Shown here: piece after piece, positions 1 through 64,000 of the stretch | Layout of the letters: every line of letters begins with the position of its first letter | How positions within the stretch are numbered: the stretch's first letter is position 1 | DNA from: Eledone cirrhosa | Taxonomy: Eukaryota | NCBI GenBank assembly: GCA_964016885.1 | Contig: OZ024742.1 | Coordinates: forward strand, 330,708,001 to 330,772,000 | Reading direction: 5' to 3' | Length of the DNA stretch: 64,000 bases | Translations under genes and position numbers: made by a program | Notes under the pieces: model-generated | What the model was told of the DNA's origin: nothing | What the model saw: only the letters and a program-made list of their open reading frames with translations | Database searches by the model: none

Positions 1-918
1 TAAGTATATATTACCCGTATGTTTTGTGAAGGTATGTATACCTTCTCGTACGTATATTTGACTGTTTTGGCGTATAATTTTTACATATTCTGGTATTTAG
101 GGCTTGGTTATGTGTATATGGGAGTTTTGCGTCTGCGTGGGTATGCAGGTTCGTACGTATGGTGGGTGTGTGTATATGTGTACGTCTTGTTTTAGTTGAC
201 TTACGTCTCCGAACCTTCATGTATTTATTTGTAGGTATGTGTGTGCGCTTGTTATATACGTATTTATTTACTTATATACGTTGATATAATTATTTATTTA
301 TTTGTACATAAGCATACACACATACACATATTTATATCGCGTGGTTTTGTATACCTATGGTAAGGTTTTGCGTATGCTTGTGTATGTACGTATCTGTTTG
401 CGTGTATGTATTTATTTGTTCCTATTACTTCTGTAATGTATTTATTTACTTTGTTCTTAACTCTGTAGCGGAGATTCATTCGGTCTCCTAGTTAGAATTT
501 TAGTCAACGACTTCTGCTATACCATTTACGTGGTTTTGTCTTTGCACGCTATTGTTCCCCACGCTCCACATATGACTTATTATCTTCGTTTTTTCGTTCA
601 TTGCCAGAGAACGTCTCTATGCACCACTTAGAGAACATTAGTCTACGACCTCTTTTATACCATAAACGTGGTTCTGTCCTTGCACGTAATTGTTTTTCAC
701 CGCTACTATTAATGACGTATTATTCGTTTTTTTTTCCCGTTCTTTGCCAGCGAACGTCACCATGAACCAAAGTATCGTCTTCCTGTCTTCCTCCGGTTGC
801 AACGTTTTTTGAAATATCCAGTTCTGCGTTTACAGATTGACTTTGTTAGTTTCAGAAGATCCCGTTAAGGGTGAAAGCAGCGATTCTTTGCTTAAACTTT
901 AATCTGTTATTTTAATAA

Positions 919-921
<3 letters not shown>
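1..921 (+). mobile_element. Penelope-like element 3' UTR/pLTR, family A, copy 1 (left end outside window)
   Basis: Near-identical to 2702-3601, which follows a PLE GIY-YIG C-terminus. Ends at ...AATAAATAT directly into (AT)n. Confidence 0.75.
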
Positions 922-3794
<2,873 letters not shown>

Positions 3795-4086
3795 ATTAAT
3801 ATATCTGGCTTTCTGGAGAATAGAGGAAAGGTGTTTCCTCAAAAACCAGTATGACTCTAAAAACCGGTTTGTCTGTGTGTTTACATACAGAATAGCTGGA
3901 CACTCACAGTAAAGTGACCAGTGAAAAACTCGGTACATCTACATATGTATACGTGTGTGTATTCATATGCATACTAGTATTTCAGTATACATATGTGCAT
4001 GTACATTTTTAACTTAATTGTTTAAGTGTCAGTCATACAAAAGTGAGTTACAAATGAAACGAAATTTAATTTCGTTTCGTTATTTG

Positions 4087-5136
<1,050 letters not shown>

Positions 5137-5560
5137 ATAAAAAATTGAACAGGGACAGAACAGAGAGGCAGTACGACAAATGTTTATTAGATTCACGCTC
5201 AGGAGAGTGGGGGGTAGGTGGAGGACGACGTTTCGGGCATAAGCCCTTCTTCAGGTAAGAGTTCAAAAGGTGTGTAGGGGAGTGGTGGAGAGACATATAG
5301 CGAAAGGAAACGGTGCGAATGAAAAATTAACAAATAAAGACAAAAATATAATAAATAAAAATAAAGCATGATCAAAATACAAGGAATGAGAACATTTAAA
5401 AATAAAGGCATGATCAAAATAAACTGAAATTAAAAGGGGGGTAAACAGGTGGTGGAAGGGTGTGGGGTGAGTAGAGGTGGAGGCGGGTGGAGTGGGGAGA
5501 GGGAGACGGGGTGTCCGAGCGGGGAGTAGATGTCGTATTTAATTTGTTGGAAGGCCGACA
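5137..5560 (-). mobile_element. PLE pLTR fragment (C/T-rich UTR, HHR, AATAAA, tail into (AT)n)
   Basis: Minus strand: pyrimidine-rich region, then CTGAAGAAGGGCTTATGCCCGAAACGTC, then AATAAA about 40 nt later. Confidence 0.65.
5225..5256 (-). ncRNA. Minimal hammerhead ribozyme motif
   Basis: CUGAAGA-A-GGGC(UUAU)GCCC-GAAACGUC. Stem III has no loop (dimer-type) and stem I is only about 2 bp. Confidence 0.7.
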
Positions 5561-5564
5561 AACA

Positions 5565-5785
5565 TAAATGTGTATTACTGATTTAGAGCACTCAACCATT
5601 ACTGGAATAAATATTCAATGATATTAAATAAATGGAAACTATATTTATAAAACAATATTTATTTTATTATCTATATTTCAAGGGTAACCAAGAATAATAT
5701 TGGTACGATTTCATCAGATAAAATACACAGTTTGTTTTATAAATAGAGACATACCCATGAAAATCATACTTATTAGCTGGAAATT
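5565..5785 (-). mobile_element. Diverged copy of the family at 43467-44230
   Basis: Shares GATATTAAATAAATGGAAACTATATTTATAAAAC, the TTGAGTGC tail and a CTGATGA...GAAA core. Confidence 0.7.
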
Positions 5786-5929
5786 CACTGGATATATATA
5801 TATATATATATTATTGAATAATTTCGTCCGGTATCGAATGTAACTAAATTCGTGTGACGTAACTTCTGGTGATCAGAGATTTTTTGAGAGACACGGGAGT
5901 AATGAGACAATTGTTAACACTTTGAATAA

Positions 5930-5979
<50 letters not shown>

Positions 5980-5980
5980 A

Positions 5981-6488
5981 TTCGAATATTAATAATAATA
6001 TACGATTCGTTTACACTAATGCAAACAGTGCATTTTATAAGCCACGTCTGAGGAATGAGTCCCTTATTATCGCTCTTGTGTTGGCATTCAAACATAAATG
6101 CAGACACTAATGTTTCTGGTTGATTAACCTTCATCAGTGCAGTTTACTGCTTACCTGTCAACTGTCAGTTAAAATATATGCTATGTTCTGAAATATACTG
6201 TGATTCATCAGCCTGATTTGCACATTAGCAGATTGGCTGATCACTCAGATCTGCATATTAGTAGACCCACTGATTAGCCAGATTTGCATATCAGCAAATA
6301 GGCCAGTCAGTTTCATGTATATGAGCGATTAATGGCCGGTTTTTCCATATTCAAATAACTAACATCTAGTTATCACTCTACATGGCTGAATATAATAAAT
6401 GTAATCTGAGTTTTTCGAATAATAATAATAATATTCGATTCTTTAGCAATTATGTAAACAGCCTCTATTATAATCCATGTCAGTAATA
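5981..6488 (-). mobile_element. HHR-bearing element with about 433-nt period (about 1.2 units)
   Basis: 5981-6050 recurs, diverged, at 6414-6485. Contains one HHR and three internal 33-bp repeats. Flanked by (AT)n. Confidence 0.6.
6099..6141 (-). ncRNA. Type I hammerhead ribozyme
   Basis: UGCA-CUGAUGA-A-GGUU(AAUC)AACC-A-GAA-ACA(UUAG)UGU-C-UGCA. Core intact, GUC cleavage triplet. Confidence 0.8.
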
Positions 6489-6495
6489 TATATGT

Positions 6496-6593
<98 letters not shown>

Positions 6594-6685
6594 GTGTGAA
6601 ACGAGACATGTGTGCGTCTGAGTGCGTGCGTGTGTGTTTGACTGTAGATATGTGTGTACAAGTTTTATGTACGTACATATGCATG

Positions 6686-6740
<55 letters not shown>

Positions 6741-6746
<6 letters not shown>

Positions 6747-7054
6747 GTGAGGTTTTTTTTACAAAATAAAAAATAACCGAGGTGTCCTACACGAGTGGAA
6801 GTATAAAGAAAAAGAGATGAAATCGAAAATGCAACTGGAGTCTTATTTTTTAAAAAAATATATATATTTATTTGGTTCCTTTACCGGTTTCGCAGTTCTT
6901 CTGCTTTTCAAAAGGTGAGTTGAGATCAGACCCTCCATCTCAACTCACCTTTTGAAAAGCAGAAGAACTGCGAAACCGGTAAAGGAACCAAATAAATATA
7001 TATATTTAAAAAAAAAATAAGACTCCAGTTGCATTTTCGATTTCATCTCTTTTT

Positions 7055-7061
<7 letters not shown>
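6741..7061. mobile_element. Asymmetric palindromic insert: about 125-bp arms 6802-6926 and 6937-7061, 10-nt spacer, 61-nt tail
   Basis: Near-perfect inverted repeat between (AT)n runs. One HHR in each arm. Confidence 0.85.
6948..6985 (+). ncRNA. Minimal hammerhead with U3:A8 core variant (mirror copy 6878-6915, minus)
   Basis: CCUU-UUGAAAA-GCAG(AAGAA)CUGC-GAA-ACCGGU-A-AAGG. Confidence 0.7.
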
Positions 7062-7120
<59 letters not shown>

Positions 7121-10100
7121 ACATTAAAGCAAGGTGAAAAACCGTCGAAATAACTTTAGTCATTAGTCCTTCGTCCAGAAAGGAGGTAATAAAATAAGGA
7201 AAGCTATGAAGCCTGAAAAGGAAGATGAGATGTAATGGAAAAAGAAAAGAGACATGCTGTGAGGGTCGGTGAATACGTCGCCCGCTTATTAGAAATGAAA
7301 ACCTGCATTGTTTGCAATATTTTCTTGTCAGTTTATATCACAGTATGCAGGACTGTTTTGTCTAAAATTTTGAATATGTATGCATCATATTTGAAAACTA
7401 TTGTTTTAAAATATGTTATTTCTACTTTTTACAACATTAACAATCCATTCAAGTAGACACGCAATTCTATTTCATTTTCTTTAAATATGTGTAAGCTTGT
7501 AAGTGAATATATTGCATATTTTGCAAATATTGAATATATTTAAACCTTTCAAAGAAATATTAATTGAAGTACTTGGAAAAATAAATATATTTCCCAAACA
7601 AAACAAAATAAAAAAAATATATATATTTATTGTCATTAATAATTGTCAGGAACACAAATAAATTTAACTGCATAACGTAATTTGTGCATTTTTTAATGAA
7701 GTCCACTTTAAGTACCAATGAAGGTGTAGAACATATATTCGGATGTTGCGTTAAGGAAATAAAGATTTCGAGGATTCCATATGAAATTTCAAACTACATA
7801 GTGCCTCTTACATATGCAGTGACCAGATACCTCTATAGGTGCAATGATTCAGAGTTAAAATCTGGTTAGGCAAACATTGGTTCTCTCTAAAGTCTCTCAT
7901 TCCTATCTATATCATCATCTGCCTTCTTACCTCCATCTTCTGCCGTTATGATCTCTCCCTCTGAATAAAATGCAAGCCTCTCTCTTAATCTGTTTCCACT
8001 CACACTTTCTCTCTCCCATTCTAATTTTATCTGTCGATCATCCTTATTTTACTACTTCTAAAACCGCCACTAAACATTTAACACAATCTGAAATTCTCCA
8101 TTTGTACTTAGATACACATCCAAGTATGTCGCCCTCTAGGCGCCTCTTTTGCCTTAGCCTCCCTTGTTCTCCAACATAACATAATTTCATCTTAAAATAC
8201 GGTTCATTGAGAAAACTAGTTGTCGACACCTCTTTGTCTGACTGAACTAAAATACTTACTAAACTTGTCTTTTCAGCTTCACACACCACACACCTTCACG
8301 CTGAAGACGTTTTTTTTCTTTTACAGTATCACCTCTTCAGCACATTGGATATTTCCATAAACTGCTACGTGGCAAATAATTCAAATGGTTTATTTATTCG
8401 AAAGAAATTATTATATACTAAATTTATTCATACTATTTTTTTATAAGACAGTGATTATTTATGGCTAAGTAGTGCGCCTCTCTGACATCTGTACTCTAGG
8501 CAGATTCTTAGTTGAAATTAATAGATGGCGTCTGGATTGCATAGATGCTCCTACTCCTCATCGACTCCAATGCCAGACTATTCCGAACACACATTGATTT
8601 AATAACATTTTCTCGGAAAAAAGAAACGTTTGTAAATGGTCCTCCAGATTGTTACTGATGAATGCAATTTCTATTTACCTAAGACTACAATTTCTACATA
8701 CAGTAATTACAATAAATTTTCATATGGGCTAAGTCGATTGACACTTACCCGCTTTAGTAGGTAATCTGTTGCTCTACCATTCGTAAAAGGTTTCGTTTGA
8801 TTTCTGGTTCGGGTAATGCGCTGTGTTTTGAGAAAGGCATTTTATTTTACCTTGCATCTAGTGCATTCAGTTGCAAAAATTTGACTTGTTCCTGCATTTC
8901 ATTCAGATAGACTTGTCACATCTGGTATCATTTTTCATCTCCGTGAGGATAAAGTTAAACGAGTTCAAGTCAGAGGAATTCTCAGCCACTTACCTGTATA
9001 TTCTCGGAAGAGAGTGTTCTCTTGGAACAACTATAACGCTCTTCGCCAGAACCGATTGAGATCCCAAAACGATTTTTGCCGTTGATAGCGAACTGAATAC
9101 CAAATATAAAATATGTATTTATTATATGCTGTATAATTTACTAGTTCGATATTTCAATATAATCGTACTTATAGATGTTTCTACTGATAATATTATAAAT
9201 ATCTTATTCTGTGATCGATGAAAAGTGTCTGACAGATTCAATTTACCTAATATTGATTTGAAACATACCTTCACACGTTATGTGATTGGAATTTTGATAT
9301 TTCGAAAGTGTTTCTCTTTAATTCATTTTAGCCAGAGTGTAGCTAAATTCCAGACATTTTGTACATTCTAAAATGTTTTCTAAAATGTTTTCATATAATT
9401 CCAAAACACCTTTTTGTTGATTGGCCTTTTCATTTCTATCTTGTCATTTATGTCCGATGATTTAATTGCCTACATCATGTTTGGTTACTTTCTTTTGTTG
9501 TGGAAATCTCATTAGCTTAACTTATATTTTCAATTTCTAACCTCCACATATTTTTCTCATTTTGATCTTCAATGTGGTTGATGGTGTATGAATTCATCAA
9601 TTTATTTACGATATATATAACCGTCAATCATTCTTAGACGCATGAATTAAGTTCAACATGTCAGTGAACAATTCAATAAGAAAGTATTTCTTCAGCTATC
9701 TATTAAATGATGTGCAAGTGTTACAGTTTGTGCATATAAATAAAGATAGTCATTTTGAACGACAACACAAGTAACATTTCATACACTAAGTATCTATGGA
9801 AGTTCACAGATGATATCTACAGAAGTTATTTCTCTGAAACTTTAATTACAATCGTACATTCATAAAATGTGCATTCATAGAAACGTAAATCTATTAATAA
9901 ATCTTGCAATGAAACAGAATCCCATTTGTTTTATATCCATTGCACTCTGGCGCGGAACACCTTTGCGCAGGACGTAATTTCTTTAAGAAAAACTAAATTC
10001 CAAAAGGGTGAGTCGTTAGCATTGACAGATTTCATGCGGAATTTTTCCTTTAAAAAATGTAAGTCTATTTTCAATGGAGCCGTAGTTAACATTGCTTATA

Positions 10101-10876
10101 TTCCTTTCGGGTTGGATAACTGAAATCACCACTCAAGGATTTGAGGTTAGGTATTTCCATATTAATATGAGCTAGATTATATGTGAATGGAAGAAAGATG
10201 TAAGTAAATTGTGAATGGAATTACAATAAAAACTTTCAATTAACCACTTCATTTTAAAGGAGACGAGAGTTGTATTGCTGGTTATGACGAGTATTCCACT
10301 AGATTTGATCAACAGAAGAATATGTTCATGAGATTAATGAGAAATAGGATGATGAATACAGGTTAAACTCATGTTTTCAATCTGAGAGGACTGGAGATTG
10401 GTGATATATCGTATCTGGTTGAATGGCAACATACACCACAGAGAATTGAACACACGGCTTTATAATTCATGGCTGAGCACCAGAACCGTTGACCCTCATA
10501 TCCTTAGAGATTAAACATTTACGCACTAGTACAATTTCTGTATGAGCATTATAAATAATATAGAATATGTTTCAGTCTGCAGAAATTATATGATACGGAG
10601 AAGTCGTATGTTTTAGCAAGTGGCATAGATTACACATACGGTTTCAATTAAGCAAGCGTTTTAAAAACTTTCTGTTCTAGAACATTCAACAATGACATAT
10701 GTAATCTCAGCTTATAATGTCAAGTCTAATTATCAATTAAAATACACATATTGATTATTAGTAGAGGCTGATAATTAAACATGTGCAAATGATATGATGA
10801 AATACATTTAAACTACATTAGAAAAGCATGAATATTATACAAAGACACACACACATATATATATATATATTCATGA

Positions 10877-10909
<33 letters not shown>

Positions 10910-10924
10910 GTGTGTGTGTGTGCG

Positions 10925-11021
<97 letters not shown>

Positions 11022-11052
11022 ATAAATATATATATATATGTATATATATATA

Positions 11053-11534
11053 TATGTATAAATAGTTCGTATCTCCAAAGAAATACAGTTTTAGGAAGCC
11101 GTATCTATGCAAACACCGGGGGGTTAACGCCCTATAGTGATGTCCAGCAGAAGCAAGCGGGACAACCGTCTATGCATTTCAGACTTAACTATCCTTCGTC
11201 AGGACGGTCCCTCCCACCGCTTGCGACTGCTGGACTAGAAGACAGGTGATAATATATACTTTTCTCGTCTGTGTAAATGAGGTGATTAATCTCATTTGTA
11301 TATGAAGCTGCATAAGTTGGCTCAACTGATAATAAAAAAGAAATAGGATTTCTCTTCAAGCAGAGCTTTATACAATATGTATAAATATTTCGTATCCCCA
11401 AAGAAATACAGTTTTATGAAGCCGTACGATATGCAAACACCGGGTGGCTAACGCCCTCCTAAAACTGTATTTCTTTGGAGATACGAAATATTTATACATA
11501 TTGTATGAAGCTATCCTTGAACCGAAATCCTATT

Positions 11535-11541
<7 letters not shown>
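11053..11541 (-). mobile_element. Candidate retrozyme family B: 323-nt tandem unit (about 1.25 units) plus inverted end
   Basis: TTCGTATC..AAAGAAATACAGTTTTA at 11066 and 11389. 11458-11541 is an inverted copy of the 3' end with a 40-nt tail. One HHR per unit. Flanked by (AT)n. Confidence 0.8.
11165..11208 (-). ncRNA. Type I hammerhead ribozyme, intact core
   Basis: ACCGUC-CUGACGA-AGG(AUAGUUAAG)UCU-GAA-AUGCAU-A-GACGGU. 6-bp stem I and palindromic stem III. Confidence 0.85.
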
Positions 11542-11590
<49 letters not shown>

Positions 11591-11595
<5 letters not shown>

Positions 11596-11709
11596 AACAA
11601 GTAAGACCCCCTTGGGGTCTTACTTGTTCCTATTACCCACTCTACTACCCTAAGTATTGAGTACTTTGGTGCGTTATGGTCCACCTGGTTCCTTACCACA
11701 TTTCCTCCG

Positions 11710-11711
<2 letters not shown>
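11591..11711 (+). mobile_element. Miniature asymmetric palindrome: 20-bp perfect hairpin plus 78-nt tail
   Basis: ATAGGAACAAGTAAGACCCC-CTT-GGGGTCTTACTTGTTCCTAT, then a tail containing TTGAGTAC. (AT)n on both sides. Confidence 0.7.
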
Positions 11712-11757
<46 letters not shown>

Positions 11758-12028
11758 GTATGTACACGTACATACATATATGTATACAGACGTACAGTAG
11801 TATGTATATATATACACATACATGCACATGCATATATATATGTAGGTATGGATTCACCGAACATTTATTATAATGCTTGGCGTGTTTGTAAACAAACATC
11901 CCGTATTAAGCCGTAGCGTCTAGCAACCATCGTTGCTCGTTTGTTCAACACTGACTAAAGAATTGGGCTACTCAGCCGTTAATATGCATAAGGTAAGTAT
12001 ATACATTCAACAATCTGGTAGTAGGTAT

Positions 12029-12071
12029 ACGTTGCTGACGATAGCTCATAAGCTTGAAACTAGTACAGCGT
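12029..12071 (+). ncRNA. Type I hammerhead ribozyme (family C, unit 1)
   Basis: ACGUUG-CUGACGA-U-AGCU(CAUA)AGCU-U-GAA-ACUAGU-A-CAGCGU. Confidence 0.8.
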
Positions 12072-12546
12072 TCCTTTGTCAGTGTTGAACAAACGAGCAA
12101 CGATGGTTGCTATACACTTCTGCTTAATACCGGATGTTTGTTTACAAACACACTGAGCATTATAATAAATGTTCGGTGAATCCATACGTACATATATATA
12201 AGTGTACATATATGTATATATTTATACATGCTACTGTACGTCTGTATACATATATGAATGTTCGGTAAATTCATACGTACATATATATTTATGTGTGTGC
12301 ATGTATGTATATATATATATATATACATACTACTGTACGTCTGTATACATATATGTTTGTACGTGTACGTACTTATATTTAAGTAACAGCCGTACTAAGA
12401 GTGGGAAATGAAATTTCGTTTCATTTTCTCCGTTTAACGTTTTCGGTGCACCCGGCCGATTAACCCACTCGGTATGCAAATTGGGCTACTCAGCCGTTAA
12501 TATGCATAAGGTAAGTATATACGTTCAACAATCCGGCAGGAAGGTG

Positions 12547-12589
12547 ACGTTGCTGACGATAGCTAAGAAGCTTGAAACTAGTACATCGT
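12547..12589 (+). ncRNA. Type I hammerhead ribozyme (family C, unit 2)
   Basis: Same fold with loop II AAGA and one stem I mismatch. Confidence 0.75.
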
Positions 12590-12970
12590 CCCTTTGTCAG
12601 TGTTTAACAATCGAGCAACGATGGTTGCTAGACACTACGGCTTATTACGGGATGTTTGTTTGTTTACAAACACACCAAGCATTATAATAGATGTTCGGTG
12701 AACCCATACGTACATATATATATGTGTGCATGTATGTATATATATATACATACTACTGTACGGCTGTATACATATATGTATGTACGTGTACATACTTATA
12801 TTTAAGTAACAGCCCTATTAAGAGTGGGAAATGAAATTTCGTTTCCTTTTCTCCGTTTATCGTTTTCGGTGCAGCCGGCCGATTAACCCAGTCGATATGC
12901 AAATTGGGCTACTCAACCGTTAATATGCATAAGGTAAGTATATACGTTCAACAATCTGGCAGAAAGGTAT

Positions 12971-13013
12971 ATGTTGCTGACGATAGCTAATGAGCTTTAA
13001 ACTAGTACAGCGT
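12971..13013 (+). ncRNA. Hammerhead (family C, unit 3), probably inactive (G12U)
   Basis: Same fold with loop II AAUG, but GAAA reads UAAA. Confidence 0.65.
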
Positions 13014-13274
13014 TCATTTGTCAGTGTTGAACAAACGAGCAACGATGGTTGCTAGACACTACAGCTTAATACGGGATGTTTGTTTACAAACACACCGAGC
13101 ATTATAATAAATGTTCGGTGAATGCATACGTACACATATATATGTGTGCATGTATGTATATATATACACACTACTGTATGTCTGTATACATATATGTATG
13201 TACGTGCGTGTACATACTTATATTTAAATAACAGCCGTACTAAATGGGAAATGAAATTAAGTTTCATTTTCTCC

Positions 13275-13341
<67 letters not shown>

Positions 13342-13452
13342 TATATAATGCATGTTTATACATGTATATATACATGCTTGTTTGTGTGTATTTATTTATA
13401 CATATATATGTATGTATCTCTCTCCCTGTATATAAATATATATATATATATA

Positions 13453-13664
13453 TTAGTTTTAATATAGATGAGATTCTACAGGACTAGAACTGTTTCATTC
13501 TTTAGAAATCATCAGGAAAATCCTGATGATTCCTTATGATTTCTAAAGAATGAAACATTTGTAGTCCTATAGAATCTTATCTATATTAATACTTTTATAC
13601 TCTGCAATGTATTGAGTACCTTACTTACTGTGGTTACCTTCGATTCAACCCGGAATAACGTACC
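13453..13664. mobile_element. Asymmetric palindromic insert with partial HHR
   Basis: Arms about 13453-13512 and 13536-13593. Minus arm reads CUGAUGA-U-UUC(UAAA)GAA-U-GAAAC. Tail carries TTGAGTAC at 13612. Confidence 0.7.
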
Positions 13665-13690
13665 TATATACACACACACACACACACGCG

Positions 13691-13783
<93 letters not shown>

Positions 13784-13794
13784 GTATATATATA

Positions 13795-13837
<43 letters not shown>

Positions 13838-14614
13838 ATAGATTCAGGGCTCGACAGTGGAGCTCTTGCCAGTTAAAGCACAAACGCGAAACCACCATTG
13901 AAGCGACCAGAAAAAACGCACAGTCATGCACATACGTATTTTATCTGTCTGTCAAGTGTTCTCAAATGATCACCAACCGGTTTGTCGGTATGACAACTGC
14001 GGTTGGTGTTGCTGTTTCGAGTGTGTTTGTTATATTTGTTGCGGTTTGTAGTGGTAAATTCTGTTGTGCTTAAACATATTTTTGCATTATTTTTAAATAA
14101 ATCATTATCAAATAAATAAATAATAAATAAAGAAATCATTATTTTACTTGGTCATGTGCATATTTTTACATTTTATTTTAGAAGAATTCTAATATTGGCA
14201 TGTGTGTGTGTCGTAATGTTGGGGGTGCCTCTGGGTACGTATTATATTTGTATGTATGTAGGTTACTCCTTGCCTCCAAGTGTGCGGTTTGTGTGGAACA
14301 TAGAGGCGTGTTGATATTTTGATTTTTTGGCTATTCAGTTTAGTCGTTCTAAGGTCACCGAGGGTGACTGTGTGTGCGTAGTGGTGCTGCTTTCGGAGGA
14401 ATAGTTATTGTTGCTTTAGTAATGGAATCTGTGGATGGAGGTTATAGTTTCTGTGCAGCATTTCGATGGGTGTCGTGGAGCCGGGTTTTGGGGAGTAAGT
14501 CATTATAGGTTAAGTTTTGGAAGTTCAGGTTGTGTTTGATTCGAATATACGAGGTTGTGTGTATACAATCAAAGATACATATATATCTATGGTTTTGTTA
14601 TTAGTTGGTATGTG

Positions 14615-14975
14615 GTAGCAGAAAGGTGTGAAATACGGAGGGAGATGTTCTTGAACAAATCTTTGGTGATTGCTCTTTTGTGGTTAGAATGTTTATGTAT
14701 ATACTGTAGGGTTTCATTCGGTTTTCGAAGGGGTGTGCAGTGGCTTCTCCAGTATTAGGTTTGTGTACAAGGAATCAGTACAGGTGAGAGACGTCTCTAT
14801 GTTAATTTTAAATCCTAATTCCTGAAAGTCTCTGATCCGATGTTTGCGTACCCGGTCTGTAAAGCTAGTGGGTATATCTAGTAAGGGTTATGAGTCCATC
14901 GTCTTGGTATAAACACCTTCCGATGGCAGTGAACATTTCTACTCGGTTCTGGAGTATGTAAACAAGATATTCTTA
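14615..14975 (-). pseudogene. PLE reverse transcriptase fragment (degenerate)
   Basis: Manual translation across frameshifts: CLYQDDGLITL...IRDFQELGFKINIETSL...RKPNETLQYIHKHSNHKRAITKDLFKNISLRISHLS. Resembles the YRDDGL motif and the YIHxxSNHP thumb motif of PLE RTs. Confidence 0.75.
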
Positions 14976-17820
14976 AACTATACTTTAACAAACTATAAAG
15001 AAAGATTATCTTTATATAGACAGTTTATCCGTTTACGTACACGTCAATCACCCAAGTCACGCCGCTGAGGAGATGGCAATTCCACCGCAGGTAGCTTTGT
15101 TAATACTCCGGGATGTATGACACAACGTTGTCCTTTAGGTATACATTAGTCTTTGACTACCTATTTCAGATATTTTGGGGTCAGGTCCCAAAATATAAGA
15201 TTCTATGGTCAGCACTTTTTAATAGCCTTGTTTCTCCCATTGAAGTGAATAATTAATGAATATGATGAGTTCGGTGATTGGATATATAGAAGAGAAAAAC
15301 TAAACAATATGACAATTAGAAATCTTTTAAGAAAAATATATATTCAATAATAAAATAAAGGAAATCAAATGATACAGTGACCATGGGGTTAAAATGGAAA
15401 ATATCAAGAAGCTTCAAAAGGTGGTTCATATGATCGCTTGTAGCTAATAGCGATTATCTATAATTTCGATTTATGAATTTGTCTTAATCAGGCGAAGTTG
15501 GATTTGCCCATGTCTTTAGGTTGAGTTTAAGGGGGTTGGGAGTGAATGAAGACATCAACCCACGTCTTCAGACACTTGGTGGAGGATTTATTTATAATTA
15601 GTAGAATATTCCATATTTTGGCCATGCAAAATTGACAAGCTTCAAGTCAGTTGCGTAAACATGGGATCTTTGAAACCTCCAATTTGAAGGCGAACTTAGT
15701 ACCGCGGTCTTTAGGTATCAACACATAGCTTGTAAGTTAATGTTTGTTCTTTTGTCCATATGAGGATTAATCTTTAGAGTGACGATCTCACAATCGGATT
15801 GATAAGTCGGGGTTTAATTGCCGACGCTGCGGTTTGCCCTTGGGATAAAGTGTATGTTTCACTTTGTTTGAATATAAGTATCAAGCGCTTCTGTATATAT
15901 GAAATTATACATTCATGTCTATGCGCGTCTATGTTTGTGTCCTGGGAAGCAGGATATTGATATCGATAAAACCAAAACGGAACATGTAAATTCTTACTGG
16001 GGCCGATATGGTTGACGAAATCTATTTAAGGCGAGATTTCATTGCTTGAGTCTATTGATCGAAATCAATGCAACAGTAATAATCCTACAATATGTAGATT
16101 TACAGTGAAATGAAATAATTGAGAATAGAAATTGATCACTGATGTGATGGAGTGGAAGGTGTCATTGCTGTGCAGAAGGAAGCAAATGACAGGTAAATTT
16201 ATCGCAACCTTTTTCTAGAAAACAGTTTATATATTATTTAACATTTATCGGTCTTGGTGGTGGATATATCAATCGATGTGTTCAACGGAACATCATGAGC
16301 GCCAACTTATCATGTCATTGCCTAAGCATTCTACACTTACATGTACGCGCAACGCTTTACTCACAGAGCTTGAACGTGTCATTGTGTGTGACATAACTGC
16401 CCCTTTGAATTACCAGTATCATTCATTTCCTCAACCGCAGTTCACTTGAAGAATGTGCAGTAGCGTATCATTCTCAAGGACACACTTAATTGCTGGGAAT
16501 AGAACTCACGACTATAAATGTTAGCCCCAAAAGCTAACGCTTCAACCAAGCCCATTCACGTGTTTGATGTTGAAAAGCACCGAAATGTAATAATTAAGAA
16601 TATATATACCTCACTCTTCAGATATTATAGAATGTGGCAGTGACGTGCCGAGGTAAGGAAAAACAATTAATGTGAATACATCATTTGATCATAACATAAA
16701 AGCAAATAGACTCCTAACGTTTTATTATTTAATACGTATAAACCAAAGCACAACTTTGATGCAACACAACCTATTTTGTTTGTGGGTTTCTTGGGATCGC
16801 ATAAACCCCTTGTTTTAGCAACCATTGGGTCACATTTAAATAGAAAAACATGTAATATGGTTGAATTTTGTGTAGCATATTGCTTGCAGTAATTAACATT
16901 AAAGATGTTCAGGAAGGTGTTAGTAATTTGTGTAAAAAAAAATCTAAGACACCCGTATGTGGTGATAAATAAGAAACTAGTGAATTTTGCAATAGAAAAA
17001 GATGACTGAGCTAGTCTGATATCATTTATCATATAAAAATGCACGATATCTGAGAAGTGCTGATGAAAGGAACGTGGAGATAGATAGATGGATATACAGA
17101 TAGTTTGTTACATAGATACCTACACTCAGAAAATAAGGGAGAAGGAAAGAGAGAGAGAGCAGTGATACATTGTGTGAAGGCGAAGAAAAGAAGGGAAGCA
17201 AAGGAGAGAAAAGTGTGAGGAGGAGAAAGAGAATGAAAGAGAACGGTAGAGAACGGTAGAGAAGTAGGGAAATGGAAGGTTAGAGAAAAAGAGAAAGAAA
17301 GAAGTAACAAACTGATAGATAGATCGTGTAATGTAGAAATATATATATATATATATATAAATAGAGGTTGAAGTAAAGAAAGAAAGGTTTAATATAGAGG
17401 AGAGAAAGAGAGTGACTTAGAAAAAAAGAGAAACATCATTAGTAAGAATGGAACGAAAACCAATAGTTTAAGAAGGATAGAGGCAGATTCGTACGTTTGA
17501 ATTATATGTTAACATAGTAGTAGAAGTAATGTTAGCAAACGACTGACATTTCCATAGAAAATATATATTTACACATAGAATATCATAATGAGATAAGCAA
17601 GAAGAAAGATTAAACAAGAGCGGGGGTGAAAGAATCAGTAATCAAGCAAAACCAGAATTTCAACTCCATGTGATTCTAGTTTTGTTTGAGTCGTATCATT
17701 AACAGAAATATGGATCATGACCCAGGCATCGGTGAAACGTCCGTAACTGAGGCTAATCAATAAAAGCCACAACGTGATACTTCGTTTTGTTCTGATATAT
17801 ATATATATATATATATATAT

Positions 17821-18406
17821 CGTTTCTGAATTTGTTTAGCAAGATTCTTTATCTGAAATCGTTTGTTGAAACCGATATTGTTATACTTTGGGAGGGTCAT
17901 GTTGCCAATAAGAAACATACGCACCAGTTGCTTTCACTTCAATTTATTATATATTTATAAATTTAAAAATTTACAAATCCACAAATTTATAAATTTCTGG
18001 TTGGTTGGTTGGTTCCACAACCAGATAGTTGTTTATATATAGTCATAGTCCTTTCGTCACACACTCTGTGACCTCTTCAGTGACTGGGGATTCCTTTCTT
18101 TGTTTCTGTGCCTTTCCTTTCTTCTGTCCTACGCCATTTTGTTTCTGCGTAGGACAGAAAAAAGGAAAGGCACAGAAACAAAGAAAGGAATCCCCAGTCA
18201 CTGAAGAGGTCACATAGTGTGTGACGAAAGGACTATGACAATATATAAACAACTATCTGGTTGTGGAACCAACCAACCAACCAGAAATTTATAAATTTGT
18301 GGATTTGTAAATTTATAAATTTATAAATATATAATAAATTGAAGTGAAAGCAACTGGTGCGTGTGTTTCTTATTGGCAACATGACCCTCCCAAAGTATAA
18401 CAATAT
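17821..18406. mobile_element. Asymmetric palindromic insert: 260-bp arms 17875-18134 and 18147-18406, 12-nt spacer, 54-nt tail
   Basis: Near-perfect inverted repeat, also seen as mirror-image ORFs in the track. One HHR per arm. Confidence 0.9.
18041..18085 (-). ncRNA. Minimal hammerhead (mirror copy 18196-18240, plus)
   Basis: AGUCA-CUGAAGA-G-GUCACA(GAGUG)UGUGAC-GAA-AG(GA)CU-A-UGACU. Confidence 0.75.
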
Positions 18407-19481
18407 ATAGGAATGAAAAATGCCGTGCTGTTTTGTTGCGGGTAGATACATATGAAGTAAATATTAGAAAGAGAAGCCTGGACTATCCTTCATTAGTGAT
18501 CTACTAGCCATCAAAGGTATTTCTTCGCATTAAAGATCAGATACCTCCGGCCAGCGCGAACAATAATTAAATAAGTTATTAGGATAAAAAGAATTGGATT
18601 GAGAAAGAAAGACAGGTGAACAAACAAAAATGGTGGGGCAACGTAAAGAGAGGAAAAATGAGAAAATTAAGTCAGTTATTCATTTGAACATAAGAACTTG
18701 CGAACATTGACGAGAAGACGAAATACCATTTGTATCGTGCGAAAAGTGAGCGAGAAAATAATTTCGTACGGTGCTGGACGATGGAGTAAGTGAGAGAGGG
18801 TGAGTAGCAGAGAGTGAGTGAAAGTGTGAGGAAGAGGCTAGTTGAGAGAGGGTGACTAGCAGAGGGGGAGAATGAAAGTAAGAGAGAGAAGGAGAGAGAA
18901 GGATGGGAGGGACAAATGGAGTGCTATGTTGTTGCATAAACACAGCACGCCATTTTTCATTCCTATAAGCTTTCCCCTTCGCTGTGACCTGTCTTTTTCT
19001 GTTTCCTTACTGCTATCCTCTTTTTCTCTCCCATTTCTCTCTCCTCCTTCTTACTTTCATTCTCCCACTCTGCTAGTCCCCTCTCTCGACTAGCCTCTTT
19101 CTCACACTTTCACTCACTCACACTCTGCTACTCACCCTCTCTCACTTCCCCCATCGTCCAGCACCGTACGAAATTATTTTCTCGCTCACTTTTCGCACGA
19201 TACGGATGGTCTTTCGTCTTATCGTCAATGTTCGCAAGTTCTTATGTTGAAATGAATCACTGACTTCATTTTCTCATTTTTCCTCTCTTTGCCATGCCTC
19301 ACCATTTTTGTGTGTTCACCTGTCTCTCTTTCTCCACCCAATTCTTTCTATCCCAATAACTTATTTTAGTTATTTTTCGCCCTGGCCGGTGGTATCTGAT
19401 CTTTAATGCGAAGAAACACCTTTGATGGCTAGTAGATCACTAATGAAGGATAGTCCCGGCTTCTCTTTCTAATGTTTACTT

Positions 19482-19482
<1 letters not shown>
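18406..19482. mobile_element. Older asymmetric palindrome with about 455-bp diverged arms (18454-18909 and 19028-19482)
   Basis: Inverted arms. The outer tail 18406-18431 is also inverted at 18942-18967. Degenerate CUAAUGA..GCAAC core. Confidence 0.8.
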
Positions 19483-19523
<41 letters not shown>

Positions 19524-19536
19524 TACACATATATAT

Positions 19537-19668
19537 AATAATAAATTTGAAGACTAAAATCCAAAGAGGATAAATATATATCAAATATTTAAAAAGCGTA
19601 GAAGATCCCGTTAAGGGTGAAAGCAGCGATTATTTGCCTAAACTTTAATCTGTTATTTTAATAAATAT
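19537..19668 (+). mobile_element. Miniature family A element (inverted tail fused to 3' end)
   Basis: First half matches 2331-2404. Second half matches 854-921. Confidence 0.8.
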
Positions 19669-19698
19669 ATATATATATATATGTGTATGTATATACAC

Positions 19699-19731
<33 letters not shown>

Positions 19732-21715
19732 GTGAGTGTAACGTGGCTATGTGTGTATGGATGGGTGTATATTGTTATGCCTAAATATGAATATGTACGT
19801 TTGCACTACCTTACTTCTAAGTATCTGAATAAAAAGAACACGAAATCATAGTACGTTTAAACAGCATTCTATATACAATACATAAGCAGTTTATGTAATG
19901 TTATATATAATTATATATAGCTTCTACTCTTGGCATGAGAGTGAATTATGTCAAAGAACATATGAGAACCATACGGAATATGAAGGAAAATCTAAATGAA
20001 TAGAGAGAACCACTTCATCTTTATGTCGAGTGAAGCACACATTAGATGAAGCCTCTTAGGCGAAGGTAAGTGCAATTCTAGTGAACATAAACGCATCTAC
20101 GTGGTCACTCGTTTTGAAAAAAATAAATTTGCCAAATTTCATTCATCAAAATAGAATATGATATTGTTAATATAGAGCAATATATATATGAAAATACACT
20201 CTGCCAGAAAAACGTGAATGCCTTAAATCGTAGGCATCATCGATCATGTCTGAAATGAATGTAAGAATTTAAATAACCTTACACTATATGAGAAATATAC
20301 TCGCCAATATAGATGTTCATGATATCGGAGAAACAGGAGAGCACCAAAACATATACGCCTACTTATTACGTTAATCTACTTCTGTATTACTCATTTACAG
20401 GCTTAATTGTCTTTATCTACCGCATTTTGACATGGATTATACAAAAGGTAGTCAAAATGATGTCTGTAATGTTGCAGCCAGTCGTTATCTAACGTAACGT
20501 TCAATGTCGATAATGAAACTTGAATATTACTGTTTCGCATCTTACATACATATATCTATAAAAAGGAGAAATGAAATAACACTCAAGGGAGAATATAAGT
20601 AATGTTATTCTGTAGCTTAAATCTGCACTATTCCGTTAAAAATTCGCATTTTTTTCTTCTATTAATAAACGTATATGGATTTGGTATTGCTGAAAGAAGA
20701 TGTATACCACAAACATGAATATATTTAAAGTAACTTCTACTCGAAAATTTATAATGTTTTCAAAACATTACAGCACCTTCTTAGTTAATGACTATATATG
20801 GTTTTCATATTGCGAAATGATTGAACCTTTACTATTCATACACTCAATATATAATTAATATCACTGCAAGCCATTCAGTTAAGCATCGGCATTTCATCAT
20901 AGTTTTATATATTTCAAAATTTCTTCTTATACCTAAATTGTAAGTACATGTAAAATTGGTGTTGTTGGACGGCCAGTTGATTCGACCCTCGTATGAATCT
21001 GTTCCAAAATTTACCTTTCCAATGCCATTTCATTCACCGGAAGAATTCTCACGGACTAACGGATATTCGGCATGGTAAAATTCGTAGCAAATGTAGTTTT
21101 TTGAAGTACGTGTATAACATATTTTTCTAGATGTATATACGGAAGCAGTGGTAAATAAAGTGTTTACTCGAGTACAAAATGTGTCGCAGGAAAGCAACGC
21201 ATTTCCATACTACCATGAGTCAAAGACCCAGCGGGATGAGCCATGCAAGCACACTACGTGGAAATTTACTTGTTTTGATCAATGTATCTGTCAATTCCGT
21301 AGCAGATATTGTATTGATTTGATTCGGGTAATCAGAGCCACGATGAAACTCTAGAAAAAATAAATATAAGTTTGAGAACATGCCTAAAGATGAGCAAATA
21401 TATTAAACGTTTGCAAAAGGATCTATACTTCCTTTTATCTTCACCTGACGATCCAAGTATATCGATTATATTATGGTAGTATGATTTCTTCTGTTTCACC
21501 TGGATTAGCCTCAGAAATGTGTAGATGCGATCTACTCCCTTAAGAAATACACGGCTTAAAGTATAAACAGCTAATTATGCTACATACAGGATTATAATGT
21601 TATATTTTAATAAATCTGTGCTTCAAAGAGAGATATTGATACCTTCACACTAACACACAATTATTGAAAATTCAAGCATATTTATTTCATGTGATATATA
21701 TATACACACATACAT

Positions 21716-21764
<49 letters not shown>

Positions 21765-22013
21765 CGTTAATTCGATGCAACAGCCCCTGCAGACACACAT
21801 ATATATGTTATATGTAATTGCACAAACACACACATACATATGTGTGCAAAGGTAAGCATGAGTTATATTTCAAACATAATATATTGCAATCCACACACAA
21901 TGCCGGTACCAAATCACATCAACATGTATTTGTCCTATTATATATTTTCTCCATCTCTCTTGCCCTCCAATATATACCCTCTATATTATGAGCAGATTCT
22001 ATTCTGAGATAAT

Positions 22014-22202
22014 TGTTTCTACTTTAGGTACAAGGCCAGCAATTACCCAGTACATTACTGGTACTTTATTTTATCGACCCCGTAAGGATGAAAGGTAAAG
22101 TTAACCTCGGCGGGATTTGAACTCAGACTGTAAAGGGACGTAACTATGCTAGAAAGCATGGAGTCTAACCTTCGACCGATACTGCCAATTCACCGCCCTT
22201 AA
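22014..22202 (-). mobile_element. tRNA-derived SINE (family S1) with 13-bp TSD
   Basis: A box (TGGCAGTATCGG) and B box (GAGTTCAAATCC), core CCTTTCATCCTTACGGGGTCGATAAAATAAAGTACC. TSD ATTCTGAGATAAT at 22001-22013 and 22203-22215. Confidence 0.9.
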
Positions 22203-23856
22203 ATTCTGAGATAATATATAGTAATCAGTTTCTTGTTATTGGGTTTGAAATTTCAAAGAACTACATTGAGGCTACCATCGATATATTTTCGCAGGAACAT
22301 ATTAGTGTGCATTCACTCATCCAGTTTGAGGAAATATACATTGCATAAATCCCTTTTGTTTTCCTTCATCTGACCTTCGTAAAATATTGTTCAACTGATT
22401 CTGTACATACTGTGTACCCTACTTTCATTAATATTCACTGACGTTATGTAATGGATATATTACAACCACGAATTTATCAACATAAGATTTATCACAGACC
22501 TACAACAATTTTAGATAGGTTGATTTCAATACTCCGCTACATGAGTGGAATTTAATTTATTCTATGTTCACAGATGAAAAGCAAATTGAAATGCAAAATG
22601 GAACAGCGACGAGGAAATTTCAGTGAGTTAAATGTAAGCCATATTTGTTTAAAATGTAATAAGGTAAAGCATATTACCGGCACACTACAACTCAGCACTT
22701 AAAATGATGAAATGACTGTAATGGAAGTACTTTCCATAATGGCCAATGGAAATTCTGAGAAATAATGGTAATCTATGCCATCCTATTTATCGCTTTCGGC
22801 AGACATATTCGTTTCAGCAAAATAATAGAATACTCTGACTTTTAAACTTAATTGAATACTATTTCCTTTGTGAAATATATTCAGATTATAACATAATTGG
22901 TCAGACCGCAACAGTATCTTCCCGCTGTGACTGTCAAATTATTTAACAAATGTTGCGAAAATATTTCTACACTGCTACGCATGCATTTGTAAATTATGCG
23001 TCCACCTGATTTTCTAATAGTTAAGATACAGACGGCAACAAATTAAATGTATTTTTGTTCATAAAAATGTTATTTTCTTCTTTTCCATTATGTGAGGATA
23101 TATAAATGCACTATACTAGTGGGGTTGTCGATGTTAGACATCACGTCTAAAACCATAATGGATTTCTCTTATTGGTAATATCTGGTAGATGGGAGTAATA
23201 GTTTCATTCAAAGCATGTAACTTATTTTTATATATTCTATTGATTGCCATGTTAGGGTAAAATAGTGTTAGAATGCCGTGGTTCTTTACTTCCGGCTAAG
23301 CCTTGATCGAACAAATCTTCAGCGAAGTTATTGGAGAGGCCACCATACCGTTCTATGCAATTAATGAAATACAACACCTAACTCAATATTTTCTTTAAGA
23401 CGATTAAGTGGGAATAAAATGGACTTGACAGTTATTTTCAGCAAGTGAAGTTAAGATACAATGGCTATATAGTTTGGTCGTTTATGTATGCCCCGTTCGT
23501 CTATGTTATGTAATTTGCATTTCTCTCACCAATTTAATAATATCACAAGTTACATAATTCCGTTTCAATCATACGCTTCTATTTTACACAGACACCTCTT
23601 AATACTATAACAGATTTCTCACAGCACCTATATTACACGATCAACTTTCGATATTATAAAATCTCACAAATGCATATATTCATATACTATTATCACACAG
23701 CTCACACGATGTCAATTTACACAATCGGCTCCTAATATAACATTTCTTACACAAGCATCATTACTATTTATTGGTATAACACGTCTTTCACTGTGCATAT
23801 TTTAGACAATAAGCTCCCATATTAGAGCAACTCATCGTTGAACTATCACCTTCAAT

Positions 23857-24044
23857 TGGATTGGCAGTATCGGTAGAGGGTCGGACGCCATGCTTTGACG
23901 CATAGAGTTACGGCCCTTGCCATTCTGAGTTCAAATCCCGCTGAGGTTAACTTTGCCTTTCATCCTTACGGGGTCGATAAAATAAAGTACCAGTAATGCA
24001 CTGGCATAATTGCTGGCCTTGTGACAAATGTAGAAACAATTATT
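23857..24044 (+). mobile_element. tRNA-derived SINE (family S1)
   Basis: Same sequence as 51651-51835. Confidence 0.9.
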
Positions 24045-24379
24045 TCAACACAAATCAACGAGGTAATTGTCAAAATCATTAATGCATTAGCCATACATAT
24101 ATGTTACGATAATCTACATTATAAATGACACTGTTAAGAATAAAGTATATTTGCCAATATTCGTACACCTCTTTTCCTCATACTAATGCATATTATATAG
24201 TATGGGAAAAAGAGGTGTACATGGGTTTTATGGGTATATTTAGAAACGTTTCTGGTACGTGGGGCTGAACATTTCAAATAGGTTCATAACGTATCCGCCT
24301 TAATCAATCATTAAGCCAATACTCGACGACCACTGATGGCAGAAGGATAAAAATGCAACACCAGTCAACTGTCCTATAG

Positions 24380-25150
24380 TAAAGCACTAGGATCTAGTAC
24401 ATTTTCTACAAAGGTCAACAAAGCAGGCGTCCCATTCATATTGCATAAGCTTACTGACTTCTTCCAATCTATATGCAACGCAGTAAAAGTCCTGAAAACG
24501 CTGAAAGTGCCAGCATAATTCATATAGACAGAACAAAATGCAACAAGTAATCTTGTGACACACACTGCATTAGCTTCATCCTACCCGTAGCATGGAAGAT
24601 CCTTGATTCGTTCTGTTCAGTTACCACCTCAAAAACCTTGTGCAAGGCCTCGTCCCATAACGCCAGTATGACCTCCGTGCAAGCAAGACACTGCTGACAT
24701 ATTTGCGGCACGAAAATCCGGGACAACTATCAGGAGAAGCAGAGCGACACATGACTGACGTTTGTAGATTTCACTGCGGCATTTGATTTCGTAAGCAGAG
24801 AGGGCCTATGGAAATTAATGGAAAACTCTTGCTTCCCTAGCAAGTGTATCATGGTTATCAAGCAATGGTATGAGGGCGAAAGCTTTTGAGGATGTGACAA
24901 GTTAGAAGCCTTCCCTCTGTGGAACGGTGTGAATCAAGTTTGCCTACTCGCCACCACACTTTACAATATGCTTCTATTTGACATGCTGCATGATACCTTC
25001 CAAGATTGCCAGGATGGCATACTTAACTGATAGAGGTCTGGTGATGGGCTCTTTAACCACCACTATCTCTAATCTCTCACAAAGGTAAAAGATACCGTCA
25101 TGAGAAAGTTCTCATTCTATGATAACCACGTATTCAATGCTAGCAAATTG
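24380..25150 (+). pseudogene. RTE-clade (BovB-like) LINE RT fragment, degenerate
   Basis: Manual translation: KLTDFFQSI...; TFVDFTAAFDFVSREGLWKLM; LEAFPLWNGVNQVCLLATTLYNM; DGLFN...TKVKDTVMR. Confidence 0.75.
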
Positions 25151-26611
25151 TGGAAGCCATATTATTCCTCTGTTCAAGCAATGTGCTCTCCCTTATAAAC
25201 ACCTTCTTGAAGCGCAGAGACATCCTTGAATACATCAGAGACAGAGATCAATATGTGATTTTTTTTTTAGTCTTTGATGTCTTTGATTTTGTGCTGGATG
25301 TTTGAGTTAAGAGAACCGCTGAGCTGTCAACTTGCGATTACCTACAGCCAAAGAAACCGAAGAAACTGGCAGGTCCAGTGCCAACTAAAAGAGACAATGT
25401 GAAGTGTTGGTGGATAAAGAAGTCAGGAACAGTTAGTGAGATACAATTGCATCCAACTTCAGAGAACTCCCCGAGAAAACTGAGTACGTTGAGACAGAGT
25501 GAGGATTATTCAGATTCACAGTTCCTGTTAAATTCTGCGGGCGAAGAATGTTTAGTGTGGCACGGGATGGCAGGAAAACATCTTGGATCAATCAAGAGTT
25601 CAAAGATCCTATCTGAGCAAACAAGGAAGCCTACTAATCGTGGCTTAGAAATAAGTTTTTCTTCTTGAACTTGCTGTACAAGCAGGTAAGATGTTTCGGA
25701 GCAGAGAGAGAGTAAAGAGTTCCAAAGTTAAGACAGGGGAGGATGTTGGGTTAGATTGGAATCTAATTTCAGATCAGCAATTAAATGTTCTCGCAGACCA
25801 TCCAGGGTCATCGTAATTTGAAATCCTCCTCCACCCCGGCTAACATCAATGCGACTAGGTTCCACCCTTCTTCAGATAGATTCATCCACGCGAGGTGGAG
25901 AGAATACTTTACTCATCTTACTTTACAACCACTTCTGATGTATATGAGGTGAATCTGGGGGCTATCACAAATCTCTCGGAGGAAGAAGACAGAAAAGAAA
26001 TAGTAACGCAGCTGAAATCTGGCCCGAATTTCATCTTTCTCGTGGCCTTGCCACATTTGAACTCTTTAAATTACCTCTTGACCTGAACCTCCAAAAATTA
26101 GTCACTTAATTATTTTACACATGTCAGTCGTGATACCACTTTCACCTAGAAAATAAAATGAACAGGAGTGACAGTAAGCAGCTACTGTGGAATCTGACGC
26201 CCAAACTGAATGGTTTCGATTTAGCACCATTTATCCGAACACAAATATTTGGGCATTCGTATAGAGACATCAGGGCAATAGGAAGCTAATCATTCAAGGG
26301 ATATCTTCTGTAATTGGAACGATCCCTCTTATCTCCCTTACAAAATGCGGAAAATATCGAAATCAGAAAATAATAGGATATACAGAGAATAACTATAAAT
26401 AACCGATACAAAATGGTTTAAAAATAATAACAAAGTATCCAGCATCCACCAAGAGTTCCATTCTTTATAGCGGCTTTTACCGTTCACTATCGTTCCTAGG
26501 GGCATTCTACCCGATTAACTCAACTATTGGTTATAGCAATCGACCATATCTGAAGGTACTTGAAGCAGAGAATTTCAATTCACTCGACGGATCGTTGGTA
26601 TATATCAAATG

Positions 26612-26675
<64 letters not shown>

Positions 26676-27075
26676 ATATATACATGTCTCTGTGTGTGTG
26701 ATTGCGTGTGTGTGTGCAGGTATGTGTATGTGCGTGTGCGTGTGCATCTGTGTGTTTGTGTTTGCATATGCGTATGTGGGCGGATGTGCTTGCGTAAGGA
26801 TACCTTATATATATACATATATATATATGTATATGACTGAGTCAGATAATAAAGATGGAAACTGACATGTGGAGGTTGCTAAATGAATTACAACATACGT
26901 TAGACACGGCTCATTAATGTCAACTGAATTATACAATCTACATATGATTATTCATAATTAAAGTATGCTCCAATCATAATTAATACTATCCTCCCAATCT
27001 TAAAGCACGATCAAGTTTCAATCAACACCGTATAATCGTGTATGCACGCACCCGAAAACATGTATGCATTTATGC

Positions 27076-27121
<46 letters not shown>

Positions 27122-27124
<3 letters not shown>

Positions 27125-27580
27125 TAAAGTTAGTCCTTCATCAGTGATCTTACAACCATCATTGGTATTTCATCGTTTTAAAGACCATATACCTCCGGTT
27201 GGTGCGAGCAACGGCTAAAAAAAATCGTTGCGACACGTAAATAAAAGGGACACGAAAGTGCAAACAAACAATGATGGTGAAGCAACAAAAAGTGAGGAAG
27301 AAAGAGTGAAGTCCCAAATTTCCATGAATATAAGTTCGGTAAAATCGTGAACGAGAGAGAATAAAGACCATCAAACGTGGTTGGAATGTGAGCAAGGAAG
27401 GAATTTCGCACAGGTCCAACAGGAGGAAGGAGGAATCTAGTCTGTGAATTCGGCGAACGTAAGTTCTGTAAAATCGTAGATGAGAGAGAGAAGAAAGGTC
27501 AACCTTCCTGACCAAGGGTGCGAAAGAAAAGAATTACGCACAGGTCAAACGTGAAGAAGGGGACAAATACAAAGGGGGAA
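27122..27580 (-). mobile_element. pLTR-like fragment related to 18480-18570, with internal repeats of about 130 nt
   Basis: GTGATCT..CCATCA..GGTATTTC..AAAGA..ATACCTCCGG is shared with 18496-18550. The minus strand ends CTGATGAAGGACTAA shortly before (AT)n. Confidence 0.5.
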
Positions 27581-27769
27581 GTTTACATACAATAAAAACG
27601 TGTAAAATGTTATCACTAATGGAATTTAAAAAGTTAGTCGATTTTCCCCAATAGAGGGAGACAGTTTATATGGGTAACACATACCACCGAAAAAAAATGT
27701 GCAACCCTCATCTCCAGGAGTACGAAGAGCTTGTACTCCTCCTTTCCTCTCCTCCTCCTTTTCCTCAAC

Positions 27770-30700
27770 CTACAGGCTGATATAGAGAGAAGGCCCATTC
27801 ACTCGGGCCATTCTCGCCACTTTCACCCACCTTTCATAAAACTTGCTGGGGTACAGCACCTCTCTCTCCATCCTGATTCTTCTTCCAAAGTGGTATTTGA
27901 AAAAAAGAATCAGTTGTTGGCCGGAGAGAAAGGTGTCTGACCTCAGCCTTTTCAACCTTGTCCAAAATACAACCTCTTTCGCCATAGCTATCACACAAAG
28001 CAAACCGCCTCTCCTTCGTTTTTGAAGGAGGGTGGCGGTTTGATCATGACTATGGACTCGGTGGTCAACTGGATTGGTCCCACCCTCGACAATAGTCGTT
28101 CTACATAGCCCCACAGGTCAGTGACGCCCGGGCAGTGTATGAATGCGTGCGCGACGGTTTCTTCGTCTCGCACGCACCTCGGACAGATTTTTTTTGCAGG
28201 GTCCCTGACCGGGCGCCCATGTCTGTAGAGCTTGTCTCGAACTGGTAGAGCTCCTCGGTAGCACTGCCAGGCCAGGAACTTTTGGAAGTTGTCCATCGGT
28301 CCCGGGCGGAAGGTCCTACCGAACAGACTGGCCAGTTCATCTTCCTCTACATCTAGAGTTTCACCGAGCGCGTCGTCGCACTTGCTGCGGACCAACCCTC
28401 TATAGAATGACAAAGTGGAGTCACCACTGATCGCCGGGTCCGCCTGCCAGAGGGATGTGAGCGCCTGAGCACATTCGATGTGCCGGTCGCCCATTTTCCT
28501 CGGTCTTTGCTTGACCCAGGATTGCAGCTCGGTCAGAAGACGAGTCGTGGGAGGCTCGCCTCACGAACGGAGCCCACACCGGTTGTCCGGTGAGTAATAC
28601 GTAGAGATGCCGCAGCCTGAGCGCGTGTTTGCGCATCGTCAACCACGGCATCCCCAGCCCTCCGTTAGAAGGGTGTTGGCAGCAGATGGATCTTCTCACC
28701 AACGGAACCCGCCTCTTCCAAAGGAATCGGAAGAGCGCGCGCTCCATTTTGGCGAGCGTTTTGGCTGGACAAGGCACGACGGTCAAGCGGTAGTAGATGG
28801 CGGACGCTATAAAAGTGTTCGCCACCTCAACTCGAGCTTTCAAGGATAGTTTGCACTCGGCCTACTTCTGGGTGAGTGCAATCACTTTCGCCGTCACTTC
28901 GTTCCAGTTCTTCTCCACCTGGAGGTCCGGACCAAACCTGACCCCGAGCAGCTTTACCGGTCCTTCCGTCCAGCGTCCGACGACGCCATCGGAAGGCATC
29001 GGTCTGCCTCTCCACGATCCGAGTTGCAAACTGATGGACTTGTCCCTGTTCAGCTTCGCTCCTGTGAGACTTTCGTATTCCTTCAGTAAGGTGCCGACTT
29101 CCTCGATTTGCGAGGCGCTCGACACCATTACTGTAACGTCGTCGGCGTAGGCCGACGCCGCTTTCCGCAGTCCCGGTTCCAGAGGGATGCCCTGCAATAG
29201 CTGCAGCTTCCGCAGTAGTGGCTCGAGAGTCAGTACGTACAGAAGGGAGGAGAGAGGGCATCCCTCTCGAATGGATCGCGTAATACGGAACGGCTCCGAG
29301 AGGTAGCCGTTCACCTTGACCCTTGAGCAGATGTTGCTGTTGTGTATTGCAGCAATCCAGCCCCTGAACACGGGTCCGAAGCCTGCCGCCTCGAGCACCG
29401 CATCCAGGTAACGATGGTCAACCCTATCGAAAGCCTTAGACTGATCCAAGTTGATCAGAGCCCCACCGAAGCCGGGCTTACACTCTACCCTCTCTATGAT
29501 GTATCGCATGAGGTGGAGGTTGTCGTGTATGGACCTGGTCGGGATTGCGCATGTCTGCGCTTCTCCCACCAGGTTCTCGATGACAAGCGCCAGCCTCTTT
29601 GCCAACACCTTGGCCAAAATCTGTAACTCTGTGTTTAGCAGAGTTATGGGCCGGAAGTTGCCTATGTCATCCCCCTTATTCTTGTCCTTCCTGATTAGTG
29701 TGACCACGCCCCCGGTTACAGAACTGGGAATTCTCCCGTTCTGTTGCCGGTTGCAGTAGACCGCTTCCAGGAGACCGGAGAATAAGTCCGGCATTGCTAC
29801 GTAAAATTCGTAGGGTAGACCGTCGAGACCTGGAGATTTGCGTTTGCCGCATTGGCTCAGCGCGTCCCCTATCTCAGTGGCTGAAATCGGCTTTTCGCAG
29901 AACTTTGCCCCGCTGTCCGAGAGTCGCGGTAGGCCGTCGAGGTATGGACCGTAATCCATAGCCTCTCCCGGCGCGCCGCTCCCCCCGAACAGCCGAGCAA
30001 AGTGCCGCTGAAAAGCCGCACACATCTGCTTCGGCTCACGTATCACGCGTCCGTTTTGGTCCTTCGACCGAATCGTGGACTTGTTGCGACGTTTGCCTCC
30101 GTCACTCCGGCCCAGCTAACAGCTTTGGTTCCCTCGTTTCCCAGAGCACATATTTTGCTTCTGACAACGCAGCCCTCGTGCTTTGCGTCGAAAAACTGCT
30201 CCAAGGTCGTTATCGTTGCTAGCACGCTGGCTACGTTGCCACTTCTAATTGCCTCTTCTACTTTATCTACCAGTTCCTTCTCGTTTCTATTTCAATCTAA
30301 CGCTAATTCTTTACTAAAAACTATCGAGTCTAACCTAACTGCCCTCTTGAGAGAGTACCACCATCTGTTGTTGACAATGGCCCCTGTCAAGTGCTGTTTA
30401 ACTAAAGTGCTAATCCGTCTACTGTAGGCTTTGCTTGTCGGTAGCGACAAGTTCAGCTTCCAGTAGCCGGGTCCTTGTCTATGGGTTCTATCAAGGTTGG
30501 CCATGCAGGTCACTAGTTTGTGATCTGAATAGGCAACCATGAACATTTGTGGACAGCTTAACATGTCCCTATCCGTATTTCTAACTAGAACCCTATCTAG
30601 GTACGATCTAGATGTTCCGCTACGATTAGTCCACGTCCACAGTGGCACAGTCGGAAAATCTAATCGATATCTATCGGCCAGGTCAAATCGGTCTATTAAC

Positions 30701-31204
30701 TGTTTGAGGCTGTTACACCCCTCTTTATCGGGACATGCTCCACATAGTACAAACGTGCATCTAGGATTCCATTCCAGTCCCCCACTAAAATCAAGGAGCG
30801 GGACGTTCCCAGAAAAGTCTTTAGACGTTTGAAGAAGGCTGGCCGCGGTGTCCCAGATGGGGCATATGCGGCCACCAGCCTGAAGGCTCCACCTTCACTA
30901 CCGTCAACGTCTAGAACCACCAGTCGACCCTCCGGGTTCAGATGTACTGTCTGTGTTACGAGGCCCAGGTGTTTCCGCAGCAAAACGGCAACTCCGCCCC
31001 CACCCCCCACCCCGGTTGACAGAGAGATGCGTAGATCTCAAAGTCATCGAAGATGGGGGCCAGCTGTCGCTCGCCGTGGATCCTGGACCCGCAAATGGCT
31101 ACCACATCCATACTGTGCGACCTGAGGTTGTTTAAGAGTTTGCCATGTTTCCAGGGCATCCCCAGGCCGCGTACGCTCACACATCCAACTCTTATATTGG
31201 CCAT
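27770..31204 (-). pseudogene. Tx1 ORF2 (APE endonuclease, RT, C-terminal Cys/His domain), frameshifted
   Basis: MANIRVGCVSVRGL, ILVGDWN, SYLDR..SDH, GPGYWKLN, SPGLDG, FRPITLLN, DQSKAFDRVDH, GCPLS, AYADD, CPRC..ETVAHAFIHC. Confidence 0.92.
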
Positions 31205-31237
31205 GTTGGTGCTGAAAAGTTAAAAGAGGAAAAGAGA

Positions 31238-33112
31238 TCACTCACCCTTCGCCTCCTGTGGACCAGGCCGCACGATTTCCATGGGGGTGTTGGAGCGGTT
31301 GTCTGGATGGGTGGTGGTTTCCGGTGGGGTGGGGATGCAGATGTTTGGTGGGGTGGGGAGGCATTTGAGAAGGACGCGGTTGAGTGGTTTCACGCAGGAA
31401 TTCCCCACATCCTTCTCAAATGTTTCTGTTAGGGACCTATAAGTTTGTATAGGGACCCTAATCAGTTTTAGGTTCAGTTTTTTGCTATTTTTAATAGAGT
31501 GGGCGAAAGTTTTCCCTTCGGTGAAAACCGAAGGGTCGTTCGTGATGGTCTTCATTAGTGTTTTGTTTTCAGTGTTTATGTAAGTGTAAGTGTAATTTTC
31601 TTGTGTCGTGTTTGTTTTTGTCTGTAGATCTTGTGTGTGCTTTCGTTTTGTTGTAGGTATTTTGTTTTCAGGAGGTGGGGGTTTTGTTTGTGATATTTGT
31701 TGTTGTTTGTATTGGTGGTTGTATGTTTGTGGTAGTGTTTGCTGGTATTTTGCTTTTGTGATGTCTTTTCTTTCTTTTCGAGCGATGGGGGTTCTCCCTC
31801 GTCTTCACTGTGTGATGGCAAGATAGCCTCATCTGTTGTATCGTCTGTGTGATTGGGGAGGGGTATGCCTTGGGGAGCTGTTGTGTCTGTATGTGATTTT
31901 GCAGTGGTTTTAGGTGGAGTGGGGTTGGGTGGGACTGTGTTTGTTGTGGTTATTTTTGTGTGTTGGTGTTGTTGTTGTTGTGGTGGTGTTGGTGGTTGTG
32001 TTGTTTTGATGGGTGTCGGCAGAAGAGCCTTTTTTGGTTCATTAGTTTTGGACAGGAAACCCTCAGGTGACCCCTGCTAAAGCAATGGTAACATGAAGGC
32101 CACCTACCCTCAACCGAAAAGTTTATGTAGGTGAGTCCGTACAGGAGTACACGCTGTGGGATCATAGCTATTCGCTCTGGGCTCATTTGCACCAGAACTT
32201 CTAGTCCCATTGAATACATCTCTGGGGGACTTTCCTACTGACATTATTCTGTCTTCATCAAAATTGATGAAGCCGCACAGTATCCACCATATGTTTACCT
32301 TTGCTGTGACACTTGTGATTCTGATCTTTTGTGTCCTTTTTCCCATGTATGTAGGGAAAAAGGTGTACAGGTCGGATACAATTGGCGACAGAATAATTTT
32401 GGGCCGTAATTGATCCTTCATGAGTACCGAAATACTCCCAAAAAGTTTGCTTCTTTGAATGAATGCAATATCATTCATTGAATTTTTGAAAACCATCAAT
32501 TTCTTTCTGTGACAATTGGACTGGTTTTCGGGTAGAATTGGAAACTGTCCTAAAAACTATCGTTTTGAGAGCAGTTTCCTTGCGAATTTCTACCGGAGAT
32601 TTGATGCTGAATCACCATTTTTTTCGAAGGTGACATATCTGTTAGCGTCCTTTAAAAGTTGTTCAGCATTTGTTATGTCGAGATATATCAATTCTTCTTT
32701 CTTTTGAACTTTCTCTGCAAAGGAGATTTTGGTTTCTCTGTGGAATCCGTATTGGTGGTGTTGTCATTATTGTTGTTATTGTTGTTGTTATTCTTGTTGT
32801 CACCGATGTTGGTATCATCCGTATTTTCCTTGGTGTTGTTGTTGTCTTTGATGCTGGTGTTATTGGCGTTGTCTTTATTTTTTTCTTTGTTGTTGTTATC
32901 ATTGTTGCTTTTATCATCATTATTGGTTTTGCTGTTATTTTTGTTGTCATTGAACTGTTTGTGTCATTTGTGTTGTTTGGATATGAATTCGGTTTTTTAT
33001 TTTCATTTTGTCTTTCCATCTCTATAGTATCTAGTGAAGAAGACGTTGTTGACTGCGAGCTTTGTAGTCTTACCGCCTCTCCACCACCATTATCGTCGGA
33101 CGCAGCGTTCAT
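31238..33112 (-). pseudogene. Tx1 ORF1 (gag-like, zinc knuckle), frameshifted
   Basis: VEGRWPSCYHCFSRGHLRVSCP (CX2CX4HX4C) with low-complexity N/T/K-rich flanks. Confidence 0.75.
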
Positions 33113-33404
33113 AACGTAATCAAAATTTTACAATATTTTTTCAAAGATTCGATGGAGAAAACATTTTTAAATGGATATTCCGCCCCTGTAGGGGGCGAAA
33201 ATGAGTTGACCCACCACCTGAAGGTTCATACGGGTGGTCAAGTTACACAATGATATAACTAAAAACTCACGTTTTTTTCTTACATAAATTAACGGAAACT
33301 TCTCCGCGAAGTGACACACGTCTGATAGAGAGATAGATTCTGATTTACTCGTTTTATTTACAATCCTTTAAAATTTATAATGGTATTATAATGAAATAGT
33401 ATGA

Positions 33405-33490
33405 TATCGTAAGGTTGTGAGTTCGTTTCCTGGACCAGGCGATGCGTTATGTCCTTGAGCAAGACACTTTATTTCACGTTGCTCCTTCTA
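33405..33490 (+). mobile_element. SINE fragment (family S2, B box plus CORE-like segment)
   Basis: GAGTTCGTTTCC..GTCCTTGAGCAAGACACTTTATTTCACGTTGCTCC matches 61420-61485. Confidence 0.6.
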
Positions 33491-33699
33491 CCTGGAGTTG
33501 CGACCGATAGATAGTATTAGCAATTGGAAAGACCAATTCTATCGCTTTATATGTTATTACTGCGAACACTATGCACATTCCAGTACCCAGGTTACGTATG
33601 AACTCCGTGACATCATCCGTTGTATAATTGAATAATAGTTAGAAAGAATCAGAGAAAAAAAAAACGAATGAACAAAAAAATCTCTTTTTTTTTTACTCA

Positions 33700-34230
33700 C
33701 AGCTAATTGAATGCCCTGGTGAAATTCACTCTGAACGGAATCGCCTCACGGCCAATGTCACACGAACGGCATTTCACAAAATGTGTCCAGCCAGTGTCAG
33801 GCAGTATTTAGCGATGGTGTCAGTCAGTAGCCTCAGTTTACCCTTCTTCAGACCTCTGCATTAATAATCCGGTCTCGATAAATTATTTTCAGGATCTTTC
33901 GTAGGCAACTTTCTTGGAAAACTTTGAGCTTCTTTAGAATTGTGGCAGTTATTTTCCAGGTTTCACTACCGTATATGATATTTGTGATTATAATGCTGTT
34001 AAAGAGCCGCAGTATGATAGGCGTGGAGATTATTTACGATGACCAAATGCTTCCCATGGGCTGAAATATTCAGGATTCCTTTCCAATTCTGCAGTTTACA
34101 TCAAGCTCAGTGCGCCTTTCATTGGAGATTATGTTGCCCTAATAGTTGAATTGGTTGATCTCTTCTATTGCCTGTGTTTCAATATGAACTCTTTCATCAA
34201 TTTTCGTGCTAAATTGCGGCAATTTGTTCT
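33700..34230 (-). pseudogene. RTE-clade LINE RT C-terminal fragment
   Basis: IEEINQFNY*GNII..DVNCRIGK..LRLFNSIIITNIIYGSETWKIT..LKVFQESCLRKIL. Confidence 0.8.
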
Positions 34231-34339
34231 GTCAATTGTTTGAAAAATCGGAAATGTGAAACAGAATGTTATTATCAAATATGCCTCTTGTACTATTAGT
34301 TTCCGAAATAGCTACAAGCTCACAAATGGTGAGTAGGGG

Positions 34340-34442
34340 CTCGATAATATCGACACCAGTATTTGGCTGATACTTTATTTTATCGACCTGTGGTGGATAA
34401 AATACAAAGTTGAATTTCGCAGGATTTGAAATCAGAACATAA
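34340..34442 (-). mobile_element. Degenerate S1 SINE fragment
   Basis: TACTTTATTTTATCGACC...GGATTTGAAATCAGA. Confidence 0.5.
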
Positions 34443-35475
34443 ACGTTGCTTTATCAATTGCTGCCATTCCATCACGTCTTAATAGGTTTTCCAAAGTTAT
34501 ATTTAAGATCAGTGAAGTATGAAGACGTGAAAAGCAATTGATTGCATTAAACTGACTCCTATATCTAACTCGTAGTTTAATTCTGAGGGATGAAGGGCAA
34601 ATTTTGCCTCCATCACGATATTTAAACATAACTTAACTAGGTTAAACCAGGGAATAATCTACTTGATTGGTCACTCCACACTTAATTATAATCTCCAGGT
34701 TTACATAGATTCCTATCCTCAGGAGGAATTTGAAATCGCCACAAGACACATAGATGCAAATCTTGTTCGCCATCTCTTCCCGCCTAAAGCGAAAGGTGCC
34801 TCGTCACTCCTTATTACTCACAAAAAGTAGCATTGCTTCAACATAAAACAATTATTATGAAGTATTGGCACTTCGCAGTTCTTTATTACATTCATATAAC
34901 AATATTTCTTTGACTATAAAGAAATCGATTTTGTTTATTATATTATTATATTTATTTTATATATTTGTATTGTTTTTATATGGTTTTTACTATTTTACCA
35001 TTTGCTAGAATTCTTTTAGTTTTTATTTCTGTTTAAATGCATTTCCGCGAAGATGCTAGCAACACACACAATATTCACATCGATCACCATAATGTGATAT
35101 TTCTGTTATTATACTGTGATTATAAAGTGATAAATATGAGAAGGTATGGGCTGAATGGTGACGGTATTCTCTTCACTGAATCTAACAGGAAAATGAAAGA
35201 GTTGATGAAAGACATATAAACGAATAAACAAATCTATAAAATAGAATTGTATTTAACGTTTAAAAGTATCACAGACGCAATCTTAAGAAGTGCAGACGGA
35301 TATGTCTGTAGTTATTTGTATTTTCCTCATACATCCTTAGAGGAAATGAATAAATGATATATCACCTCGTGGATATCAACCCAAATCATAGCCGGCTTAA
35401 TGTCAATGCAAGGAGACAGCATATCCATCCTAATAATAACAATATTAATATTCGTTCTTCGCGAATGGGAAGCAA

Positions 35476-35571
<96 letters not shown>

Positions 35572-35592
35572 AAGAAGAAGAAGAAGAAGAAG
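35476..35592. repeat. (TAA)n followed by (GAA)n microsatellite
   Basis: Direct reading. Confidence 0.95.
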
Positions 35593-36526
35593 ACGCACGT
35601 GGTGGTAGAAGGTCATGAAATCGCTCCCGTAAGTTTTTGATTTTTAACATATTTAAATCAATTGTGAAATAACAATTCTTAGTACAAATGTTGCATAAAC
35701 CACCGAATCAAGTCCCATAAAATTTCAGATCCATATTATATTGTTATATCGCTCAAATATTCAATTTTGTATTATATATTTTGTCTACACTATATAGAAC
35801 AGCCAAACAACAGCAATTTCACTAACACCAGAAACTTGATACACCACCTACCCCATCACACTAAATATAACAGCCAGATAACGGCAATTTCACCACCACC
35901 ACCACCAATCCCAACATCATAATAATAATTACTATTATTATTGTCTCAAGTTTTAACAAAATGTTTAATTCCAATTTTACGGGAATATGTCAACACAATA
36001 TATATTAAACATACGCGACACAAACTCATAGATACTGCATATCACAAAACTCAGTAACGACAACGCCACCGCCGCCACCACTCCATCCATCATTGCTACC
36101 ACTATCCCATCACCGCCGCCACCACTCCTTCATTGCTACCATCACCACTATTCCCCTGTTAACTTGAGAGAGAAAGGGGAAGGTGGCGGTATCACTAGAC
36201 AAGGGAGAGGCTAGCAGAAGATATAAATAGATTGACTTAGTGACCTGGCCACCGGCCAAACGTCAACATCAACAGCTATGGCACTGCTGGCTCACCCCTT
36301 TCCACACCAACAATATAAAAATCCCCAGCACCACCACCGACATAGCCAACAACAATAACAGGCAATTTCAGCAAAAAGTATATTATATTATTGTAAAACA
36401 CTGGGTGATTGCTGACCTTGTGCCTGGAGTGGAGACAATTATTAATAATTTCCTTCTGAAGCCACGCAATGCTCACATTAAGGAACCACTCATGATAATA
36501 ACAATTTAAAAAAAAAACAACAAAAA

Positions 36527-39500
36527 GAAAACCCCGTGACCAAGAAATACCGGGATGGCGGCCGGCGGGGAATAGCCGTGTCTCTAGGGGAGAACGACCC
36601 CTCCAGTCTTGGTTGACACTCGTTCTAGAAGTGGTAACACGAAATGATTACCCCTTGGCGGATAAGGATAAAACGCGACAAAATAAAGTAAATGTCTAAT
36701 GATAAAATCTCATACCGGATCGGCCGTCACCCGGGTAAAAAAGGGCCGCGTCCCTCGGAGAGGAACCAGACTGGGGTCGAAAAATCAGCTAATGGTTCAA
36801 ACCTTCCCATCACTTCGGAGCTGGAGACCTCCCATAACCGGAATACTCCTACTGTTGGCCCTCCATGCTCACCACCAAGAAATCCAAAGAAAAAGAGAGA
36901 AAAATGGTCAAGGGAAGATAATAAAGAAGTCCTTGTGGCTTTCTACACTGCCATGTACTACCCATCAAATACATCGAATACAGAACAGACATATATCAAC
37001 TGGAAAAAGAAACATCCCGAAAACAGAGGCTATATTGACAGTAACAAACTAGCCAATATACGAACAAATATTGTAAGAAAAAAGTTACTAACTGATATAG
37101 AAATTGATCAGATCAAGCTATTAGCGCAAAGTCAGCGAAGGGAAAATGAAACATGTGTCAGGAAAACGAGGTAAATTGTAATACTTCGAATCCCAGGGTT
37201 GGGGCGGAATCACTGGCAACAGAACAAATTAAAGAAAGGATCGAAAAAGTGGAGGGAGTGCATGCTCAAGATGAAACTCCAAATGAAAATAATGAGATCG
37301 TAAATGATAAAGAAATGAATGAGAATGAACTTGCCAACTTGAAGGATGAAATTATGATCGAATGGATGAAAATGAAAGTATCTGACATGGGGCAACGAGA
37401 CACCCTCCCTAAGATCCAGAACTCCAAACAGAACCAAAAGATAATACACAAGACTAACATAATTCTCAAAAACATTATCATCACAAACAAACTAAACATT
37501 ACTGATTTAAATCATCTCTATTATGCATCGGCTAAAGTCACCACTCACTTATGTGGAGTGAAGATGAAAAAACAAAGGAATTACCACTAGAAATCTACTT
37601 GGCAAGAGATCATCAATCGCCAAATAAACCTTCTCCGATCTGACATAGAAATGTTAACAAACTATAAAGTAGGTGAACATGTTAAACAAACTAAACTTAG
37701 AAAATTGAAAAAAAAGTACTGTATAAAATCAACAAGTGACATAGACATGCTGATAGAAATAATCAAGCAAAAAGTGTCGGCCAAAGCTGCTCGTATAAGG
37801 CGCTTTGAAAAACGATCTAGATTCTATAAGGACAATAATATGTTCAAAAACAACCAAAGAAACTTCTACAGAAGAATTGTTAAGTCAACAATAACTGCTA
37901 AATCAATACCACCCAAGGAGGAAGTGCAAAAATTCTGGGAAAAGATCTGGGCCGAAGAAAAAGTTCTTAACATACAAGCCCCATGGATAGACAGACAAAT
38001 GAAAGATACAGCTCACCTTGAGGAACAAATATGGAAAAATATAACAGTTGAACAGTTGCGCTTGGCTCTAAGTAAAACCAGCAAATAGAAATCCCCAGGA
38101 AAAGACAAAATACAAAACTTTTGAATAAATGCCTTCACAGAGTCTCATGAGCTGTTAGCCCAACTTTACAATGAAATAGTTAAGGAGCCAGAAAAGATAC
38201 CATCATGGCTAGTTAACGGCATTACATTCCTGCTACCGAAGAATGATGAGACAAACAATCCCAAAATTACAGACCGATAACTTGCTTGACCACAATGTAT
38301 AACATGTTAACATCAGTACTAACTGAATACACATATGACCACCTGATAACAAATGACCTATTTCCCATTGAGCAGAAAGGGTGTAAACGAGGCTTATATG
38401 GCTGTAAGGATCAGCTTCTGGAGAACAAAATGATACTGGAAGATTGTCTTAATAGACACAAAAATCTATCGATTGCTTGGATAGATAATAAAAAAGCATT
38501 CGATAGTTTGCCACACAGTAGGATTGAAAAATGTTTAGAGATTTTAAAAATATCCCCCGTTGTCAGGAGGTTTTTGTCATTCAGTATGAAGACCGGGAAA
38601 ACGACACTCCTTTTGAATAGTGAAAGAAAATCACGGGAAGCTGGAGAAGATAATATTAATTGTGGAATTTTTCAGGGTGACTCTTTATCACCGCTTTTAT
38701 TCTGCATCGCTCTTATACCATTAAGTAAAATGCTCAATGAAACAAAACATGGATATAAAGTCTATGACAAAACCATTAATCACTTGTTCTACATGGATGA
38801 CCTGAAACTATTTGCAAAAAATGATGAACAATTGCAAGGGCTATTATCCACTGTGGAGCAGTTCAGTGATGACATTAAAATGGAGTTTGGACTAGATAAA
38901 TGCGCCAAAGCAACGTTCACCAGAGGAAAGCTGCTGAGGAGTTCAGACATTAATCTTGATCGGGGGAACGTGATAAGAGAACTTGATCAAGAAAAAACTT
39001 ACAAATATCTAGGTGTTTGTGAAGGAGACGGAACCAAGCACTCGACAATGAGGGAAAGGATAAGGAAGGAATGTTACCGCAGAGTAGGAGCAATCTTAAG
39101 AACGGAATTGAATGCAAGGAATAGGATCGATGCCATAAACACGCTTGCCATACCAGTAGTAACCTACAGTTACAATGCCATCAACTGGTCAAGCACAGAG
39201 ATCCGTAGGCTCGATACAGAAATTCGAAAATTCTTAACCATGCACAGAATGCATCACCCTAAGGCAGAAATGATAGAATATATCTCCCTAGGAAAGAAGG
39301 AGGACGTGGGTTAATCCAGTTAGACATTGCGTTGAAAACTGCAACAATTGGATTATCTACATATCTAAGGGAATCACATGATTGGATGATCAAACTCGTT
39401 TTGAAACACGAAAGCATCAAAAGATCATATTCCATTACAAAAGATGCACAAAGATACAGTAATGGACTAGACATTTCAGACGTCCCATTTACTGCTGAAA

Positions 39501-40481
39501 TGGAAAACACAGAAAAAGCAAAGCAGGTAAAAGTAACTGCAAAGAAAGAACTGCTACAGAAACTGGCTAAGAAATGGCAAGAAAAGCCTCTGTATGGAAA
39601 ATACCCAGAGCGAGCTAACATTCCTGATGTTGACAAAACTTTAACCCATCATTGGTTGGCATCCTCTGGACTGAAATCGGAGACTGGAGGACTGATTATA
39701 TCAGCACAAGATCAGTGTCTACCAACAAAAAATACCAAGCCAACATAATAAAAAATGGATGCAGCCCATTATGCCGTGTATGCAAAAAACAACCAGACAC
39801 CATTGACCATATAATTTCAATGTGCAGTCCTATAGCCCCAACCGAATACCTAAACAGGCATGACAGAGCTGCACAATACATACATTGGATAGTGTGTAAG
39901 CATTTTGACCTTCCCCATCAAAAGAATTGGTGGGAGCATCAACCACCTCCCATACTTGAAAAAGATCACATCTCAATCTTGTGGAACTTTAGCATCCAAA
40001 CAGACCGAAAAATAGATGCAATTAGACCTGATATAATAATGAAGGACTTTAAAAAGAGGGTATGCCTGCTAATTGATATGTCTGTTCCAATAGACAAGAA
40101 TGTATCTATAAAAACATTTGAAAAATTGAGCAAGTATAAGGACCTGGAGATAGAAATTGGAAAAATGTGGAAATTGGGAACTAAAACAATACCAGTGGTT
40201 GTAGGCGCTCTGGTAAGGATACCTAAGGGGTCTAATGATTACTTATCGCAAATCCCAGGAAACCCGCGTATAGGAGAAATACAAAAGATACTACTAATGG
40301 GAACTGCCCATATACTAAGGAAGATTCTGTCAATATAAATACATCACAAGTCTAAACACTAAAGATGCATGTGTGAGTATGTATGTTCTTTCTTGAACGT
40401 GGCGGACCTTGTTGTCTCTTGAGGTCACTGGTTGTGACTTGGTGATAACTCGTATGAACATAAAGCAAGATAAATGCAACT

Positions 40482-40513
<32 letters not shown>
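36527..40513 (+). mobile_element. R4/Dong-type RLE non-LTR retrotransposon, near full-length, decayed, (TAA)n tail
   Basis: Single broken ORF 36692-40338: Myb-like WSREDNKEVL, EQKGC, KKAFDSLPH, GIFQGDSLSPLLF, HLFYMDDLKLF, YKYLG, CRVC..HIISMC, RHD, RPDII..LIDMSVP..KLSKYKDL. Ends in (TAA)n at 40483-40513. Confidence 0.9.
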
Positions 40514-40514
<1 letters not shown>

Positions 40515-41345
40515 TTCTTTGAGAAAACTGAATTCAGAGATCCACAGACATGGAACTGGTTGAAAAGAGGAGACGTTAAAAAGGCTACAGAAGGAATGTT
40601 AATGGGTGCGCAGGAGCAGGCCCTCAAAACGAAGTGGTTGAAACACCACATTTACAAGGAGGAGGCTAGCCCACTGTGCAAGATCTGTGGAGAGAGAGAG
40701 GAGACTGTGGCTCACATTGTATCCGAGTGTACACCTAGCCCAGACTCACTATAAGGGCTGGAGACATGATGTGATGGGCAGGGTGATCCACTGGCACCTA
40801 TGTAAAGTAAACAATTTACCACATTCTGAGAAGTGGTATGAGCATAAGCCAGAGGCGGTGATAGAAAACGATCAGGTGAAGGTGCTGTGGGATTTTAGGA
40901 TACAGACGAACAAGAAACTGGAACACAATAGACCTGACCTGGTGGTTGTGGACAAAGAAAAAAGGTCGTGCCTGATTGTGGATGTGGCCTGCCTATTCGC
41001 CACGAGAGTGCAAGAGAAGGAGAGGGAGAAAATTAACCGATACCAGGACTTAAAGTGGGAGGTAAAAAGGATTTGGAACTGCCATGAAGTCAAAGTGGTC
41101 CCCATTGTCATAGGCGCACTAGGTACTATCTCAAAAAGTTTCCAGGGATGGTTAAGCAAAATTGGCCCCTTCACGCTTTTTGGAACGCTTCAAAAGGCAT
41201 GCTTGCTGGGAACAGCAAGAACCCTCCGATACATCCTGAATATCTGAGGCTGCAGGTAATTGCTTGATATTCATTCCAACGGACTTTCCAGTTAACCAAC
41301 ATCAATGACTGAGATTCAAGGAATAACAACAATGGTGATGATAAT
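40514..41345 (+). mobile_element. Second, 5'-truncated R4/Dong-type element of a different family
   Basis: TWNWLKRG..AQEQAL, CKICGEREETVAHIVSEC, RHD, NRPDLVV..VDVA..KINRYQDL, LLGTARTLR. Followed by a TAA/CAA tract. Confidence 0.88.
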
Positions 41346-42793
41346 AATAATAATAATGATAATAATAACAACAACAACAACAGCAACCGCATCAACAACA
41401 AAAGCAACAATAACAATAATAATAGTAATACTATTAATGATAATTGCAGAACAGTGGATTAATTGGATCAGCATGAATTATCTGCATAACATTGAAGAGA
41501 GTAATAACAGTTTGAAGAGTATGAAATGATATTAATATAAAATGGAACAAGACTGTGTTGTGTTTCTATAGGTAACAGTCAAAATTGTGACATTAACAGT
41601 ACCGTGTAACAATAGTAAATAATAACAACAACAAAAAAAATAGTAAAGATCAGAAAATATTATGGACCCCTTGATCACAGATCAAGAAATACGACAAAAA
41701 ACATAAACTTAGAAAAAAGTAGGGATGGTACCAAAGGAAATACAAATCAAAGCTAGTCACCTTAGTTTGGGTAAGAAGTCATGATCTAGACAAAATCAGT
41801 GTATATGAGCATTTTTGTCCAAATACTAAACCCAGCGGATTTATATTCTCTAAAATTCTCTCGACTGTTACTAGTGCGTTGGATATTCTTAATCCAACAC
41901 TTATGGCAAATGATACCTAATAGATTCCTTTACTTTCGCTATTACTCAGTATATCGCTGAGTATCATTTCAAGTAATCTAAGGATCTTCTCTGAATTACT
42001 GTAAATTACAATTACCGAGTAGAGATGGCCTTCTCTTTGTTAAGTATTTTCAAGATCTATCTTGAGTTTTGATTGATCTCATCAATTTTGTACGCTACTC
42101 TTTAATGCCTTACTTTCCGAAAGAGTTTCGCGTTTTTATGTGCTTAACATTTTCCCCAAGCGGCGTCGTATTATTACAATACACACTTATCCAACACTGT
42201 GCTGGAGGAGGATGTCTGCTAGATTGTTGGTCAACATCAGCCCCAGAAACTAGTGATATTTAGGATAAGGCGCATTCATTTCGTTACACTTTTTCTTCAT
42301 TAAATATTCGTACTGTTATTTTGAAAAAGGCAGTGGAAACAGGTTCAACAGTTATTGAAGCTGTTGTTCATTAGTACTGACTAAACACATCCATATCAGC
42401 TTTCTCTTATTTTAGCCAGGCACAACGGCCTCAACTGCTCTAATAAACACACGTTCGAAGACACACACAGGTGCACGCGCAAAGATTCACGAGTACATAT
42501 GTATCCTCCTGAATTATTTGCAGGTCAATTTATTGGAAGGAAGAAATGTTGTTAATCATTTATACTTCATAATATAAATCACATATTTCATGTCACTTAA
42601 AATTTGAGGCTTATTCTATCGATTATTAATAGATACCAAAATTCACTTAACAAGGATTCGTTAACCAAGCCTGTGTGAACATATATTTGACTACATTGCT
42701 GTCGAGTGGGATCAAACACGATAGCATAAGGTTGAAAAATTCACTACCGAAAGCACGCTATTCAAGCAATTATGTATGTGCGTATATAAATAT

Positions 42794-43420
<627 letters not shown>

Positions 43421-43466
43421 TATATACATATATAACATATATATATATATATATATATATAACATA

Positions 43467-44230
43467 TACGATATTAAATAAATGGAAACTATATTTATAA
43501 AACCATATTTATTTCATTATATATATTTCAGGGATATCATATTAACAATATGTTATGCCTTCTTCAGACAAAATACAATATAGACAGTTTTATAGATAAA
43601 TAGATTTGACATACCGTTCAACATCGACTTGTATTTGAAAAAGTTGATTTGGCAGTGAAAAATTGTAAACAGAAAGAAAGAAAGAAAGAAAGAAGGAAAG
43701 AAAGAGAGAAAACGAAGAAAAAGAAGAAAAAGAAGAAATGCATGCAACAAAATAGAGAGATGGAAAGATAGATAAAGAGAAGAACTTCATGTAAAGAAAC
43801 AGAGAGAGATATATAGAGAGAGGAAATAGATAGAGATAGATATATATAGATATATATATTTTGTTGCATGCATTTCTTCTTTTTCTTCTTTTTCTTCGTT
43901 TTCTCTCTTTCTTTCCTTCTTTATTTTTTTCTTTCTTTCTGTTTACAATTTTTCACTGCCAAATCAACTTTTTCAAATACAAGTCGATGTTGAACGGTAT
44001 GTCAAATCTATTTATCTATAAAACTGTCTATATTGTATTTTGTCTGAAGAAGGCATAACATATTGTTAATATGATATCCCTGAAATATATATAATGAAAT
44101 AAATATGGTTTTATAAATATAGTTTCCATTTATTTAATATCGTAAATATACTCCAAATACTTGTTGAGTGCTTTTATATCAGTTATAAATATTTACTAGT
44201 TGTAACCCAACAATTTAAATATAACTTTCC
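43467..44230. mobile_element. Asymmetric palindromic insert: about 288-bp arms 43467-43754 and 43857-44144, 86-nt tail
   Basis: Near-perfect inverted repeat (mirror ORFs in the track). HHR-like CUGAAGA-AGG...CCU-GAAAUAUA at about 44044-44090. TTGAGTGC at 44164. Confidence 0.9.
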
Positions 44231-44410
44231 ATATATAACATATATATATATATATATATATATATAACATATATATATATATATATATACATATATAATA
44301 TATATATATATATATATAACATATATATATATATATATATAACATATATATATATATATATATATATGACATATATATATAACATATATATCTATATATA
44401 TATATATAAC

Positions 44411-44456
<46 letters not shown>

Positions 44457-44459
44457 AAT

Positions 44460-44642
44460 AATTGTTTCTACTTTTGGCACAAGGCCATCAATTACTCAGT
44501 GCATTACTGGTACTTTATTTTATCGACCCCGTAAGGATGAAAGGCAAAGTTACCCTCGACGGGATTTGAACTCAGACCCTAAAGGGACGTAACTATGCTG
44601 GAAAGCATGGCATCCGACTCTCTACTGATACTGCCAATCCAC
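44460..44642 (-). mobile_element. tRNA-derived SINE (family S1)
   Basis: Reverse complement of 51651-51835. Confidence 0.9.
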
Positions 44643-44645
44643 AAA

Positions 44646-45333
44646 TGAAATAATATTTCGCTTCAAGCATAGCTTTATATAATATGTATAGAAATTTCTT
44701 ATTTCTAAAGAAATACGGATTTAGGAAGCCGTAGCGATACAATCACCGGGGCTAACGTCCTCTGGTTGTGTCCAGCGGAAGAAAGGGGGACAACCGTCTA
44801 TGCATTTCAGGCTTGACTGCCCTTCGTCGGGATGGTCCCTCCCACCTCTTGCTACTTCTGGACTTGAAAACAGTAGAGAATATGTAGTTTTCTCGCCAGT
44901 CAAGTCTGAATTGCATAGACGGTTGTCCCCCTTGCTTCTGCTGGACACCACCAGAGGGTTAGCCCCGGTGTTTGCATAACTACGGCTTCATAAAACCGTA
45001 TTTCTTTAGAAATACGAAATGTCTATACATATTGTATAAAGATATGCTTGAAGTGAAATCTGTTTCCATTACTATTATAAGTTGAGCCAACTTATGCAGC
45101 TTCATATGCAAATGCGATTAAACACCTCATTTAGAAAACTATATATTCTCGACTGTTTTCCAGCAGTAGCAAGCGGTGGTAGGGACCATCCCGATGAAGG
45201 CCTGTCATGCATGAATTTTATAGACGGTTGTCCCCCTCGCTTCTGCTGGACACCACCAGATGGTGTTAACCCCGGTGTTTGCATCGCTACGGCTTCATAA
45301 AAGCGTATTTCTTTAGAAATACGACATTTCTAT
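44646..45333. mobile_element. Family B, second locus: minus arm 44646-44897, plus arm 44898-45333 (about 1.4 units, period about 305)
   Basis: Clear similarity to 11053-11541. HHR at 44793-44836 (minus, core CCGACGA) and a degenerate HHR at 45185-45228. Confidence 0.85.
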
Positions 45334-45347
45334 AAACACACACACAC

Positions 45348-45377
<30 letters not shown>

Positions 45378-45378
<1 letters not shown>

Positions 45379-45679
45379 TATCACATAAGAGACGGAGAAT
45401 CAGTGTTGCGACGAATAAATTTGTTTAGACATGGAAACTCTGCTTCGTAGAATCGAGACGTATCTGAGGACCTTGCGATTTCAGAGTCAGATTCGATCAT
45501 TATATCGACCGTGCCTCGAGCTGTTCGCCAGAGTAACGATTGTAATATGTCTAATAAATGTTATTCGTCGCAACACTGATTGTTCGTCTCTTATGTAATA
45601 TCATAGTCTGCTCTATAAGAGCATCGAGTACTCAAACGGCCTACCGCTTACGGGCACTTTAAGCATCCAACACCAATTA
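45378..45679. mobile_element. Asymmetric palindromic insert: about 55-bp arms 45378-45432 and 45547-45601, 78-nt tail
   Basis: ACATAAGAGACG..ATCAGTGTTGCGACGAATAA is inverted at 45555-45597. TCGAGTAC at 45624. Flanked by (AT)n. Confidence 0.75.
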
Positions 45680-46047
45680 TATATATATATAATATCTCAT
45701 ATGAAATGATACAACCAATTTTCCATAAAATACATTAAGTTAGCAACCCGAACGTTTAATTGTGAATATACTTAGGCATTTCCTAATGTTTGTTGAGTGA
45801 GTTGGAATTTGGCCGCAGTATCGCTATTAGCTCTCTCCGATTATGTATTTATATGTATATATAATTATAAGAAATACATGGTGAACTGGCCTATACCATT
45901 TTCGTACTCGGAGATTCCCGAAGCAAATTGATTTTGCCTGTTATTCACCCGTATTCAGAAAGTCAACGTCGACTATATTTCAGTTAAATCACATCTTAAA
46001 AAACTACTCTCATTAAAAAATGTACAGACAACACAAACACACGCACC

Positions 46048-46115
<68 letters not shown>

Positions 46116-46119
46116 CACA

Positions 46120-46172
<53 letters not shown>

Positions 46173-46657
46173 ACACGTAGCCACACATGCATATGAACTG
46201 ACACGTGCATGCATATGTCTCGTATAATCGGTACAGGAGTTGCAGAACATTCTGATATATATTTTTTAAAGTATGGTATATTTCATTTTCCAGATATCGA
46301 AAATGTTATATTGGTTTCCCAGTGAACTTGGATCATGTTATTTGTCGTGACGGGGGGGGTCTAGAAGTTTGGTGACAAACCAGAAGAGATATATCTGGTT
46401 CTATGCGGAAATGGCTTATATATCTCGTTCCAGGAGTTGAAGCATGAGATGGATCTAATGATTTTTTCCATACAAGCCATCACTCGGTGCTGTAGTGTCC
46501 GCACCTCTTAGATCCATTAGTGTAGTGTTTACATATGTCTACTATCCCCCAGCAGATGGTGTAATCAAATGATGAAAACTATTCTACAATTCACCTAGAA
46601 ACGTTATGTAATGACACACACATTATATATGTATGTATATGTGTATGTGTGCATATG

Positions 46658-46726
<69 letters not shown>

Positions 46727-46733
46727 ATGTGTA

Positions 46734-46816
<83 letters not shown>

Positions 46817-47025
46817 CGTCTGCAGGGCTGCTGCTGATGTTTGTAATCATTTCATGATCTAAAGCAAACGAATACAAGAAACATTTCTAATCCTGTGTAA
46901 GGCAGACCCATATGAAATAAATTTATAACTTCTATACTATAAATTCTAATATATTATTTAGGCGTGGCAATGTTTTTATGTATGCACACACAAACACACA
47001 CACAGACAAACAGACAGAAATACAT

Positions 47026-47093
<68 letters not shown>

Positions 47094-50000
47094 ATCCATT
47101 GCCACGCCTAGATAATATATTCGAAATTGTGGTAGAGAAGTTATAAATATATCTTATATGCGATATTAAACGAAATACAGAGAAAAACCTCACAGCTTTG
47201 TGAATATATATCTTAGTTCAACGTTTGAAAAGGTAGAAAGAATTTCTGTTCGTTTTGGACATTAATCCTTCACCAGAGAGTGAATAAGTGATAAATGAAA
47301 ATATCCTGAGATAACCAAGAATAGGGAGGAGAACAACTTAAAAGGTCTGTGTGAGAAATGCCTGTGCGTACTAAGTTAGACTGGGTGGGTGTAAAACATA
47401 TTATGTATTCCTATTCCAAAAGTGTTGTTATCAGGACAAATTTTAGATGTATACTATATATTATTAAACTAATTATTTGGTATATATTTTTCTTTCTATA
47501 TATATTTATCTTTTACAATAACAATCAGTTTAACTTAAGGCTACTTCCGTACCAGTTTATACCGCTTGTGATATACGTGGGTAATGTAACTTTATCAGTA
47601 CAGTCTATGAAACTACTGCTTCAATTCAATGCAACTAAAGTCATAATTATTTGGTTTAATGGTGAGGGTTTATTATTTCCATTCAACTAGTTTTGCCCGT
47701 GAGTAAGATACATGTTTACGTTTGCCCTGGATAAAAATGAATTTAGCTCGTCTCAGACTGGCAAGCTAAATGTATGATGGTTGTGTGGGTAGAATATTAC
47801 TCACACTTTAGTTTCACCTGATAGCCGTACCGTAGATCATACAACTAGAACACGCGTCGTCTAAACCGATTGCCTTATAAAACCAACAACATTTACACAC
47901 TCAGACAAACACACACTCACACATACATGTACGTATATATATATATACGCATTTGTGTGTCAGCACTCTAATTTAACGTTTCCAATCTCCTTGTTAAAAG
48001 TCATATACAACATCATATAACCTTCTCACCCTGAAATCTGATGTCTTATATTTCAATCACACGCAATCAGCTTTGTAATTTCTGAAATTGAAAGAAACAT
48101 TATCTCCGTGCTTAATGATAGTATTTCGTCCCACATAGGGACATAAAATACTACTTGATATCTCTCTATTATGTCAGTATTTCAACTAATAAAATACGAA
48201 AATAAAATGCTACAATATATCTCTATTATATTTTTATTTCAACTGATATCACGTAGGTGGGGAATTGTGCTTCACTAAAGATTTATTGTAAGGGATGTTC
48301 ATTTAATGTTTATTAAATGTCAACGTTGTTTAGATTTATATTATGCACTATTGTACAGATTATATGTATGTCCTTAGCTGGAAAGGATTATTTGATACGT
48401 AAGTAGTATGATTATACTAAGAGAAGCATCAATAAAAATAGTGGTATATAATTGTATCTTCAGGTATGTATTAACTCGATATATTAGAGAATTTGATATT
48501 TCATGGATATAACTATTAAAACTTTCTCTCACAATCGATAATGCATAGTTTCCTGTACCATGTCTAGTCTTCAGCCAGAGATACCCGACGAACTGCCTTT
48601 CTTTGATCCATTCATACAAGGCTTTTGTTGTTTTTCGATCCCGAATGGATGAGTGGCAAAGTAGACTTTGGTGAATTCAGTGAAACACAGTGATCTCGAA
48701 ATAACCAACATCGTTACAACCTTACGTAACACCCTTCAAATATTAACCGAATGATTAAACACTAGATACTAACAAAGTATAAGCTTCTACTTCGTAACAG
48801 ATGAGTGGCAGAGACGTTCCATTAAATGCATTTTGTGTAACCTAGATTTGTTTATATTGGTGCGGGTTTCTATATGGCAGTTGTTTTATCATGAAAACAA
48901 AACACCTTAACCTGCTTCATATATTTTATTCCCAATTTGAAGACAATTCCATATCGAAATAGAAAACTCCGAAATATTAGGTCCTGCTTCTGTTGGAATA
49001 CTTAAAGTGCGTTCAAATGACATGTGAATTATACAGATCAACTGCAAAAATTCTGTTCTTGAAAGAACGTATCAGTAATATCAAAGTAACTGATTCAATT
49101 ATTTTTTTCTCTTTTTTTTAATTTTTTTATAAATGTTTGGTATGTAGAAAATAGTTGTACCTATGAGCCTATGACATTCGAAGATTTTCCGACTTGTGAG
49201 ATTGGTATCGATAATATTCTGTTTGAAACAATCGCCACTAAACGAAGAACTAATGTGACACAATTCGACATTTAGGTTTGGTGTTCTAGGGGGGGGAGGA
49301 CACAAAAGTGCTTAATTTAGTGATATACGTTGGTTAGTTTCGATATGGGTGACGCGGGGAGAGATGTATTGGTCTAGTGAGCCTAAATGAAGGTGGGATA
49401 AGTCCAGATAGCTCCGAAGCAAAGTGCTCGCTGCACTATCAGTAATGTTTGCAGAAGGAGTAGACTACGCGCATATCCAGAATGGAGAAGGGGGGTTATG
49501 TGACGCCAAGTCAATCAATCAGTCGGTCCTTTGAAGAGAAGACGTTAATATTATAGATATATCTTAACGTAGGCAAAATAGATGTTAAATATACTCTATT
49601 CGTTTACAGAATTATCTAATCATAATTCAATGCATTTTAAGCAACAGACGTTTTATGTCGATAACGGTAAATATACAACCAAACTCATCGTCTCTGTCGG
49701 ATGATGTTCATCAATAGAAAGATTGATTACTCCAGGCATCAGGCATAGAAGAAACAATAACATCTATTATATTTTCTCCATGTCGACAAAAATAATTGGC
49801 CTTCTGTCTCCTCTAGATCAATCATTATAATTAATGTCAAGCTTACAAGTTCCCTTGTAGGGAAAAATGTAATCATCCTTTACACACGTTCCTTTCACAA
49901 TTAATTTTTCACAACACTTACACAATCATATTTCACAGCACATGTTTATAATTACATACATAGTGATACATGCACTCTCTCACACACACACGTGTGTTTG

Positions 50001-50240
50001 TGATTGTATGTGTTCTGTGTCTTTATTTGTGTATGTGTACGAGTGTAAATATGTATGTAACTATGTATAGTATACGTGTTATTTAAGAGACGAAAAGTTC
50101 GTGGTAAACAGCAATCCAAAGGTCTGAATAAGTGCTGTAGCATGAAACTAAGACTTTGAGTACCTCCTGTGTTATTCACGATTACATCTTATATATACTT
50201 ATGTTGCTCAAGTTGCTGGGCCAATAATAACATAAAGATA

Positions 50241-50276
<36 letters not shown>

Positions 50277-50316
50277 CCCTATATGTATTTTTTACATGTA
50301 ATAATTCAGACCTTAT

Positions 50317-50353
<37 letters not shown>

Positions 50354-50372
50354 GGGGAGAGAGAGAGAGAGA

Positions 50373-50893
50373 ATGGTTGCAAACTCTGCTAAGTGTATTG
50401 CAATCTCTTTTGTTAGATTATAGAGTTTGGTGCACTTTTAGGCTTCCGCTAAGCCACACAAACTGGCAACATATCCTGAACAAACAATGCCTGGCTTTGA
50501 AGGTGTTTTTCAAAGGGAAAAGTCCTTGCAATCGACCACTCTCACTCTCTGAGCATCGAAAACACTACCCGAAAAGGGAAATTGGTCAACAACATCGGAT
50601 GCTTCCGAAGCCGTACGTTTTTCTTCAGAGTTTCCCTCTCCTAGAAAGATGTTGTGACAACTGGGGCGTTTCACTCCCGGGTGAAAAACAAATGTACTAT
50701 TTAGATGGCCGTTGATTCTGGTTAGTTCCTCACCCCTTCGTCGGTTCTTGTATTTCATCCTACAGGGTGTCCAGATATCAACCTCCTCAAAAAAAAAGCG
50801 TAGTAGAGTCGCCGGTTTAGTCACCGACGACCCGATCATGAGACAGGTTATACTGGGTTACATGTTACCAGTAGCATTCGAGACCAACCTGAC
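50373..50893 (-). mobile_element. Dispersed repeat of about 520 bp, copy 2
   Basis: See 42905-43420. Confidence 0.8.
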
Positions 50894-50895
50894 AC

Positions 50896-50977
<82 letters not shown>

Positions 50978-51068
50978 GAGATAGATAGATATCCCTACGT
51001 ATGTGTATGTGGACATATGATGATGCCTAAAGCTTACTTTCGTTTCAGATATCATTATAATTCAAAAT

Positions 51069-51158
51069 GTGCCTTTCATCCTTACGGGGTCGATAACATA
51101 AAGTACCAGCAATGCACTGGGGTAATTGCTGGCCTTGTGTCAAAAGTAGAAACAATTA
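51069..51158 (+). mobile_element. S1 SINE 3' half
   Basis: GCCTTTCATCCTTACGGGGTCGATAA...AGAAACAATTAT. Confidence 0.85.
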
Positions 51159-51288
51159 TATTTCATCATGTTTGTTGTGCTCAATTGTACCATGTGTTAG
51201 ACTTTATTTTATCTACATAATATGTGTGTAGATGTGTATATCTGTGAATGTGTGTGTGCGGATTTGTGTTTGATGTAATGTCTGTATA

Positions 51289-51473
51289 GATTGGCAGTAT
51301 CGGTAGAGAGTTGGACACCATGCTTTGCAGCATAGAGTTACAGTCCTTTATCGTCTGAGTTCAAATCCCACCGAGGTAAACTTTGCCTTTCATCCTTACG
51401 GGGTCGATAAAATAAAGTACCAGTAACGCACTGGGTAATTGCTGGCCTTGTGCCAAAAGTAGAAACAATTATT
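51289..51473 (+). mobile_element. tRNA-derived SINE (family S1)
   Basis: A and B boxes plus the same core and tail. Confidence 0.9.
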
Positions 51474-51650
51474 ACCGTCTGTCATAACATCACGCCTATT
51501 GCTACTTTATACCTTACATATGTTGATTTTACAATCCAAATGTCCAAGATCGATAACATGACATAGTCAAATGAATTGTTACACATCGTTTCTTTATGGT
51601 TAGGTTAAACAACATGGACCAATACAAGAAAACATTATTTGTTTGATAGG

Positions 51651-51835
51651 GCGGTGGATTGGCAGTATCGGTAGAGCGTCGGACGCCATGCTTTGACGTA
51701 TAGAGTTACGGCCTTTGCCATTCTGAGTTCAAATCCCGCCAAGTTCAACTTTGCCTTTCATCCTTACGGGGTCGATAAAATAAAGTACCAGTAACGCACT
51801 GGGTAATTGCTGGCCTTGTGCCTAACGTAGAAACA
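51651..51835 (+). mobile_element. tRNA-derived SINE (family S1) with 17-bp TSD
   Basis: TSD ATTATTTGTTTGATAGG at 51634-51650 and 51836-51852. Confidence 0.92.
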
Positions 51836-54311
51836 ATTATTTGTTTGATAGGAAGTTTTCCTTTCTAAAATTATATTATAATATATAAACTTAGGAGTGA
51901 GGAAGAACAGCGTGGCCTGTTATCCTCCGAAATAAGTGTAAGAACGACTCAGTTGTTGTTTTTTAGTAATAAATAGAAACGTGAGGGTCGTTAGAACATC
52001 AGATACAACATTTTTAAGTATTTGTCCTAGCTGGCTGTGCTCTGGGTTTCAATCTTGCTGAATAACATGCTACTCTAGTATTGGAAGCATTTAGTTGTGT
52101 TCACACCTGTAAACTGATGGGCTCCGCCGCTTTTAAATAGCTGACACGCTGTTACAAATTAATTAGTAGTACATTGCCCATGCAAACATGGCTGGTGTAA
52201 GTTCAGTCTCATAATAATCGGGCCAGTATCAATAATATTATAACTTCCCCCATGCAACACACTGAAATCTCTATTGGAATGCCAATTAATATTTATGCAA
52301 TATGATTCTACGAGGAAGTGAAAGGAGGCGGGGCCATAATGATGAGCTGTGTAGAGCCTGATGGAGTGGGAAAATTGATGTGGTTGATATTCAATTTTAA
52401 AATCAATAGCCTGATGCTTGCATTAAAGACATGAGATTTAGAAGAGGAGATGTGTAGACAGAGAGAGGACATTATATGCGAAACATTTCGGGTGGTATCT
52501 GGGAGGTGATTAGTTCTACGGTGATAGACGCTGAGACATGATTTTGGGAATGTGTTTAGGTAGACCAGAGAAACAGACAATATCATGGTAGAGGTAGAAA
52601 GGCAGAGGAGAAAGTGAAGTACGACAGGAGAATATAGAAGGGGGAAATGAAGGAGGGAGGAAGTTAGATATAGAAAGACGTGAATGTAGAGGGAGAGATA
52701 TATAGAGAGAGATGTATAGATTGGGAGGACGGGGATGAGATAGGAGGGGAGGGAAGAAGGAATGAAAAGAAACACAGATAGAAATAACATTATATTAAAC
52801 AGTTGTAATGAATTGAAATAGCAGTTATTTGTAAGTTATTCTATGTAGTTTGCGGTAGTGATGCTTAAATATTTTTATAAGATGAGCAACACCAGTCATG
52901 ATAAAAAAACCATGGATCACTAAATATGAAGTGACTTTTTATAGTTTTTCCTCACATTGCGATAATACTGTAATTAAAATTTACAACATTAAACTGATGA
53001 AGGGAAAATAACTGAAATTGGCCATCGACATATAAGTTGAGGACTAATGTATTGAATGTTGTATGCGAGAATATTCTTAATTAAAGAAATTTTAAATTAA
53101 AAAAAAAATCAATTATTAACATTTCTGAAAAGAAGTAAAAATAATTACAAGAAACTCAAAATTAATTTTATCAAAATCATCTTTATGATTAAAGGAAATG
53201 TAATAATTGTCAACAGATATAGTGAGAGTTAGAGACATATTTCCTCATCTTTGAAACTTTACAGGGAAGCAAACTTGGGTCATCTTGATCAGTTAAGAAA
53301 ATATATTTTTTTAAATTTCACTTTTCACTTATCCATTAACCTGCTGGGGTGATGGTGGAGCTGTAACGTGGAGAAGTATAACACCCTCATTCATCCATCC
53401 TTGCCGCGAGGAGTTTTGTTTGTCACGAAATATTTATCAGTACATTCTATATATTTCGCCTATTTTTCTGTTCATCTCCCTACATTCGTGTCCACTTAAA
53501 TGTTCCTTGGAGAATGGTCTTGGAAAATCCATCGGATGTTGTCAAGTGTCCGTGCTATCTGATCATATTTTCGTTAATGTACTTGGCAGGATTTCGTATT
53601 TGTTCACTTCGCCTCTGATTGATTTTTACAAAATGTTTTTACAAACATATAAAAACAAATCCACTAAATTGCTTAATTAAACAACAAAAGAAAAAAAAGA
53701 ATATGAGACAAGGGAATCGTTGAAGTAGACCGTAGGGAGGTGTTTAGTTAAATAAGTTAATTTGTATACTCGAAAAGTTAATGAATTGTATACACAAACA
53801 TTTCCTAAAATAACAGAAATTTGCTTCTATATATTGAACGTGAACAGCAATCATCATTATATATTTAATACGTTTAAACTGATCTCTTACTCACTTGTTT
53901 ATGCGTATTTATCTCGCCCCTACTCTCTCTCTCTCTCTCTGCTCTTTCTCTCTCTTTGCACACATACGGATACGTACAGATATATCCACGAACACACAAA
54001 CCCATGGGATTACATAAGTATATATATATATACTCAGATTGGTGAAATTCACCTTTTCATTAGTCACGAATCTCGGTAGGGAAATTGTTACATCCAAAGC
54101 TCGTCAGTCAGACAACCTTGTTATGGATGTCCGACTAACGAACTACGGGAATAGAAATTCCTCCAGCGAAAAGCGAATAATCTACAGATGAAAATGTTTT
54201 GATTGTAACTGAATTTTTCATAATACAACTAGTCCCTCGAACTGAGTACTCTACCAAATTTGGAGGTAATTGATTTTAACGAAATTCTCAATCTATCTAT
54301 TTCTCTCTCTA

Positions 54312-54423
<112 letters not shown>

Positions 54424-54540
54424 TGTATGTATATATATATATATATATGATGATCTAGACTAGACCAATTGAATACTCAGGTGACCGTGTTAAGAATAAT
54501 TAGAGTTATGAAATATATATAGGAAAATTAAAACATCATT

Positions 54541-56190
<1,650 letters not shown>

Positions 56191-56212
56191 CAAATTGAAA
56201 CGAACAAAAATG

Positions 56213-56284
<72 letters not shown>

Positions 56285-57338
56285 CATATATATATACACA
56301 CATACATATATATACACATACATACATATACACATACACACTTATATACATGCATACACACACACCCCTGTATATACATATATATATTTGTTTGTGAGTG
56401 TGTGTGTGTGTGTGTGTAATTATGCAGTAAGTATCACAATGTGTTTAAATATTACTCTATGTTAAATTGCACTATTTGTTAAACGGAAAAAATAAGAAAA
56501 TAAGGGTAGCATGTGACGATTTAAAGAGAAGGTGAATACGTGAAAAGCTAGGAATAGAAAATACATGACATTTTCAACAGAAGAAAAACGATTACAATTG
56601 AAATTATTATAGAAGATATATTGGGTTGTCAAGTATATAATTTGTAGAAATTTCATATTAGTTTGTGAAATCTCTACAAATTTGATAAATGACGACCTAA
56701 TAGAAGGTAATAAACAGAATAGGTCTATACGTACTGAGCGTCAAATGTTTAAACGTTGTAAAATGAAGCGAACAGACTCAGTCTGAACCCAGATTTGAAA
56801 TTTATTCTGAGAATGTGAATCGAATTGTATGAAAGAGCAAAAATAAAATTGTAAATACAGTGTGGACCATAATTCAATTACTCAATTCCATAGAAACTTA
56901 TTAATGGCATAATTGCAAACCTGAGCATTTTGATAATGTCCACTGATGCTACAAATCCTATAAGAGGTATATGAGTGCTGTTGTCATATTTAAAACCTGG
57001 CAACCCCATCCTCCTCCAGGTTAGAGCACAAGGTCGATAGATATAAAACTAGTCTAGATATTACGGCCGATTGTCAATATCTACTGTCGTCGAAATGATG
57101 AAAACCAATATTGGGCCTGGCCGAATTTTTAATTAGAAAGCAACGTTGACGCCTCTTTTAAACATTTGAGGTAACTAACTATATAAACTTATATAAATAG
57201 CCTATAGAATAACTTCCTATATCCCTATCGTTTATTCTTTCTTCCCACATTTTCACAGAAAGGCACCAAATAAATTATGATACAACATGCTTATGCATAC
57301 AAACACACATACTTACACACAGACACACACATACACAC

Positions 57339-57388
<50 letters not shown>

Positions 57389-57637
57389 AGATGATTATAG
57401 TATAGACACCCTATATATCTCTATGGGTACTTAGTACCCAGAGAGATATTTACCTCATTTTATATATTTATTTATATGTGTGTGTGTGTATGTGTGTTCG
57501 TGCACAAATAAATAGACGGCTAGGTACGAAAACTGTAGAGACGAGTGGGCGATGGTTGGGTAGAGAAATATAGTGATTGGCAGGTACTCAAGCCATATAG
57601 GTATGTGTGTGTATGTGTTTAAACATACTTACATACG

Positions 57638-57735
<98 letters not shown>

Positions 57736-60099
57736 AAGATATGATAGAAAAAGAGACGGAGTGCGCTGCAAGGATAGAAATGTGTAAATGTTTTGTTATT
57801 GATAGTTTATCAATTATATTCTTCCAGATATATAAATTATTCATAAATTGAAGTATACTATATTCCTACTGTAGAAAAAATCTGACAAGTTAAAACATTC
57901 TTCCAATAATCATTGACGAATTGCCACGCGCAAACCACTTTGATCTATATATATATATATGTATTCTTTTGTTTTTTCTGAATATTATTAATACGGATAT
58001 GACAATGATACGACATACATTGAGAACAATTCGAGCTATGGAGTACCTTTGTGTCCAACGTACTTCAAATTCTCCCTGTTTCTATGCAAAAGTACAGACC
58101 ATTTCAAAGTTTACTAATTTATCTCAACATTTCCCGATATAATTTGACAATACTTGTCGCAGTTAAGTTAAATATGCCATATTGAAATTTAAACAAATAC
58201 TTTCGTAAATCTCCCCCAAATTCTTCATTAATTAATCGAAATATAGAGCATGTCTTTATATATAAATAACAGAACCATTTGCTCCTGAAATTACCATGTA
58301 GGTTGCGCTGTATTTCTCAGTCATATGTGGTTTTAATGCAATTGTCGCGAGGTTCAATGTGACATTATATGGGAAAAACGAAGTGCATTGAATTGCAAGA
58401 GCAGCTCACCTTGCATTAAAGTCGTTGAACATTGCACAGGTATATGATCATTAAATTGATTGCCAGATATATTCAGTTTAACACATTGTGGGACAAGACG
58501 GGGCCTATGAATTGCAAGTACAATTCTTTTCAAGGGCTTGTAATCAGTTTCCCTGAATCTAATTTTATTCACACTGCATTGATGAAATCAAGAGTATGTT
58601 GAATATTTACGAAGCGAACTTCTTACACATTCGGTCATGATGTATGTGAGTCGGTTTGATTATATGTTTTGAGCTTGGAGGTGGGACGACTGAAGGAGAA
58701 TGAGAGAGGGGTGAGAATGAGATTGTGTGTGTGTATGCGTGTGAGTATGTACGTGTGTATACGTGTGTATACGTGTGTGTGCATGTGACACAGGTGATGA
58801 GTGGTAACATTGTTTAAATATGACAAATATATTTTTCTGTTTGTGTATGTGTCTGTGACTGTGTGTTCGTGTGAGTGAATGTGTGTGTGTGTGTGTGTGT
58901 GCGCGCGTGCGTGCGTGCGTGCGTGCGTGCGCGTGCGTGTGCGTGTGCGTGTGTGTGTGTGTATGTGTGTGCATTTATATATATATGGGTATAAACTGCC
59001 ACAAAAAGGAAACTGCTAAAAAACGTATTATTTCAAACAGCCGCAAGCGTGTCTACAACATTATGGAATTCGTTTCGCAAACGTATACAGGAATTTGATT
59101 GATAGAAACAGCAGAACACCGTGTTTGAGCGTGTGTGCAAGTATACACACACACATATGTATCTTTATATATATATATATATTCGGGAGTGTGTCTCTAT
59201 ATTTACGTTCGTATTTGTTCATGCCTCATAACATTGAGATTGGACAAAAGATAGTTTGATAAAATAAATGCTAGAGAGCCGAATATATATTCTGGTACCA
59301 TAATACCATTAAAAGAATAATAGTCAAACTTTACTCCTATGAAGATTCAAGAATGTTTTATATTCCGATTTAAAGAATGTTCTAGCTAATGTTATTAACC
59401 TTTTTATTCAGTTGCTGTTTTTATTTTCGCTCCCTATGTCTGTTTTTTAGTAGGTGTTTATTGGAGAATTTATTTGTATTTATGTGTATTATTAGTGTAT
59501 GACAGGGTGGATGAATGGGGGAATCTATGTATGTATGTACATATATATGTATGTCCTTACAAAGGCTAGGGGTCCTTCACTCCTAGTGCATTCTTCTAGG
59601 AGATAGCAATTCAAGAAAATGAGTTTACTCCAAACATAAAACCTACGGCTCAGTAGTTACCGATGATGTTGATCTTTTCTTCTTTTCGGGTTTTAGCTAC
59701 TGTCGCCCAGAGAGTGGGATTGGCTCACTTTAAAAAATATCTTCACGCACAGGCATTACACGATAGAATTAATTAATAATTAGTAATAGTTGTATATCAT
59801 GCAATGGCCACACTCGATAACGAGGGGGCAGCTATCATGTATGTATGCATGTATATATGCATTAGTCTAATTATGCCCGTATGAATGTATGAATATATGT
59901 AAGCTTGTATGTATGTATGTTCGTATTTATTCTTATATGTATGTATAAATGTATGAACGTGATATACAGTAAAAGCGTGGCTAAATGTATATACATAGTT
60001 AAAGATACAGTGAGAGTCTCGAGAAAAAAGTTAGGTTAAAAGATAAAAAAATCATTAAAAGAAGCGTATAAGTAGATATATTGTCCCTCTCTCTCACTC

Positions 60100-60141
<42 letters not shown>

Positions 60142-60254
60142 TCTCCCTCTCTCTCTGTTTCTCTCGCTTTCACTCTCTCGCTCTCTCTGTATATGTGTGT
60201 GTGTGTGCGTGTGTGGAAAGAGAGTGCGAGTGATTGTATGCAGAGAGAGAGAAG

Positions 60255-60602
<348 letters not shown>

Positions 60603-60613
60603 AGTATTATAAG

Positions 60614-60687
60614 GTGCCTTGTCCGAAGAACGAATGAGGACGTTTTTCGTATTCGTCTTATTTGGGAAACCTCTGGTAATGAGGTAT
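60614..60687 (+). ncRNA. Type I hammerhead with long stems and U4C core variant
   Basis: GUGCCUUGU-CCGAAGA-A-[CGAAUGAGGACG..CGUCUUAUUUG]-G-GAA-ACC(UCU)GGU-A-AUGAGGUAU. Confidence 0.65.
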
Positions 60688-60886
60688 TGTTTATTATACA
60701 TTATATATCTATATATAAGGTATTAGGAACCGTTTAGTATTGACAAATGAATACTCAATAAGGTAGGAACGATTCATGTTCTGAAGGTCGTAACTTTAGA
60801 GATTTTCCTGTTTACAGCCTCACCACTAATTTGTGATGACCATGTAGAAACATAATAATCTCCAGAGTAGTAGGTTACGGACTCGA

Positions 60887-60888
<2 letters not shown>

Positions 60889-60936
<48 letters not shown>

Positions 60937-61038
60937 ATATACATATATATACATACACGCATACACATATACACACATACATACATACATATAAATATAT
61001 ACACACATACATACATATAAATATGTATATAAACACAC

Positions 61039-61090
<52 letters not shown>

Positions 61091-61127
61091 CACACACACA
61101 TACATATATATATACACACACACACAC

Positions 61128-61185
<58 letters not shown>

Positions 61186-61241
61186 GTATATGTATATATA
61201 TACACACACAGACACACACACATATATACACACACACACAC

Positions 61242-61280
<39 letters not shown>

Positions 61281-61301
61281 CACACACACACACACATATA
61301 T

Positions 61302-61356
<55 letters not shown>
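60889..61356. repeat. (AT)n/(CA)n compound microsatellite
   Basis: Direct reading. Confidence 0.95.
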
Positions 61357-61357
<1 letters not shown>

Positions 61358-61367
61358 TCTTATACTG

Positions 61368-61650
61368 GTGGAGGCTCGTGCCCTAGTGGTAAGGGTGTAG
61401 GACTTACGCTCATAATGTCGTGGGCTCGATTCCTGGGTTGCGTGTTGTGTTCTTGAGCAAAACACTTCATTTCACGTTGCTCCAGCTGGAAATGAGTACC
61501 AGCAATAGCTCGAGGTTTAACCCTGCGCTGGACTGGCGTCCTGTCCAGGAGGGAGTCTTGTACTCTCAGTCGCTTCACGCCATGAAACCGGGATAAGCAC
61601 CGGCCAAATGAGACTTCTGGCTTAAGACAGACTTTAGACTTTAGATACTT
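61368..61650 (+). mobile_element. Full-length tRNA-derived SINE (family S2, CORE-like and V-like segments)
   Basis: A box TGCCCTAGTGG, B box GGCTCGATTCC, GTGTTCTTGAGCAAAACACT, TGGACTGGCGTCCTGTCCAGG, (ACTTTAG)n tail. Confidence 0.8.
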
Positions 61651-62670
61651 ATATTGAGTTATTGGCGCAAAGAGGGCAAGTGGACGTATATATAATAATA
61701 TATAGAGAGATAGATAGATAAAATTACATATGTTTGTGTAATCATATACGTTTTTTAGATATATGTGCGCGTGTTTATATGAATGATAGAAAAAGAGAAA
61801 GAAGCAGAAAGAGAGAAAATGTGATAGATTTTGTGTGTATGCGATAAACGTTGTACTGAATAAACGAATAGCGGCAGGAAACTTCAAACGACTTTACTGG
61901 GAACGGTTGCATATGGCAGTTTCCGCTACTGTTTGTAGTTTCGCATGTGGTTTTTATTGTAGTTATTGTTGTTTTTATTTCCGGCAAACTGCTGCTGTTG
62001 TTAATATTCTTGTAGATTGTGTTGTTAGTGTAGCCGTTCTTGCCGTGATAACGGCAGCTGCAGCCGGCGTGGTGTGATGTGTTGCGTTGTTACTAGTGTT
62101 GTTGTTGTTATTGTTGTTAGGTTAGTTGATGTTTTCAGCACAACGACTGCTGTTATCGTTGAATGTGTTATTGGTGTTGTTCGTAGGTGAAGTGGTTAGC
62201 CCGTCTCACTCAATGTTGTGAGATGCTGGGATAGATTGCCGGGGGCACGTTATAACATTGAACAATAACATTTATTTCATGTTGATCAAGACTTCTCAAC
62301 AAAAATCACTTGTACCTTTATTTCAAAGGTCCGGCCTTGTGACACGTTACTTTATATAGAATGTCTCTGACGAGTACCTTAAGTGACACATTTCACGCGG
62401 GATTACACCGTTGTTCAACAGTTAGAACAGACATCACTGTAACTGATGGAATTACAACTTGTAGGTGTTTAAGTATTTGGTTGTATAATAACCAATACTG
62501 TAGTGTACTGCTGCTGTTTCATATTGTGTGTAGTTTCGTGTACATTCATATGTTTATACGGGTGTCGAGGAGCAGATTTACATTTGAGAAAAGGAATAAT
62601 AAAAAGAAGCGCATATCGATTCTGGATGTGAATGCGTGTGTCTGTGTGTGTCTGTGGCAATTTGTGTGTG

Positions 62671-62742
<72 letters not shown>

Positions 62743-63485
62743 GGTGTGTCAAGGTGTGTGCCAGTGTGTGTGTGTGTGTGTTTCTACATATATGTTAGCT
62801 TTTTACAATATACCTCAATATTATTTGTTAATGGAAAGTTATTTACGGGGAGATGTGGGGTGATAGACTCCGAGGCTCGATAGTCACTGTAATGCATGTG
62901 TACGTTGTGTAGGTTGTTAGTGTTAGTAGATGATTTTAGCTCCAAGAAAAAGTTGAATAATCATATTTAATGGTTAAACCATTCCAGCTATTACGAACCG
63001 ATTGATTTGTAATCTGTATCCGGGACTACGTTTCTCAAAGTATCTGATTTTTCCAAGACGACAGGGTACGATTTAAACAGTAATTACCTGCTATTTCTAG
63101 CAGTTCATGTGGTCAAAACAGAGGAAACTCCCACTTTAGTGTATTTAGACGATATAGTAGTGACGGTGGATAAATAAAATTTGTTAATGAGGTCCTAGAC
63201 GTTTCAATCATGAGGGGCTTATATTAGCTATTGCTGTTTAGACCTAGGGTAGACCCGATCAGGAGATGCTTGTAATATCATTATAACCAGAACACCCGCG
63301 CGCACACGCGCGCACGCGCGCGCACACACACACACACACACGCACACGCACACACACCACGCGCACACAGAAATTTACAAAGTTACGGCATCAACATATA
63401 TGATGATTATGTTTCTCAATAGAAGAGCTCTCACTCTCTCTCTCTCTGTATATATATATTTTTTTTTTTTAAATTTGCTTATACA

Positions 63486-63566
<81 letters not shown>

Positions 63567-64000
63567 GTGTGTGTATGTGTGTGTGCGCGTGTATCACTAA
63601 TTTATCGAAATTGTATAACGTTTTTTTAACTAGGAAATTCGATTCCAACCTCTCTGGAACTACCCATTATGTAAAACAATTTATTTAAAGTGTTCGCATT
63701 AAATTTAAACCTTCCATTAAGATTTTATGTGGAAACATTTCCTCTTAGGGTACTTTCCAGATACTGACTTAAGATTGTCAAAGTTAACTACATTACTTAA
63801 TTCTCCCATTGAAAATAATAATCAGTGTATTTATATAGGAATAAAGTAATGAAAGGATTAATTAAATAACTATGTTGGTATTTTAGGGAATATGACTGTT
63901 TATGTAGTCATTATTGTTGACATTAAGATTTTAGTTAATTTTGTTACTGTTTATATTGTGGCGGTAATGTATGTGGTAGTGCTAGCATTAGTGTTTGTGA

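Follow-up and report, generated by a model that had tools for sequence, protein, structure and literature searches.

Positions 11052 to 11540 of the window, by which we mean the whole 64-kb stretch of DNA that was analyzed, hold an insertion flanked by microsatellites, hereafter copy 1. Its features and those of its flanks are given below; the outer ends of the insertion merge into (TA)n, so that its limits are uncertain by a few nucleotides.

10855-11051, strandless: left flank, a (TA)n/(TG)n microsatellite and the presumptive target
11052-11540, minus strand: whole insertion, an inverted 5' arm followed by a 323-nt unit bearing a hammerhead ribozyme (HHR), present 1.26 times
11052-11133, minus strand: segment A, the 3' end of the main arm (fixed end 1), which stops some 119 nt beyond the predicted cut
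11134-11374, minus strand: segment B, the single-copy part of the unit, containing the HHR
11142-11235, minus strand: predicted extended helix I hairpin of about 26 bp, imperfect, with the HHR at its tip (fold of 11134-11260, z = -4.0)
11164-11209, minus strand: type I hammerhead with a 7-bp helix I, a full core, a weakened helix II (11195-11181) and a palindromic helix III (11177-11172); predicted cut between 11171 and 11170
11375-11457, minus strand: segment A', an upstream, pseudo-LTR-like partial repeat of A, 5'-truncated at the inversion junction between 11457 and 11458
11458-11540, plus strand: inverted 5'-truncated arm, which repeats 11335-11418 in the opposite orientation with 76 of 84 positions identical
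11502-11540: 39-nt "tail" on the inverted arm, running past fixed end 1 up to fixed end 2
11541-11593, strandless: right flank, a (TA)n microsatellite

An earlier note on this DNA had claimed a period of 323 nt, which was recovered as direct repeats at a spacing of 323 (11052-11103 and 11375-11426) and of 324 (11106-11133 and 11430-11457). Segments A' and A are identical in 75 of 83 columns (90%) and form a partial tandem of the pseudo-LTR type. The extent that the note had given to the insert (11053-11541) is direct repeat only in part, the remainder (11458-11540) being the inverted arm, which the note had overlooked. The repetition is limited to 83 nt of the unit, the direct part measuring 406 nt with one HHR, and the output of TRF did not report this repeat as an array. 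Since the direct part carries one HHR, the locus alone cannot excise a monomer or a circle. The unit has a GC content of 0.41. As the note had held, there is no credible ORF: the longest ATG ORF reaches 43 aa at most and the longest stop-free frame 74 aa at most, a Pfam scan of the two frames overlapping copy 1 returned no match, and an ORF starting at the AUG of helix III, considered by analogy with the Anolis Penelope-like element (PLE), stops after 17 codons. Both flanks are (TA)n, which masks any target-site duplication. An identity as an autonomous PLE was rejected, copy 1 being without an ORF for a reverse transcriptase (RT) and GIY-YIG endonuclease. So was a tRNA-derived SINE, a tRNA search having given none and a scan with the Pol III A and B box consensus no B box and only loose A-box matches.

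The minus-strand HHR with a canonical core and a palindromic AUGCAU helix III described in the earlier note is found at 11209-11164 (core CUGACGA...GAAA, A17), beyond shuffle expectation, and its H17 falls at 11171, in agreement with the cleavage position that had been predicted (11171/11170). The pattern of core plus helix III has one occurrence in the 64-kb window and none in any of 100 shuffles, and a relaxed structural HHR scan gave four matches in the window, where 100 block shuffles averaged 0.01; because shuffled sequences almost never yield it, the motif is not a product of chance. Rfam returned zero matches at the gathering threshold over the whole 64-kb window, and at E<=10 over 9000-14000 its 129 sub-threshold matches were mostly microsatellite-driven miRNA models, hammerhead families being absent among them; the HHR assignment is accordingly one of motif plus stems, to which the Rfam models give no score. 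The six pairs previously proposed for stem I are all present, and an additional G.U extends helix I to 7 bp. The word "intact" in the earlier description fits the core and does not fit helix II, which in the canonical register consists of A-U, G-C and G.U pairs only and, as an isolated hairpin, comes to +3.0 kcal/mol with a pair probability of 0.003; folding favors a register-shifted stem of four pairs, two of them G.U (-0.5 kcal/mol). Most of the contigs of two sequencing runs of the sample introduced below (X1 and X2), making up nearly all of the depth, carry other letters than copy 1 at helix II positions 11183, 11191 and 11192, and by inspection the majority letters give four Watson-Crick pairs. 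As modeled, copy 1 is thus a decayed ribozyme, its catalytic core intact and its helix II apparently eroded relative to the family majority. The RNA of the unit is predicted to be self-paired both as a linear (z -3.67) and as a circular molecule (z -3.92), the HHR hairpin accounting for about half of the energy. In a two-strand cofold, the minimum free energy structure pairs through helix I instead of helix III, the palindrome duplex alone being worth -4.7 kcal/mol.

A second copy of the family, 79% identical to copy 1, lies on the other strand of the window and repeats the same plan:

44643-45337, plus strand: family copy 2, inverted arm plus main arm
44643-44897: inverted arm with its own HHR (H17 at 44799, minus strand)
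44898-45337: main arm of 1.44 units, with cut sites at 44917 and 45222

In an alignment of the six arm segments, both main arms stop at one and the same point of the unit, some 119 nt beyond the cut, and the inverted arms are seen to extend 39 nt (copy 1) and 38 nt (copy 2) beyond it, with tail boundaries that are uncertain by a few nucleotides in both copies. Two of two family copies in the window therefore have an inverted 5' arm and the same pair of ends, and the point of inversion differs between them. In all four arms that reach beyond fixed end 1, what follows is segment B of the unit again, without an ORF. A microsatellite or AT-rich flank is present at three of the four insertion ends, the inverted end of copy 2 adjoining a dispersed repeat (44457-44642) without a microsatellite there. 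Two of the sites at which A and A' differ are polymorphic in both copies, an overlap that at 7-8 differences per 83 nt may plausibly be due to chance and so does not serve to tell a heterogeneous multimer from a single circle. Two questions that the earlier note had raised, whether copies exceed one unit and whether they are only a fixed terminal repeat of a longer coding element, can be addressed within the window. Head-to-tail repetition amounts to 1.26 units in copy 1 and 1.44 units in copy 2, the latter being the longest direct run; and the successive cut sites of copy 2 are 305 nt apart with no ORF in between, which, together with the recurrent unit junctions, indicates that the unit is not simply the terminal repeat of a coding element. 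Both copy 2 HHRs in which the 5' core half survives have a U4-to-C change and a change in helix I in common, and the main-arm HHR has suffered further core loss, so that copy 2 in direct orientation offers one truncated and one core-mutant HHR. A tandem with two complete HHRs is found in neither of the two family copies of the window, and an identity as an active retrozyme, in the sense of two consecutive complete HHR units, was rejected for both.

Outside the window, the insertion aligned to 3376 (X1) and 3287 (X2) Logan contigs and to 1727 (X5) and 1440 (X6) RAD-seq reads, counts that cover four of the seven listed runs, with X1 and X2 representing one sample in which about half of the sampled words were present, and with a depth that does not equal copy number. 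Identity to copy 1 was mostly 90-95% or less. The counts indicate a large family, plausibly of thousands of copies. Contigs exit into (AT)n at 11501, the position of fixed end 1 (12 in X1 and 13 in X2), and at 11332, which is about that of fixed end 2 (6 in X2), and at least five opposite-strand joints lie elsewhere, at differing positions, among the 15 of 27 joints listed. The pattern of the family is hence one of fixed 3' ends and variable inversion points. The inversion junction of copy 1 itself is spanned by one X2 contig, by only 27 nt, which is under the 31-nt threshold and falls short of an independent confirmation. The contigs are short unitigs, too short for unit counts; their summed depth over every bin of segment B is of the same order as over segment A. 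Pattern scans of metagenome contigs gave zero matches in both scans. A viral pattern scan gave at least 120 loci, and a single one among the matches listed (L088) has both hammerhead stems, each of 4 bp; it could be, and was treated as, a chance occurrence.

The unit has its closest counterparts in the animal non-LTR retrozymes (PMC7229834; bioRxiv 10.64898/2026.07.22.740005), with which it shares a non-coding unit of 305-323 nt, a GC content below 50%, a type I HHR, a self-paired fold and a high copy number; the size range that defines such units, about 150-450 bp non-coding with GC below 50%, includes both 323 and 305 nt. A one-base-pair helix III capped by a palindromic tetraloop is likewise found in the axolotl HHR_Amex1, a type that cleaves poorly as a monomer (PMC7229834). 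Retrozymes differ from copy 1 in being tandems of complete units where copy 1 has one HHR. Li, Clavereau and Pollet 2026 regard retrozymes as non-autonomous PLE derivatives, report solo monomers to be common, and reserve the term "active retrozyme" for two consecutive complete HHR units (available text of bioRxiv 10.64898/2026.07.22.740005). Term searches of the main texts of PMC7229834 and of bioRxiv 10.64898/2026.07.22.740005, as distinct from their figures and supplements, found neither an inverted arm nor a tail.

Both of these traits are, in contrast, familiar from PLEs. In the available text of Craig et al. 2021 (PMC8557442), PLE insertions are described as 5'-truncated and as arranged in partial tandems that make up pseudo-LTRs; next to them lies a further copy, inverted and likewise 5'-truncated, one end bears a tail of 30-40 bp, and a bias toward microsatellites or (TA)n masks target-site duplications, hallmarks that are restated in the accessible part of PMC8969392. 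Frangieh et al. 2024 showed in vitro that the Anolis PLE protein cuts both strands of AT-rich DNA and that reverse transcription begins internally at two points beyond the HHR, the distance between which corresponds to the tail, and they found an HHR-dead RNA to be inserted normally (PMC11167929, in the sections available). The partial tandem, inverted 5'-truncated copy, 38-39-nt tail and (TA)n flanks seen here thus recur in Penelope/Poseidon, Neptune and Naiad insertions, as does the placement of the HHR upstream of the fixed 3' ends in PLE insertions, to judge from the descriptions available. Because the partial tandem, the inverted arm, the tail and the (TA)n tracts all match these reports, we infer insertion of the PLE type. 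There are also differences: PLEs are 3-4 kb long and encode an RT/GIY-YIG ORF, whereas the present unit is about 0.3 kb and lacks one; and in the Anolis Poseidon PLE, as computed from what PMC11167929 provides, RT starts lie 85-92 nt past the cut instead of at about 119 and about 158 nt. The Chlamys PLE MRC1 (PMC8557442, as far as available) is similar in being non-autonomous and in having pseudo-LTRs and head-to-tail insertions, although Chlamys PLEs are green algal and mostly without a canonical HHR, and a homology to the 3' end of an autonomous element is demonstrated there. Naiads are without canonical HHRs, which makes an HHR-bearing partner clade the likelier one. The available portion of PMC13282606 mentions neither hammerheads nor retrozymes.

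Like the minimal HHRs of PLEs in the accessible text of Cervera and de la Pena 2014 (PMC4209133), the present HHR has a palindromic helix III and is predicted to require a dimer, and copy 2 further resembles them in carrying HHRs on opposite strands 100-700 bp apart. Minimal HHRs are characterized in the same text by an extra nucleotide between 9 and 10.1, a G10.1-C11.1 pair, a long helix II and a short helix I. The present motif has instead a long extended helix I and a short helix II, with A-U or G.U in place of G-C at 10.1-11.1: helix II comprises 3-4 bp and helix I 7 bp, and the majority letters of the family fit the unshifted register. The shifted register of helix II is preferred in both window copies that were folded, yet with G.U pairs. 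By its sequence, the HHR of copy 1 appears closer to the canonical metazoan type I than to the PLE minimal type.

Taken together, the family is an animal non-LTR retrozyme-type unit inserted in the manner of PLEs, and copy 1 is neither an active retrozyme nor an autonomous PLE. The retrozyme identity proposed in the earlier note is therefore upheld for the family, as a non-coding HHR unit, and does not extend to copy 1, with its single HHR and 1.26 units. We consider it quite probable that copy 1 is an aged copy of a high-copy non-coding HHR unit of 305-323 nt, likely a non-autonomous PLE or animal non-LTR retrozyme, mobilized in trans by a PLE RT/GIY-YIG endonuclease. Weighing against this reading are the absence of an autonomous partner from the ORFs of the window, a sample of only two full copies, direct runs of no more than 1.44 units, start distances unlike those of the Anolis PLE, an inverted end of copy 2 that adjoins another repeat, and an inversion junction crossed by a contig for just 27 nt. 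By extension of the in vitro mechanism of the Anolis PLE (PMC11167929), a source locus of tandem units would be transcribed in the sense of the HHR, and the PLE protein would bind this RNA immediately past the HHR and would nick both strands of a (TA)n tract. Reverse transcription would then begin internally, about 119 and about 158 nt past the HHR cut, with one start per nick; the first cDNA would cross the cut site and extend over 1.26 units and the second would end after 83 nt, and the head-to-head joining of these two truncated cDNAs would leave an inverted arm plus tail. Given its palindromic helix III, the HHR is predicted to function only as a dimer, and its role at source loci with tandem units would be to trim or circularize transcripts. 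With a single HHR and, on the folding models, an eroded helix II, copy 1 would likely be a dead end.

The earlier note had read the circular permutation of the insert relative to the cleavage site as a sign of a circular or multimeric template. Since the insert spans the cut site, the template was longer than a linear cut-to-cut monomer, and that much of the claim is retained; the permutation gives no preference for a circle, because it would arise wherever an RNA of more than unit length is primed internally. Internal starts of the PLE type at fixed sites account for it better, and they do not discriminate between a circle and an uncleaved multimer. In a strict retrozyme cycle, dimeric HHRs would excise monomers, a host ligase would circularize them and the circle would be copied by rolling reverse transcription. 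The crossing of the cut site by the insert and the stable fold of the circular unit (z -3.9) are in keeping with such a cycle, and coral, mussel and axolotl units of similar size are circular by northern blot and RT-PCR (PMC7229834). One minority allele is common to the three arms of copy 1 (11087, 11410 and 11466), as expected of a single template, and no high-share change of the catalytic core is present among the 40 of 81 variant rows listed. Against it, the U4-to-C and helix I changes that the copy 2 HHRs have in common suggest a core-mutant template, the alternatives being arm-to-arm conversion or residual activity of the variant. In the Anolis PLE, moreover, RNA with a dead HHR is inserted normally, and the protein acts chiefly on RNA that has not been cleaved (available sections of PMC11167929), and only one of nine Xenopus dimers was cleaved in vitro (bioRxiv 10.64898/2026.07.22.740005, in the text available). 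We regard the strict cycle as a rather doubtful account, with the proviso that this estimate concerns the circle as template and overlaps with our preferred reading. The shared U4-to-C change, unless it reflects arm-to-arm conversion, suggests a leaning toward a multimer; within the PLE-type insertion that we favor, an uncleaved multimer would be the moderately probable template and a religated circle one to which we give rather less than even chances.

A further possibility is that an autonomous PLE ending in a short tandem of HHR-bearing 305-323-nt repeats shed both copies as 5'-truncated fragments, with no independent retrozyme cycle. The anatomy of the insertions is entirely PLE-like, 1.44 units is the most that either copy reaches, tandem minimal HHRs are reported for axolotl PLEs (PMC7229834), and most PLE copies are 5'-truncated (PMC8557442 and bioRxiv 10.64898/2026.07.22.740005, as far as available). 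This explanation is nonetheless unlikely. Past fixed end 1 the sequence continues with the unit (segment B), devoid of an ORF, in four of four arms, and no obvious common branch into foreign sequence was apparent among the 24 of 653 loose-end rows listed. The helix I of canonical length (6-7 bp) and majority helix II of 4 bp are unlike those of PLE minimal HHRs. No partner ORF was found in the window either: a GIY-YIG or PLE-type domain is absent by Pfam from its 116 ORFs (stop-to-stop frames of at least 70 aa past a complexity filter, a set that shorter decayed PLE fragments would escape), as is an RT/GIY-YIG ORF from copy 1, and the two RT-coding elements of the window are both LINE-like in appearance. 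Finally, a foldback or MITE-like DNA element, or a local duplication-inversion, with a chance hammerhead-like string would accommodate the short, non-coding, inverted arms and the lack of an HHR match in Rfam, but is very improbable given an inversion point that varies and outer ends at two offset unit positions, both unlike terminal inverted repeats, an HHR motif far above shuffles, and variation of helix II among related contigs that keep the core (loose-end rows at 11186 and 11190).

Under the preferred reading of a retrozyme-type unit inserted by PLE machinery, the class of element is already known, type I HHR repeats of similar size being common across animals and previously put forward as non-autonomous PLEs, and the gain is a modest one, namely an anatomy that links such units to the PLE insertion mechanism and that lets genome sequence test the need for cleavage and circularization in retrozyme movement. 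No description of the tail and inversion anatomy for retrozyme insertions was found in the openly accessible main texts searched. A bolder proposal, which we put forward only tentatively and think unlikely to hold in full, is that this anatomy amounts to direct genomic evidence for PLE integration of a retrozyme-type unit through two-site priming on both (TA)n strands, and that the copy 2 mutation would show uncleaved RNA to suffice, making cleavage and circles dispensable. If true, tails and inversion points compiled genome-wide would provide an in-silico test of the enzyme that mobilizes animal retrozymes, a step hitherto argued just from co-occurrence and pLTR homology. At least two further HHR families with related anatomy lie within the same 64 kb, making this genome a rich test bed.

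The first of these (11755-13278, plus strand) consists of an inverted 5' arm followed by three HHRs in direct tandem (cores at 12035, 12553 and 12977) between (TA)n flanks, with periods of 518 and 424 and a palindromic helix III ACUAGU; its outer ends differ by about 56 nt, the extension lying on the main arm. It is probably the first candidate of the earlier note and, as judged from its sequence, appears to be a better active-retrozyme candidate than copy 1. At 43464-44147 lies a near-perfect palindrome of 684 nt with an AT-rich type I HHR-like motif in each arm (H17 at 44093 on the plus and 43518 on the minus strand), of which a single relative, 78% identical, was found at 5620-5755. Palindromic insertions adjoining (TA)n or (CA)n occur at 17875-18406, 18454-19482, 6802-7061, 13279-13783 and 11591-11633 and are likely truncated, inverted PLE ends. 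That at 17875-18406 contains a hammerhead-like core near 18200-18245 in which one additional nucleotide precedes a helix II of 5 bp, which is typical of PLE minimal HHRs.

Other repeats in the window include a decayed LINE at 27994-31037 (minus strand), with AP-endonuclease, RT and zf-RVT Pfam matches spread across several frames, which we take to be L1/Tx1-like, and a decayed RT-coding non-LTR element at 36692-41244 (plus strand; RVT_1 at 38250-39311), presumably R4/Dong-like with a restriction-like endonuclease, a second 3' fragment of which follows a (TAA)n tract at 40483-40514. A dispersed repeat of 185 nt, of SINE-like size, is present in five copies that are 86-93% identical (22009-22193, 23857-24045, 44457-44642, 51289-51473 and 51655-51842), and 1-1128 and 2702-3804 form a direct duplication of 1.1 kb, 91% identical, to either side of a long (TA)n tract. 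At 54547-56076 (minus strand) lies an open frame of 510 codons with the start of a sulfotransferase domain at its end. An Atlas search with this frame gave Eukaryota only; the frame probably represents one large exon from a gene resembling those for heparan sulfate sulfotransferases.

Follow-up and report, generated by a model that had tools for sequence, protein, structure and literature searches.

The closest systems described so far are the non-LTR retrozymes of coral, mussel, axolotl, and Xenopus (PMC7229834; preprint 10.64898/2026.07.22.740005). In the accounts given there, these are non-coding tandem units of a few hundred nucleotides, present in thousands of copies. Each unit carries one canonical type I hammerhead and is predicted to fold as a highly self-paired circle, and the retrozymes co-exist with Penelope-like elements (PLEs). 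The repeat family reported here from Eledone cirrhosa resembles them in all these respects, and its U-U at the base of stem II has a counterpart in the axolotl motif HHR_Amex2 (PMC7229834). Cleavage and circles have been shown for those retrozymes and are predicted for the present family. Mobilisation by Penelope and copying of a circle have also been proposed there, with no insertion-end footprint described in the available portions of the two reports; in the present family, two fixed ends, a 56-nt tail, two-armed (TA)n insertions, and private variants shared between arms have been measured. Rolling-circle target-primed reverse transcription has been proposed for animal retrozymes, and no demonstration of it was found in the literature searched. 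The giant squid paper counts 235 hammerheads and, in its available part, says nothing further on them (PMC6962438). In the main texts of the openly accessible literature searched, no description of the 422-nt family or of a two-armed retrozyme footprint was found.

The other relatives are the EN+ PLEs, for which 5′ truncation, partial tandems, a head-to-head inverted copy, an optional tail at one end, AT-rich or (TA)n targets, and two internal starts of reverse transcription are reported (PMC8557442, PMC3846280, PMC11167929), all features that recur here. Penelope elements as such are described as truncated at the 5′ end, accompanied by an inverted copy, and tailed on one side only (PMC8557442; PMC3846280). 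The Penelope protein studied in vitro by Frangieh et al. cuts AT-rich DNA on both strands, extends each of them, and begins copying at two internal positions of the RNA that delimit the tail (PMC11167929). The present unit differs from these elements in having no ORF, in its tail of 56 nt against the 30-40 nt reported there, and in arms that hold up to 8 near-identical units. Its proposed priming sites end in a UAU that matches the target, whereas the starts of the anole element are described as not homologous to the cut DNA (PMC11167929). The minimal hammerheads in the pseudo-LTRs (pLTRs) of metazoan PLEs (PMC4209133) likewise have a weak palindromic stem III, suggesting dimer cleavage. In contrast to that published form, the present motif has a canonical 6-bp stem I, a 4-bp stem II, and a long extension of stem I. 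The coding Penelope-like families of this genome carry different, minimal-looking hammerhead motifs, unlike the 422-nt unit.

The stretch of DNA analysed, here called the window, is 64,000 nt long. In what follows, unit position 1 is the first base 3′ of the predicted cut. The locus is made up of the following pieces:

11711..11754, no strand: (TA)n tract, left half of the likely target
11749..11962, minus strand: inverted arm, unit positions 6-219, ending at the short 3′ end of the family, which faces the (TA)n; no ribozyme core
11962..12264, plus strand: start of the direct arm, 5′-truncated, unit positions 318-422 and then 1-201
12254..12583, plus strand: restart at unit position 100 and on to 422, with about 100 nt repeated, the source of the 518-nt spacing
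12584..13007, plus strand: the single clean full period, 424 nt, with 20 of 368 scored sites off the family's commonest base
13008..13280, plus strand: last partial unit, positions 1-275, ending at the long 3′ end of the family
about 13226-13280, plus strand: tail, the final 56 unit positions, missing from the inverted arm
13278..13334, no strand: (TA)n tract, right half of the likely target

Read from left to right, the order is thus (TA)n, an inverted arm of positions 6-219, a direct arm that runs from 318 across a cut to 201 and restarts at 100, two more cuts, position 275, and (TA)n. The original prediction had seen a tandem trimer of three head-to-tail units, a description that does not survive, as 11749-11962 is an inverted partial copy without a ribozyme. 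The spacings of 518 and 424 nt were both given correctly, but the tandem 424-nt periodicity drawn from them was not: the longer interval results from a step back from position 201 to 100 at 12254-12264, which duplicates about 100 nt, so that only one clean 424-nt period exists. Compared with the family's commonest base, the pieces differ at 59 of 1,266 scored sites. The locus is an aged two-armed insertion, about 5% decayed and with one core lost. Only 2 variants are common to its own pieces, a number that cannot discriminate between models of the template.

Three hammerhead motifs are found in the direct arm:

12029..12071, plus strand: hammerhead 1, complete core, 6-bp stem I, U-U followed by a 4-bp stem II, palindromic ACUAGU stem III; predicted cut after 12065 (GUA)
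12547..12589, plus strand: hammerhead 2, complete core, one U-U mismatch in stem I; predicted cut after 12583
12971..13013, plus strand: hammerhead 3, G12 replaced by U at 12998 (UAAA for GAAA); predicted cut after 13007

The predicted cuts after 12065, 12583, and 13007 agree with the positions of the CUGACGA cores (12035, 12553, and 12977) and with the two spacings, and the AGCU/AGCU stem II, the loops CAUA, AAGA, and AAUG, and the ACUAGU palindrome are all present as first described. Within 11756-13278, the type I descriptor recognises 2 complete motifs, and it recognised none when this sequence was doublet-shuffled 2,000 times; together with a reversed genome-wide control that gave no match (see below), this means that the motifs are not due to chance. 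At gathering thresholds, Rfam gave no match anywhere in the window.

G12 is the general base of the hammerhead. The core of hammerhead 3 is predicted to be inactive, because this base is replaced by U, and only two of the three motifs have complete cores, not one working hammerhead per unit as had been supposed. For cleavage after 13007, a different core would have to act, in a dimer. Complete cores flank the 518-nt interval on both sides, while release of the 424-nt interval would need its downstream site to be cut by another core in this way. With its downstream core changed at G12, the window locus is not supported as the source of a 424-nt circle. For the activity of a retrozyme, the preprint 10.64898/2026.07.22.740005 gives two rules: the locus lacks the complete hammerhead in every repeat that its figure legend asks for, and has, at 12035 and 12553, the two consecutive complete motifs of the looser rule in its methods.

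Folding as a circle was compared with 40 dinucleotide shuffles for each sequence. The z-scores were -6.9 for a young unit, -4.8 for the 424-nt interval of the window, and -6.0 for the 518-nt interval. In the predicted circle, stem I extends into a long rod and stem II forms, whereas the two-pair stem III does not. The ACUAGU duplex was calculated at -4.8 kcal/mol, a model value in line with dimer cleavage, which is described for motifs with weak palindromic stem III (PMC4209133; PMC7229834). Among the Xenopus retrozyme dimers, 8 of 9 did not cleave, according to the preprint 10.64898/2026.07.22.740005.

The window locus is one of many. The ribozyme pattern with a free loop has 7,711 exact matches in the animal's own genome (3.0 Gb), dispersed over many contigs, and the reversed control has 0. 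In natural arrays the period of the family is 422 nt, and 55 of 59 motifs at 30 loci have a complete core. Arms of at least 2 units occur at 15 of 57 loci and arms of less than 2 units at 42. The unit has no plausible ORF, and no ORF with RT plus GIY-YIG lies between the repeats. The original prediction of a non-coding multimeric repeat with a canonical type I hammerhead, that is, a non-LTR retrozyme, therefore holds at the level of the family, with a 422-nt unit. It was to fall if the unit were only the pLTR of a coding PLE, and the family is found as free multimers. Judged by sequence, the family has the defining features of a non-LTR retrozyme and lacks those of a coding PLE, and it is classified as a further member of the known non-LTR retrozymes. 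The window element is a real but decayed member of this large family, and as a copy it is unremarkable.

The variation of loop II beside an invariant stem II had been taken as a sign of selection on structure. The three loops are just 1-2 changes away from the AAUA of the family, and a mutation test over the whole genome, in which four bases were freed at a time and C or T at the third base of loop II were both taken as normal, points the other way. Deviant forms make up 2.5% for loop II (194 of 7,711), 6.2% for the 5′ strand of stem II (498 of 8,015), and 4.1% for GAAA (322 of 7,839). Selection on stem II was consequently rejected, since stem and GAAA mutate more than the loop. The order of stem, GAAA, and loop is explained by base composition, as G and C mutate faster. 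Copies decay with no protection of the stem or of the catalytic core and no sign of selection. The existence of two loop subfamilies, the usual AAUA and AACA, is the sole sign of a tolerated change in the loop.

The strongest signal, absent from the earlier reading, is the two-armed end structure of Penelope type. The main sample was drawn along contig C1 in genome order, over its first 51 Mb, and comprised 57 loci, each with an intact ribozyme pattern; one further match there was left out, and one locus came from a freed-base search. In all, 96 arms lying wholly inside their loci were counted. Their 3′ ends fall near position 219 in 36 cases, near 275 in 42, and elsewhere in 18. In other words, 78 of 96 arms end at one of two sites 56 nt apart, and 67 of these 78 run into TA. 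Both fixed ends terminate in UAU. The 5′ ends are ragged and evenly spread; an accumulation at the ribozyme cut, suggested by eye, was rejected on the genome-order sample, where 5 of 96 lie in positions 1-30 against about 7 expected. Among 33 head-to-head pairs of arms, 19 combine a short and a long end, one has both ends short, one has both ends long, in 10 an end falls in neither class, and in 2 the locus edge truncates an arm. One end of each kind is thus present in 19 of 21 classifiable two-armed insertions (p=0.0002), and the window locus obeys the same rule, with a short end on the inverted arm and a long end on the direct arm. Fixed 3′ ends, a tail on one side, ragged 5′ ends, and (TA)n together constitute the "tail" pattern of Penelope, and insertion of the family by a Penelope-type mechanism is regarded as highly probable.

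The nature of the template was approached through the cut site. With a query just downstream of the cut and with no ribozyme required, 27 of 29 loci (six of them from two regions) continue past the cut site, one of them (L041) by 12 nt; the other two break off at positions 1 and 6. A template without an end at the cut is implied, that is, a circle or an uncut multimer, and a cut linear monomer cannot template such copies without jumps. Within a young array of the AACA subfamily, units differ by 0.1-0.5%, and each arm, to the left and to the right of the inversion, may contain as many as 8 of them. In the young insertion on C7 (16611600-16616000), a 32-nt variant stretch is carried by every unit that covers it; it has 11 matches in 3.0 Gb, none outside that insertion, whose two arms hold 7 and 4 of them. 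A private variant present in all units is explained by one template copied repeatedly, and a homogeneous source array missing from the assembly would also explain it. An insertion at C1:50.6 Mb (50603000-50606600) contains a second variant that has 16 matches, half of them on the two arms of this insertion and the remaining 8 at scattered places as single copies. A third young array has a variant confined to one arm, where 6 of 7 pieces carry it, compared with neither of the 2 pieces of the opposite arm; this distribution argues against one template for both arms there. The A-to-G excess that would mark RNA-editing scars was 54 versus 42 (p=0.10, not significant), and 8 versus 2 among variants shared between arms.

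Not all arrays obtained their length on insertion. In four older ones (L227, L190, L030, and L027), the inner units share variants missing from the terminal or inverted pieces, so these arrays grew locally after insertion. The proposal that the family is copied by rolling reverse transcription is upheld in part: it is supported for one young insertion, through the 11 of 11 matches of the C7 variant, and is compatible with a second, whereas these four older arrays grew in place. At L227:2515-7266 (G000:C1:49584000-49588800), an arm of ten units shows an 842-nt dimer period, with a change in stem II in alternate units. A dimer circle with one damaged ribozyme was considered for the dimer period of L227 and L190 and was rejected, as the inner units are mosaics of the terminal pieces; for L227, the inverted arm, which is without most of the variants, also counters it. 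Long heterogeneous satellite-like arrays of the unit were observed at several places over about 90 kb of C28 (L048-L051, G000:C28:109.97-110.06 Mb), with 5.9% difference within.

Our main reading, to which we assign a probability of roughly 0.62, is that the window locus is an aged hammerhead repeat written into (TA)n by a Penelope-like enzyme, probably from a circular 422-nt RNA. Under this account, a source array would be transcribed, and the predicted hammerheads, probably acting as dimers via the ACUAGU palindrome, would release monomers that a host ligase would close. As the footprint suggests, the GIY-YIG/RT protein of a coding Penelope-like family would nick both strands of (TA)n, and reverse transcription would be primed from both nicks at internal RNA sites at about 219 and 275, each ending in UAU. 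The two cDNAs would stop at random positions and be joined head to head, giving the observed structure of one arm with the 56-nt tail and one without. The private variant carried by the units of both arms in a young insertion would come from one template read round and round. The copies then decay with no sign of selection, and some arrays expand locally, both of which are seen in the family. The circular template, taken separately, is considered probable. Its fullest version, in which a Penelope RT/endonuclease dimer primes both strands of the nicked (TA)n, circles one ribozyme-made 422-nt RNA from two fixed starts, and writes mirror-image concatemers in a single event, has in our estimate an even chance of being correct.

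The template of the same insertion could also have been the read-through transcript of a tandem source array, left uncut. The hammerhead would then be incidental to mobility, and no circle would be needed. This reading seems unlikely, though several observations agree with it. In the Penelope system studied in vitro, as reported in PMC11167929, hammerhead cleavage was dispensable, most of the template was unprocessed RNA, and the cut was not the end point of any read. Crossing of the cut site and even 5′ ends fit uncut RNA equally well, long arrays that could be transcribed exist (L048-L051), most arms are shorter than two units, and the variant confined to one arm of a young array fits two different templates. 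However, an uncut template requires a homogeneous source of at least 7 units with the private variant, and the assembly holds none, all 11 matches being in one insertion. In addition, the C28 array sampled is heterogeneous (5.9%), against the 0.1-0.5% of the young insertions.

In place of either template, the unit could be a pLTR or 3′ remnant of an unsampled coding Penelope-like element, of which the copies are truncated forms. Ends, tail, inversion, and target are the same as in coding elements, retrozymes are reported to derive from pLTRs (preprint 10.64898/2026.07.22.740005, as far as its text was available), and the profile search of the genome with PF01541 gave about 10,600 first-look candidates, of which 150 were scored and just 46 GIY-YIG-anchored loci were examined. 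Against these points, arms longer than one period continue into another unit and not into a shared ORF, and the ribozyme is canonical and not of the minimal form described for metazoan pLTRs (PMC4209133). Furthermore, Penelope-like coding sequence lies directly 5′ at 2 of 63 flanks and belongs to two unrelated families whose other copies are without the unit. We hold this origin to be very improbable. Lastly, a satellite-like repeat spread and lengthened at the DNA level only, with a vestigial ribozyme, would account for the local expansion of four older arrays and for neutral decay that includes the catalytic bases, but it is largely refuted: the 3′ ends are fixed, strand-specific, and at TA, the 5′ ends are ragged, a short end is paired with a long one, and short copies are dispersed by the thousand, all of them marks of retrotransposition that coding Penelope-like elements show as well.

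Insertion by a Penelope-like enzyme, as preferred here, calls for a helper, and two coding families were considered. The first, a C-rich Penelope-like family, has about 2,200 candidates at 98% identity, is 4.7 kb long, and possesses a CxxxxCxxC linker, a minimal hammerhead, and a 3′ end in (TA)n; no tail-length end was found in the 14 loci examined. The second, named here after its 58-nt tail, has about 900 candidates at 98% and intact frames of 1,238-1,261 aa, with YVDD, CxxxxCxxC, and a GIY-YIG-like motif. Its two long ORFs were assigned to no Pfam family and were classed by these motifs and by blastp (E 2e-16 to a protein with RVT_1 and GIY-YIG). Its two 3′ ends lie 58 nt apart in (TA)n, with a short and a long end on opposite arms at L256, L262, and L263 and two long ends at L258. 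The linker motif places both families among putative Neptune/Nematis-type elements, following the description in PMC8557442.

The 422-nt unit shows no sequence similarity to either coding Penelope-like family, nor to the 46 GIY-YIG-anchored loci apart from inserted copies of the unit itself. The C-rich family was rejected as its parent, as there is neither similarity nor an end of tail length in the 14 loci. Among 63 free 5′ flanks, two are same-strand fusions to truncated Penelope-like bodies of two different families, at L018:1-1904, where (TA)n lies on both sides, and at L007:300-1954; 17 others match repeats located in PLE-bearing loci. Template switching is the simplest reading of the two fusions, and insertion with deletion of the target is the alternative. 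The length of the tail weakly favours the 58-nt-tail family as the helper; shared sequence points to neither family, and the two fusions involve different ones.

Retrozymes have been described from animals before, and a standing hypothesis holds that Penelope-like elements mobilise them by way of circular templates. The present family supplies measurable footprints, namely, two start sites, a tail, two arms, and variants private to an insertion. With these footprints and intact candidate helper proteins in the same genome, the hypothesis becomes testable in the existing type of in vitro assay. If correct, the family would be a genomic record of rolling-circle target-primed reverse transcription, and gene-writing work would have an interest in a reverse transcriptase able to turn small circles into concatemers at a defined microsatellite. 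This significance lies with the family and not with the window locus, and younger loci are better material for such tests.

Several other features of the window were recorded. A 510-aa open frame on the minus strand (54544-56076) has at its C-terminus the start of a sulfotransferase domain (PF00685, E 3e-4, below the cut-off) and presumably resembles an exon of a heparan sulfate sulfotransferase. No exon downstream of this frame turned up when the window was scanned for motifs, so the hammerhead locus may sit in a long intron. Decayed frames of non-LTR retrotransposons with RT motifs lie at 27770-30900 (minus) and 36690-41250 (plus) and have no match to the Penelope-like ORFs tested. Both coding Penelope-like families have left fragments. 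A 3′ fragment of the C-rich family at about 5150-5500 on the minus strand has a minimal hammerhead at 5254 and ends in a long (TA)n tract (4091-5136). Two 3′ ends of the 58-nt-tail family form a head-to-head pair at 17820-18410, one long and one short, with hammerheads at 18080 (minus) and 18201 (plus).

A second hammerhead repeat family adjoins the locus at 11052-11540. It has a 323-nt period and a core at 11202 on the minus strand, a palindromic AUGCAU stem III, an inverted arm, and two 3′ ends in (TA)n, separated by about 47 nt. A first look at the genome gave about 2,100 candidates for it, and a match to a PLE ORF was found in 0 of 15 loci. A near-perfect short palindrome occupies 11594-11633, immediately 3′ of a (TA)n tract. 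Other CUGANGA...GAAA motifs of the window are located at 6137 (minus), 8340 (minus), 13515 (minus)/13523 (plus), 48574 (minus), and 52994 (plus). Of these, the motif at 6137 is accepted by the type I descriptor, and the 13515/13523 pair is also seen in other loci.
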